Source: Schmidtea polychroa
Taxonomy: Eukaryota
DNA: 64,000 bases
Reading direction: 5' to 3'
NCBI GenBank assembly: GCA_044892525.1
Contig: CM097885.1
Coordinates: 5,644,001-5,708,000 of the forward strand
Shown: piece by piece, positions 1-64,000 of the stretch
Layout: every line of letters begins with the position of its first letter
Numbering within the stretch: the first letter of the stretch is position 1
Program-made: the position numbers and the translations under genes
Notes under the pieces: generated by a model
What the model was told of the DNA's origin: nothing
The model's database searches: none
The model's input: the letters and a program-made list of their open reading frames with translations, nothing else

Positions 1-406
1 CAGCTCGATCTGAGCGAGGCGGCTTACTAAAGAAAATAATCTAAATAAAATAATTCTAACAATAACGTAATAATATATTTTTAAAATAATAAAATAAAAT
101 AAGTAAATAAAAATATAATTGTTAATATTGCATAAAACATATTTATTTAATTCAGTAATTTTAGCTAGGTAGAAAAACAACATACGTAAAAACATTTATT
201 TTATTTTAGCAAGCCTAAATAACATATTTATTTATTTTAGTAATTTTAGCAATAAAAATAAGTATAAATAGCGGTTAAAAAATCATTTTCTTCGCCCAAA
301 AATTTACCACTTACACATAAACTAAAAATGGAAAGTCCTTACTAGTTTTTAATATAGAACAAGACACGACAAAAACGATCAACAATAGCACGCAACATAA
401 TACGCA

Positions 407-873
407 AGTAGAGGGATAGCGGCCCACTAAACCCGCGGCCCACTAAACCCGCGGCCCTCTGGGACAAAGACATACCCCACCCCCGCCATTTAAATTTTTT
501 TTCAAGGTCAAATTTTAAACAAAGGCATATGACTCATCAAGGTCATTGAAACAAAGACCATGACTCATCCGATGACTCACTCAAGGTCACATGGCTCATC
601 CGATGACTCATTCAAGGTCATATGACCCATCCGATGACTCATTCAAGGACATATGACTCATCCGATGACTCATTCAAGGTCATATGACTCATCCGATGAG
701 TCATGCTAAATTTTTTAAAATTTAAATTCTCAGAGTTCCCGCCAATGGTTTTTATTATTTAATAGCTCATTCGAAAGGTATTTGAATGGTGAGTATTTGA
801 GACCATCGAAGGTCTATGGAGGTTCAATAACCTTCAAAGAGTTCAATGGTATTGGTTACACTCAACATCTCAC

Positions 874-916
<43 letters not shown>
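407..916 (+). repeat. Left terminal inverted repeat of the Polinton
   Basis: Reverse complement of ~15930-16450. Contains 31-bp tandem units and ends in an (ATT)n run. Confidence 0.95.
500..746. promoter_or_regulatory. Putative enhancer array in the TIR (AP-1-type TGACTCA, NR5A/ERR-type TCAAGGTCA, E2F-like TTCCCGCC)
   Basis: 31-bp unit CATATGACTCATCCGATGACTCATTCAAGGT repeated 4-5 times; TTCCCGCCAAT at 736-746. Motif matches only; function inferred. Confidence 0.5.
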
Positions 917-950
<34 letters not shown>

Positions 951-1083
951 CTCCGAGTTTATCCGACAAAATATTTTGTCCCCCTATGGGTAATGCTCAC
1001 AAGGGTACTGCTCACAAAGGTACTGCTCACACTCAACAAGTCACAAGGGTATTATTAAACAAATCAACAAAACATACATTTAT

Positions 1084-1584
1084 TTAAACAATAAAATAAT
1101 GTAAAATTAGCAAAGGTAAACTAAATATTGATGTACTAGTATTCGCAGCAATATTGTTTGAAATTGGTAACGTTGAATTGATTTTCAGATATTCTATTGA
1201 TCCTTTGATTGTTTCAATTTCTCTTACTAATAATTCGATCTTTTTTAACAAATAATCATGCTTCTTATCAATAATTTTCATATTCTTTTTATTTTCAACA
1301 ATAGAGTTATTGAAAACTTCAATATGATCGATCAATTTAATTTTTATATTTTGTATATATACAAATGATAGTTCATAACTGTTTTCTAAATTCTCCAATC
1401 TTTGAGATATTCTTTTTCCTGGATGCTTTGACCATTTTGGTTTGTCGAGAATATATAAAATATCCATCAACTTGGCTGTATTCGGACAAACACATATTGA
1501 TTTATTAAAAGACTCCACTGTTATTGCTGTATTGTGTGAGCACACACTCGTTATAATAATTAGCAATATGAATATAGTTTTCAT
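1084..1584 (-). CDS. Hypothetical secreted or GPI-anchored coiled-coil protein (166 aa)
   Basis: Intact ATG ORF with N-terminal signal peptide MKTIFILLIIITSVCS, heptad-like middle, and small residues followed by a hydrophobic C-terminal tail. Confidence 0.6.
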   Translation of the reverse strand: MKTIFILLIIITSVCSHNTAITVESFNKSICVCPNTAKLMDILYILDKPKWSKHPGKRISQRLENLENSYELSFVYIQNIKIKLIDHIEVFNNSIVENKKNMKIIDKKHDYLLKKIELLVREIETIKGSIEYLKINSTLPISNNIAANTSTSIFSLPLLILHYFIV

Positions 1585-1590
1585 GGTGTA

Positions 1591-1817
1591 TCAAATCAAA
1601 ACCTTTCTTTTACATTTATAGTCTATCAACCAATCAAAATCATACGGTATTAGTATAAATAAAACATCATATTTTAAATTATTGTAGAAATGTCTCATAA
1701 TTACATCATTAATTTTTAAATCATCTTTAAATTCATTCATTACGGAAATCTTGAAATCACAAGCATTCAAATTCAAACATTCTGTGTCAACAATATACTT
1801 ACTTAAACCAAATTTAT
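1591..1817 (-). pseudogene. 3' part of an ORF truncated at the junction with nested retroelement DNA
   Basis: Open frame ending 6 bp before the 1584 start codon; composition shifts abruptly to higher GC near 1817. Confidence 0.35.
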
Positions 1818-1894
1818 GGCTCCTAGCAACTCCCTAGAAACTGGAGCCTCCCCTTTTAGCTGTTCGCAATCTTTTTGCATGTCATCCTGTTGAA

Positions 1895-2191
1895 TCAGCT
1901 CTCCTGGATAAATATTTCATTCAGTTTGCTCTCGAGCGAGCGTACTTGTAGCTTCAGCGCTCGGATCTCGAGTTGATCTTGCTCCGCCTGGATCTGGAGT
2001 TGCGAGATGTGGGTCGTCCGTTTCTTCATCTCGGCTGGACTGAACCAAGTGCCTTCGAGTTCTCGGCACTTGATTTTTAACTTCTCGACCCTATTTCGAA
2101 AGTCCTCGGCTTGTTGCTGGGCCCGTTCGCGGTCCTTACGTAGGTTTTCGAGCAACTGGTACACTGAATGGAAACAATAATAAAATTCCAT
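1895..2191 (-). CDS. Coiled-coil ORF of nested (probably LTR/Gypsy) retroelement
   Basis: Heptad pattern with motif ELEGTWFSP; a degenerate paralog lies at ~31105-31350. Probably an exon of a longer spliced ORF. Confidence 0.55.
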   Translation of the reverse strand: MEFYYCFHSVYQLLENLRKDRERAQQQAEDFRNRVEKLKIKCRELEGTWFSPAEMKKRTTHISQLQIQAEQDQLEIRALKLQVRSLESKLNEIFIQES

Positions 2192-2476
2192 CGCTCGCTG
2201 TCATGTGCGTAAAGTTGGTTAGATTAATTGCATGAAATTAATAAGTGGATGATGAGAAAAGGGTCACCTCAATCATGAATACACCCCATCAGCTATAAAG
2301 TCCAAAATGTAATAGCAGAAAAAATAATTTATTATACTACGAAGATACAAGATAGACTATATTGTCAAGATTTAATGAACAGAAGAAAAATACAATTTGT
2401 TATACTACTACAAGGTAAAATATCACTGGATGAAATCAGTCAAAACCATTCCATTCAAGCCACGACTGTCGATGGG

Positions 2477-2857
2477 TTAGGCCAGGTTCTTACGGGGCCT
2501 TCCCCGTTTTCGTGGAGGGGTATTGGTCTCCTCCAACTCTTCAGGAGTCACCCCCAGTGTTTCGGCTTTGAGTTGGAGCTCGAGTCTCCTCAGCCGCCTT
2601 TGGGCCTCCACCACCTCGTCGGCCGCTCGATCGCGGGCTTCCCGGAGCACGTTGTTGGTGGGCTCTACTTTCACCCACGCTGGGGCATCGGGTTCTGGGC
2701 CACTTCGGATGACCGGACCATAATTATCGAGGTCCAACCCCCGGTTCCAGTCGTGTATCCGATACCATATGTACCGGGTCCGGAGCCGTGTTATCATCTG
2801 CCGGTATTCTACTTCGTCGGATTCGCTTGATTGGGACATTCTACCAAATAAACCCAA
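2477..2857 (-). CDS. ORF with C-terminal AT-hook/NLS-like motif (RKRGRPRK), adjacent to long LTR
   Basis: GC-richer open frame with coiled-coil and RGRP core, ~130 bp from the LTR end at 2974. Confidence 0.55.
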   Translation of the reverse strand: MGLFGRMSQSSESDEVEYRQMITRLRTRYIWYRIHDWNRGLDLDNYGPVIRSGPEPDAPAWVKVEPTNNVLREARDRAADEVVEAQRRLRRLELQLKAETLGVTPEELEETNTPPRKRGRPRKNLA

Positions 2858-2973
2858 TTAACAGGGATATTTGTGGGGGAATGATTGATTTTGTTAAATA
2901 GAGCGTATATTAATTTAAATCTCGGTTATTAATCCGTTATGTAATTTATCAATTAAAAATTTTCTTTTCCCAC

Positions 2974-5900
2974 TGTTAGATCAGTGCCGCCGAAACCTCA
3001 CCAAACCTATGGCTAAATGAAAATAATAACAAAATTAATTTCTGAAGATCTAATCCTATTTGACAGGGTTAATTCAGCAATTCAACTTTTATATTCAAAA
3101 AAAAAATAAATCTCCCTTTGTTTATCTAATCTAATTATTGAAAGTTTTATAATTCATTTTTAAAGTTTGTTATGTCATCGACATAAGATTTTATTTTATG
3201 TTAATTATTTGACCTCTGAATCAACCAGCTCCGTCGGTGCTGGGTGAGCTGTTGGAACTTAGTTTCCCACCTCATCCTCACTTAGGCGGGGTTGTCATGT
3301 TCAGGGTGACCATCTTACTATGAATTTTAGGTTGTTTGTTTCGTCTCCGGATCAGTTCAATATCCATGCTACGGTGATATTATAATCGTGGATTTATGCC
3401 CATTTTCATGAAGTTTCAACGCCGAGTTTGCATCGGTAACGTGCACCCTGCTGTTTTCCTTCTAAAGGAGATTATTAGCCTGCTCATGGCTGTGTATTTT
3501 AGTTGGAATTCTACTGCTATACTCGTACACTGAATGCTTGGATATACAATTCCTCATTTGTCAAGGTAAGCTAAGTTTTGTGATACAAAGCTAATTTTAC
3601 GTTAATAATTACTGCAACTAATTTGCAATGCAGTAAGGGGAATTATGATGATATTCAGGATAGCGGAAATTATGGGGAGCGATATAGATAGTAATAACAG
3701 TGCTAGTGATGATCTTAATCATAGAAAATGCTATTACTCCTTTCGCAAGGTTCGGCTAACATACAGTAATATCCTTGAAACAAAAAAAATTTTATGCGTT
3801 TCAGGAACAGCGCTCATTTTATGGGTTATCATTTATCCTTAATCGGTAGAGGTAGTTCATATAATATAAATACTCATGAATTATATCTTGGAGAGAAGTA
3901 CAGTTCGTAGTTTATGTATTTATAATTTAGGTTCTAGTCAACATACAACTTGTAATCTGCCTTCCCACACATAATTTTATAATGCTATTTAGAATTTCTA
4001 TTCCAATAACCCAAATCCATACATAATTTATATATATAATTATCCCTGGTTTTTCTCTTATAATCTAGTTGCATTAGTAACCCTAAATAACTATCCAGAG
4101 TTCGTGTTTTTTAGATTAGAGGTTATATATGACTGTTTATAATTAGGGTTATAGTCACACTACATTTATAATTTATATATTACTCGTTGTAAATTATAAT
4201 TTTATAATCCAAGTTTATATATAATCATCTATAATTGATATTTTGTACGTAAAATTAAATCGTAACCATCAATATACCTATATAATTTATAATCAACTAT
4301 TTACAATAATCATTTATAATTTATATTTTGTGAGTAAAATTTATTCGCAACTATTTATAGATTATCTTTCTATATACGTTTATAATTTATATACAACCAT
4401 TTCTACTTTATATTTTATAATCAAAATTTTTACATAATTATTTATAATTTATATTTTTATAAGTAAAATTTATTCGTAACTATTTATAGATTATATTTTT
4501 ATGATCAATATCCGTATATAATTTATATATAACTATTTACAACTATTTACATATAACTATTTATACTTTATATTTTATAATCAAAATTTTTTATAATTTT
4601 TTATAATTTATATTTTTATAAGTAAAATTTATTCGTAAATATTTATAGATTATATTTTTAGGATCAATGTCCGTATATACTTTATATATAGCTATTTATA
4701 ACTATTTATATATAACTATTTATACTTTATATTTTATAATCAAAATTTTTATATAATTATTTATAATTTATATGTTTATAAGTAAAATTTATTCGTAACT
4801 ATTTATAGATTATATTTTTAGGATCAATATCCGTATATACTTTATATATAACTATTTATAACTATTTATGTATAACTATTTATACTTTATATTTTATACT
4901 CAAAATTTTTACCTAATTATTTACAATTTATGTTTTTGTAAGTAAAGTTTATTCCTAACTATTTATAGTTTATCTTTTTAAGGTCCAAGTATATATAGGA
5001 TTATATGTAACTATCTATAATTAATATCCCTAATTATAAATTTATACGTAACTATTTGGAAATTATATTTTCATGGCCAAAATATTTGCACAATCATTTG
5101 TAGATCGAATTGTATAATCAAGATACATCGGTAACTTACCTATACCCATTTATATATTATATTTTTAAACTCGGATTTGCATAAAACTATTGATAAATTA
5201 TATTCTTATAAAATTTTGGGTATCATTCTTTATAGATTATAGTTTAATAATTTCCCATAAGTATTTATACTCTATATTCTAAATTCAGAGTTATATATAA
5301 CCATTTATAAATGATATTTCTGTAATTAAAATTTTATGTATAATTATTTTTAGATTGTATTTGTATAATTAAGATAACCACTTATCATTTACTCTTAATA
5401 CTCGAGATAGAGTTACCAATTATAGGTCGCATCTTAGGTTTAAGGCCTATATTGTATTATCATCGTGCATATATAATCTATACATAGCCGCTCATATATA
5501 TAAGCCAGGGTTCGAACTTAGCATAAGATTATATTTTATGAGATAATCTAGAATTCACGGTTATAGGATGTTTTTAATTTACACTTTATATACAAATTCC
5601 ATTTTTCAATTTATAATTTTTTCTTTTTATAAATAATCTATAGTTATAATTTTAATTGATAGGTACTTTATAGTTGAATGGGCCAATTTATAATGGAACA
5701 GACATTCACATCAAAAATTTTATTTTATAAATTAAAAAGACTTTATCGCTAATCATTTGATTGATGATATTACATTCTTTAATAACACTTCTGTAATATT
5801 GATTCATAAGGGGAAAACTAAAGAAGTTAGTTATCTTTATAATATGACCCTAACTCCTGATCGATTCGGATGTTGGCAATGCTACATTTTAATCCTGAGA

Positions 5901-7387
5901 TGAAAATACATACTATTCACTGGGGTTTTTTATACATGATTGAATCTATCCCATCCTTTACGCTTGTCGAAATTCGAGGTGTTATCATCGTAATTAGATC
6001 CGAGAAAATCCATACACCTTTATAAAAAAAATTTTTTTATTTACTAACGATGTTCGTCCAACGCCTAAGTGGAGAGGTCCCAACCGACTACATTAACTGA
6101 ATTGTAATTGCTGTGTTTAATTTGGGTCTGAGATCTACTCAATTATGATCCTAGTGTGAAGTAGTGTGTGAAATTTTTAATGTTGATTTTAAATGTGTAC
6201 TGCATTGGAACTCGGGAAGAATTCTTGCTTACACGGCCCCACTGTGACCGCTACAACAAGCCCTATTGTAATGTTGAGTCGAAACATCACTGTCGACCGA
6301 TAAATAAATATATGGAGCCATAGCGGAGGGGTTTTATCGACACAACTCCATGGTAGAACCATGAAGTGGCCGACCTCCGATGACCGAACAAAAAAAAATA
6401 TATACGAGATATTGCCTGTCTGCATGTGAAATCGTTATTTGAAAATTAATATTAAATGCAGGACTAATTAGAGACGCACTAAGACGCCGCTGATTAGTCA
6501 AAAAAAATAAAAACAAGTTAGATCTTGAGGGGATTAAAATCAATTAAAATCATTGACATTAAAATAATTTGCATTAATGAATCAAAACATAAATATACTA
6601 ATATCAAAAATGAGAATGATGAACATCAAAAAGGAAAAACTACTTACTATTAGTTTTCTGGACAAAATTTTTGTTCACAAAAATATTGGCATAAAAGGGA
6701 TTATTGTGACTGAAACGTGTCAGTATATATACCTATTTTGTACACGTGTATGTATTGATGCATTAAAACAAACTCGAATTCTTTTTATTCCAGAATTTTC
6801 TATTTTGCGATTTTGATATTTTTAACGGCAATTTTCGTGCCATAATTTTTGTTTTTATTTCTAAATTTCAAATTTTTAATTATTTTTCATTAATTTTACG
6901 TCCATGATGGATTTGGAACGGTTCCAGAACATTCTATATTACTTTTAATTTAATTTTTATTTTAATTGATGTTTTATGAATTTCTTTTTAAGAATTTTTT
7001 ATTTTTATTACTAATTTATTTATTTTTCTAACTTTTATTGTTTAAGGTAGCTTTTATGATGGTCATCGCCATTTTTATGGAATGTTCTGGGTTTTTCTGG
7101 AATCTTTTACTGTTTTTATCATCTTTTAAGTTATTCGAGTTTGCTTTTGGTAATTCTATGTTTATTTGGTTATTTTTGAGTTAGTTTTTTGCATAACTTC
7201 TTGCTTTTGTATAATTTTATTTAATTTGTGTGTTTATTATTTTTGTTGTTTTCTCCTTTAATTACCATTGTTTATTTGGTGTAGGTTTTAATATTTAACT
7301 ATACTTGGTGCTGTTTTACTTGCTGTGTACCTACACATTTCAGTCACAATTAGTATTTTGGGTCTAGAAGTCAGTTCTAGCCCAACA
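2974..7387 (-). mobile_element. Very long (~4.4 kb) LTR-like sequence nested in the Polinton
   Basis: Termini TGTTAG at 2974 and CCCAACA at 7387. ~6050-7387 is homologous to ~24680-26065 and homology stops exactly at TTCTAGCCCAACA. Internal AT-rich ~130-bp tandem repeats at 4250-5000. Confidence 0.65.
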
Positions 7388-7856
7388 CTACTGATTCAAC
7401 TTCTCTTAATTTCAATTCTTTTTTTGTTTCCATATCTTCTATTGCATTCTGCATTAAAAATAACATTAATGCCGGTTTTGTTAATTTGTGTCGAAGAACA
7501 TTGTCGACGAGCTTTTCCACTTTATTGAAAAATTCGGTGCACGAGTCATTTCCTTTTCGATATCTTAAAGCTGCGTCTAGATCCATGGCTAGGTTTTTCC
7601 TTGGCTCGAACGCTTTTCTTAATCTTTCTTCATAGCCTGAATAATCGCTCTGTACTTCTTCATATTTCTGGATCAACTCTACCGACAGAAAGGCCTTGGT
7701 AACAATTTCTTGAATTTCTTGCGGTTGTTGAGTGAGTTCGAAAAATCTCTTCAATTCCAAAATAAAAATTTCTAAATCACCATTTGGCAGCAATTGATTA
7801 GGTGGCTTGATATAGTTCTGGAGTCCTGGCGTGGTCGCCATGTTAGAAGAAGACAT
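7388..7856 (-). pseudogene. Gag-like ORF of another retroelement, cut by the long LTR at 7387
   Basis: 159-aa helical ORF resembling a retrotransposon Gag N-terminus; its last codons and stop come from the LTR terminus TGTTGGGCTAG. Confidence 0.45.
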
Positions 7857-8216
7857 AGTTTCACAGAAATCTTTATTCTCTATAAAAATCTAAGCGGAGC
7901 ACACAATCGTTATACTATTTATAGTACATTGAATTGCGTAATCTACAAAAGAGAGAATTATTAGTTTAAGTGATACTGTTGACACAGAAGACAATCATAC
8001 TTACTTAATTTAGTTATACAAGCATTCCCGCATCATTCAATAGATACGAAGGTCTAGTGACCTGGTTATGTAAGTAATTCGTTGGAAATTATTATATCAT
8101 CTTACAATCATCATTATTATTTACTTTCTATTAATGTTTTACTTTATATTAAAAGTCAACTATATATATATATATTAAAAACAAAATAATACAAACGTTT
8201 ATTATATACAAAACAT

Positions 8217-8624
8217 TTACTTTGATACAATCCGGGAGTAGTGAAACCTTCTCAGAGTTTTCACTAACTCCCATTCGACATATCGCCGATATCGATCGGC
8301 ACAGCATGAACATCCGAACATACATTGATACTCCGGCTCCATTTCTTTCATGGTTCTATTAATCTTGATATCCCATAAAAATTGATGGAATACCTCCATG
8401 ATTCGAATTTGAGTCGCATAGAAAATCAAATCCGGTATGATTTCAGGTTCTCTGTCATTGATTATTTCCGCAATTTGAGGATAATAATATTTTATCCTAT
8501 TGAGCATTACTTCTATATATTTTTCTAAAATAATAAATATAAAAAATGTCAAAATAAAAGTTTTAAATTTACCATAGTCGTCAATATCTTTCATTAAATT
8601 TGCTGCGCTTGGTATTTTGTACAT
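8217..8624 (-). CDS. Polinton hypothetical protein with Cys cluster (CMFGCSCC), likely one 48-nt intron
   Basis: ORF with in-frame GTAAAT...TTTTAG segment at 8572-8525 that explains the anomalous KFKTFILTFFIFIIL stretch; ATG at 8624. Confidence 0.65.
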   Translation of the reverse strand: MYKIPSAANLMKDIDDYGKFKTFILTFFIFIILEKYIEVMLNRIKYYYPQIAEIINDREPEIIPDLIFYATQIRIMEVFHQFLWDIKINRTMKEMEPEYQCMFGCSCCADRYRRYVEWELVKTLRRFHYSRIVSK

Positions 8625-8698
8625 GTTGTTGAATAAATGAATCCTAAACAAAAAACCGTTTGTTTAAATCAATCAATAACCAATTAGAAATTAACCAA

Positions 8699-9136
8699 TT
8701 AGAAATCGACCAATGAAATTATCTCATTTCGAACATTGTCAACAAATTCTCTATACTCCAAATTTCTCAACCCCAACATGACAACCTTTCCACTAGCAAA
8801 CACGTTGACACATATAGGGTTATATTTTAATAGTCTTAGTGCTGGAAACAATTCCGGTTCAAACATACAATCACATTTTTTTGACATGTTATATAGATTG
8901 ATACTATGTCCCATATCCATAGTAACGGTAATTGATTGGATTATAATATTATTTATTCGATATTGTAATTTATTAATATCCAAAGGTTTCTTACATCCCA
9001 TGATTCTGCATTTACCAGTCTTGAAAAATATTATCGGATATTTCCCGCTTCTATCGATAATTTGCTGAGGTTTCCCTGGTGGGAACCTCATATTCGATAC
9101 ATTAAAATTTCCTCGATAATTTATATTTGCTAACAT
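8699..9136 (-). CDS. TATA-binding protein (TBP)-fold protein, 145 aa, element-encoded
   Basis: Two TBP repeats: IIFFKTGKCRIMGCK (cf. LIFSSGKMVCTGAK) and FEPELFPALRLLKYNPICVNVFASGKVVMLG (cf. [32 protein letters not shown]). Intact and intronless. Confidence 0.88.
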   Translation of the reverse strand: MLANINYRGNFNVSNMRFPPGKPQQIIDRSGKYPIIFFKTGKCRIMGCKKPLDINKLQYRINNIIIQSITVTMDMGHSINLYNMSKKCDCMFEPELFPALRLLKYNPICVNVFASGKVVMLGLRNLEYREFVDNVRNEIISLVDF

Positions 9137-9239
9137 TATTAAATCATTTATGAAAATTAGTCTTTATATACAAATTGAGCACGAGTTCATTAAATCATCG
9201 AATATAAACAAATACACATATATTTATAAAATTTTTGAA

Positions 9240-9866
9240 ATGGAATTAAGAAATGATGCAGTATACCAAATCGTTGGTCCGAGTGGTAATGGAAAAACAT
9301 TATTTGTTTGTAAATTACTAAAATCAAATTTATTCAAATCAAAATTCAACAGGATTTATTGACATAGGGGTGCTGATGAAGAACATGGATTAACTCAATC
9401 AAGTTTCTGTAAATTAAAAAACATGAAAATAGTAAAGGGATTCGATAAAAACTGGTCCAGCCGATTAAAGAAAGGTGATGTCATTATTATCGATGATTTG
9501 TATCAAGAAGCTAATAAAGAAAATGATTTTAATAATTTATTTACAAAGATCAGCAGACATGTCGGTGTAACAGTTATTTTCATAACACAAAATCTATTTC
9601 ATCAAGGTGGGGCACATCGAACACGTAATTTAAATGTACAATATTTAGTTATTTTCAAGAATCCTAGAGATGCAACAGTGATCGATTTTCTTGCACGTCA
9701 AGCATACCCTAACAATCGTAATTTTCTTATCAGTGCATTTCAATATGCTACAAAAATACCTCATGGATATATATTTCTTGATTTCACGCAACAATGTCCC
9801 GATGATTTACGAGTAAAAACAGATATTTTCAACCCAAAAGGTGCCATGGTTTATAAACAAAGTTGA
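9240..9866 (+). pseudogene. A32/FtsK-HerA-type DNA packaging ATPase with one in-frame stop
   Basis: Walker A GPSGNGKT, Walker B IIIDD, then SRH..VIFITQNLF and HGYIFLD. TGA at 9360-9362 splits two same-frame ORFs. Confidence 0.93.
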
Positions 9867-10020
9867 AAACCTCTATGAATAATAATGTTTCTAAAAGCAA
9901 GGGTGAAAAATATTAGGAAATTAAGAAAAAGTATTAGAAAGAGTATTAAAGTTCCAAAAGTTCCACCAACAACTAGTTATACACCATCTAAAAAAAATTG
10001 TAACTGAAAATTTCTCTGCA

Positions 10021-10419
10021 ATGAATCTTATTTCGAAAAATCCTAAACCTAAACGTAAAACCCGTAAAACCCGTAAAACCAGTAAAAAAGTAGTTAAAAA
10101 TCATCGCAGTTTTCCATTTTTTAATGCATTGTTAAAGGCCCCGAGTATGAAAAGAATGAATATATTGCAATCATTCCCAAATTTTGTTGTCGATGATTTA
10201 CTCAATATTATACTTAAAGTAGTCAAAGGCAAAATTAAAATCAGTAAATCAAAAAAGCATTTATTGAGCAAACATAGGAAACCATTGATATCTTTAGTAA
10301 ATAATAAAAATCGTAAGCAAATGAGGAAAATTATATATAAACAACAAGGTGGATTTATTGGTGCATTGATACCTCTGGCATTATCATTATTAGGTGGAGT
10401 TGTAGGAAATCAATCATAA
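10021..10419 (+). CDS. Basic core-like Polinton protein with GG|F site and C-terminal hydrophobic helix
   Basis: Lys/Arg-rich; ends KQQGGFIGALIPLALSLLGG, typical of small conserved Polinton virion proteins. Confidence 0.7.
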   Translation: MNLISKNPKPKRKTRKTRKTSKKVVKNHRSFPFFNALLKAPSMKRMNILQSFPNFVVDDLLNIILKVVKGKIKISKSKKHLLSKHRKPLISLVNNKNRKQMRKIIYKQQGGFIGALIPLALSLLGGVVGNQS

Positions 10420-10422
10420 ACA

Positions 10423-10847
10423 ATGGGTGCTAATCCTTCATTGCCCGACATTAAATTTAATTTTAAATCTTCTTGTTGTAATGGAGAAGATTTGGACGAA
10501 CCCAGAGTGGCAAAATTAAAGAAAAGAGTTCCGAATTTGAAAAAAGAAACCCAGAAGTGGTTATCAGATCAGCTTGCGTACAGTTTGAACAAACCAATGC
10601 GGAAAAGATTTCCAACAAGAGCGTATAAAACATTTGGTATTGACGATTTATGGCAAATGGATTTGATGGAGATGATACCCTATTCGAAAATTAACAATGG
10701 GAATAAATATATTTTAACATGTATTAATGTATACAGCAGGTTTGCACGAGCAATACCAGTCAAGGCAAAATCTGCAGATGAAATGTCCAAGGCAATTAAT
10801 ATTTTATTTAAAGATGGACATCCTAATAACTTGCAAACAGATTTAGG

Positions 10848-10928
<81 letters not shown>

Positions 10929-11571
10929 CATTATTATTTTAGGTAAAGAATTCTACAATAGCAAAGTTACGCAAATCCTCGATAAACTGAAAATAAATCA
11001 CTACTCGGTACATTCTCAATACAAAGCTGCCCATGTTGAAAGATTTAATCGAACATTGAGAGATCGATTAAAGAAATTGTTCGTGCATCAAGGTAATAAA
11101 AAATGGGTAAATGCTTTACCGAAAATAATAACAAGTTATAATCATTCATCACATCGAGGACTGAATGGATTGAGACCGGTTGATATTACATCAAAAACAT
11201 CATTGACTTCTAAGAAATCTGTAAAAATTGCAAAACCTAAATATAAAGTCGGTGACCATGTTAGAATTAGTAAAATTAGTGCATCACCATTTATTAAAAA
11301 TTTTGATACAAATTGGAGTGATGAAGTCTTTGTAATTTCAAAAATAAATACTAAACAGAATCCTGTAATGTATGTCATCAAAGACAGTGATAATAATATT
11401 GTACAAGGGAAATTTTATGAGCAGGAATTACAAGTCATTCCTCCCCCAAAAGTATTTAGAATTCAAAAAATATTGAAAACTAAAACGGACGGTAAGGATA
11501 AACAATAATATGTCAAATGGCATGGTTATCAAAACCCGTCATGGATATCAGCAAAAGACCTAATAAAGTGA
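10423..11571 (+). pseudogene. Retroviral-like (rve) integrase with C-terminal chromodomain; one intron and one premature stop
   Basis: WQMDL, QTDLG|KEFYN and VERFNRTL give the D,D,E triad. GT-AG intron at 10847-10942 filled with (ATT)n. Chromodomain FRIQKILK...*YVKWHGY..SWI is interrupted by TAA at 11506-11508. Confidence 0.95.
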
Positions 11572-12566
11572 ATTTTTATACTATTTTGCCGAGCAATAGT
11601 TGCCCATTAATTCATCCAGACAATCAAGCCAGTAAATTCATGGTCAATCTCCAGAATCCGATTTCTTTAAATGGGGACTGGGAAGTTACAACACATTCCC
11701 ATTTTATAGTCAATGTAAGATTGATTTCAAAAGGAATATTGTGAAAACATGTAGCGGTATCTTTGTTATCAGTAATTATGATAAAACATATCATATTCCA
11801 AACCAAATATTAGATTCGCATTGCTATATGTTTTACAAGGATGGATTAAATATCAGTTGTGATTTTAAACCATTTACAATAACATTCGAAACTATTGAAG
11901 ATGCCAAACGAATGGGTTGCAATAAGTTGAAAAATATTGTTACGGAGACGGAGTATTTATTACGTTTTAATCTATTTGAAGCAAACAGTATAGTGAAAGA
12001 AGAAATCAAAATATCTATGTCGTATAATGATGAAGTTGAAGAATCATTTACCTTTGCTGATGAATTATATTATTGATAAACTTGATGATTTACTTAAATA
12101 TTTAAAGTTCAATTGTTCACATATATTTAAAAATTTGGAAATTGTGAAAGATTTGATGTTTACATTCAGTTTGAATGATGACATTTGCGAAGTTACATTT
12201 GATAAAAATTTGGCAAATTCACTTGGATTAGATAAGCAAAAATATCGAGAAAAATCGACTGGTATACGCAAACCAAGAATACTAGAACATCATCAACAAA
12301 TGTTCATATATACTAACATTATCAAACCCATAAATGTTGGTGATTCCAGTGTTCCTCTTTTGAAATCGGTATGGATTGGCAAATATGAACATGATGAAGT
12401 TGTCAATATAAATATCGATAATCCCATGTATTTACCAATAGCAAGTTCATGTATAAACAATATAGAAATAAATATTCGTGATGATGTTGGAAAACTTATA
12501 AACTTTCCAAAAGGTTCAAAAACTCATTTGACATTACATTTTCGTAAAGTAGATGGCAAATTCTGA
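11568..12566 (+). pseudogene. Minor capsid (penton) protein, frameshifted
   Basis: N-term FYTILPSNS..HPDN...LNGDWEV and C-term FIYTNII...VGDSSVPLL...IEINIRDD.G..INF...THLTLHFR, spread over three frames. Confidence 0.88.
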
Positions 12567-12921
12567 TATTATTAGTATGTATAGTGGTAGCCAATCTGGT
12601 GGCGAATTACCATATTTTATTGGTAAACAGTACGGATCAGGATGGTTGAGAACAATTGGTAGATTTGCCCTGCCTATTCTTAAACGTATTGGTAGTTTTG
12701 GTATGAAAACTGCAAAAGATGTTATTATGAATGAACAGAAAATATTACCATCTCTAAAAACAAATGCTTTAGCTGAATTAGGGAAAGTTTTACCCGGGGT
12801 TGCAGGTATGTTTCAAAAAGAAAAACCTCCAGCTCCAGCTCACGCTCCAAAACGTAAAAGACATGGAATATCACGTATAAACAAACGAATGAAAGGACAT
12901 GGAACTATATTTGCAAAATGA
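12553..12921 (+). CDS. Small basic Polinton virion-core-like protein (QYGSG motif)
   Basis: QSGGELPYFIGKQYGSGWLRTIGRFALPILKR amphipathic segment and basic tail, located between minor and major capsid genes. Confidence 0.75.
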   Translation: MANSDIISMYSGSQSGGELPYFIGKQYGSGWLRTIGRFALPILKRIGSFGMKTAKDVIMNEQKILPSLKTNALAELGKVLPGVAGMFQKEKPPAPAHAPKRKRHGISRINKRMKGHGTIFAK

Positions 12922-14115
12922 TTTGTGGTAAATCTGAATTATGTATATTTGATAGACCGTCGCCCCAGGCTGTAATAGAATTTGGGGCATTTGAGGAGTT
13001 TTTCCTATGAATTCAATTACCGATAGTAGAAATGATATCGAGTTTTATATTAATGGTTCGCAAACCGAATATTTAGATTTGAACGATACTTTATTGACTG
13101 TTCAGATTAAGGTTGTAGATAAAGATAGAAAAGCTTTGGATGCCAATGCAGATGTAATACCGAACAATTTCCTGTTTCATACTCTTTTTAAAGATGCAGT
13201 GTTAGGTTTTAATAATATCAAGATTGAGGGCGGAAATAATACATTCATTCACAAGGCATTAATAGAAACTATTTTAAATTACAATTCCGATACTAAAAAT
13301 ACATGCCTTACTCCTATGGGCTATGGTAGTGATGATGAAAGAAAAAAGTGGGTAAAAGGCTCAAAGGTTTTCACCATTTTATGGATCAACCGAAATATTT
13401 ACTCCCGGGAGTTAATGTACATATTAGACTGAAAAGGTCTGATTCTGCATTATCTCTTACTAGTGCAACTACTACACCAATATGTCAATTAGTTGATGCA
13501 AAATTATTGGTGAGAAGAGTTCGAGTAGACCCGTCAGTATTAGCAGGTCATCAATTGGGTCTTAATTCAAAACATGCAATTTATCCATTAAAAACAAAGG
13601 AAATTGTACAATTTGCTATTGCTAAAGGTGCTTCATCATTCTATAAAGAACAAATATTTGGTGACAGAAGAATGCCTAATTTTATTCTGATAACATTTCA
13701 AAGTGAAGCACAATATAATGAATCATATACTGCGTCCAGCTCAATTTTCAAAAACTTTGGTGTTACATCATTGACTTTGTCGAAAAATACTGATTATAGA
13801 GAAACATATATTCAAGATTTCGAGAATGATAATTACTGTGCGACATATATGCAGAGTATTGTTAGAAATCTTGGTTATTTAGATAAAAATTTGAATTGCG
13901 GAATCACTCTAGAAGATTTTAAAAGCAAATACCCATTTTTTACATTTGTTTTAGCCCCTGATTTTGATTTAAATCAAAGTCAATTACCTCAAAATGGAAA
14001 TTTACGACTGGATATAAAGTTTGCAAAAGCTATTACTGAACCAGTACATGTTATAATATATGGAGTATTTGAAAATGAAGTTCAAATTACTGCAAATAGA
14101 ACTGTGTTGGTATAA
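12918..14115 (+). pseudogene. Major capsid protein (double jelly-roll, hexon-like), two frameshifts
   Basis: KSELCIFD..PQ, IEFYI.G..EYLDL..TLL, QPKYLLPGV, GNLRLDIKFA and IIYGVFENEVQI motifs; frame breaks near 12998 and 13378. Confidence 0.93.
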
Positions 14116-14142
14116 ATGTATATTGAAACACAAAAAGTTGTC

Positions 14143-14508
14143 ATGGAGTAAGTTGTTTTTATACTCTGGATTTATTTAAGTAGTTCTGTTCAGGTCAATA
14201 AAATCGGAAAACGGATATTGGGAAATGAATTTGATAAAATTCCATATTTGAGCAATAATCAAGCCATAATCGTCAATACTCAATCGTCTCATCTTGGTGG
14301 AGAACATTGGATAGCTATATATATGAAACCTGGTAATATATTCGTGTTCGATCCTATGGGTTTCTATTATCCTGCTTTGTTGATATCAAAACTGCAAACA
14401 ATGGGGTAACCTATTGTGTATAATAAAACTATGTTTCAAAATCCCTTGACTCAAACATGTGGCAAACACTGTTTGGCGTGGTTGTTGTACAAAATGTTTC
14501 ATGTTTAA
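14143..14508 (+). pseudogene. Adenain-like cysteine maturation protease with one in-frame stop
   Basis: VNT...GEHW, FDPMG and Q.....CG.HC give His/Asp/Gln/Cys. TAA at 14407-14409. A probable 36-nt intron at 14148-14183 yields N-terminus MDSVQV. Confidence 0.9.
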
Positions 14509-14909
14509 TAAATGTTTAGTGTATGCTTTGTTGTTGTTATTTAATAAGAAAGACTTTTATTATTATTATTTGTTATTTAATAAGAAAGACTTTAATTTTA
14601 TTATTTATTGTTATTATTAAGAATAATATTAATTATTTTTAATTAACTTATTACTTATCATAAAGCCATCACATGCTCCGTGCATGCACAGTGCATGTTA
14701 ACAAAGAACTTACTAATAAAGACAGTCACATGGAAACAGTGTGATTAACAAGGCATGTGTAGATGCAATATGATTGGTTGAGAGAGGAAAATTCTAAGTT
14801 ACTATGCGTGTATGTCTAATTCTGATTGGCTGGGACAGGAAAGTTTTCATTCTCTTTATAAACATTTGCAATTTCCAAATTCGTCACAATTATTTTAAAA
14901 TTTTACAAA

Positions 14910-15543
14910 ATGGAAGGAGAAGGAAATAATATTTTAAGATGTATGATGGCTGGCGATAATGGTATATTATTTATTTTTATTTTATTTATTTTTATATATT
15001 TATTTTGTAGATGATTTATGGTACCAGGTGACCGAGAACGAAAATGGCTTTAATTTAAATTGCACCTATGGTAATTTTATTTTTATTTATTAATATTATT
15101 ATTATTATTTAGACGTTATAATGGTGAGCGATGAGGAAGATGAATTAATAATTATTAGTGATGATGAAGAGGAATCTCCAATTATTATTAATGATCACTA
15201 CTTATCAGGTAAATTATTATTATTATTATTAGTTAATTTAAAAAAACTGTTTTAGGAAATAGTCAAAGAGAAAATTCCCCCAATCTTGTTGAAGAAACTG
15301 AAAATATATTAGGTGCCATGATTGAATATACACGTAAATTTTTATTATTATTATATGTAATTTTTCAAAATTGATTTAGAAAGTTCAATTATTTTGGAAG
15401 ATATATATGATCCTATTATGGATGAGCTTTATGCCCCTATTAATGTTGATGCCCCGGAAATTGCTGATGCTCCAGAAACTATATTATTTAATGCTCCTAT
15501 TCAGGATGCCCCTATGCGGGATGATTTCGATGCCCCACTTTAA
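14910..15543 (+). CDS. Five-exon acidic protein with tandem SUMO-interacting-motif-like sequences (149 aa)
   Basis: Exons 14910-14961, 15011-15070, 15113-15208, 15256-15333, 15380-15543 joined by four phase-1 GT-AG introns (42-49 nt) give one open frame. Upstream ATTGG boxes and TATAAA near 14857. Confidence 0.8.
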
Positions 15544-15831
15544 CTGGGGATGACCTCTCTGAGGATGATACAGATTCAGATTCTGAATCTAAATGTTAGT
15601 TTTTATTTATTTTATAAATATTTATTTTAATAATTTATTTTACTAATTTCTTAAATTAAAAATAACATTCTCTAGATTATTTAAATTATTTATAACTTAA
15701 ATTATTTCAAACATAAAATTTTATATGAAAATATCGAAGAAATGATGAAATTTATATGAAAAATGATGAAAATTATATGAAATTAATGATTCTAACTAAT
15801 CTAGAGAATGTTATCTTTATTTAAGTTTAGA

Positions 15832-16450
<619 letters not shown>

Positions 16451-17418
16451 TACGCATATATAGCACTCAATACGAACATAACAAGCACAATTCTTTTTCA
16501 GTGAAACCAAATTTCGAAAGGATTTTATTAACTTGATAAACATTTGATTTTTAAATAAATATTTGATAACTAAAATCTGTTTTATATTTGATAGCCCTAT
16601 ATAGTTACCAGTGCAACGTTGGGAATCTCAAGCTTTGTTGAGACCTCAACAAATGTATAAGTTCTGCATAGCAACTCATACTTGCGCTTCAGAAGTATCC
16701 TTTGGGAACGCATTCTGTGATGAGCTCGTCCCGACGCTTTTCCAATCTTACAGTTCTCTGGTGTAAGTCGTGTGCTTTGGGCTGTTGTAACCAAGAAACT
16801 TCCATTTAATTAATCTTCTTCTGTTGCATGCTTATCTGTTCTTTTAGTCTCTTTATCTTGATGGTGGCGGGGTTAAAGGCTTGATTGGTATGTAACCTTG
16901 AATCTTTAGGAGTTTTGTCCATGCTGAAAAAAAGAAAAAAAGAAAAAAATATTTACTTTACGGTGATTCGATTGCATGTTTAAAGTTTAACCTTATAAAA
17001 TTAGCTTTAATTCATAATTCTCATGCTAGCTTATTCTGATCAAATGGGAATTTCAATCCGCATTTTCTACTATTATATTACTCAATCTCCAAAGTTTGGA
17101 TAATTTACACATTCCTAAATGACTTTAAATTTGAGGGGGAGATTTTAAAGATTACAGTTTTATTTTTCGTCTCCCACCTTTCAGTATCCTGTATACGTTT
17201 TTTAGCTTCAATGTTTTAGAAAATTATCTAATTACTAGGTTTTGTTTATTTAGACTATTTATCATTTATGGTTTATCTCGTAAATATCCAAAGTTTAATA
17301 ATGTTTGTTAAATAAAGATTAACATAATTCAAGCTTTATTGTGGTAATTTTGGCTAGTTCATTAATACTCTATTAATTCGTATTTCAGAGGTTGCATTTT
17401 TTGGAAGTAGATCCTTCT

Positions 17419-17718
17419 CAGTGGCGTAGCCAATGAGGAGAAGGAGGGGGGTTATGGGGTTAAACCCCACCCATTGCATTTTCATGTACAAATATTTGTC
17501 GACGTCAAGTGCCTAAAAAATCATCCATCTAAATAAGAAAAAAACAAAAGACACTTTTTTTCCTTTATTTTATTTACTGTAAATATAATACTGTGACATC
17601 TGTCTGTACTCTGTAGTCTGTACTCTCATTAGTCCACGCTTGAAATGATTGACCATAATATTAATAAATATTTCTCAACTCCAACCTCCCCCTTCATAAA
17701 TTACTGACTAGGCCACTG
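17419..17718. mobile_element. 300-bp MITE, probably hAT
   Basis: TIR CAGTGGCGTAG...CTAGGCCACTG; 8-bp TSD ATCCTTCT/GTCCTTCT. Confidence 0.75.
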
Positions 17719-18029
17719 GTCCTTCTAATTATCATCACTATGTGGCTACAATTTACAACTATTTGTGGTAGTTTGTTACGGCTCCGATGATTTCTATAGT
17801 GAATAGCTGATATTAATCTAGCTCGAATTAGGTAATATGAAATAAAATTAGAATTCGAGTTAATCATGTAAAACTTTATTTGTCATCACAATAAAACGAT
17901 AATGAAACAGTGGTCGTTAAATCTTACAAAATTTACTTTTACCTGCTTTTAAATTTCGAGTGAAAAAATTGTCCTAAACAAAATTATTCGCAAAGAAAAG
18001 TGTGTTTTTAAGTTTTGATTTTTTCGTTA

Positions 18030-18085
<56 letters not shown>

Positions 18086-19117
18086 TTCCGACCTATCAGA
18101 TGAGGGAGTAATCTCATTGGCTAATGGGTAGATTTTAATTATTTTATTTTAAATAAACAGGAATTTTTCCATTGTTTTTCTAATTTATTTAATTTTTATA
18201 TAATGCTATTTTAGTGTATTAAATTTTTTGTTTTATATTTCTCTTTTTTTATTTAAAATATATTTCTCTCTGCGACTTCTTACGATTTATAGTTTTTATT
18301 ACTCATCTTTTATTTTTTAATTACGTGTTTTTAAATATTTTTGTTTAGTTGATGTTTTATTATAATTTTAAATATACTTCTTGCACTTTTTGTGCTTTGT
18401 GGCTTCCTCTAATAGATAATTTTTATATTAATTATTTATTAATTTTCTAATCATATGGATTCTGTCCGAACACTGCATTTTAACTAACCATCGAACGTCA
18501 GTATAATCACATAACTCGTCTGTCATGTGTTAATCGCTATATCGTCCGCTAACTTTAATGTTATCTTGGCCTGACTTGGTTCCCAAAAATTCTCCTAAAC
18601 TCAACAGGAACATATTACAAGTTTCCTTCATAGCCCAACAATTAGCTTCTGTAATGCATTATAGAAAGGGAGTTCAGTTGCATCTAGGTGCGCGTACTAC
18701 ATGATTACTTGATCAATTCTTGGCGATGTGCATGGAATTAGAAGGTAATCTTGATGATCGACAAGTGACATTATCCTTTCTGAAACAGATAACTATTAAG
18801 TAATAGTATTACTGGATAGTTAACGTCTAATGTCTTATATTTTTGTCGGGCGTGCCAATTCTATAAAGAAAATCAATAAAATCATAAATTAAATATTAAT
18901 TTAAAAAATAATATTAAATTTATTGTAAACCAATATTATGATAGTTCCAGGTGCACTGTGACAAATACACAAAGATACAGTGGTTGATAGATGGATAATT
19001 TTATAATTATTTTATAATAATATTCAGTTGTTTAAATATTCTATAAATAATTGTATTTTAAATTTTATTTTATTTTTTAAAATTGTATTTTAAATTTAAA
19101 TTATTCCATTTTAGATT

Positions 19118-20326
19118 ATGTTAGCTAAGATTATTATTTTATATTGTGGTTTAATTAGTTTATTATTTATATCTACAGTAAAATCTGAGAATGAAGATGA
19201 AAAATTGAATAATCCATTTAAACTAATAGATGATCCAGATGATAAAAGTCGAAATGAAATAGCTGCTGAAGACGATGATGATGATAATCCATTTCTTTTC
19301 TTCAAACCTTTTAAAGATAAAATTATAATTGAAGATGATGGGAGTGATACCAATCCGTTCTTTCTTTTAAGGCCTTTTAAAAACCAAATCTATTCCGAGA
19401 AAGAGATTATTAACATGCTATGGCACAGTGATATCATGAAAATTTTTTATCAGCATACTACTGCCGATGAAGTATTCCAAAAAGAGTCTAAACAAAAAAG
19501 ATATCCAATTGAAGTAAATTTTAACTTGAAATTTACAAAGGAAATGTGGAAGAATCTAGAAAGATATTTAAATAATTCAAATCTCACGAAACCGTCTATA
19601 ATAAACAATTATTTTCTCAATCAAATGAAACTAGAAACAGTTGTGAAAGAGGAGCTAAAAGAAAGCGAACATTTCAAGTCTTATCAATGGGAATATGTTT
19701 CCATCTCCATCGCGGTATTCGTGGTGTTTTGTTATGCTGTCCTGTCAAAGGGGAAATTCGTGCTGTTCCTGTTGCTCCTGGTGCTGGTGCACAAAGGCTG
19801 GGAGCTCTATCATGATGAAGTGTTGGAAAAAGAATTCATTTCCCGGAATATTCCCGAATATTGCCTGGTAACATCAATGGAAAATGAATCGATTTGGAAA
19901 CGTTTCAATGTTTGGTTCTGGCACGATAGCAACCAGGAGGAATGCGCACGAGTTCGTGAGGAAATCGACAGGGAGGCGCATCACAGTGTCAATTTGGTGA
20001 GGATTTTCACCTCGTTGGCATTGGATATCGTTACGGGAATCTCAAACGGTATCGGCAAGATTGTCGGGACCAATTACATGAATCTCAGTGATTATTTGCC
20101 CTGGTATCTCGCACCGATGTTCCTTCTCATTCTTTTTGTCAGTCCGTTCATTTTCACCGGATTTATCCTCACTAAATCGTTCAAGGCTTGGCTCAAGCAC
20201 CGCAAGGCGACATCAAGGATATATAAAAACTCTCAGATCAAGGCATGCAGTGCTCCTCGTCGTTGCCAATATAAGTTTATTCCCTATCAATTTTCTCGAC
20301 TTACTAAAAAAATTACTTATAAATAA
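19118..20326 (+). CDS. CLCC1/MCLC-like ER membrane protein (402 aa, single exon)
   Basis: Signal peptide; TM hairpin followed by W.LY, a Cys...W..F..W...Cys loop, an amphipathic GIGK.VG helix and a final TM preceded by LPW, matching chloride channel CLIC-like 1 architecture. Recognised by eye. Confidence 0.6.
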   Translation: MLAKIIILYCGLISLLFISTVKSENEDEKLNNPFKLIDDPDDKSRNEIAAEDDDDDNPFLFFKPFKDKIIIEDDGSDTNPFFLLRPFKNQIYSEKEIINMLWHSDIMKIFYQHTTADEVFQKESKQKRYPIEVNFNLKFTKEMWKNLERYLNNSNLTKPSIINNYFLNQMKLETVVKEELKESEHFKSYQWEYVSISIAVFVVFCYAVLSKGKFVLFLLLLVLVHKGWELYHDEVLEKEFISRNIPEYCLVTSMENESIWKRFNVWFWHDSNQEECARVREEIDREAHHSVNLVRIFTSLALDIVTGISNGIGKIVGTNYMNLSDYLPWYLAPMFLLILFVSPFIFTGFILTKSFKAWLKHRKATSRIYKNSQIKACSAPRRCQYKFIPYQFSRLTKKITYK

Positions 20327-20867
20327 ATATTGAAAAATTGCATTTTTTATATCTGTGATTGGTTATTTCTATTATTGGTTGATTTTATTATTGGTCGATT
20401 CTATTTATAGCTTTTTTATAGTATTTATATTTTATTAATAAAAATACAGCAATATTTTTTTGCACTCAATGAAATGAATTTATTTAAGAAATTTTTGAAA
20501 ATGAACTTTATCTTTTTAACTCTTTGACTGCCATGTGGCACCACAGTGATAAACACTTCATGTTTTTTCAAGTGCCACGTACCGCCCGCTGTAGAACCAT
20601 TTCCTATAATATAACAAAAAAATCAATATTCTTACATTATAGCAACATACATACTTTGATTATCATCAAATGGCCATTGATTTGCATATTTAATAATATA
20701 AATATTAACTTACTTATAATAAATGTATGTGTGTCATAGCCAGAAGGAACATTGAATTAGCTAGGTGACATTCAATTAGCTCTTACACTATAGAAAGATA
20801 GAAAAAATCGCTGTTGGAAGAAAAATAAATAAATACATACAAACACGGTTCTATAATAAAAAATACA

Positions 20868-21568
20868 CACTATAGGACATTGATTTATCATGCGGACATT
20901 CAATTAGCTAAAAATTTTCCATTTAAAATTAATTAATTATAAAAAAATATACAATAATATGTCAGAAACTTCATCAGAATCGACTATTTCATTTCAAGAA
21001 ATACATAGATGAATGCTCTTCAATAGATGGACGAACAAGAGCTTCGGTAGATCACGAGTAGACAATAGAATTTAAAACAATATACCAACAAATCGAGGTC
21101 TCAATTTTCAAATATGAGCTAATCCATTTACAATAATATATCTTCATTGACTATTCAAATAGAAAAATTGCCATATAATCCATTTTTGAACCCCATCGAA
21201 AGTGTTGAGCAAAATTAAAAATGGGGTAAGGACTAAAGTTTCTTCGGTTGATGGATTTTCCAGACAGATTTACCTTCAATGAATGATTTACTGCAATATT
21301 ACAAGCAGTTAACGAGGAACTTCGAAAACCAGATCATAATAATTTCAAAAATCATATTAATAATCATATTAAAGATTCTTCCCTAAATTCTTGATATTTT
21401 AATAAAACTATGAAAAATTTAATGTATATTATAATAAATAAATAAATATCTTACTTCTTTATTCATTATTTTAACAAAAAATCTTAAAATTAACTAAAAT
21501 CCAAAACAAAGCCTATTTGACATAGCTAAATGAATGTCTCATTTATGATAATCAAATGCGCTATGGTG
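20868..21568 (+). mobile_element. Internally deleted Tc1/mariner-IS630 relic
   Basis: Imperfect ~45-bp TIRs (CACTATAG..CATTTGATT..AATTAGCTA and its reverse complement). Internal PYNPFLNPIE near 21170-21200 resembles the Tc1 SPDLNPIE motif. Confidence 0.6.
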
Positions 21569-21929
21569 TATAGAAATCTGAAAAGTGGAAGAAAAATTAA
21601 AAACTGCACACAAACGCAACACATATTAAAAAACACATACAAACTTTTGATTCGTAGAAATGTAACGATGGGATACTATAATAATTCTATTTTAGACAAT
21701 TTTTAGAAAAAAAAGATCGTTGAAAATTTTTAAAATTATATTTTTAATGAAAATATCAAGAGCAGATGAATTTGGTTCAATATCTTTTCAATCCAGATTT
21801 GATTTCCATAAAGAATCCCCTCATATTGAGCTCAGAAAAAAAAATTAAAAAAATTATTTTAATCAGCGATTTTTCCCAAAATGTTTAAAAAAAATACATA
21901 TTTTAGGTGATTGATTTATTAATTAATTA

Positions 21930-23180
<1,251 letters not shown>

Positions 23181-23199
23181 ATGTAAATTTATATTTTTG

Positions 23200-26065
23200 T
23201 AAGATACCTATGGGGGGAGGGGTCATTTATGAAAATGTACAATTTATAGTTTTAAATATAATATAAGTTAAATATATATTAAGATAAGCTAATTTAGTAT
23301 ATTTAGGTGGTAGTTGATGACTATATGATTTTGAGGAGGGTCATTTATAAAAATTTACAATTTACATTTTTAAATATAATATAAGTTAAATATGTATTAA
23401 AATAAGCTAATTTAGTATATTTAGGTGGTAGTGGATGACTATATGGTTTATGGGGGTCTTTGATGAAAATTTTTCAACTATAATTTTAAAGGTAATCTAA
23501 GTTAAGTATATATATATTAAATAGTCTAAATTAGTGTATCAGGTAGTGGTTAATGGTTATATGAATTAAGGGGGGTCATTTATCGAAATTTTCTAAATTT
23601 ATATCGCAAAGGTAAGGTATTAATGTATTTAGACAACAATTAATGGTTAGGTGACCCGAGGAATTATTAAGGTGGATAACTGTACATATATAAGTTAATT
23701 TATTACTATATATATTGTCCTCGACAAATGTATAGTTTGATGGGGGTACTTATGAAAAAATGTAAATTATACTTTATAAGTTTTAAATATACGTACATAA
23801 GTTAGATTATGAATCTGGACATTTGTTTCGACCATTACGTAACTTGGGGGGTATTTATAAAATATTTACAACTTATTATAGATTATATTTTTATCGCTAA
23901 CGTAGTTTATATTTTATACTTTTATGACCAAATTAAGATTATAATTTATAGTCTTTCAGCTAATATAAGTTTATAATTTATATTTTTATGAAATTAAATT
24001 TATAGTTTATATTTTAAAGCTAATATAATTTTATAATTTATATTTTTATGAAGTTAAATTTATAGTTTATATTTCTAAAGCTAATATAATTTTATAATTT
24101 ATACTTTTAAGTTTATAATTTATATTTTATGAAGTTAAGTTAAATTTATAGTTTATATTTTAAAGGTAATATAATTTTATAATTTATATTTTTATGAAGT
24201 TCAATTTATAGTTTATATTTCCAAAGCTAATATAATTTTATAATTTATATTTTTATGAAGTTAAGATTATAATTTATACTTTTATAATTAACTTAGAGTT
24301 ATAATTTATAATTTTTATCGTCAATACAAATTTGTAATTTATAATTTCAAGAAATTAAATTTATAATTTATACCTTTATAACTAATCATAATTTATATTT
24401 TGAAGAAATTAAATCTATAAGTATAATTCACATTTTTATGAAATTGAGAGGATAATTTATACTGTTATGGGTTTACGATTTGAATTTTTATAGTTAGTTT
24501 AGAGTCTATTCAATTTAAAATCCAAGTCTTGCTGATGCGCATGTCGAACACCTTTATGAATACTATCACTACTAAATCAATCATTTTTAAAAAATCTTTA
24601 CTTTACACTATTACTAGAAAATTTATTTAAGACATTTATAAATCTAGATTCGACAAACGTATAGGTAGAGTTGGTTCTTGATGATATTTAACCGTCTACA
24701 TTAATTGTGAATTGTAGAGTTGTGATTAATTTAGGTCTGAGATCTACTCTGTTTATTAACCTTAGTGTATTGTATTGTGATGATTTTGGATGTAGATTTT
24801 AACTATGTAAATTATTCATGCATTGAAAGTCGGGAAGAGTGTTTGCTTTCGCGGCCCCACTGTGACCACTACGACAAACCTTACTGTTGTGTGGTAAGTC
24901 AACCCTTTACGGCTGACCTATAATAAATAGGTAGAGTCAGACGGAGGATTTCATCGACTTAACTCCATGGCAGAACCATGAAGTGGTGCGACCTCCGAAT
25001 GACCTGAACAAAAAAAACCAATAATATTGATAAGTGCGTGCCAGGCAATGGCCTGCAATCATTGTGGGCTGTTTACTCATTGATGATAAAGTGCATAGGT
25101 GCAGGTTTGGCTGGGATCTCGCTTCAAAATCAATGATAACCGACGATCTCACTCAAACCTACATTTCTATAGTTAAAAAGAAATAATGAAAACAAGCTTT
25201 CAATAATAATAATTTATAATTCACAATGAAATCGTCCTTACCTACAATCTCAGAAAAATCAAAACCAAAAATTTGGCATAAGAGTAAAAATATTCATTTG
25301 CATTTTTTTTCCTTGAAAAGTGACGAAATGTGTTAGTTTATATAGCCTCTGTTTGACGTGTAAGTATACATGCGTGCATTGATGCAGTAAAACAAATTCG
25401 GATTATTTTAATTCTCGAACATTCGATGTTTAATTTTTATCGATTTTGATGGCGATTTTTCAGTAAGAATTTTTGTTTTTATTTTTGGAATTTTGTGTTT
25501 GAATTATTTTTTATTAAATTTGCCTCCATGATGGATTTCAGCATTTCCAGAACATTCCATGCTAAATTTAATCTATTTCTTATTTTTAAATTGTTTTTTA
25601 TGATTTCTTTTCTAAAATATTTATTTTTTAAACTAAAATATTTATTTTTTATAAATTTTATTGGGTCGTTTGGCGGTCATGATGGATTTCGCCATTTTTA
25701 TGAATTGTTCTGGATTTTTATTCAAAATATCGATATAATTTTCTTTACGTAAGATTTTATGAAGATTTTCTTTAATTTTCTTTTTTAATTTTTTCTAATC
25801 GCCTTTATTCGAATTTGTTTTTTGTTGTTTTATGTCTTTCGGTTATATTTGAGTAAGTTTTCGTGTAATACTTCTTGCTCGTGTTTTATTTTATTTTTAA
25901 TTCAGATGTTTTATTTTTGGGTATATTATCTCTCTATTATCATTGTTTACTTGGTGTTATATATATTTTTATTTAAGTAAACTTAGTGCTGGGTATGCGT
26001 GTTGTGTACTGACACATTTCGTCCCATTCCTAACTTTGGGTCTAGAAATCAGTTCTAGCCCAACA
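23200..26065 (-). mobile_element. Truncated diverged copy of the long LTR family
   Basis: Homologous to 6050-7387 (e.g. CGGCCCCACTGTGACC, AGAACCATGAAGTGG, terminal CAGTTCTAGCCCAACA); internal ~120-bp and ~40-bp tandem repeats. Confidence 0.65.
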
Positions 26066-26360
26066 GCAGTAAATACTTGTGTGTTGAGTGTTTTTAAATA
26101 AGCTTTTGTGTATTGTATGTATTGATTGTTGTGTTAAATTAAATAATTAATAAAAATTTTTTTAAATTATTAAATTAAATTTTAAATGTTAAAGTTTTAA
26201 AAAATAATATTTTTTATAAAATAAAAATTTTTTTTATATATAATTAAATTTGTTTAAAATCCTTTATTTAATGAGTATTATATCCCACTTGATGATGACA
26301 GGAAAACTGTCAAAATTAATCGTGAAAAAAATGTTTGATTGGCGTTATCTTATAATTAAA
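26066..26360 (+). repeat. Inverted copy of the Penelope 3' end
   Basis: Near-exact reverse complement of ~21930-22222. Confidence 0.9.
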
Positions 26361-26927
26361 TCATTGCCATGTATGTTTAACTATTAATTAATTATAATTA
26401 AAAATATATCGGACTCACGTTTTTCGAAATAATTCCAAGATAAATATCATAAAATTCCTTTAAAAAAACCCTGAAAATTAATTAAAATTAATTTATAATG
26501 ATATTGTTGATTAAAAGTAATATTTAAGAACTTGAATAATGATCTCATATCCATATAGATCAAAATTCAAGTCTTAAAATTTACTTTAAATTTAATATCT
26601 TACCTGAAAACCATTTCTAAAATGGCTAAAATAAATTTCATGATGAGCAATTCATACGTAAAAAAATTACTGACAACTTTGCTTTATTTATCATCACCAT
26701 CAGTAGAAACTTCATCAGTAGTAAATTGGTGAGTGAGCAATCGCTCTACACGCAAAACACCACTATAGAGAATGTATCTCAGTGGTGTTTGGTGTAGAAT
26801 CATTTTAAAAGCATATTTTTCGAGAGCCGTTAGGTTTAAACTGTTTTCTAATATAGAGTGGCACTCTAATAAAAGTAAATCTTTATATTTTTTGTTGGGT
26901 TTTTATTTGTAAGTCGGTTCTATATCT

Positions 26928-29265
26928 CAGTGTTTCTCAAAGTGGGGTACGCTTACAAATGTTAAGGGTACTTCAATAAAATAATATTGTTCAGGTTCGT
27001 AAATTAAAATAAATTGAAATGAAATTTAGGTTGGTAATTTAAATAAAAGCGTGATCATGCACAGAATTGATATTAAAGGAAAGTGTGATGGAAGCAGTAT
27101 TAGAAAATGGCAAAAGCAGTTGCGAAAGGCAAGAATCCGGAAATCCGAGAAAAATCAATAAATTGTAAAATCATCGAAATCGAATGGGGAAAACGGAACA
27201 GGTATAGATTAGCTAATGGTCAACAAGATGATGATTAGGGATTTATCAGAAAATGGTTAGAAAGGGTCGAAAAGCATTCAAATGTGTAAAAACAGAAAAC
27301 GTTAATTAATTAATTAATTGGCTAATAGAAAACCTGAGCTAGTGGGAAACCAGAGCCAATGGAGAACCCGAGATATGAAGAAAACCCGAGCTGGGTAAAC
27401 AAGAAAAAAAGTAAACAGAAGAAAGATTTAGGCCCATTAACTTGACACAATGATTAATCGGAAAAGTGCAAGGAGAAGATAGTGCGTTTAGAAAGCCGGA
27501 CGGGCCATTAATCATCTTTGTTCGTAGGACCATTTGGGTGACAGCCGAAGTAGATACGTGGAAGCAAATGTAAAGTGAGAGATTGGCTCGGTAATAACCA
27601 TTTGTCATCCCGATTTCGAAGAGTATATAAGGAAGGGGAAAATCAGAACAAACCGACATTTTGCCTCAGCTAGGGTTAGAAGAAATTGAGCTTAGGAAAA
27701 GGTAGAAACGAATTTAGGAGATTAGGGAAAAAAAGAGATAGAATAAGAATAAAAAGGGTGAAAAAGGATCAAATCAAAGAGAAAAAGGAAAACGTTGGTC
27801 AAGAGAACCTAAGGAAATAAAAGGTGAATATTATCTTTTGTCAAAGCATCAGCACCGAGCGGTGAATCGGTCAAACTCGAACTGTTCCACTATATATTAT
27901 TGATTGTGTATTATTGAGAGAAAATATATTTTGATTTCAATATACGTTGGGTCGTTTATTGTTTTGATTTAAAGGACACGAGGAGTCAGAGGTGACCGAC
28001 TTAAATTAACTGAAAACCCAACAATATTAGAAAAAATATTTTTGCTAAGAAATTGTAAATTCATGCAAAAATGGAAAAATTAAATGAAATTACGAAGAAT
28101 GTGATTTAATATGTAACAGGTAGATTAAGAATATATATTTTAAATATAAAAAATATTTTGTAATGATACGTTGTCATTGAACGCTTCTGCACGTTGAGTT
28201 TGCGTTAACAACTTTTTTGCTGCGAAAAAATATCAATAGTGCTTTCAAAATCTTTTTGCAGAAAATAATACATTTGGTGTGATTATTTGCTAACTTAATT
28301 ACAATTTTGGGGAAATCACCAGACCTTTTATTTTGTTAGCATAAATATTAAGTTATGAAAACTTGGCAATAATATAATTTTAATAATTCCTGAAGTAAAA
28401 ATCCAAAAATATCGATTAGATTCAGAATTAAATGTGTTTTTTTGCAAAATAAAATAAATCAGTAAAATTGCCATCATGAAAAATTTGGAAATTTCAAGGA
28501 TGTGAAGCATTTAATAACAAAATTTATAAACTTTAATCTTAAATTCGATAATCGAAATTGAATAAAACCATTAAATCATAGACATATTAAATTTCAATAT
28601 TGAAGTAAATGTAAAATTTTGCAGTGAATTTAATTATAGAATTAGCAATATTTTATGAAATAAATAAAAGTAAGTATTTTGCGTTGATAAAACATAACAT
28701 TCGTGTAAATTTAGATTTTTCTGTAACCCAGACACCTGCATACAAAACACCCTGAAATAAAAGACAAAACGCTAGATTTTTTCCAGAGAAAATTAGAAAT
28801 TTTAAATAATTCCAGTATTTCAATGAAAAAGTTTACTATGTTGTCAGAAAAAGCTTTACAAACATCTTTCGAAATTGCACAATTGGTGGCTAAATCAAGG
28901 AAACCACATACAAATGCTGAAAATCTTATTCTTCCTGCTGCTGTAAATGGAAATGGAAGAAAATGTGTCAACTTTTTGGCAAAAAATTAAAAATGAATAC
29001 ATCGAATTGAGAAATGCAGCACTCATAGAACTTTTACCATTTCCAACAACATATTTGTGTGAGGCTAGTTTTTCCGTTTTAACGGAATTAAAAAATAAAA
29101 TTCGAAATAGGTTATGTCCTGAAAATGATTTAATTTTAGCTTGCAGCACCATTAAGCCAAGGATTGAGCTTCTAGTTGCAGCCAAACAGGCTCATTGTAG
29201 CCATTAATTTTTTTATTTTTTATATATAAAAAAACTACTTTACGTAAAGAGTTTGAGAAACACTG
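26928..29265 (+). mobile_element. Non-autonomous hAT (Buster/Charlie-type) DNA transposon
   Basis: TIR CAGTGTTTCTCAAA / TTTGAGAAACACTG; 8-bp TSD CTATATCT/CTCTATCT. Transposase remnants RHLHTKHP...KPHTNAENLILPAA fused to dimerisation domain PFPTTYLCEASFS...QAHCSH (28730-29207). Confidence 0.92.
26988..28023 (+). mobile_element. Solo LTR (~1.0 kb, Gypsy-type) nested in the hAT element
   Basis: TGTT...AACA termini with 4-bp TSD ATAT; internal TATATAA; related copies at 37053, 33310 and 46387. Confidence 0.8.
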
Positions 29266-31104
29266 CTCTATCTGACTCCTCATGTTCTTATTCAGCCAAA
29301 TAAACCCAACCCAACTCAATATAATTTTATTCAATCTTTATCAAAATTACACTTATCATTATTTGTACTCTTCTCTCCAGATAATTTCCCACTCGATTCC
29401 TGATCGCCGGATTTCTGCTTCTCTTCTTTCTTTTTCTCTTCGACCAACTGGCGGCTTGTTCACTTCTGAGCTCTCTTTTTATAATGTTTATGAGAGGCCA
29501 ATTATCTAGAAAATTGCGCTTAATTATTTCCCGGGAATCCTAAATCAATATTTTAAGGTTTTTTGTTTATTCTAATTTGTTTACCCTTGATTAGAGGTCC
29601 AAATATTCCCTCTTTTATTTCACTGCGCATCGGGTTCCCTTCGGCGCTCCGGCTTTCCACTACCAATTGATTCATTTTAATTAATTTGTTTTTTCGCATT
29701 AACTTTCCTTGTGAACACCTTATTAAATTTTCATAATAATTTCTGAACTCGTCTATCAATTTGGCGTTCAACCATATCCGATACCTCCTTTCATTATTGA
29801 TTTTTGATTTTAAGTAAAATTTAATTAATTTTGCACTTTTATTGATTTTACAATTATTTGTTATGCTTTCCTTTTATATCTGATTTTTTCTGTTTTTGCG
29901 CTAACCCTAACAAGTTTTACATTTCAAAATTTGAGGAATAGCAAGTGAAAATTGCAAGAAAACAAAAAGATTACATACATAAAATTTTTATTACATACAA
30001 AATTAAAATTTTTTGACGTTTGATTCTTCTGAATCTTTGATATCCAATGGTAACAGGAAATGTCCCTTTTTGATGCACTGGATTCAAAACGATTTGATTA
30101 GCACTGAGTTAAGTTCACTTTTGGACGAAGGACCTGGCGAAAATGCTACACCGGCGAATAGAGACACCAGGTTCTGCTCCTGGAAATACTAAAAACCTCT
30201 GCGAAAGCGTGGACATCCCCCAAATCAGGACGGGAATCGCCTTTCAAACATCCTTAATAACGTCGAAAATTTAATGTATTACCTGTATTAATGGATAAAT
30301 AAATTTTGTTAATGTCATTGTCTTTGAATGAGCATGATTGTCGGTGTTAATTAATAAATTATTTCGTTAACGTTTTGTTTTGAATAAGAATAAATGCCTG
30401 CATTAATTAGTAAATAACTTTGTTGATATTTGTCTGGAATGAGAATGATGAGCCGTCGAATGAGGGGCGGAATGAATGTAGGTCATTGATAGTGAAGCAC
30501 GGAAATACTAATCAACAATGGACTAATAATTTTACATTCTTAACCCGTGTTTCACGATTACGCTTCCAGTGTTCCGCGAAAGAAATGACATTTTATCTTT
30601 AAATTTGCATTTAAGATACAAATCATCAAAAACCTCAAATAATTTTTTTATAAGATGATTCAATAAGAAAGCCGTAAGACAGATATATAAACATACAAAT
30701 ATAAAAGTGTTTTTATTGCTTGTTATTGTTGCGCGTGGTATTTTCTTTGCTTATAAGAAGGCATTGTTTACGTTTACGACAGATTTATAGTAATTTGTGA
30801 TTGGTCACTCATTGTGGCAAGTATTTTTTGTCAGTGTTCCGCGTAAAAATTTATGATGTGAATGGTGTTCCGCGCGTTTATATTAATTGAGAACCACTGG
30901 ATTAAGTCGACACAATTAAATGTAGGAAGGACAATAATGGTCAATAAAAGTAATTCATTGTCACTAATTAGGATCGTTAAGTCGCGGCACACATTAATAG
31001 TTAGATGGGATAGCAGGGTTCGAGCGTCCGTAATTCTGAAATTATTTTAATATCACCATGAAAATAATTTAACTTCAACCATTTCTATTTTTTATCGTTG
31101 CAAT

Positions 31105-31511
31105 TAATGGAAAATCTAGGAGCTGACAGGAAACAGGCATAAAAACAGGCAGAAAATCTGCGACGTCGAGTGAACAAATTCAAGGAACGTTGCTGGGAAC
31201 TAAAAGGCACCTGGTTTAGTCCCACTGAAATGCAAAAGTGCCTAAACCTGATCCAACAAATGCAGCTTGAGAATGCTTAAGATCGAACGGAGATAAAGGC
31301 ACTCCGGTTGCAAGTCCAACAATTGGAAACCCAACTCAACCAACATAATGTTGATCAGGGAGTGGTCCAGCAGATCCGACCAGTGATAGTAGAAATGGCG
31401 GAGGTCGGTCAACAACGGCCTTCAACACCAAAGAGGAAACACCCCGGTGAAGTCAAACGGGCGCAGCTTAAGATAAACCGTAAAGTTTTGATGACAACTG
31501 ATCCTCAATAA
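31105..31511 (+). pseudogene. Degenerate paralog of the 1895-2191 coiled-coil ORF
   Basis: LMENLGADRKQA*KQAENLRRRV...WELKGTWFSPTEM...EIKALRLQV aligns with LLENLRKDRERAQQQAEDFRNRV...RELEGTWFSPAEM...EIRALKLQV. Confidence 0.75.
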
Positions 31512-32380
31512 ATTATGCATAATCTAGTTTCTGTCGTTTAGTAAATAAATTTCGTTAGATATTCAAAGGGTTCATTAGTTATTCATTAAGGAGGGAGATA
31601 ATAATAGGAGCCGAATCACACAGAAGAGTGGTTAACATTATAGGGACCAATCATTTGTCATACACAGACCTTCTATCGCAGTCCGCGGACCCGCTCGAGT
31701 ACCTGACAATTATAGTATACAGAGGTATGCTCACTTTTTGCTGGTACTCACCCACTTGATACAGTTGCAACGTTGATCACTCAACGGTTATCAAGCGGTA
31801 TAGCATCATTGTATTGTGGATTACGCTGGAAACAGCACGAACTGGTAAAATGTGATCTACCTGTAACCCACCACCTCTTACAGAAGATCCAGTGTGATGA
31901 AACTTATATATTATTTTCATAATTCTGTTGAGGTTAGGCTCGTTTAGGGAGCAATTTCATTAGCCATATAAAGGCTAGGATGATAATTATAATAATAGTA
32001 TTATTTAATAGTATTATTTAAAAATAAATTATAAATAAAAATAGTATATTTAAATTACTATATTTAGATAATATACTTATTATAGTAATTAATAAAATAA
32101 AATATATATAAATAGTAATATTTAACAAATTTGAATATTAATAATTTAGTATAAATTCGAAGTACATTAGGTACTTATTCAGACAAATATTCCAGCTAAA
32201 AACATCAATAAAGATTAAAAGCGTTAATTTGGAATAGCAACAGCCGTGCTTATAAAGCGTCAATGACAAAATTCGTAAGAATTAATTGAGAATTTTACCA
32301 GCTGCTACCAGAAGAAATTGGTTTAAAAGAAGTTGTAGTAATTCATAAATCATAGTTGAACAAGCTATATCAGTTTAGAG

Positions 32381-32856
32381 CAGGGGTGGGGAACCTGCGG
32401 CCTTTAGGCCGCATGTGGCCTCCCGGAGCTTCATGTGCGGCCTCCGGAGCCTTATCGAAATAAATCTTAATTTATATAAAAAACCTTGAATTTTGAGGAT
32501 TTACAAATAAAAATAATTGTAACTACTGAACTGTATATATATATCATATTGTACAAGCATCCCGCCGAGTACACAGAACGAAATATAAAAGTCAATCATT
32601 CACACCCATAAATACAAGACGTATGTAAAAGAATAAATAAGATTATTGAGCACTCATTTGTGAAATTATGACTTATTTGCATCAATTTTTCGATTCAGAA
32701 ATAATAAAAATTTTCCAGAATATTTCATACAGCTGCATGTAAAGAAAAGATTTTAAATGAAATTAATTAATGTTAAAATATTTTTTGACTGCGGCCTCAT
32801 TTGGAGGCGACAAATTTCAATGTGACCTATGGAAATAAAGAGGTTCCCTACCCCTG
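32381..32856. mobile_element. hAT MITE
   Basis: TIR CAGGGGTGGGGAACCT / AGGTTCCCTACCCCTG; 8-bp TSD GTTTAGAG/GTTAAGAG. Confidence 0.85.
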
Positions 32857-32864
32857 GTTAAGAG

Positions 32865-33180
32865 CAACGGTTCTTAAACGTGGGTCGCGACCCACTTTGG
32901 GTCGTGGAGCATATTTTCTTGGGTCGCGGAGCATTTTGACAACTTGAGGCAAATTTAATATTCTTTGAAAAATTTTTTACATTTCAAGCGAACTTTAGCT
33001 TAAAATTTGCTTTATAAGAAAATTCTTATGACTATTAACCAAAATAATATTATAATAATATTAAATTTTTAATTTAAAAAAAATTTTTTTGAGTACTTTA
33101 ATTATTTAAAAATTTTTTTGGGTCGTTTGGAGAAATATTTTAGGATTTTGGGTCGTGACCAAAGATTAGAATTACCCGAC
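32865..33180. mobile_element. Adjacent degenerate hAT-like MITE
   Basis: Starts CAACGGTTCTTAAACGTGGGTCGCGACCC with repeated TGGGTCG subterminal motifs at both ends; right TIR eroded. Confidence 0.5.
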
Positions 33181-33673
33181 TACGAGAAACAGCATTTCGG
33201 TCTGTCTTCGAATTTGGCGTCCCAAAATTAAAAAGTACAAATAAAAATGTTTTATCAAATTTTATTGGACAATGTAATTGCATAATTTTTATTTTTATTA
33301 ATTTGTTACTGTTCAGGTCGTATAAATTGGTAAGATATAAAGATTAAATGTACAAATGTGTAAAGCAATTGAAAATTAAAATTTTATAAATTTCAGAAAA
33401 ATAAATTAAGTGCAAAAATTAATTAAAAATGTGAAAATTGAAAATCAATTTTTCTCGGTGGAAGTAGCTACAAGCAGGTAACAAATGAAATAATAAACAC
33501 GAATATAATAATTCTAAATCAATGAGAGTTTCTAGATGGTGTTATTTGTAACTGTTAAGGAATCTTTTCCTTATTTAACTGGCAAGCTATCAAAACAGAC
33601 TGGTAGCCCTTCACCCCTTACATAGCGGGCAAAGCGGTAGCCCTGTATTTGGTCTCCTGTTGTGCAAAACGCC

Positions 33674-35394
33674 ATGAGTTACTTCGTAGAAAATGATCGG
33701 AATACTCTAAGTTTGCATTGAAGTAATAATAATAAAAACAATTAATAATTTAATATTGATTGAGATTTAATTTCAAAGGATGAATTATTTTTATTTTGAT
33801 GATTTGTCCAGGAAATATTCTAAATGAGGGAAATCATAGAGTCAGTAGTACCCAAGGCTTTCCTTGTAGACAAATCCATTGCAAACAATCCACTGATTTC
33901 CACCAATTACAGTGTTATCCGTCCCCGTTATTAAAATGCAACTCATTCATTCAAAGTTGTTCACCGTGTGCTAAGTTCATCCACCATGGAAATAGGTGCA
34001 ATTGGTGGAAGCATATTTGTGTCCAACCTCGGATCGAACCAATTAAAATCCCGGATATCATTTTTCCAACTGGTTTTGATCAAAGACCAAGCCTAAACCA
34101 ACGAATTCAATGTCCATCTCAATATAGTCAGGAGGCTTCTGGATTTACTCACAGATACCAACGGTTGTCTGAAAAGCAGCAAATCAGAAAACATAACCAA
34201 CCCTCATTTGAACCTAAAATCAAAAACCCTTTAGAACAAAGATATATCTTAACGAGTGAACAGAATTGCTTTCAAACAGCTGTAATACACTCATTTGAAT
34301 TAGGAGCCGTTGAAATCTGTGTAATTAATACTGAGAAATGCTATGTAGAAGCGGAACCCATTCAGGAAATATGTGTACAAAACGTTCCGTATGAGAAATT
34401 CGGAAAGAAACTATATCAAAAGAAAGGCGGGGAGGTGGGTTATATAAAAAAAGGAAGGAAAGAAACAGATATAAGACCTGCGCCAGAAACAAATATAAGA
34501 TCTAAGCCAGAAACAAATATAAGATCTAAGCCAGAAACAAATATAAGACCTAAGCCCGAAACAAATATGAGACCTAAAACAGAAACCTCATTAATTAAAG
34601 TAGAAAACAGAGAAATAGCTGAACCACCTAAAACCAAAAGAGATATCCCAAATCAACCGAACGAATCTAAAATAAAACAAAATGATTATCATGTTCCAGC
34701 AAGCAAACCTGTGGTTAAGGAAATGAAACCAACTCAAAAGGTATCAGAAAGTAACAGACCTAACATCACTAAACGACAATCTAAACAATCCAAAGAGCGA
34801 GTTGAACGTAAACGAGATCCGAAACCAAGATTGGAAAGGTCTGTCGTTCGGAAAACAAAAGATTACAGAAAAGATACTAAAACTGTCAAGAAAACACCAT
34901 CAATTAAAAAACAGCAATTTGGATTGACATCCTCTCTAAAGCCGAAAGGAATTATTAAATCATTAGAAGAGAACAAGAAACAAAATTGTAAAGTTTCCAC
35001 TGCATTTGGAAGCAGCTTTGATGTGGAGAATAGAAAACTTTTAAATGGTGATCAAAGAATAAAATTCAGATATAATACCTTTGAATCTCAATTGGGGGGT
35101 TCTCAATTGTGTAACAAACTCAAATCGTTTGCCTGTATAAATCCTAACATAACGTGCAGAAATATTTCCTATAGCAGCCAACCAAAGGTTTGCCCTCCAA
35201 CTGCAAATTACTTTAAACCTGGGAACAATTACATCAACAAAAATTTTTATCTATGTGCTCCAAGTTCGCATAACGTTCCTTACTTTCCAAACTATTTCCT
35301 GTGTAAGCCGATAAAACCCAACGGGCCACAATGTCAGAGCCCATTAAACAACAAATACTGCACGTCGGTTTTAAAAGGTCCGTTTCTTCGTTAA
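33674..35394 (+). CDS. Two-exon orphan protein (~539 aa): Cys-rich ends, Lys/Arg-rich disordered middle, 8-aa ETNIR(S/P)KP repeats
   Basis: 532-codon open frame. Exon 33674-33710 (GCCATG context) splices in frame through a phase-1 GT-AG intron at 33711-33811. Confidence 0.7.
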
Positions 35395-35914
35395 TAATAA
35401 AAATTATTCCATCAATTAAGTTTGTTTTTATTTTAATTTCCAAAAGTTCCTCTAAATATTTACTCCGGTATGAGCTTCATTTTGTCTACCTGACGATATA
35501 CGCTGCTTACGACTGATTGACTTCAGGACCATAAATTCTTTTCAAAAGTTTTTCTTTGGTGAATTTAGCTTCTAATTTTTCTCAAATTTGTTTCCTATTG
35601 ATTTAAAATCATTTGTTTGAATATTCATTTTTCAATTTTCACCTCTGATTTGAAAAATCACATGAAAAAGGCAGTGCCGAAAATTCGTGAATATCAAAAT
35701 AACATCAATATATTTATTGATTCATAGTCAAGCTGTTTAATAAATACAATATTCGTTTGACAAAATTTCATTTACATTTATTGTTGGGAAAAATTAAGTC
35801 TAAGTCTTTGTGTTTTGTTTGTTCGTATTGGTAGCACAACAGTGTAAGCAATGTAGATCAATTTAAGACCACTAGTTACCATAAAATCCATCCAGTAACC
35901 ATGGTAGCTGTAGT

Positions 35915-35967
<53 letters not shown>

Positions 35968-36829
35968 ATTATTATTATTATTATCATTTATTTAAAAACT
36001 ATATAGTTAATGGTTTACTTTAATAACCACGTGCTCTATACCGCGCCGTTAAAAAACGCGCACTCAAAACCGCGACCATCATAACCGCGATCTATTAATA
36101 AGAGCGTCGATCATAACCGCGCGTCATAGTAATGTATTAAATGAATTATTTTTATTCTTTCATTTTCATTTTCATTTTTTCTATTTTTTTACCTTTTCAA
36201 TTCCTAACTTTTTAGCTTTAACTTATCTTTCTTAACCTTTCCGACCAACTAATTATTTTTCTCCCCAAACTGCATAAAAACATCATCAAAAAGAATTACT
36301 ATAAAATGAAACAAAATAAAACCTAACATTATATAAGCAAAACTATTAATAATGATATATTAAAATAGTTAAATCACAATTATTTAGATTGTAAGTATTT
36401 TTGTTGTATGTATTTTGTTGTTATGTAATCTTTCTGCTCACAAGTCGCGATTGCCAAGGTCATGGTATTGTTTGCGCGCGGAGATAAATGTATACCATAG
36501 TTAATTCTCTATAGTAAATTATTATAGGGAATTACAAATGAAAACATCTATAACTATATAAAAATATTATTATAATGAAGATTATGGAAATTATGAAAAT
36601 TACACTCTACAATTCCCTTCATGGTTGCCCATTAAGATGTGGGTATGTTAATTGTCTTTTTTATTACTTAAATAAAAGTTGCAATAATTTATTGCAGCCC
36701 CAATACAATTTTTCAAAGGCGACGCTGCTGGTTCTACAATTTTCTGTCATAACACAATATTAAACAACATTTACATCACACAACATAGCCTAACGTACTG
36801 CAACAGTAGCTATCAAAAGTAGGTCAATT

Positions 36830-36985
36830 TAAAAGTCAAAATTTGATCTCCGACTAGTGCTGACGCTTCAATTTGAACTCTTCTTACCATTAATTTTGCA
36901 TCAACAAATTGACATTTAGATATCTTCAATCTGAGTTGAAAAATAACACCAGGGAGAAAATATTTTTGACTGATCCATGAATAAA
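36830..36985 (-). pseudogene. Fragment of a second Polinton major capsid gene
   Basis: KYFLPGVIFQLRLK..CQFVDAKLMVRRVQIEASALVGDQI aligns with KYLLPGVNVHIRLK...CQLVDAKLLVRRVRVDPSVLAGHQL at 13390-13560. Confidence 0.8.
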
Positions 36986-37052
36986 ATAAACTATTAAAAA
37001 CGCCTAATATGCAAAAGATTATATTACACAACAATAAGATATAACATAAGAA

Positions 37053-37295
37053 TGTTGGGTTTTAGGTAATTGAAGTCAATAACCTCTGACTCCTCGTGTC
37101 CTTTTAATCAAAACAATAAACTACCAAATGTATATTTAAATCACAAAAATATATTCTTTTCTCAACAATAAATAATCAATAATCAAAGTTTAGTTTGACC
37201 GATTCTCCGCTCGGTGTTGACGCTTAGACAAAAGATAATATTCACCTTTTATTTCCTTATGTTTAATTGACCAACGTTTACCTTTTCCTATTTGA
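37053..37295 (-). mobile_element. Truncated LTR fragment (same family as 26988-28023)
   Basis: Reverse-complement similarity to 27780-28023. Confidence 0.75.
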
Positions 37296-37885
37296 TTATA
37301 TTTTTAAAATTGCAAATAAATCAAATAAATAGAAGAAAAAAAATTAATTTAATAGAAATTTCGAATTTGATCAATCCTGATTCGTCTTCTATACACGCTA
37401 TTCTTTGATGTCGTCGGTGAACTTCTTTTTGAAATGAAAAAGTATCGGAACCCATGACCTTTTTATCACATATTAGGAATTTATTAGGACTGATCGAGAG
37501 TGGGAAAGTGTATGAAGTGAAAGAATATGGATATCAAGATAGATGACGCAATAACGGCTCGCGTATATTATTCAATCAAGCGTCCATTTTAAACACAAAA
37601 TAAGGAAAGTCAGTTTTTCCTCAGAAATGTTAGAAATGGTCTCATGACAATTGAATGAATGAGTGAATGGCCGAATGGGACAAAATATGAATTAACGGAA
37701 CGTGGGGATTCAGAGGAACATGTAATACTACAAGGACTTCATATTTGGTTAATAAAAATAAATAATGATATTTTTATTGAAATTATTAAAATATATTGTG
37801 AATAAGCATCTCAAATAGCCTGTAAACACATGGTACCAACCCTTCTCTATTCTAGGTTGGCCTATCATCAGATTGAGGTTAGTCA

Positions 37886-39705
37886 CATATTTCCAGATCC
37901 GTAAAATATGGATCAATAATTATATATTTCTAGATCAATGAAATATGGATCAATAATTACACATTTCTAGATCAATGAAATATGGATCAATAATTACACA
38001 TTTCTAGATCAATGAAATATGGATCAATAATTACACATTTCTAGATCAATGAAATATGGATCAATAATTACACATTTCTAGATCAATGAAATATGGATCA
38101 ATAATTACACATTTCTAGATCAATGAAATATGGATCAATAATTACACATTTCTAGATCAATGAAATATGGATCAATAATTACACATTTCTAGATCAATGA
38201 AATATGTATCAATAATAACACATTTCTAGATCAATGAAATATGGATCAATAATTACATATTTCTAGATCAATGAAATATGGATCAATAATTACACATTTC
38301 TAGATCAATGAAATATGGATCAATAATTACACATTTCTAGATCAATGAAATATGGATCAATAATTACACATTTCTAGATCAATGAAATATGGATCAATAA
38401 TTACACATTTCTAGATCAATGAAATATGGATCAATAATCACATATTTCTAGATCAATGAAATATGGATCAATAATCACATATTTCTAGATCAATGAAATA
38501 TGGATCAATAATCACATATTTCTAGATCAATGAAATATGGATCAATTATTACATATTTCTAGATCAATGAAATATGGATCAATAATCACATATTTCTAGA
38601 TCAATGAAATATGGATCAATAATTATATATTTCTAGATCAATGAAATATGGATCAATAATTATATATTTCTAGATCAATGAAATATGGATCAATAATTAC
38701 ACATTTCTAGATCAATGAAATATGGATCAATAATTACACATTTCTAGATCAATGAAATATGGATCAATAATTACACATTTCTAGATCAATGAAATATGGA
38801 TCAATAATTACACATTTCTAGATCAATGAAATATGGATCAATAATTACACATTTCTAGATCAATGAAATATGGATCAATAATTACACATTTCTAGATCAA
38901 TGAAATATGGATCAATAATTACACATTTCTAGATCAATGAAATATGGATCAATAATTACATATTTCTAGATCAATGAAATATGGATCAATAATTACACAT
39001 TTCTAGATCAATGAAATATGGATCAATAATTACACATTTCTAGATCAATGAAATATGGATCAATAATTACACATTTCTAGATCAATGAAATATGGATCAA
39101 TAATTACACATTTCTAGATCAATGAAATATGGATCAATAATTACACATTTCTAGATCAATGAAATATGGATCAATAATTACACATTTCTAGATCAATGAA
39201 ATATGGATCAATAATTACACATTTCTAGATCAATGAAATATGGATCAATAATTACACATTTCTAGATCAATGAAATATGGATCAATAATTACACATTTCT
39301 AGATCAATGAAATATGGATCAATAATTACACATTTCTAGATCAATGAAATATGGATCAATAATTACACATTTTAGATCAATGAAATATGGATCAATAATT
39401 ACACATTTCTAGATCAATGAAATATGGATCAATAATTACACATTTTAGATCAATGAAATATGGATCAATAATTACACATTTCTAGATCAATGAAATATGG
39501 ATCAATAATTACACATTTCTAGATCAATGAAATATGGATCAATAATTACACATTTCTAGATCAATGAAATATGGATCAATAATTACACATTTCTAGATCA
39601 ATGAAATATGGATCAATAATTACACATTTCTAGATCAATGAAATATGGATCAATAATTACACATTTCTAGATCAATGACATATGGATCAATAATCACACA
39701 TTTTC
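37886..39705. repeat. 37-bp tandem minisatellite, ~49 copies
   Basis: Unit ATTTCTAGATCAATGAAATATGGATCAATAATTACAC, head-to-tail with no spacers. Confidence 0.97.
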
Positions 39706-39925
39706 AGATAAAAAAACACAAATCAATTACAAATTTTCAGCACAGAATTTATCAAGTATTAATTTATTAGTTTTTTAAATATCTTACAATTTTTCTCAGT
39801 TATGAAACCTATAATAATTATTGTTATTATAGATAGTGAAAAATCCAAAGGTCACAAGTGATGACCATAATGTATACCAGTAACACTTGATGTGAGATAT
39901 ATTATGTAATTGATTACGCAATGAG

Positions 39926-40235
<310 letters not shown>

Positions 40236-40292
40236 GTCAAAAAAATCATTTTATTATATCATCATTTATAAGTGTCATTTGACCATAATAAG

Positions 40293-41483
40293 TTAGACCA
40301 ATGGATAGCTGGCCATGGTGGCTATCCCACACTGATTTCCCTTATCCTTGCTCATCTTGATGTATCCTTGAATTCCCCATCCGATACCCCAACTGTACAT
40401 TAGTTATTAATATTATATATAAAACCTAACAAACAAACCTATTTTTGACGAGCCAGAAATTCTGACCATTTTCGGTTCCATAGCCGACAGCAAGAACGCC
40501 GTGATCTAATTGGGTAGAAGAGCATTGAACTTCGTTATAAATGCCACTCCTGTAAAGAGTAAAACAAAAGAATTTCAACGTGATTATTACTTGTATAATT
40601 GGAAACTATAATTGCTGGCATCAATGGCCACTGAAATTGGTCCAACTGTAGCAACAGCTGAGGCCAATGCTTGCTCATTACCGTGGGGAATATCCGAGAA
40701 CCCAGTGCAGCTTCCAACAACTTTTGATTTGGCATATGCACAGTTACCGTCCTGTATTCAACACATGAAAATAACCTACTGAATCCTTTACGGAAATTAT
40801 TCTCACCTGTGCAGTGTAAGGATATGTACTTTCAGCTTCGATACCAAATTGTTGGATATATTGAAAGGCGCTGTCCATGAGTCCTCCATTGCAACCGTTA
40901 TTTCCAAAGGAGCCACTGCAATCAACCAGCTGCTGTTCAGAGAAGCTGATAAGGTTTTGGGTTTTTCGATAATGTTGTCCTTCCAAAGAGCCTGTTGTTG
41001 AGAATGACCAACACGATCCACATTGTTGCTAAATGATTCAACAATCATATATTATTAGTATTCATTAATTAATACTTGATTCTTCACAGGGGTCACAAAT
41101 CCCTTAGTTCTCCAATCTACAGAACTTGGTAAAGCTCCCATATTTTCTGGAGCAATGAAATGGGATGAGAAGTTCATTCGTTTTGGTGACACTCCCAAAT
41201 ATCTCGCTCTGAATTCCTCGTTGGTCATGTCAGCGAAATGATTCAATCCGAGTGTATAAGTGTGCTTTCCGAGGTCGTATTCAAGGTTGTGCTGTTGGAT
41301 ATATTTCAGATTTTGTTCCCAGATGATTCTTCTTGAAATTTCATTCAATGAGACGTAATTCTTTCCGAATTGGGTTTTGTAGGCTGCCCATTCGTCATTG
41401 AGTTCGCTGTCAATTATGAACTGCTGAGGCGCGGCACTAACTGTGGCGGCAAGGAATAGAGATATCAGGACGATGATCTGCAT
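40293..41483 (-). CDS. CTSL: Cathepsin L-like cysteine protease, five exons
   Basis: Exons 41483-41076, 41028-40807, 40751-40591, 40549-40439, 40392-40293. Signal peptide, ERFNIN-like and GLNHFAD propeptide, [19 protein letters not shown]. Confidence 0.95.
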
Positions 41484-43094
41484 TGTTTCAATGAGTTTTG
41501 TGGGATTTCATAACATTTATATACTGTAGATTTTTTAATTATATCTCAAGGTTCAATTATTGTTCAATCATCTGATTTGCATTGACTAGAGTCAGGCGGA
41601 CTTGATTATCACGTTTTCTCGTGACTCACTTGAAGGGAGGCTAATTATTAAGTAAATATGTGAAATTCGTTTGCTATTCCAGTTCGAGCACCTTTGGACC
41701 TTGACAAATTCACTATACCAAATCCGTAGTTATCGCAAACGCGAACTGTTTACAACAAGATTCGTGATTGGTTCAAACGACTCTAAAAGATTAAAGGTAT
41801 TGATGGTATTGAAGGTATCGAAGGTATTGAAAGTATTAAAGATGTTCAAAGTAATCAAAGTATTAAATGTATTAAAGATAGAATAATTACTAAAACTAAA
41901 AACTGCATATAAACTTCTCGAATATGATCTGTGAACATTTACTAATAAAAAAAGAGGTGGAAGGAGAGGGGAGGGGAGGGGAGTGGGTAATATGAGGAGA
42001 TAAAATAATTAATATCACGAAATATTTTTAAAAGTTTAATTCATAAATTAATCATTTTAATTTAATTGTTAAAATTATTTTATTTTTTGTTTAAATGGTT
42101 GTTTAATTTCCGGCTAAATTATCCTTAGGTTGGTTCACGACATTCGCTATTGTTTTATGTTTAAAAATGAGCATATCAAAAAATTTTGAATTTAAAGAAA
42201 AAATAGAAAAAAAAGAAAAAAAAGGAAAAAAAAGAAAAACAAAGAAAAACAAAGAAGAAAACAAAAATTTCTAGGTCTTATTTTGTCATTAAAAACTGAT
42301 TTAAATATGTAGGGGGTCCAGTGTAAGCATCACCCAGTGGCTCAATTATATATTTTGCGGCCCTGTCAATATATATAAAATATACAATAGAGATGTAAAA
42401 ATGAGACTTCGTATTTATTTGAAAAGTATAAAATTTAATTTTATTATTTTACAATGATATTTTTGTCTAAGAAATTGATAAGATAGCATGGAAAGATTTC
42501 TTATTTGCAAGGTGCTCATTGGAAACCTTAAGTAATTTATTCATTTATCATAAAGTGATGTACGGGCCAGACAGCTACTCTCTCCTTGACATTAAAATAC
42601 TCTATCTACTATATGATCTTATATCATTGGTCGGGTATTTATTGGATTATGACATGATGACTTGATCAATTTGCATTTTAACTCCCAACAATATATTAAA
42701 ATTTATTGATAATAAAAGTTGTTAACTATTACAATGTCATTACAAGGATACCTTGATGTACTCACCCGTGTAATATAATAGCAATAGGTAAGCTTGATTC
42801 ACGAGATTATTCGCATGGAAACGAATTTTGATTTTTACTAATTTGGTCTTTATTTATCACTTTATTCACTCCCTTTAATTATTTTTTCGATTGAGGAATT
42901 GCATCCATTCAAAGTACAATAAAACTCATTTTGACACTCTTAGGAGTCATAAATTAGGACACTTTCTTTGACCACTTCTCTTTTCATTTATATTTTTGCT
43001 TTCATTTGATCTGATTTTTTCCTATAAATATTTAGTTTATCGTCATTTCGACATAAATTCCCATGCTGCCTCTTTCAAATGTTAATAGTTGACA

Positions 43095-43690
43095 AAGTCT
43101 ATGCCAAAAATTCGTGAATATAAAAAAACATCGATATCCTTACTGATTTATAGTCAGAATTTTCTAATAAATACAATGTCAATTGAAAAGAAAGAAATCA
43201 GAGGTGAAAATTGAAAAAAGTTCTTATAATAAATAAATAATAAATATTATTTGCTTAATAAAATTTTTTAAAATAAAAAATAATATTATCAACCGGCCCG
43301 CTTAAATAATTCAGATATTTTGCAATCCGCGATGAGAAACACTTATCCAAAGTATTTTCATTCAACAATTTATATTAACAATCTCAATAAATTAGTTATT
43401 GATTGAATATTTACCCAAAGGGATTGTGATCTAATCAATAATATTCCATTGTATTTATTAAAAAGTTTGACTATAAATCAGTAATATATCGATGTTTTTG
43501 ATATTCACTAATTTTCGGCACTGCCTTTTTCAAGTGAATTTGAAAATCACTTGGAAGAAAAAAGAAGCAATGCCAAAAATTTGTGAATATCAAAAAACAT
43601 CGATATCATTATTGATTCATAGTCAAGCTCTTTAATAAATACAATGTCAATTGAAAGAAATCAGTAGTGAAAATTGAACTAAGTTCTTAT
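43095..43690. repeat. Three copies (direct, inverted, direct) of a ~100-bp dispersed repeat also at ~35670-35760
   Basis: GCC.AAAATT.GTGAATAT.AAAAA.CATCGATAT...TAGTCAA...AATAAATACAAT at ~43100, ~43445-43520 (reverse strand), ~43570 and ~35675. Confidence 0.6.
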
Positions 43691-44336
43691 AATAATATTC
43701 CATATAATATTCTTTCCCAATAATTATAAAAACTCCTATAGAAAATTATTTTAAATTTGATGACTATTACTATGTTTTTTGAACTTTGCAGGAGGCCAAG
43801 TTCCTGACCTCTAATCTAGAAATGACGAGAAGCCTATAATTTGTCAGCCACTAAGCCAACTGGAGTAAAAAAAGTATTTTTAAATAAATTAAAAGGGTCT
43901 GAAAAATGTTTGAAGTAAACTTACCTTTGTTTGACATTCACTGGTATTGAGTCTCTTTTTTACTCACATTTAAAAAACGGCCACATTTATATAAATATGA
44001 AATTTAAAATAATATTTTCTATAAGAAATCTTTTCCCCCTCATTTTAAGGATCATTTTATTCCCCCCCTCCCCATGATATTCTGTGCCTACGCTAGTTTT
44101 CTGAGTTAAGTTGTTTTATCGAAAAGAGAATAATTTCACCTTTACCTTGCATCCCTGTATACCTTAACTCTTTTCTGGTCTCTCAGTTTTAGAAACTTTT
44201 TTATCTATGGAGAGCGGTATTCAGAGTAGGCAAAAGAATTTTATGAGGAAATAAAAAAATAAAAGTATTATCATTATTATTTTCATAATCACAAGTAAAA
44301 TAAAATTTCTATTAAAACAAAATAATCATTGCAGTC

Positions 44337-45541
44337 TCAAACAAGAGGATAACTGGCCATCGAAGCTATTCCACATTGATTATGATGGTCCTTGGTCATT
44401 TTTATGTACCCCGAAAGGCCCCACTGTGGTCCCCAGCTGAAGAAGATTAAAAATAAATTTGTTTCATTTCAGAAAAAGTAACCTATTTTTAACGATCCAG
44501 TAATGTTTATTGTTCTGTCTTCCATATCCAACTACAAGGACTCCGTGATCTAGACTAATGGGGGAGCAAGTTTTTTCATTATAGATTCCGCCTCTGAAAT
44601 ATTTTTCAAGTCAAAGGATCTTTTGAAGATTAAAATTTCACTTATATAATTGAAAAGTCGGTTTGCTCGCGTCGATTGCCACCGATACCGGACCAACTGT
44701 AGCGACAGCCTTTTCTAAGTCTTTCTCATTTCCTCTTTTTATATCAACAAATCCCGTGCAATGGGCAACAACCTTCGAGGCGTCATACTGGCAATCTCCT
44801 TCCTAATTAGAAAGCGTTTATTGTACAATATTCGAAAGTTTTATTTGTAATCACTTTTGCCGTGTAAGGATAATCTGCCTCCGATTCCAATCCGAATTGT
44901 TGAATATATTTAAATGCGTTATCCATCAGGCCGCCATTGCATCCACTATTTTTAAAAGGTTTGCTACAGTCAACGAGCTGCTGTTCAGATAAGGAAATTA
45001 ACTGACCAGTTTTACGTTTATGTTGACCTTCTAGTGACCCAGTAGTGGAAAAAGACCAACAGGATCCACAATTAGCCTAGGATAGAAATATATAAAACGA
45101 GAATTGTCCGAAATACATCCATACTTGATTTTTTACGGGAGTTACGTACCCCTTCTTTCTCCAATCCACTGTCTTCGGGTGATCGACAACATTTTCTGGG
45201 GCCAAGAAAATTGTTCTTGTATAATTCTTGTTTATTGGTTTCAATCCAAGAACTTTTGTCCTGTATTCTTCGTTAGTCATATCTGCAAATTCATTCAGCC
45301 CGAGGTAGTAGGAATGTTTTCCGAGATCGTATTCAATATTGTGTTGCTGTATGAATCTGAGATTTTCTTCCCAGATCAGTCGTCTAGTTAATTCGATTAA
45401 AGATTCGTATTTTCTTTGGAACTGGGTCTTGTACATATTCCATTCTTCGTTCAATTCCTCGTTAACTTGGAACTGTAATTTCACGCCACTAACGGAAACA
45501 ACGCACAATACTGCAAACAGAATGATTTTCATTGTCAGCAT
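44337..45541 (-). CDS. CTSL: Cathepsin L-like cysteine protease paralog, five exons
   Basis: Same intron positions as the neighbour (first intron 45124-45077); [26 protein letters not shown], ends MASYPLV*. Confidence 0.95.
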
Positions 45542-46386
45542 AAATTTGATATAATTACGCTGAATTTATACGGAGATCTTGATCCATATGGTAATGACAT
45601 GCGATTGGATAGCATTTGTTTACAGCATACGGCTAGGTAACGCAAAGGTTTTAACATTCTCTGTCACATGAACCTAAATCGTATGTAATAATGTAAAGAT
45701 TAATGTATACAATGTGCCCTCTCTACTGTATGGTTATGTTTATACATTTACCGTTCTAGTTGTATATGTAATGGACTTTACCATGTGATTAACAGTTATT
45801 TATATCGTAGAATAATTGATTATAATTCCTTTTTCAAATAATATAATCTTCAAATGATTAATTTATATTTCATTTAAAATTTTAAAATTTTATTTAAATT
45901 AAAAAAAAATTTAAATCATTTTTTTAATTTTTTTACTGTATATTTGGAAATGTGTAATAAAGATATCTATAACTCATTTTGGGTTATTTGTTTGTCTTTT
46001 TTTAAATGATACTTATTTAAAATGAAATTTTTTTTAAATTTTTTTATAATTTTTTACATACCAAAAATAAAATTTCAAGAAAAATATTTAGAAATAAGAA
46101 AAAAATGTTGTGTAAAAATATTTCATAAAAAATTTATTTCAATTTTTTGTCATTTTAATTTAAAATATTTTAAATTAATAAAAATAAATAAATTTTTTTA
46201 ACTTAGTAATTAAAGTTTTTGGAAATTATAATGACCAAATTTAATAAAATCTTTTATAATTTTCACTATTGTTCAATTATTTTATTTTAATTGATTTCAG
46301 ACAGTCGATCAATATTTTGTTTTATATTTAATACGAATTATCGACACAACATTTTTCATGTGTTTGAAAAAACTGCGGAAATTTTC

Positions 46387-47346
46387 TGTCGAATAGAGAA
46401 CAAAATATTGATCAGTAGCCGGAAAGAAAGGAAGACATATGAAATTGTAAACGAAAACAAATTAAAAGTGAACAAGTCAGAAGATCTTAATGGCAAAGAA
46501 AGATATGATAAAAATAGAACTATAAAAGGGTACAATCAGACATGAAATGGGAAAATGCGCAAACCTGAGAAAGTGGAATAAAGGGAAAAAAGTTATCGAA
46601 ATTGAAGCTGGAAAACGGGAAAAGGGTAGATTAGGGGATGGTGAAGAAGACAGTGAGCAAGAAATGGTTAGAAAGTGTGTAGAAACAGGTAAAACAGACA
46701 AATGTGGAAAAACGTAAAATATTAATCAATTAATTAATTGGCTAATGGGAAACCCGAGCTAATGGAAAGCCCGAGCCAATGGAGAACCCAAGCGATGAAA
46801 AAAACCCGAGCACGGCAATTTGGAAGGGTAAACAAACGAGGAATTCAGAGGGCAATTATCCAAACAACCGGATAAACGAGGGTAAACAAAAGAAGGGGAA
46901 TTACGAAGAGGGTCAACAGAAATAGCCAATTAGGGAATGATATCTAAAGAAGTCAAAACCAATTAGGTCAAAAATGGGGCAATTACAACGATTATGGGAG
47001 TATATAAGGAAACTCAACATTCACATAATCGGCAGTAGCCTGTAGGGAAGAAGAAATAGACGCTAGGATTTCGAGGAATAAAATAAAAGAAGAAAAGAAT
47101 TATAAGAGGAATCGAAGAGTTGGAAAGGAATATTAAAAGAGTTCGAATCAGAGAGCGGAATCAAGCAAAAAAAGGTGAAACTTAATTTTAAATCGTACAA
47201 GGTTGAGACCTTCAGAGCGGAGTATATATATGTTGTATATACTGACAGTTAACAAATATATTATATAAGGTAAATAAACAGAAACATTAACCTCAACTTT
47301 TATTGAAATAAAATTAATTAATCAACCTTGTTTTCCTTTGGATACA
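46387..47346 (+). mobile_element. Solo-LTR-like element related to 26988-28023
   Basis: TG...CA ends; shared block TAATTAATTGGCTAAT..AAACC.GAGCT...GAGCCAATGGAGAACCC and GAGTATATAAGGAA. TSD not confirmed. Confidence 0.55.
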
Positions 47347-47934
47347 AATATATAAATAATCTTTCTATGATGTTTTAAACAGATCTTTGATCGTCTTCTT
47401 TTTAATTCAAAGGATCTTCTCATGAATATATAATTGTTAATATAAATGTTCTTTTCGATTGATTTTTTTATTTTATTCAATTTTTTAAAGCGATAGTTTA
47501 CTATGGTAAATTATCGCTATACAGATTTTTTAAAAAAAAAGAAAAAATCTTCTCCACGTGCAACACGCGGTGACTAAAATTGTAACTTCCATTGAATTAG
47601 GACAAACAATAAAAAAATAAAATATAACAATACATTACAATTAGTTTTGAATTAGCAAAACGAGAATTTTGAGCAAAGGTGAGAGGTGGTCTGCATAATT
47701 ATTTTGTTTTGAACAAATTTTGGTCGTTGGATAATTCAATTACGCAAGAGGAAAACCAGTATAAAAAGAAACGACATTCGTTGTCAAGTTAGTAGGTAGA
47801 TAGTGGCCTACGGGAACAATTACCCCCCCCCCCCGGGGGGGGGGGGGGGGGTTGTTCCCAAATTTTTATTACGCAATTGTTCCCAACTCATTTTTTTGCT
47901 TTCAGGGATTTTTGGTCCAAATTTTTTTTTATCA

Positions 47935-50900
47935 CACTATAGTGAGGGGGTCTCGATGGTCCTGGGATTTTCAATACAAATTAAATTTTTCTATACAAAA
48001 ATCCGACTACCACTAAAAAAGCCAAGGATTTTTCAGACTATAGTGAGGGGGTCTCGATGGTCCTGGGATTTTCAATACAAAAAATTTTTTTCAATACAAA
48101 AAGCCGGTCTACACTAAAAAAGCCAAGGAATTTTCAGACTATAGTGAGGGGGTCTCGATGGTCCTGGGATTTTCTATACAAAAATCCGACTACCACTAAA
48201 AAAGCCAAGGATTTTTCAGACTATAGTGAGGTGAGTCTCCTTGGTCCTGAGAAATAGGTGTTCTACACTAAAAAACGTGGTAATTTAAGGTCTCGGGATA
48301 TTTTCAATACAAAAAGCTGGTCTACACTAAAAAGCATGGTAATTTAAGGTCTCAGGATATTTTCAATACAAATAGGTGGTCTACACTAAAAAAGCCAAGG
48401 ATTTTTCAGACTATAGTGAGGTGAGTCTCCTTGGTCCTGAGAAATAGGTGGTCTACACTAAAAAAACGTGGTAATTTAAGGTCTCAGGATATTTTCAATA
48501 CAAAAAGCTGGTCTACACTAAAAAAGCATGGTAATTTAAGGTCTCATGATATTTTCAATACAAAAATCCGACTATCAATAAAAAGGCATGGTAATTTAAG
48601 GTCTCAGGATATTTTCAATACAAAAACTGGTCTTCACTAAAAAAGCATGGTAATTTAAGGTCTTAGGATATTTTCAATACAAAAGCTGATCTTCAATAAA
48701 AAAGCATGGTAATTTAAGGTCTCATGATATTTTCAATACAAAAATCCGACTATCAATAAAAAAGCATGGTAATTTAAGGTCTCATGATATTTTCAATACA
48801 AAAAGGCGGTCTCACTAAAAAAGCATGGTAATTTAAGGTCTCAGGATATTTTCAATACAAAAATCCGACTATCAATAAAAAAGCATGGATTTTTCGAATT
48901 AAATTAAGGTGGGTCTCCTTGGTCCTGAGAAATATGTGGTCTACACTAAAAAACGTGGTAAATTTTTTAAAATTAAAGTAAATTATGGTTCTAAAAATTG
49001 AATTACAGTAAATTATGGACTAAGATTTTTAAATTACAGTAAATTATGGTCCAAATTTTTCAATTAAAGTAAATTATGGTTCAAATTTTTCAAATAAGGT
49101 AATTATGGTCCTAAAAAATTAAATTACAGTAAATTATGGTTCTAAAAAATTATATTACAGTAAATTATGGTCTAAAAAAAAATTGAATTACAGTTAATTA
49201 TGGTCCAAATTTTAAAATTACAGTAAATTATGGTCCAAATTTTTGAATTAAAGTAAATTATGGGCTTAGATTTTTCAATTAAAGTAATGAATGGGCTCAA
49301 ATAACTAAATTAAGGTTCAAAATTTTAAATTAAAGTAAATAATGGTCCTAAAAAATTAAATTAAAGTTAATTATGGTCCTAAAAAATTAAATTAAGGTTC
49401 ATATTTTCGAATTAAAGTAATTAATATGCTCAGATTTTTCAATTAAAGTAAATAATGGCTCAAATTTTTCAAATTACAGTAAATTAAGGTTCTAAAATAT
49501 TAAATTACAGTAAATTATGGTTCTAAAAAAATTAAATTACAGTAAATTATGGTTCTAAAAAATTAAATTAAAGTAAATTATGGTCCAAATTTAAAAATTA
49601 AGTAATCAATGGTAAAAAAATTAAATTAAAGTAATAATATTTAAATAAGTAATGTAATATGTAAATTAAAGTAAGATTTTTAAATTTATTAACAAAAAGT
49701 TGAAATAATAGAAGGTGTTTGAGAATTGAAATTTTTTTAATGAAAATTTTCAATGGTAATTTTTAATGGAAATTTTTATGGAATATTTTTCAATGATAAT
49801 TTTAGATGGAAATTTTTAAGATAATTTTTAATGAAAATTTTAATGAAATATTTTTCAAAGACAAATTTTATTAATAATTCAACAACAAACTAACAACTTA
49901 GTACCAACAACCAGTAACTTACGAACATGTAGTTACAACCAGATACCTACAACTAGATACTAACAACTAGATACTAAGTACTAACAACCAACAACAACTA
50001 GGTACTAAGCATTATTAACCAACTACTAAGTACTAACAACCAACCACCTACCAAGTACTAACAACCAACTATCAACCAGATACCAAGTACCAACAATCAA
50101 CTAACAACACATAAAAATAATTGCAATTAAATACAAAATATTCTTCATCAAATACAATATCTTCTTATCAAAATCTAAAAAATCTACCAACTACTTACAA
50201 CCTACCAAGTACTTACAACCACCTACCTATTAACTAGTTACAACCAGCTAACAACCAGTTACCTGATACTAAGTACCTACAACCACCTACTAAGTACCAA
50301 CAACCAGCTAAAAACTAACAACTAGATACCAAGTACTCACAACCAACAACAACCAGGTACTAAGCATTATTAACCAACTACTAAGTACTAACAACCAACC
50401 ACCTACCAAGTACTAACAACCAACATCAACCAGGTACTAAGCATTAATTACCAACAACCACCTACCTATTAACTAGTTACAACCAGCTAACAACCAGTTA
50501 CCTGATACTAAGTACCTACAACCAACTACTAAGTACCAACAACCAGCAAAAAACTAACAACTAGATACCAAGTACTCACAACCAACAACAACCAGGTACT
50601 AAGCATTATTAACCAACTACTAAGTACCTACAACCAACCACCTACCAAGTACTAACAACCAACATCAACCAACTACTAAGTACCTACAACCAACCACCTA
50701 CCAAGTACTAACAACCAACTAACAACCAGATACCAAGTACCAACAACCAACCAACTAGGTACTAGATACTAAGTACTAACTACCAGCTAACAACTAGCTA
50801 CCAAGTACTAACAACCAACAACCAGCTAACAACTAACTACCAGATACCTACTACTTACAACCAACAACTAAGTACTAACAACCAGCTAACAACTAGATAC

Positions 50901-51100
50901 CAGGTACTAAGCATTATCAACCAAGTACTAACAACCAACAACAACCAACTACTAAGCATTAATTACCTACAACTAGTTACTAACAACTAGATACCAAGTA
51001 CATACAACCAATAACTAAGCATTATCAACCAAGTACTAACAACTAGATAACAAGTACTAAGCACTGTCAACTAGATACCAAACACTTACAACCAGATGAC
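47935..51100. repeat. Stacked tandem arrays in the left arm (mirrored at ~61250-64000)
   Basis: ~50-60-bp GGTCTC-containing units at 47935-48960, ~30-bp AAATTACAGTAAATTATGG units at 48960-49620, and a strand-biased AAC/AGTACT array at 49880-51100. Confidence 0.9.
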
Positions 51101-51430
51101 CACATGAAATTATTGGTTAAATATGAACATAAGGGTTATAATTAGTTGTTAAGTAAATTATGGTGTAAAATTAAGAAATAAAGAATAATTAGGTAAATTA
51201 AGGATAAGTAAATTAAAGTTAAAAATTTTAAATTAAAGAAAACAATGGTTCAAAATTTAAAATTAAGTATCCAATGGTTCAAATTTTAAATTAAAGCTAA
51301 AGTAAGATTTTTAAATTTATTATCAAAAGATTGAATAACCACCAACTTTTTTGAGAAATGTAATTTATAATGAAAATTTTAATGGAAATTTTAATGGAAT
51401 AATAATAATAATAATTATAATAATAATAAT

Positions 51431-51490
<60 letters not shown>

Positions 51491-51895
51491 TCAACAATCA
51501 GATTCCAACAACGATCATGTATTTTTAACTAGGTGCTGACAAATAAGTACCAAATACTTTCAACGTGATACCACGTACTAACTCTCAAACAACCAGATAC
51601 TTACAACTAACTACTTACAATCAACTAAATATTTTTTATTGTATTTTATGAAATGCTTTTTAAAATTAATAATTTTAATTACAATCAGTAGAAAAACCTT
51701 TTCAAATTTAACAAAAAATGTTGATTTTCATCAAAAAAACCACAACTCATCACCACGTGAAATTCAAAATAATTTAAATGAAAGACTAATGAATTCTAAT
51801 TTACAAAACATTCTTCTTTTAATTGATAACTTATTATCGCAATGTAAAAATCGCATTCAATAAATACTTATTGTTGATCAGTTTTATTATATATA

Positions 51896-54800
51896 CTCTG
51901 AGTTTATCCGACAGGATGTTTTGAACCCCTAAGGGTACAGGTCGTAAGGGTACAGGTCGTAAGGGTACTGGTCGTAAGGGTACTGGTCGTAAGGGTATTA
52001 GTCGTAGGGGTATTGATCACTCTCAATCCCCACCTACTCATTAACTAGCTACTAAGTACTAACCACTAGGTTTCAAACAACAACTACTAACAACCACCAT
52101 CAAAACCCATCGAGAAATTAACAAATATCAACCTACAACTATATAACAATCAGTAAACAACACTGTACCAACTACCAAATACAAGATACCAACAACTTAG
52201 TACCAACAATCAACTAACAACACATAAAAATAATAGCAATTAAATACAAATTATTCTTCATCGCATACACTATTTTCTTATCAAAATCTAAAAAGTCAAC
52301 CAACTACTTACAACCAACAACTATGTACTAACAAATTGATCTTTAAAAGAAAAATACTCATCACTTGAAAAATTAGATGGAAAATTAATTGAACTCAAGG
52401 CACTTTTAAGATATTTGAACTCAAGGCATCAATAACTTGGTAAAAATTGATTAAATTATTGTAAAAATTTAAATTATTCAAAATATACTAAATTAAAAAA
52501 ATATAATTAATGGACAAGAAAGAACTTTAAATTCTAGTCATTGATCATTCAAGTTAATATGAATCAACTAAGATAATAAATTAATAAGAATTTTGAAATA
52601 AGATCTAGTAGATAATTGATTTAGATTGAATAAATTAATTTAAATAAAATAAAATTTAATTATTTTTTTAAAAGTAATACATGTACTCAAATTGATTGAC
52701 TGATTTCTCAATATATTCAAAAAATCAGTATAAATTCATTACAATTATCAAAGTCAACAATCTACAATAAAAATAATTATCATTAAATTCCAAAAGAGAC
52801 TAGATAACTAATGATAACATCTAACAAACCAGTAAATTCATTTAAATGACAATAATTGGTATATCCAAGTGAATTCTCGAATAAAATCATCTAAAAAGAA
52901 TCATTTTCCCCTAAATATATCAATATTTAAAGATTGGTATTTTAATGATAAGTACTTGTTAAAGATCATATATTCACCTCAAACTAACAAGATTCCTTAA
53001 AATCCTCTTAAATGACTACATTTCTATCCTTAATTCATATTATTACAAATATCATCTAAAAAGCATCAAATTTCATTGAAATAACACTATCTTTAAAGAT
53101 TGATATTTTAAAGATAAGTACTCATAAAAGACTATATATTCACCTCAAACTAACAAGATTCCTTAAAATCTCTTAAATGACTATATTTCTACCCTTAATC
53201 CATATTATTACAAATATTTCACTAAAATCATCTAAAAAGCATCAAATTTCCCTGAAATAACTACCTTTAAAGATTAGTATTTTATCGATAAATATCCTTA
53301 AAAGGTTATATATTTACCTCAGACTAATAAGATTGCTTAAAATCCCCGTTAAATGACTTTAATTCCTATTATCACGAATATTATAAAACATGTAAAATAA
53401 TTTGGTCATTAACCCTAAATAATTGATAAAATCTAATGATAAAACCGGTTATAATTAACTTTTTGTTAATCACTGTACTCGAAATTTAAAATAAATTTAT
53501 CCATTCAATAAAATATATTTCTTCAAATGGTCAACTTTTGTCGTTGTCCACCTAAATAAAGATAAAAATAATTTAAAGTTGATATCAATCCCATTTATCT
53601 GTAAAGTTTTCATCGTCAAAACCAAGTAAATCGACATTGTTCTACAACATAAATCTAAATTAATATACAATGAATTAATCACAATCTAATAAAACGATAT
53701 AATTATTATTGATACATAACTGACTAATGTATTGACATTTCCCTTAAAACAATGATATTTTACCAACATCACCATTAAAAAAATCATATATTCCCATCTT
53801 AACCCATGTCTCATTAAATTTAACCGACTATATTCCCATCTTAACCCATTCCTCATTAAAGTCAATCGACTATATTTCCCTTACAATGATATATTCCCAT
53901 CTTAACCCATGTCTCATTAAATTTAACCGACTATATTCCCATCTTAACCCATTCCTCATTAAAGTCAATCGACTATATCTCCCTTACAATGATATATTCC
54001 CATCTTATCCGATCTCTCAGCAAATATTTCTACCCTTTTAAACATCTAACCGAATATATCCTTCAATTCTACCCACTTGAATCCTCCTTTAATTCAATTC
54101 AGTCTTAAAATCTTTAAAGAACTTCAAAAATATGACTTAATTGTTATAGACACCAAATATTCTTCCATTGAAATAATTTAGTAGCTATGTAGTAAGAGTT
54201 CACTAAAAGATCAAAATTTACTAAAATTTTCTACAAATATTTACCATCAAATACTGGAGATGATATATATTGGTTGATCATAATTCTTCATCGATTCAGC
54301 CAATCATTTTCAAGCAATAACAGCAAACTAAATTTCTGTATATCCTACAATAATTATCAAGTAAATTTAAAGTCATTGATAAATATTCTTAGAAAATTAT
54401 TGAAAAAAATTATCTAGTCAAATATATTACAAAGTTGTCATCAAAAATTTATTCTATCACTTAATTATTAACCTAATTGTCAATGAAATTAATTTTTATT
54501 TAAAAACTATTCAATAAAATACAACTAATTATCAAGAAATTAACTAAATTTATCAATTAAATTTATCACCATTAAAACTTTTAATCAGTCAACATGAAAT
54601 TCTTAGAAAATTATTCAATATCCTCATAAAAATTTATCCTACCACTTCATTATTGTAAAATCTCTAATTATTAACCTCATTGAAAATAATTTTTATTTAA
54701 AATTAAAAAAAAACAAGTCAATAAAAATACATCCAATTATCAAGAAATTAATTAAATTTATCTTAGAATTAGCATTAAATTATTAAATATTCATTCAATA

Positions 54801-55129
54801 AACATGAAATTTGCAAAAATGTTAGAAATCCATGAAAATGATAGATATCTACAAAAATTACGCATATTCACAAAAAAGTACGGAAATTCATGAAAATAAT
54901 AGAAAATTACAAAAAATGATAGAAATTCATAAAAATGATAGAAATTTACTTGAATAAAACCATCAACTCTAAAAAATTATCAATACCTTAAACATCAAAT
55001 TTGTCTAAATTCAAATAAAAACATTAAATACCTTTACGACTAATACCCTTGCGACATGTTGAATGTGAGTAGTACCCTTGTGAGCAATACCCATAGGGGG
55101 ACAGAATATTTTGTCGGATAAGCTCAGAG
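51896..55129. mobile_element. Putative TA-flanked TIR element inside the left arm (mirror copy 57217-60450)
   Basis: TA-CTCTGAGTTTATCCGACA ... TGTCGGATAAGCTCAGAG-TA with subterminal AAGGGTA repeats; no ORF. Confidence 0.55.
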
Positions 55130-58100
55130 TATATATTAATTAACTCATTCTTCATTGAATTAGTCAAATTATCGTAAATTTCGATAAAAAATCTAAAGTG
55201 GTAAGCAATGTAAAGAGAAATATTCTTTAAATTTTGATAAAATTAACAATGAAGGTGGTAAGAATCTTCATTAAAGTGAGGAAATTATTCATTACTCGAT
55301 TCAAATGGGTGAAAATAATTGGTAGAATAATCCATTAATGGAGGTAGATAATGAGAAGTGGCATAGATAAGAAGAAGGTGGATAAGAATGGAAGTATATT
55401 AATTGAATTTATTTAAAATTATTTCATAAAATTCATAAATTTAATAAAAAAAAAACTTTTAAAACAAATATTTGTGGGGATGTTTTAAGTGAATAATTAA
55501 TAAAAATCGGCGGAATATAATTGATTAAATATCGGGGGGTGGGGGTTATAAGTGAATAATTAGTGGAAAATAAAGGGGATATAAGTGAATAATTAATGGA
55601 GAATCGGGGGGAATATAGGAGATTAAATAGTGGGATAATGAGAATCGGTGGAATATAAGTGAGAAGGATATGTAATTTAAATTATTTTATTACGTAACAA
55701 GCCGTGACTAGTTTATTACATAACAAGCTGTGAATAGTATTTTATTGAAAATTATTGATATCGTCTTTTTTTTTTTTTAATTTTTGAATAGGTACTTTAA
55801 TACCTTAATAATTTAAATGTTTTGATTTACACTAAATAATTTCTAAATCAATTACCCTTTTCAATCAATATAAGTTAATATTCAAATATAAGTCTTCGAA
55901 AATATAAATTTTATAAGTAAAGCTTTTTTAAATAAATTTAAATAAGAAATTAATTTATTACCAGTTATATACTTTAAAACTTATTTATTGAATAAAACAT
56001 TAGAAATAAAAAAGTTTTTGTTGTATAAGTACTTGCAATAATAGCTATATATTATTAAATTTACGATTCTACACTAAATATTTCGAAACGAATATCATAA
56101 TATGAATTATATTACTCCTTTCAATAAAAATAAGATAAATATTCAAATAAATGACTTATAAAATACAATTAAAATTAAATTCTTTACACTAAATTTAAAA
56201 ATATAAGTTTTATTAGAAAATGTGAATAAAAAATTGAATTATTAACAGTTATAGACTTTTTAAACTTAATGATGGAATTAGGTAATAGAAAGTAAATATT
56301 TTTTTTAAAAAAAGACCTTTAATATTGTAGCTATTTATTATTAAATTTACTATTTTACACTAAATATTTCGATTTAGAAAACAATCATCACAATATTAAA
56401 TGTGATACTTCAATCAAAATAAGTTAATACTCAAATATATGTCTTATAAAATACAATTAAAATTAAATACTTCACTAATTTTAAGTAAAGTTTTTTAAAT
56501 TCTCAAATAAATGTTAACAAGATATTAATTTATTAATAATTATAGATTTTTTAAACTTATTATTGAAATTAAACAATAGAATGATATTCAAAATATATAC
56601 AATTTTAAAATATAATTAAAATTAAAATTATAAACTAGTCACGGCTTGTTACGTAATAAAATAATTTAAATTACATATCCTTCTCACTTATATTCCACCG
56701 ATTCTCATTATCCCACTATTTAATCTCCTATATTCCCCCCGATTCTCCATTAATTATTCACTTATATCCCCTTTATTTTCCACTAATTATTCACTTATAA
56801 CCCCCACCCCCCGATATTTAATCAATTATATTCCGCCGATTTTTATTAATTATTCACTTAAAACATCCCCACAAATATTTGTTTTAAAAGTTTTTTTTTT
56901 ATTAAATTTATGAATTTTATGAAATAATTTTAAATAAATTCAATTAATATACTTCCATTCTTATCCACCTTCTTCTTATCTATGCCACTTCTCATTATCT
57001 ACCTCCATTAATGGATTATTCTACCAATTATTTTCACCCATTTGAATCGAGTAATGAATAATTTCCTCACTTTAATGAAGATTCTTACCACCTTCATTGT
57101 TAATTTTATCAAAATTTAAAGAATATTTCTCTTTACATTGCTTACCACTTTAGATTTTTTATCGAAATTTACGATAATTTGACTAATTCAATGAAGAATG
57201 AGTTAATTAATATATACTCTGAGCTTATCCGACAAAATATTCTGTCCCCCTATGGGTATTGCTCACAAGGGTACTACTCACATTCAACATGTCGCAAGGG
57301 TATTAGTCGTAAAGGTATTTAATGTTTTTATTTGAATTTAGACAAATTTGATGTTTAAGGTATTGATAATTTTTTAGAGTTGATGGTTTTATTCAAGTAA
57401 ATTTCTATCATTTTTATGAATTTCTATCATTTTTTGTAATTTTCTATTATTTTCATGAATTTCCGTACTTTTTTGTGAATATGCGTAATTTTTGTAGATA
57501 TCTATCATTTTCATGGATTTCTAACATTTTTGCAAATTTCATGTTTATTGAATGAATATTTAATAATTTAATGCTAATTCTAAGATAAATTTAATTAATT
57601 TCTTGATAATTGGATGTATTTTTATTGACTTGTTTTTTTTTAATTTTAAATAAAAATTATTTTCAATGAGGTTAATAATTAGAGATTTTACAATAATGAA
57701 GTGGTAGGATAAATTTTTATGAGGATATTGAATAATTTTCTAAGAATTTCATGTTGACTGATTAAAAGTTTTAATGGTGATAAATTTAATTGATAAATTT
57801 AGTTAATTTCTTGATAATTAGTTGTATTTTATTGAATAGTTTTTAAATAAAAATTAATTTCATTGACAATTAGGTTAATAATTAAGTGATAGAATAAATT
57901 TTTGATGACAACTTTGTAATATATTTGACTAGATAATTTTTTTCAATAATTTTCTAAGAATATTTATCAATGACTTTAAATTTACTTGATAATTATTGTA
58001 GGATATACAGAAATTTAGTTTGCTGTTATTGCTTGAAAATGATTGGCTGAATCGATGAAGAATTATGATCAACCAATATATATCATCTCCAGTATTTGAT

Positions 58101-60855
58101 GGTAAATATTTGTAGAAAATTTTAGTAAATTTTGATCTTTTAGTGAACTCTTACTACATAGCTACTAAATTATTTCAATGGAAGAATATTTGGTGTCTAT
58201 AACAATTAAGTCATATTTTTGAAGTTCTTTAAAGATTTTAAGACTGAATTGAATTAAAGGAGGATTCAAGTGGGTAGAATTGAAGGATATATTCGGTTAG
58301 ATGTTTAAAAGGGTAGAAATATTTGCTGAGAGATCGGATAAGATGGGAATATATCATTGTAAGGGAGATATAGTCGATTGACTTTAATGAGGAATGGGTT
58401 AAGATGGGAATATAGTCGGTTAAATTTAATGAGACATGGGTTAAGATGGGAATATATCATTGTAAGGGAAATATAGTCGATTGACTTTAATGAGGAATGG
58501 GTTAAGATGGGAATATAGTCGGTTAAATTTAATGAGACATGGGTTAAGATGGGAATATATGATTTTTTTAATGGTGATGTTGGTAAAATATCATTGTTTT
58601 AAGGGAAATGTCAATACATTAGTCAGTTATGTATCAATAATAATTATATCGTTTTATTAGATTGTGATTAATTCATTGTATATTAATTTAGATTTATGTT
58701 GTAGAACAATGTCGATTTACTTGGTTTTGACGATGAAAACTTTACAGATAAATGGGATTGATATCAACTTTAAATTATTTTTATCTTTATTTAGGTGGAC
58801 AACGACAAAAGTTGACCATTTGAAGAAATATATTTTATTGAATGGATAAATTTATTTTAAATTTCGAGTACAGTGATTAACAAAAAGTTAATTATAACCG
58901 GTTTTATCATTAGATTTTATCAATTATTTAGGGTTAATGACCAAATTATTTTACATGTTTTATAATATTCGTGATAATAGGAATTAAAGTCATTTAACGG
59001 GGATTTTAAGCAATCTTATTAGTCTGAGGTAAATATATAACCTTTTAAGGATATTTATCGATAAAATACTAATCTTTAAAGGTAGTTATTTCAGGGAAAT
59101 TTGATGCTTTTTAGATGATTTTAGTGAAATATTTGTAATAATATGGATTAAGGGTAGAAATATAGTCATTTAAGAGATTTTAAGGAATCTTGTTAGTTTG
59201 AGGTGAATATATAGTCTTTTATGAGTACTTATCTTTAAAATATCAATCTTTAAAGATAGTGTTATTTCAATGAAATTTGATGCTTTTTAGATGATATTTG
59301 TAATAATATGAATTAAGGATAGAAATGTAGTCATTTAAGAGGATTTTAAGGAATCTTGTTAGTTTGAGGTGAATATATGATCTTTAACAAGTACTTATCA
59401 TTAAAATACCAATCTTTAAATATTGATATATTTAGGGGAAAATGATTCTTTTTAGATGATTTTATTCGAGAATTCACTTGGATATACCAATTATTGTCAT
59501 TTAAATGAATTTACTGGTTTGTTAGATGTTATCATTAGTTATCTAGTCTCTTTTGGAATTTAATGATAATTATTTTTATTGTAGATTGTTGACTTTGATA
59601 ATTGTAATGAATTTATACTGATTTTTTGAATATATTGAGAAATCAGTCAATCAATTTGAGTACATGTATTACTTTTAAAAAAATAATTAAATTTTATTTT
59701 ATTTAAATTAATTTATTCAATCTAAATCAATTATCTACTAGATCTTATTTCAAAATTCTTATTAATTTATTATCTTAGTTGATTCATATTAACTTGAATG
59801 ATCAATGACTAGAATTTAAAGTTCTTTCTTGTCCATTAATTATATTTTTTTAATTTAGTATATTTTGAATAATTTAAATTTTTACAATAATTTAATCAAT
59901 TTTTACCAAGTTATTGATGCCTTGAGTTCAAATATCTTAAAAGTGCCTTGAGTTCAATTAATTTTCCATCTAATTTTTCAAGTGATGAGTATTTTTCTTT
60001 TAAAGATCAATTTGTTAGTACATAGTTGTTGGTTGTAAGTAGTTGGTTGACTTTTTAGATTTTGATAAGAAAATAGTGTATGCGATGAAGAATAATTTGT
60101 ATTTAATTGCTATTATTTTTATGTGTTGTTAGTTGATTGTTGGTACTAAGTTGTTGGTATCTTGTATTTGGTAGTTGGTACAGTGTTGTTTACTGATTGT
60201 TATATAGTTGTAGGTTGATATTTGTTAATTTCTCGATGGGTTTTGATGGTGGTTGTTAGTAGTTGTTGTTTGAAACCTAGTGGTTAGTACTTAGTAGCTA
60301 GTTAATGAGTAGGTGGGGATTGAGAGTGATCAATACCCCTACGACTAATACCCTTACGACCAGTACCCTTACGACCAGTACCCTTACGACCTGTACCCTT
60401 ACGACCTGTACCCTTAGGGGTTCAAAACATCCTGTCGGATAAACTCAGAGTATATATAATAAAACTGATCAACAATAAGTATTTATTGAATGCGATTTTT
60501 ACATTGCGATAATAAGTTATCAATTAAAAGAAGAATGTTTTGTAAATTAGAATTCATTAGTCTTTCATTTAAATTATTTTGAATTTCACGTGGTGATGAG
60601 TTGTGGTTTTTTTGATGAAAATCAACATTTTTTGTTAAATTTGAAAAGGTTTTTCTACTGATTGTAATTAAAATTATTAATTTTAAAAAGCATTTCATAA
60701 AATACAATAAAAAATATTTAGTTGATTGTAAGTAGTTAGTTGTAAGTATCTGGTTGTTTGAGAGTTAGTACGTGGTATCACGTTGAAAGTATTTGGTACT
60801 TATTTGTCAGCACCTAGTTAAAAATACATGATCGTTGTTGGAATCTGATTGTTGA

Positions 60856-60915
<60 letters not shown>

Positions 60916-63900
60916 ATTATTATTATTATAATTATTATTATTATTATTCCATTAAAATTTCCATTAAAATTTTCATTATAAATTACATTTCTCAAAAAAG
61001 TTGGTGGTTATTCAATCTTTTGATAATAAATTTAAAAATCTTACTTTAGCTTTAATTTAAAATTTGAACCATTGGATACTTAATTTTAAATTTTGAACCA
61101 TTGTTTTCTTTAATTTAAAATTTTTAACTTTAATTTACTTATCCTTAATTTACCTAATTATTCTTTATTTCTTAATTTTACACCATAATTTACTTAACAA
61201 CTAATTATAACCCTTATGTTCATATTTAACCAATAATTTCATGTGGTCATCTGGTTGTAAGTGTTTGGTATCTAGTTGACAGTGCTTAGTACTTGTTATC
61301 TAGTTGTTAGTACTTGGTTGATAATGCTTAGTTATTGGTTGTATGTACTTGGTATCTAGTTGTTAGTAACTAGTTGTAGGTAATTAATGCTTAGTAGTTG
61401 GTTGTTGTTGGTTGTTAGTACTTGGTTGATAATGCTTAGTACCTGGTATCTAGTTGTTAGCTGGTTGTTAGTACTTAGTTGTTGGTTGTAAGTAGTAGGT
61501 ATCTGGTAGTTAGTTGTTAGCTGGTTGTTGGTTGTTAGTACTTGGTAGCTAGTTGTTAGCTGGTAGTTAGTACTTAGTATCTAGTACCTAGTTGGTTGGT
61601 TGTTGGTACTTGGTATCTGGTTGTTAGTTGGTTGTTAGTACTTGGTAGGTGGTTGGTTGTAGGTACTTAGTAGTTGGTTGATGTTGGTTGTTAGTACTTG
61701 GTAGGTGGTTGGTTGTAGGTACTTAGTAGTTGGTTAATAATGCTTAGTACCTGGTTGTTGTTGGTTGTGAGTACTTGGTATCTAGTTGTTAGTTTTTTGC
61801 TGGTTGTTGGTACTTAGTAGTTGGTTGTAGGTACTTAGTATCAGGTAACTGGTTGTTAGCTGGTTGTAACTAGTTAATAGGTAGGTGGTTGTTGGTAATT
61901 AATGCTTAGTACCTGGTTGATGTTGGTTGTTAGTACTTGGTAGGTGGTTGGTTGTTAGTACTTAGTAGTTGGTTAATAATGCTTAGTACCTGGTTGTTGT
62001 TGGTTGTGAGTACTTGGTATCTAGTTGTTAGTTTTTAGCTGGTTGTTGGTACTTAGTAGGTGGTTGTAGGTACTTAGTATCAGGTAACTGGTTGTTAGCT
62101 GGTTGTAACTAGTTAATAGGTAGGTGGTTGTAAGTACTTGGTAGGTTGTAAGTAGTTGGTAGATTTTTTAGATTTTGATAAGAAGATATTGTATTTGATG
62201 AAGAATATTTTGTATTTAATTGCAATTATTTTTATGTGTTGTTAGTTGATTGTTGGTACTTGGTATCTGGTTGATAGTTGGTTGTTAGTACTTGGTAGGT
62301 GGTTGGTTGTTAGTACTTAGTAGTTGGTTAATAATGCTTAGTACCTAGTTGTTGTTGGTTGTTAGTACTTAGTATCTAGTTGTTAGTATCTAGTTGTAGG
62401 TATCTGGTTGTAACTACATGTTCGTAAGTTACTGGTTGTTGGTACTAAGTTGTTAGTTTGTTGTTGAATTATTAATAAAATTTGTCTTTGAAAAATATTT
62501 CATTAAAATTTTCATTAAAAATTATCTTAAAAATTTCCATCTAAAATTATCATTGAAAAATATTCCATAAAAATTTCCATTAAAAATTACCATTGAAAAT
62601 TTTCATTAAAAAAATTTCAATTCTCAAACACCTTCTATTATTTCAACTTTTTGTTAATAAATTTAAAAATCTTACTTTAATTTACATATTACATTACTTA
62701 TTTAAATATTATTACTTTAATTTAATTTTTTTACCATTGATTACTTAATTTTTAAATTTGGACCATAATTTACTTTAATTTAATTTTTTAGAACCATAAT
62801 TTACTGTAATTTAATTTTTTTAGAACCATAATTTACTGTAATTTAATATTTTAGAACCTTAATTTACTGTAATTTGAAAAATTTGAGCCATTATTTACTT
62901 TAATTGAAAAATCTGAGCATATTAATTACTTTAATTCGAAAATATGAACCTTAATTTAATTTTTTAGGACCATAATTAACTTTAATTTAATTTTTTAGGA
63001 CCATTATTTACTTTAATTTAAAATTTTGAACCTTAATTTAGTTATTTGAGCCCATTCATTACTTTAATTGAAAAATCTAAGCCCATAATTTACTTTAATT
63101 CAAAAATTTGGACCATAATTTACTGTAATTTTAAAATTTGGACCATAATTAACTGTAATTCAATTTTTTTTTAGACCATAATTTACTGTAATATAATTTT
63201 TTAGAACCATAATTTACTGTAATTTAATTTTTTAGGACCATAATTACCTTATTTGAAAAATTTGAACCATAATTTACTTTAATTGAAAAATTTGGACCAT
63301 AATTTACTGTAATTTAAAAATCTTAGTCCATAATTTACTGTAATTCAATTTTTAGAACCATAATTTACTTTAATTTTAAAAAATTTACCACGTTTTTTAG
63401 TGTAGACCACATATTTCTCAGGACCAAGGAGACCCACCTTAATTTAATTCGAAAAATCCATGCTTTTTTATTGATAGTCGGATTTTTGTATTGAAAATAT
63501 CCTGAGACCTTAAATTACCATGCTTTTTTAGTGAGACCGCCTTTTTGTATTGAAAATATCATGAGACCTTAAATTACCATGCTTTTTTATTGATAGTCGG
63601 ATTTTTGTATTGAAAATATCATGAGACCTTAAATTACCATGCTTTTTTATTGAAGATCAGCTTTTGTATTGAAAATATCCTAAGACCTTAAATTACCATG
63701 CTTTTTTAGTGAAGACCAGTTTTTGTATTGAAAATATCCTGAGACCTTAAATTACCATGCCTTTTTATTGATAGTCGGATTTTTGTATTGAAAATATCAT
63801 GAGACCTTAAATTACCATGCTTTTTTAGTGTAGACCAGCTTTTTGTATTGAAAATATCCTGAGACCTTAAATTACCACGTTTTTTTAGTGTAGACCACCT

Positions 63901-64000
63901 ATTTCTCAGGACCAAGGAGACTCACCTCACTATAGTCTGAAAAATCCTTGGCTTTTTTAGTGTAGACCACCTATTTGTATTGAAAATATCCTGAGACCTT

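What the first reader, a model, noticed from the sequence alone, without database searches (positions are those of the whole stretch)
14910..15599. Hidden five-exon acidic poly-SIM protein at the right end of the Polinton
Seen: four phase-1 GT-AG introns join five exons into an ORF missed by the ORF track. It contains DVIMVSDEED, ELIIISDDEEE, PIIIND and SIILED, has its own CCAAT/TATA-like promoter, and a frameshifted acidic tail (LTGDDLSEDDTDSDSESKC*, to 15599). Known: hydrophobic core + Ser + acidic run is the SIM consensus of PML/PIAS/Daxx, and SUMO is central to silencing of transposons and nuclear DNA viruses. Inference: an element-encoded SUMO sponge or anti-silencing factor, or an acidic transactivator that could work with the TBP-like protein.
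Basis: partly seen in the sequence, partly recalled or inferred. Interest (0 to 1): 0.75.

Follow-up and report, generated by a model that had tools for sequence, protein, structure and literature searches.

The report
Orphaned spliced leader of Polinton polymerase
Five small, likely spliced exons near the end of a virus-like Polinton transposon are predicted to encode an acidic, floppy peptide with two SUMO-binding-type motifs, and they are most likely the left-behind front end of a DNA polymerase gene that this copy lacks, not a separate protein.

Summary
The five exons are real coding sequence. Four 42-49-nt, 5-11% GC, phase-1 GT-AG gaps join one open frame (0 of 200,000 shuffles stay open), and 6 of 6 listed differences in exon 5 of another copy fall on third codon positions. 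No splice junction was seen in reads. The frame break before the acidic tail is absent from one contig of another copy. Two of the four named motifs fit the published SIMa pattern, and both come from one 30-nt duplication.

The standalone-protein reading is doubtful. The supposed end 'KC*' sits on a fifth phase-1 donor (T|GTTAGT), and this element has no polymerase anywhere. Related polymerases start with variable leaders and zinc fingers, one behind a 49-nt phase-1 intron. The scan noted the same layout before on other DNA of this genome, spliced onto pPolB; that lead changed my reading, and I could test it only indirectly.

Best reading (0.68): the orphaned spliced leader of a deleted pPolB. 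Rival (0.2): a free acidic host modulator. SUMO binding is untested (about 0.3). New variant of a known kind; interest 0.4.

The parts
407..16450 (.). Polinton/Maverick copy with terminal inverted repeats and a 6-bp target duplication (TACGCA); no polymerase gene; several broken core genes
14773..14862 (+). Promoter-like stretch: two reverse CCAAT boxes (14773, 14825) and TATAAA (14857); function inferred
   Evidence: many contigs of other copies lie on 14830-14900
14910..14961 (+). Exon 1 (first ATG; one divergent contig differs at this ATG, second ATG pair at 14944)
14962..15010 (+). Intron 1, 49 nt, phase 1
15011..15070 (+). Exon 2, 60 nt
15071..15112 (+). Intron 2, 42 nt, phase 1
15113..15208 (+). 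Exon 3, 96 nt: 30-nt tandem repeat giving two SIMa-pattern motifs (at 15115 and 15145) and a degenerate third
15209..15255 (+). Intron 3, 47 nt, phase 1
   Evidence: indirect hint of removal in one contig
15256..15333 (+). Exon 4, 78 nt (a second phase-1 GT lies at 15313)
15334..15379 (+). Intron 4, 46 nt, phase 1
15380..15594 (+). Exon 5 with acidic tail; frame broken in this copy near 15530-15545 (stop at 15541-15543)
15595..15600 (+).
15601..15831 (+). AT-rich non-coding remainder with an imperfect inverted repeat (about 15622-15872); likely the stump of the long intron, or a 3' UTR
15832..16450 (.). (AAT)n tract and right terminal inverted repeat; similarity to the left arm ends inside the tract

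Best explanation
The five exons are most likely the spliced 5' leader of the element's protein-primed DNA polymerase gene, whose main exon this copy lacks, and they would encode a disordered acidic arm with two predicted SUMO-binding motifs. Shown: exon and intron anatomy, open frame, acid-rich composition, a phase-1 GTTAGT donor at 15595, no polymerase in the element. Inferred: in whole copies host splicing removes four short introns and a fifth, longer one, and the split codon after ...SESK becomes the first cysteine of a zinc finger at the start of the polymerase polyprotein; a deletion between about 15600 and the (AAT)n tract of the right terminal repeat removed the rest. Speculative: the arm would hold the polymerase precursor at SUMO-rich nuclear sites through the two tandem motifs (about 0.3), or is a tolerated, fast-changing linker. 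This copy cannot make a polymerase; if transcribed it would give a short acidic peptide.
For: (1) GTTAGT at 15595 is the only one of 23 GT sites in 14900-15900 with AGT at +4..+6, and it is phase 1 like the other four introns and the integrase intron. (2) No polymerase in the window: tblastn with six related polymerases, best E 0.39; profile search, best E 0.23, with a control locus at 5e-49. A polymerase is present in 6 of 9 related loci of 6 kb or more and in 7 of all 74. (3) The polymerase ORF of L006, a relative that shares the protease intron with this element, begins at the acceptor of a 49-nt, 12% GC, phase-1 GT-AG intron, with no Met before residue 60. (4) Polymerases of L047, L052 and L061 have long variable leaders with zinc fingers that start Y-K/R-C-x-x-C (or Y-C-x-x-C), and L061 has an acidic stretch there; the tail here ends K then T|GT. 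(5) Only 236 bases separate the tail from the (AAT)n tract. (6) Earlier AI notes from this genome describe five phase-1 exons with an acidic SIM-rich leader on pPolB and a junction that creates a zinc-finger cysteine; these are leads, not independent proof.
Against: No sequence in hand shows these exons upstream of a polymerase: no genome is held and DNA patterns found 0 loci. In L006 and L015, the two relatives holding both genes, the polymerase faces the protease from the opposite strand, whereas these exons follow the protease on the same strand; gene order does vary among relatives. The exons match none of 74 loci. The +3 base of the fifth donor is T, while the other four have A. An ATTAAA at 15655 could serve a standalone transcript. 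Contigs of other copies continue over 15533-15703 much as here, which fits an intron or a 3' UTR equally. No junction read was seen.
Confidence: 0.68

Rival explanations
1. A standalone acidic accessory protein that ends at KC*, working as a SUMO decoy or an E1A-like ('Oncoid') modulator of host chromatin or transcription.
For: Own promoter-like boxes and a downstream ATTAAA; open frame under apparent selection in exon 5; two SIMa matches, 2 of only 5 in all six frames of the 64 kb; 8 CK2-type sites; Starrett et al. place small motif-rich 'Oncoid' ORFs upstream of PolB (PMC8502044 section 3.2); opposite polymerase orientation in L006 and L015.
Against: The stop lies inside a phase-1 donor; no LxCxE, CR1 or CxxC motif, and no basic run for nuclear import; no homologue as a free protein in three protein searches; the element's polymerase is missing and must have been somewhere.
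Confidence: 0.2
2. One locus, two products: use of the fifth donor gives the polymerase precursor, and read-through into the donor's stop gives a free acidic peptide, so both readings hold.
For: In-frame stop immediately inside the donor and a poly(A)-type signal 55 bases later; no substitution is listed at 15595-15599 in the laid contigs while the T-run behind varies in length (lists are cut).
Against: In-frame stops at the start of AT-rich introns are common (introns 1-4 also contain or lead to stops); no RNA evidence.
Confidence: 0.07
3. The frame and motifs are a chance product of AT-rich, ATT-repeat-rich DNA and are not translated.
For: ATT repeats yield isoleucine runs; one SIMa match arises in 12.5% of residue shuffles; 6 of 7 listed differences in exon 4 change the residue by codon position and letter; no junction read.
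Against: 0 of 200,000 shuffles open; consistent phase; sharp GC steps at GT and AG; 6 of 6 listed exon-5 differences at third positions. This rival stays likely for the motifs alone, not for the frame.
Confidence: 0.05

Closest known systems
Polinton/Maverick (adintovirus, eupolintovirus) pPolB polyprotein with TP and vOTU domains (Krupovic et al., 10.1101/2024.03.18.585575; abstract and passages)
   Same: Element has the integrase, ATPase, capsid and protease genes, terminal inverted repeats and 6-bp duplication; related polymerases carry long N-terminal extensions.
   Different: The paper's main text has 0 occurrences of 'intron', 'zinc' or 'SUMO'; here the front of the gene is likely a set of phase-1 micro-exons encoding an acidic arm, and the polymerase itself is missing from this copy.
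'Oncoid' genes of adintoviruses (Starrett et al. 2021, PMC8502044; section 3.2 read whole)
   Same: Small, motif-rich ORF in the region upstream of PolB; CK2-type acidic sites; nearby zinc-binding motifs expected.
   Different: No LxCxE, no CR1 pattern (one near miss, IMDELY), no CxxC; five exons; 'splic' does not occur in that paper's main text. Its supplements were not read.
Tandem-SIM proteins such as RNF4, and viral SIM proteins such as ICP0, K-bZIP, LANA, BGLF4 (PMC3901395 and PMC12751080, passages)
   Same: Hydrophobic core followed by Ser and an acidic run in a disordered chain.
   Different: No RING or enzyme domain in the exons; the two cores start only 10 residues apart, and close spacing blocks simultaneous binding in RNF4; no binding shown.
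Introner-bearing eupolintoviruses of dinoflagellates (PMC12166617; abstract start and passages)
   Same: Spliceosomal introns inside integrated Polinton-type elements.
   Different: There the introns are transposon-generated introner copies; here they are short AT-rich introns without evident shared sequence, all phase 1, clustered in one leader.

Membership tests
Polinton/Maverick element | Terminal inverted repeats and 6-bp target duplication | tested here: met
Polinton/Maverick element | rve integrase, packaging ATPase, capsid proteins, cysteine protease | tested here: met
   Pfam rve (below cut-off, E 1.4e-5) and Peptidase_C5; colinear matches to L006, L015, L039; ATPase and capsid names rest on that colinearity and on recall
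Polinton/Maverick element (autonomous) | Protein-primed DNA polymerase B | tested here: not met
   absent from the window; this is a defective copy
Spliced leader of pPolB | Final donor in phase with the leader frame | tested here: met
Spliced leader of pPolB | Polymerase exon downstream on the same strand in whole copies | not testable with these tools
   no genome held; no family contig found
Spliced gene | Junction reads | tested here: inconclusive
   contigs only, introns 1-3 masked; one contig lacks the end of intron 3 but keeps intron 4
SUMO-interacting motif | SIMa/SIMb/SIMr sequence pattern | tested here: met
   2 of 4 named motifs fit SIMa; one overlapping SIMr reading
SUMO-interacting motif | Located in a disordered region | tested here: met
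   charge-hydropathy 0.448 against boundary 0.499 (formula recalled); no structure prediction run
SUMO-interacting motif | Conserved across copies | tested here: inconclusive
   no row for exon 3 among the listed differences; one divergent contig covers only its two ends
SUMO-interacting motif | Binds SUMO | not testable with these tools
Adintovirus Oncoid | LxCxE, CR1 or paired CxxC motif | tested here: not met
   0 matches for each
Adintovirus Oncoid | CK2 acceptor sites | tested here: met
   8 sites (expected in any acidic chain)

The most novel reading that the evidence does not exclude
This Polinton lineage has built, from host-type micro-exons and a short tandem duplication, a SUMO-binding arm on its DNA polymerase precursor; the same exons can also end at the stop inside the last donor and release a free SUMO decoy, which polymerase-less copies like this one could still supply against SUMO-dependent piRNA silencing.
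Probability: 0.12. Interest if true: 0.75.

Novelty: new variant of a known kind. Interest (0 to 1): 0.4.

Why it matters
If the leader reading holds, the polymerase of these animal Polintons depends on the host spliceosome and carries a fast-evolving acidic arm that ORF-based annotation misses, so published N-termini and some small upstream 'accessory' ORFs may be mis-called. If the motifs bind SUMO, it would be a first link between a Polinton replication protein and the SUMO system, which is required for piRNA-guided transposon silencing in Drosophila (10.1101/533091, abstract); planarian Polintons are piRNA targets (PMC8532177, passages). A search for 'Polinton' with 'SUMO' listed 9 papers, none on this by title or abstract start. 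This particular copy is a dead fragment, so whole copies are the better object of study.

Tried and rejected
No RNA holder listed for 14100-15780. No joint at any intron in contigs of X1, X5, X7, X8, X12, X16; introns 1-3 are masked and joints there are dropped, so this is no evidence. Exon 5 as protein query: nothing at E 0.01 among longer or similar-length proteins; 2 hits at E 2-4e-4 in 1.84 billion representatives, of which P0109 is an unrelated repeat protein and P0110 was not read. Exon 3 against PDB: 0 hits to E 10. ESM Atlas: no usable hit for exon 3 or 5. Viral contigs: 0 relatives with capsid, TBP, integrase, TBP alignment or two DNA patterns; genome contigs 0. The rest of the L006 and L015 contigs could not be fetched, so only 8 bases of the L006 upstream exon are seen. 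The inverted repeat after the tail does not fold better than shuffles as a whole (z -1.5). Oncoid/Rb-binding reading rejected on motifs. A link to the TBP-like gene: no evidence found; the promoter shares only two 11-mers with the rest of the element. Complex prediction with SUMO and structure prediction were not run. Literature: 'Maverick pPolB intron zinc finger' 0 papers; 'Polinton DNA polymerase exons introns' 22 papers, 17 listed, none on a spliced polymerase leader by title or abstract start; passages of 10.1101/2023.08.22.554363 and PMC12220804 mention only self-splicing introns. The library lacks most subscription papers and Repbase reports, and no supplements were read.

Full report
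Setting. The finding lies in a 16,044-base Polinton/Maverick copy, 407-16450, with terminal inverted repeats and a 6-bp target duplication. The right arm carries ATPase, integrase, capsid and protease genes on the plus strand, colinear with metagenome relatives; a TBP-like gene lies on the minus strand. Several core genes are broken. No whole genome is held. Earlier notes call the host a likely flatworm; I did not test that. Contigs of public runs show a very high-copy, diverse family: 6,467 contigs of run X1 lie on 14100-15780.

The observation. Exons 14910-14961, 15011-15070, 15113-15208, 15256-15333 and 15380 onward have 30-38% GC. They are separated by gaps of 49, 42, 47 and 46 nt with 5-11% GC, each GTA..TAG and each in phase 1. 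The frame runs 149 codons to a stop at 15541. Each exon is closed in both other frames, and none of 200,000 base shuffles is stop-free. A contig from a divergent copy has 19 differences over 15256-15464, of which 14 are listed. All 6 listed in exon 5 are at third codon positions of the predicted frame; the 7 in exon 4 are at positions 1, 2, 3, 1, 1, 3, 1; one is in intron 4. So exon 5 looks constrained and exon 4 looks free to change. The lists are cut to the best-supported rows.

The tail. One X1 contig of 202 letters covers 15383-15583 with one other letter and one single-letter gap, which puts exon 5 and the acidic tail in one frame in that copy (tables 4 and 8). The break near 15530-15545 is therefore likely private to this copy or its assembly. 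One divergent contig differs at the first ATG, in a stretch with 13 gap positions, so the start at 14910 may not be general.

Splicing. No junction was listed in either laying. All runs are contigs, and 14962-15116 and 15206-15239 are masked as repeats. One hint remains. A 547-letter contig of X8 (RNA is only a guess) has 202 letters where the window has 294, and its second piece starts at 15256, the first base of exon 4. A DNA contig of X5 with the same counts of differences and gaps starts at 15240, inside intron 3. The same X8 contig keeps intron 4. I count this as inconclusive.

The motifs. With the patterns quoted in PMC3395311 (passage), VIMVSDE and LIIISDD fit SIMa, EDELIII gives an overlapping SIMr reading, and PIIIND and SIILED fit nothing. 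SIMa occurs 5 times in all six frames of the window, two of them here. Residue shuffles give two or more matches in 0.65% and one or more in 12.5%. The second figure is the fair one, because the two matches are copies of a 30-nt repeat. The cores start 10 residues apart; in RNF4 close spacing prevents joint binding (PMC3901395, passages). A review calls the SIM a loose motif and lists several viral examples (PMC12751080, passages). The chain falls on the disordered side of a charge-hydropathy plot (formula recalled) and has one lysine. No homologue was found.

What it most likely is. Earlier scan notes on other copies in this genome describe five phase-1 micro-exons that add an acidic SIM-rich leader to pPolB, and a long last intron whose junction creates a zinc-finger cysteine. 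I took this as a lead and tested what I could. Second, the window has no polymerase: six related polymerases give best E 0.39 by tblastn and a profile gives best E 0.23, against 5e-49 for a control locus. Polymerase matches occur in 7 of 74 related loci and in 6 of the 9 that are 6 kb or longer; three of the ORFs were scanned to Pfam PF03175 or not as follows: L047 and L061 match, L006 and L015 do not pass, but L006 aligns with L047 at E 5e-178. Third, L006 shares the protease intron with this element, and its polymerase ORF starts at the acceptor of a 49-nt phase-1 intron, with the first Met at residue 60. Fourth, L047, L052 and L061 have long variable leaders with C2H2-type fingers, and L061 has an acidic stretch among them. 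Fifth, only 236 bases lie between the tail and the (AAT)n tract in which similarity to the left terminal repeat ends, a plausible deletion join.

Against it. I hold no sequence in which these exons precede a polymerase. In L006 and L015 the polymerase faces the protease from the other strand, and none of the 6 relatives with a protease match has an acidic micro-exon gene behind it. The fifth donor has T at +3, unlike the other four. An ATTAAA at 15655 allows a standalone transcript. Hence 0.68 for the leader, 0.2 for a free protein, 0.07 for both, 0.05 for chance.

How it would work. Shown: anatomy, frame, composition, donor, missing polymerase. Inferred: host splicing builds leader, zinc finger, terminal protein, vOTU and polymerase as one precursor; Krupovic et al. 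propose that vOTU cuts the terminal-protein part off (10.1101/2024.03.18.585575, abstract and passages), so the leader would likely stay with the N-terminal piece. Speculative: the two motifs, sharpened by CK2 phosphorylation of the serine after each core, would bind SUMO and place the precursor at SUMO-rich chromatin or compete with SUMO-dependent silencing. I put real SUMO binding at about 0.3; otherwise the arm is a tolerated linker. This copy cannot make a polymerase.

Comparison and novelty. It works like the variable N-terminal extension of Polinton polymerases and resembles the 'Oncoid' region upstream of adintovirus PolB (PMC8502044, section 3.2 and passages), but lacks the Oncoid motifs. 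Introns in Polinton-type elements are in print for dinoflagellates (PMC12166617). I found no paper on a spliced or SIM-bearing polymerase leader; the library is partial and no supplements were read. The scan has found this layout before on other DNA of the same genome. Verdict: a real hidden coding region, most likely a remnant leader; new variant of a known kind; interest 0.4.

Noticed in passing
window 14148 (+); L006 8484; L015 9199: The protease gene has a GTAAGT phase-2 intron candidate right after its start codon at the same place in this element and in two metagenome relatives (33-39 nt candidates), so introns in this clade are old and not host-specific.
   Followed up: partly
window 10847-10942 (+): 96-nt phase-1 intron filled with ATT repeats inside the integrase; the flanks read D-L-G / K-E-F. 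My note gave 10848 and 95 nt in error.
   Followed up: partly
window 8525-8572 (-): 48-nt AT-rich GT-AG intron candidate in the ORF at 8217-8624.
   Followed up: no
window 2900-8100: Left arm holds no polymerase but an AT-rich 160-nt tandem array (4385-4980) and an ORF at 7377-7856 (-) that looks gag-like by eye only; possibly inserted DNA.
   Followed up: no
window 2477-2839 (-) and 1084-1584 (-): One ORF ends in an AT-hook-like basic motif (recalled); another has hydrophobic ends like a membrane or secreted protein; no Pfam match above cut-off.
   Followed up: no
window 48346-55716 and 56630-64000: Perfect 7.4-kb inverted repeat without long ORFs, like the gene-less palindromic elements in earlier notes.
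   Followed up: no
window 21934-26354: Element with 289-nt inverted arms and an ORF with a weak GIY-YIG match (E 0.003, below cut-off).
   Followed up: no
window 36840-36965 (-): Isolated fragment similar to the major capsid protein of related elements.
   Followed up: no
window 41055-41483 and 45077-45541 (-): Two host cathepsin genes (Pfam I29), and a 37-nt satellite from 37732.
   Followed up: no
L015 9576, L031 2883, L032 3336, L038 1795, L039 5843: Five of six relatives with a protease match have a similar 160-175 aa ORF right after it (starts like F-I-D-x-x-x-F); this copy has none there.
   Followed up: no

Follow-up and report, generated by a model that had tools for sequence, protein, structure and literature searches.

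A gene-less palindromic element with Polinton ends in Schmidtea polychroa and a probable fold-back step in its replication

Introduction

The terminal repeats of adenovirus genomes would be kept identical by panhandle pairing of the displaced strand, and defective adenovirus genomes carry long inverted repetitions of one genome end. These mirror-doubled molecules are transient and occur in infected cells. The panhandle model is set out in PMC11886824, and panhandle pairing of displaced strands, which is invoked to restore the homology of the ends, is described as the standard yet unproven model for protein-primed replicons (PMC11886824, PMC4046053). Polintons, or Mavericks, are defined in PMC5499653 as elements that encode a retrovirus-like integrase together with a protein-primed polymerase. 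For intact vertebrate Mavericks, PMC8097293 gives a mean length of 16,862 ± 1,678 bp, 6-bp duplications and the end motifs (AGT)2//(ACT)2 or (AG)3//(CT)3.

Here, we describe a gene-less palindrome of 16,760 bp, denoted as E0, which starts at position 47791 of a 64,000-nt window of the S. polychroa genome (GCA_044892525.1, CM097885.1:5644001-5708000) and runs beyond the window end to position 64550. E0 resembles autonomous Polintons or Mavericks in its 6-bp duplication, its AG...CT termini of the AGT type and its length of ~17 kb, and its 33-nt ends and subterminal hairpin are the same as those of coding Polinton copies in its own genome. Unlike Polintons, it has no gene at all, its inverted repeats measure 7,926 bp compared with the 46-1,447 bp given for intact vertebrate Mavericks in PMC8097293, and homology to the coding Polinton copies is confined to ~2.1 kb per arm. 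With Drosophila FB, Galileo and Tetris, as described in PMC3573991 and PMC4079207, E0 shares very long arms built of tandem repeats, a non-coding middle, non-autonomy and chimeras between subfamilies. However, its duplication is 6 bp and not the 7-10 bp given in these two sources, the element that shares its ends is a Polinton and not a Mutator- or P-type transposon, and its arms are ~8 kb long, whereas 0.3-1.2 kb is reported for Galileo. As in defective adenovirus genomes, a protein-primed linear replicon is associated with mirror-image doublings of one end, but the E0 family is integrated, heritable, amplified ~330-fold and split into subfamilies, and one of its lineages has lost all genes and gained ~5.8 kb of unrelated DNA per arm. 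We found no printed description of a gene-less palindromic element of the Polinton family; the identity and anatomy of E0, one member of a family of ~330, are reported below.

Results

The left boundary of E0 is sharp, with 39 full matches at other loci beginning at query positions 83-92, where position 47791 is query position 92. E0 begins with AGTAGGTAGATAGTGGCCTAC, the first base of which is 47791, and ends with ...GTAGGCCACTATCTACCTACT, the last base of which, read in the sequence beyond the window end, is 64550. Outside the two termini, the left and right flanks are unrelated to each other, so the mirror symmetry ends at the termini of E0. The first-pass annotation of the window had predicted a right end at ~64555, a total length of ~16.8 kb and an end of the symmetry at that point, all of which agree closely with what we found. 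Its prediction that CAAGTT, the left target-site duplication (47785-47790), would recur on the right was borne out with an offset: the hexamer lies at 64554-64559, after three extra bases, ACT, at 64551-64553. E0 therefore carries the 6-bp target-site duplication that characterizes the Polinton/Maverick superfamily and its non-autonomous derivatives. Read from the right end, the extra bases are AGT and give AGTAGTAGG; this one case would fit a slip in the jump-back of protein-primed initiation. Other copies with different duplications had also been anticipated, and perfect 6-bp duplications which differ between loci were present in 32 of 36 sampled elements. The stretch 47791-64550 is thus a real inserted mobile element.

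The left arm (47791-55716, plus strand) is 7,926 bp long and is a 99.92% mirror of the right arm (minus strand), which occupies 56630-64000 in the window and reaches 64550 outside it. Within the window, 48346-55716 and 56630-64000 are 100% complementary over 7,371 nt and lie 913 nt apart, in keeping with the earlier claim of arms of at least 7.37 kb around a 913-bp spacer. Over the whole arms (E0 coordinates 1-7926 against 16760-8840), there are one mismatch and one gap opening, the latter in a C/G homopolymer tract that reads C12G17 on the left and C13G11 on the right. The inverted repeats make up 95% of the element, and tandem arrays account for ~4.2 kb of each 7.9-kb arm, as the sum of non-overlapping intervals. 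The subterminal tandem arrays identified with TRF (47928-48888, plus strand) consist of 101/82-bp units followed by ten 59/60-bp units, and these arrays together with the terminus are the part of the arm common to E0 and the coding Polintons. The inner arm (48959-55633, plus strand) alternates between tandem arrays, again from TRF, and unique AT-rich DNA; its arrays comprise a 31-bp unit repeated 21 times, C/A-rich units of 14-239 bp at 49935-51045, (AAT)31, and 166-bp and 103-bp units. The innermost ~5.8 kb of the arm, from ~49890, is missing in coding copies.

The central spacer (55717-56629) is 913 bp long, non-palindromic and non-coding. One half of it, 56167-56616, is strongly conserved: across 10 copies whose arms are ~10% different, its mean agreement with E0 was 0.92-0.98 in most 50-nt windows and 0.85-0.89 in two. 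A frame of 44-58 codons recurs in this half. Considering that the frame lacks an ATG and that the copies differ by indels of 1, 2 and 5 nt, the conserved half is non-coding, and across copies no conserved ORF was found in the spacer. We suspect that this half has a cis-acting role. Of the 35 other sampled elements, 25 have a spacer homologous to that of E0 near their centre, with an identity of 76-99.6% and in either orientation, and none of the 25 has genes.

The claimed absence of credible ORFs was upheld, as the longest stop-to-stop frame of E0 is 105 codons. A Pfam search with five E0 frames gave no match at the cut-off, and no Rfam match was found in E0. When the eight proteins of a coding relative were compared with E0 by tblastn, none of them matched, nor were remnants of these eight found in the inner arm; the 1,433-aa polymerase of the coding copy had no match, and no rve integrase was found, so E0 has neither of the two enzymes of an autonomous Polinton. 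The same eight proteins did not match any of 26 gene-less copies.

The conserved 33-nt terminus AGTAGGTAGATAGTGGCCTACGGGAACAATTAC (47791-47823, plus strand) opens with the 4-nt reiteration GTAG GTAG. Genome-wide, it occurs 323 times in forward and 343 times in reverse orientation with at most two mismatches, whereas a reversed control gave none, and the family therefore has about 330 elements in the S. polychroa genome. It overlaps a subterminal hairpin (47812-47859, plus strand) composed of GGGAACAA-TTA-C12 / G17-TTGTTCCC, for which folding as single-stranded DNA gives -25 to -29.5 kcal/mol (z = -4.75, equalled by 0 of 200 shuffles). We sampled 36 + 4 of the ~330 elements, on one contig, with exact 33-nt ends and mostly of 10-19 kb; the 36 comprise 26 gene-less copies and 10 with genes. 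The first 32 nt of the terminus and the hairpin motif were found at every one of the 72 sampled ends, 20 of which belong to gene-carrying copies, with a C run of 7-18 and a G run of 2-20 that are unequal between the two ends of a single copy. In this sample, limited to end pairs 10-19 kb apart, 23 of the 26 gene-less copies measure 15.5-18.5 kb and the coding copies 16.6-18.1 kb. Four of four further size outliers, outside the 36, also have clean duplications, and copies of 1.36 kb (1,362 bp), 11.7 kb and 22.6 kb are integrated; as the 1,362-bp and 22.6-kb relatives have clean duplications, size is no absolute bar to integration. Eight elements at separate loci are palindromes from end to end, seven with perfect and different 6-bp duplications and E0 with its copy offset by three bases.

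All 10 gene-carrying copies have a protein-primed polymerase, and nine of them also have an integrase, a packaging ATPase and a capsid-like gene. The integrase was identified by rve (PF00665, E 1.3e-8) plus rve_3/chromo, and the A32-type ATPase by Pox_A32 (E 6.6e-7). Relatives of the 1,433-aa polymerase ORF at up to 61% identity bear PF03175, and a 408-aa ORF resembles DJR-like capsid clusters with an Atlas score of 0.98, which we take as a lead only. The proteins are mostly 100% identical from one coding copy to another. The coding copies align to E0 in the first ~460 bp (85-96%) and at positions 1,000-2,100 (79-87%) and nowhere else, and E0 has the same TIR ends as these autonomous elements of the same genome. 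With the 33-nt ends, the hairpin and the 6-bp duplication shared by coding elements, the earlier reading of E0 as a coding-free, non-autonomous Polinton gains support. The coding Polintons of the same genome that share its ends likely provide for the replication and integration of E0 in trans, a role for their polymerase and integrase that we infer from the common ends and the duplication length.

The arms of the palindromes evolve in concert, which is new here. Among variable columns, 779 of 783 are mirrored in four copies and 1,152 of 1,172 in 10 palindromes, and the distance between the arms of one copy is 0.013-0.23%, compared with a median of 10-12% between copies. Since palindromes ~10% divergent have a homologous spacer and collinear arms, the palindrome-plus-spacer layout is older than this divergence. 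Between E19 and E22, all 38 mirrored substitutions fall in a single block at the terminus, which occurs at each of the two ends, 16 kb from one another, and outside the block there are no mirrored and six unmirrored point differences. The closest sibling pairs differ at two and six points, too few for a conversion rate. E0-type copies are at least 99.97% alike, and each point variant among their arms is private to a single arm. In E2, each arm is of E0 type over its outer 6.5 kb and of another type over its inner 1.5 kb, with an arm identity of 99.97%. This mirrored mosaic could alternatively stem from one replacement of a contiguous centre, if its two breakpoints were symmetric by chance.

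In nine copies, the part next to the spacer is mirrored at 97% identity or more and the outer arms are dissimilar. For three of four hybrids checked (E24, E7 and E5), the foreign outer parts correspond to other sampled subfamilies at 96.7-99.6%. While chimeric Galileo copies are reported to have non-matching flanks, perfect duplications are kept in 11 of the 13 copies of the E0 family that are hybrids or have diverged arms, so these copies either took shape before they integrated or are products of non-crossover conversion. Mirror-doubling has also affected halves of the coding element more than once, as the polymerase side is present twice in E29 and the integrase/ATPase/capsid side is doubled in B1, which lacks the polymerase. 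E21 and E32 lie inside palindromes of host DNA that reach at least 9.6 kb and at least 4.7 kb past the element, and as such, in-situ processes are able to create or lengthen mirror symmetry. E12 is the product of a chromosomal rearrangement, with non-matching duplications and a right flank in common with E11.

Discussion

We consider it fairly probable that E0 is a helper-dependent, fold-back satellite with Polinton ends, which would be copied in trans and whose arms would be equalised on a snapped-back strand. Synthesis by the helper polymerase would begin at one terminus and displace one strand over its full length, and this single strand would fold arm on arm, with the spacer as a 913-nt loop, so that a duplex origin is restored at the tip. 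Mismatched outer parts would arise when subfamilies that replicate together recombine or when the template is switched from one to another. An unpaired 3' tail would then be trimmed and refilled from the 5' arm as template, and the product would be a perfect palindrome whose breakpoints are mirrored and whose ends are correct; the helper integrase would insert this duplex with a 6-bp duplication. E0 might also interfere with its helper and be packaged, as the first-pass annotation suggested. Judging from the sequence patterns, one arm is likely re-copied from the other, during protein-primed replication, on a strand that has snapped back, and their identity likely records a fold-back step in the replication of such elements. 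Several observations count against this reading. The chromosomal fold-backs at E21 and E32 show another source of mirror symmetry, the nearest coding copies are only 85-96% identical to E0 over its first 500 bp and are thus candidate helpers at most, and hybrids with very different outer arms (E24 and E33) are integrated with clean duplications, so re-copying is no obligatory step in every transposition.

Arm-to-arm conversion is established for large genomic palindromes, and E0 could be a non-autonomous Polinton-ended transposon whose arms were equalised after insertion by chromosomal gene conversion or ectopic recombination, with no fold-back intermediate. The extension of mirror symmetry into host DNA at E21 and E32 and the rearranged E12, with its mismatched duplications, fit this explanation, which we nevertheless regard as unlikely. 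Point differences between the closest siblings are never mirrored (zero against six and zero against two), E0-type point variants are all private to one arm, and the mirrored differences are long blocks, one of them at both termini. Moreover, hybrids with outer arms 75-90% alike have remained unconverted, and the real chromosomal fold-backs copied host flank and lost the direct duplication, whereas the end-to-end palindromes retain exact ends and direct duplications. It is less probable still that the arms are not maintained at all, each subfamily being one copy-back accident that is perfect because it is young. In E29 and B1, the coding element has indeed been doubled afresh, with opposite halves in the two copies, and the near-identity of E0-type copies marks them as extremely young, but independent events would yield different centres, and the ~10%-divergent palindromes share theirs, along with collinear arms. 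The perfect palindromes are also mirrored mosaics of each other.

It seems very improbable that E0 belongs to the classical foldback transposons of the Mutator or P superfamilies and is Polinton-like at its tips only. E0 does have the build described in PMC4079207 and PMC3573991, in which a non-coding middle domain is flanked by long inverted arms full of tandem repeats. On the other hand, 32 of 36 elements have a 6-bp duplication and not the 7 bp given for Galileo or the 8-10 bp given for the Mutator-like Tetris (PMC3573991, PMC4079207), the conserved terminus and hairpin occur at every sampled end, including those of polymerase- and integrase-carrying elements, and derivatives with Polinton genes (E29 and B1) have the same build. 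We give hardly any credence to an artefact of assembly or of read fold-back, or to a host inverted duplication. Such an origin would agree with arms that are 100% identical in a window which stops within one of them, with the mirror-image flanks of two sampled copies (E21 and E32) and with public-run contigs that do not span the arms. Against it, the symmetry of E0 ends exactly at the family termini, beside unrelated flanks and a duplicated hexamer, and the eight separate-locus palindromes, up to 10% apart, are each internally mirrored.

Taken all together, the helper-dependent, fold-back reading may tentatively be extended, although we doubt that every part would hold: the palindromes might be inherited satellites of a polintovirus that is still active, with mosaics that are the first natural record of snap-back and with ~17-kb lengths that result from packaging in the helper capsid. 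If this is true, the snap-back, or panhandle, intermediate, long postulated, would be recorded for a eukaryotic virus-like element, and the same intermediate would both yield mirror-doubled half-genomes, whether of the polymerase side, the capsid/integrase side or gene-less, and mend the ends.

Structure and insertion site of the palindromic element

The palindromic element, denoted as E0, lies at window positions 47791-64550 in a source genome of 781 Mb with four chromosome-scale contigs, and its right arm was completed by reading 4 kb beyond the window end (L009). Inside the window, 48346-55716 and 56630-64000 (7,371 nt each) are 100% complementary and 913 nt apart, verifying the two arms and spacer of the first-pass annotation. 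E0 is 16,760 bp in total and its arms reach both extreme ends, where coordinates 1-7926 align with 16760-8840 at 99.92% identity with one mismatch and one gap opening. The single gap sits in a C/G homopolymer tract, which is C12G17 in the left arm and C13G11 in the right. The left end reads AGTAGGTAGATAGTGGCCTAC from 47791, and the right end, predicted at about 64555, was observed as ...GTAGGCCACTATCTACCTACT at 64550. The mirror symmetry of E0 halts at these termini, as had been expected, and the two flanks are mutually unrelated. The anticipated CAAGTT duplication is present at 47785-47790 and 64554-64559, but its right copy is offset from the element end by three bases (ACT).

The proposed absence of a credible gene held in every search. 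The longest open frame has 105 codons, Pfam gave none at cut-off for the five longest frames (best E 0.012 and 0.066), nothing matched in Rfam, and tblastn of eight Polinton proteins against E0 returned zero matches. A small gene hidden in the spacer or inner arm was also rejected, as the sole recurring frame (44-58 codons) lacks an ATG and carries indels of 1, 2 and 5 nt between copies. The spacer half at 56167-56616 is non-coding and is conserved far better than the arms. Inverted repeat accounts for 95% of an E0-type element, and each 7.9-kb arm consists of tandem arrays over about 4.2 kb (summed intervals). We are highly confident that E0 is a real transposon: palindromic, non-autonomous and bounded by Polinton ends.

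The left flank of E0 (47640-47790) is an older dispersed repeat with 39 other matches at 73-84% identity. When an empty site was sought in five left-flank paralogues, homology stopped at or just before the insertion point and none reached the E0 right flank. Contigs of public sequencing runs break at the repeat and do not span the arms. The left-flank contig of run X16 ends at 47791, while the right-flank contigs of four of four runs begin to fit at L009:553, preceded by 22-141 letters not fitting the element. Because 47791 and L009:553 would be the last and first bases common to a filled and an empty allele, an empty allele is possible. As such, the break points hint at an insertion polymorphism, which run X15, with zero depth over 47705-47785, contradicts on the left flank. 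Elsewhere in the window, a 362-codon frame at 10420-11508 (+) matches the rve integrase core below threshold (E 1.4e-5; 25.7 bits, where 32.6 are required) and may belong to another integrase-bearing mobile element upstream.

Family size and target duplications

The first 210 bp of E0 matched 39 or more other genomic places at 95-99% identity. These matches start between 47782 and 47791 (query positions 83 to 92), and many form +/- pairs 16-18 kb apart. The 33-nt terminus, allowing up to two mismatches, occurs at 323 forward and 343 reverse sites, whereas its reversed control gave 0 sites in the same genome search. Therefore, the family comprises about 330 elements, and its genome share is estimated at roughly 5-6 Mb (~330 elements of ~17 kb). 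The sample consisted of E0, five paired copies from the 210-bp search and 30 copies taken in position order from the terminus listing. These 30 were limited to contig 1, exact ends and end pairs 10-19 kb apart, and seven pairs outside this range were set aside.

Perfect 6-bp duplications, with a hexamer varying by locus, flank 32 of the 36 elements, so that further copies with different duplications exist as suggested. The four exceptions are E0 with its ACT offset, E12 with mismatched hexamers, E21 and E32. Considering that E12 has its right flank in common with E11, we regard E12 as a chromosomal rearrangement. Duplications were perfect in the four of the set-aside size outliers that were fetched. 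One of these, a 1,362-bp mini-element (L091, C1:148181060-148182421), has family ends, a clean CATAGG duplication and solely terminal and array sequence; therefore, very small derivatives integrate too.

Coding relatives and shared ends

Long ORFs are present in 10 of the 36 sampled elements. The coding copy E3 carries an rve integrase (PF00665, E 1.3e-8) with a trailing rve_3/chromo segment, an ATPase of the Pox_A32 type (E 6.6e-7) and a 1,433-aa ORF. A 171-aa TBP-domain ORF (PF00352, E 5.4e-16; L015:5973-6488 (+), the same as L084:8374-8889), present in E3 and other coding copies, is 100% conserved in nine full coding copies, is doubled in one 21.4-kb copy, and is not what a Polinton usually carries. 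For the 1,433-aa ORF, a PDB sequence search returned 0 matches at E <= 1, and PHROGs and Pfam named no family, giving weak endonuclease VII matches only. Among its best 120 relatives (32-61% identity), most have PF03175 (protein-primed family-B polymerase), PF02945 or both, and it is solely because relatives carry PF03175 that we identify the ORF as a polymerase. The weak endonuclease VII-like segment lies at residues ~680-730 of this ORF (L014:2611-6912 (-); Pfam E 0.0017, PHROGs 0.0014-0.0031), and many relatives have PF02945 beside PF03175.

A 408-aa ORF is similar to clusters from arthropods that have a DJR-like capsid domain (Atlas score 0.98), which makes its product a candidate capsid-like protein, as a lead and not as proof. 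All eight proteins occur in nine coding copies, mostly at 100% amino-acid identity. Two adjoining ORFs of 338 and 344 aa (L084:3953-4969 and 4962-5996 (-)) are paralogues at 47% identity with no family match, and the 338-aa gene is present twice in E31. A 128-aa ORF (L015:4810-5196 (-)) matches adenovirus protein X / mu core protein (PF05829, E 2.7e-6, 19 residues), and its product may be a basic DNA-condensing peptide. With lengths of 16.6-18.1 kb, a 6-bp duplication and AGT-type ends, the coding copies are like Mavericks as described in passages of a published account (PMC8097293).

The first 32 nt and a subterminal hairpin are common to 72 of 72 sampled ends, including the 20 that belong to gene-carrying copies. 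The hairpin has the form GGGAACAA-TTA-Cn/Gn-TTGTTCCC and folds at -25 to -29.5 kcal/mol (z = -4.75). Across all sampled ends, its C-run is 7-18 and its G-run 2-20 bases (window 47823-47851), and the runs are unequal at the two ends of one copy, reflecting either real hypervariability or homopolymer read error. Homology between E0 and the coding copies is limited to the first ~460 bp (85-96%) and subterminal arrays to ~2.1 kb (79-87%). Coding copies have no counterpart of the spacer or of the inner ~5.8 kb of either arm.

Two coding elements are themselves doubled. In E29 (18.1 kb, with a clean duplication), the polymerase side occurs as two copies in inverted orientation together with the capsid-like gene, and the integrase, ATPase and TBP-domain ORF are missing. 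Its counterpart B1, a size outlier of 22.6 kb (L094-L096, C1:67839002-67861599; clean duplication TTCATT), has the opposite side, with integrase, ATPase, TBP and capsid, mirror-doubled and is without polymerase. This Polinton is generally prone to mirror-doubling.

Concerted evolution of the arms

In a first alignment of eight arms from four palindromes, arms within a copy differ by 1-12 substitutions, while between copies the count rises to as many as ~709 (E0 vs E4, 90.1% identity). Variants were mirrored, that is, the same on both arms of one copy, in 779 of 783 variable ungapped columns and 139 of 158 indel events. With ten palindromes (20 arms), 1,152 of 1,172 variable columns were mirrored, and the distance within a copy was 0.013-0.23% compared with a median of 10-12% to other copies. 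In 25 of the 35 other sampled elements, every one of these 25 gene-less, a homologue of the E0 spacer occupies a central or near-central position (76-99.6% identity). From sequence comparison, the palindrome-plus-spacer layout is thus evidently old. Considering the spacer homologues and mirrored columns together, palindromes diverged by 10% descend from a palindrome whose arms were homogenised many times.

We compared the E0 arm with both strands of every sampled element in a tile map, in which the perfect palindromes are mirrored mosaics of each other. In E2, the outer 6.5 kb is E0-type (~100%) and the inner 1.5 kb is 81-93% identical on both sides, with an arm-to-arm identity of 99.97%. E19 and E22 are 0.49% apart, and 38 of 38 mirrored substitutions fall in a single terminal block (alignment columns 177-583) that each copy carries at its two termini, separated by 16 kb; the remaining ~8 kb has 0 mirrored and 6 unmirrored differences. 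Likewise, E0 and E1 show two unmirrored differences and no mirrored one. E0-type arms (those of E0, E1 and E33, the right one of E24 and the outer part of E2) are at least 99.97% identical, each point variant being private to one arm. E2, E24 and E33 are recombinant derivatives that arose from these young arms in this brief period, and E2 is re-mirrored.

Among the 26 gene-less copies, eight are end-to-end mirror images at >=99.7% and four more are nearly so. In nine, a mirror segment of >=97% always adjoins the spacer and the outer parts differ, a pattern that E12, E27 and E33 follow at 93-95%. The sole departure from this centre-outward pattern is E35 (10.1 kb), whose mirror is broken for ~1 kb between spacer and outer arm. 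The mirror identity of E26 is just 79%, and the terminal repeat of E16 is just 774 bp. Foreign outer parts match other sampled subfamilies in three of four hybrids checked: the left of E24 matches E28 (99.2% over 4.6 kb), the two of E7 match E4 and E24/E28 (99.4-99.6%), and the right of E5 matches E4 (96.7% over 3.2 kb), while the best matches for E33 reach only 96.3-98.3%. Perfect duplications are kept by 11 of 13 hybrid or diverged-arm copies, in contrast with chimeric Galileo elements, whose flanks do not match in the passages describing them (PMC3573991). Hybrids with clean duplications rule out that the second arm is re-made at every transposition.

Possible fold-backs in the host chromosome

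Symmetry running past the ends, named beforehand as refuting, is absent at E0 and present at two other copies. Around E21 (C1:116199592-116214261; flanks L080/L081), the flanks are reverse-complementary at 99.68% for at least 9.6 kb, the limit of the sequence fetched. Around E32 (C1:218504182-218521662; flanks L082/L083), the mirror symmetry extends 4.7 kb into host DNA at 99.3%. These host palindromes may have arisen when the element nucleated a fold-back duplication of the chromosome, or they may be fold-backs introduced in assembly.

A model for the maintenance of the palindromes

Judging from sequence comparisons, a helper-dependent fold-back satellite mechanism is the leading explanation and more likely than not. 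Replication would start by protein priming at one end and displace a full-length strand, which would snap back so that arm pairs with arm and the spacer forms the loop. An unmatched 3' tail would be trimmed and refilled with the 5' arm as template, the refilled strand would be copied to duplex, and a helper integrase would insert the duplex with a 6-bp duplication. A single crossover or template switch between differing palindromes would yield centre-symmetric, outer-asymmetric hybrids, and if the outer part of one arm then served as template for its partner, the result would be mirrored mosaics with correct termini, such as E2 and E19/E22. The proposed mechanism is the panhandle model put forward for adenovirus and PRD1. 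That model has also been invoked for restoring end homology and has, in the passages of the sources cited, no direct evidence so far (PMC11886824, PMC4046053). The extra AGT at the right end of E0, as one case, would fit a jump-back slip at initiation.

The main rival, that arms are kept alike by arm-to-arm conversion in the chromosome, is a serious but distinctly less probable explanation. Copying of that kind may have left the E21 and E32 palindromes, which show that arm copying in place does not stop at the terminus. The end-to-end palindromes have exact ends and direct duplications, and copying on a linear molecule outside the chromosome therefore accounts for them more readily. A one-off copy-back without maintenance would also generate a palindrome, as in E29 and B1, yet it is improbable given the repeated homogenisation indicated by the diverged copies.

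E0 has the architecture of foldback transposons, which in the parts of the literature cited are thought to arise repeatedly by transposase loss and inverted-repeat growth, mostly in the Mutator superfamily (PMC4079207), but its duplication length and ends are those of Polintons, and a classical foldback element is very improbable. Least probable of all is an artefact; locus-specific duplications surround most sampled copies.

Lengths bear on the possible packaging of these elements. Coding copies span 16,586-18,124 bp (median 17,580), and the median for gene-less copies is 16,908 bp, with 23 of 26 within 15.5-18.5 kb in this size-restricted sample, a narrow range despite more than 100 indel events between subfamilies. 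Such clustering would fit a packaging constraint, although the size-restricted sample and the outliers weaken this reading. Elements of 1,362 bp, 11.7 kb, 21.4 kb and 22.6 kb integrated cleanly, which rules out a strict size limit; integration is under no such constraint.

Significance for Polinton biology

Full-text searches of openly available papers listed no account of a palindromic Polinton derivative that lacks genes. Butterfly polintons are described, in part of a 2026 preprint, with ~2-kb gene-bearing inverted repeats (10.1101/2025.02.07.637071), and the passages available from a giant-transposon review do not mention non-autonomous Mavericks (PMC6431247). The foldback architecture, hitherto known mainly from Mutator/P-type elements, has arisen in the Polinton superfamily too.

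Large palindromes of the E0 kind are candidate sources of rearrangement, as the host palindromes at E21 and E32 suggest. To our knowledge, the replication mode of Polintons/Mavericks has never been shown. This large, young and diversified family is a natural experiment on that question: it reveals that mirrored differences come as blocks, including both termini, that recent point changes are unmirrored, and that the in-chromosome outcome of the same process copies host flank. Taken all together, the question of Polinton replication is now open to testing in this animal.
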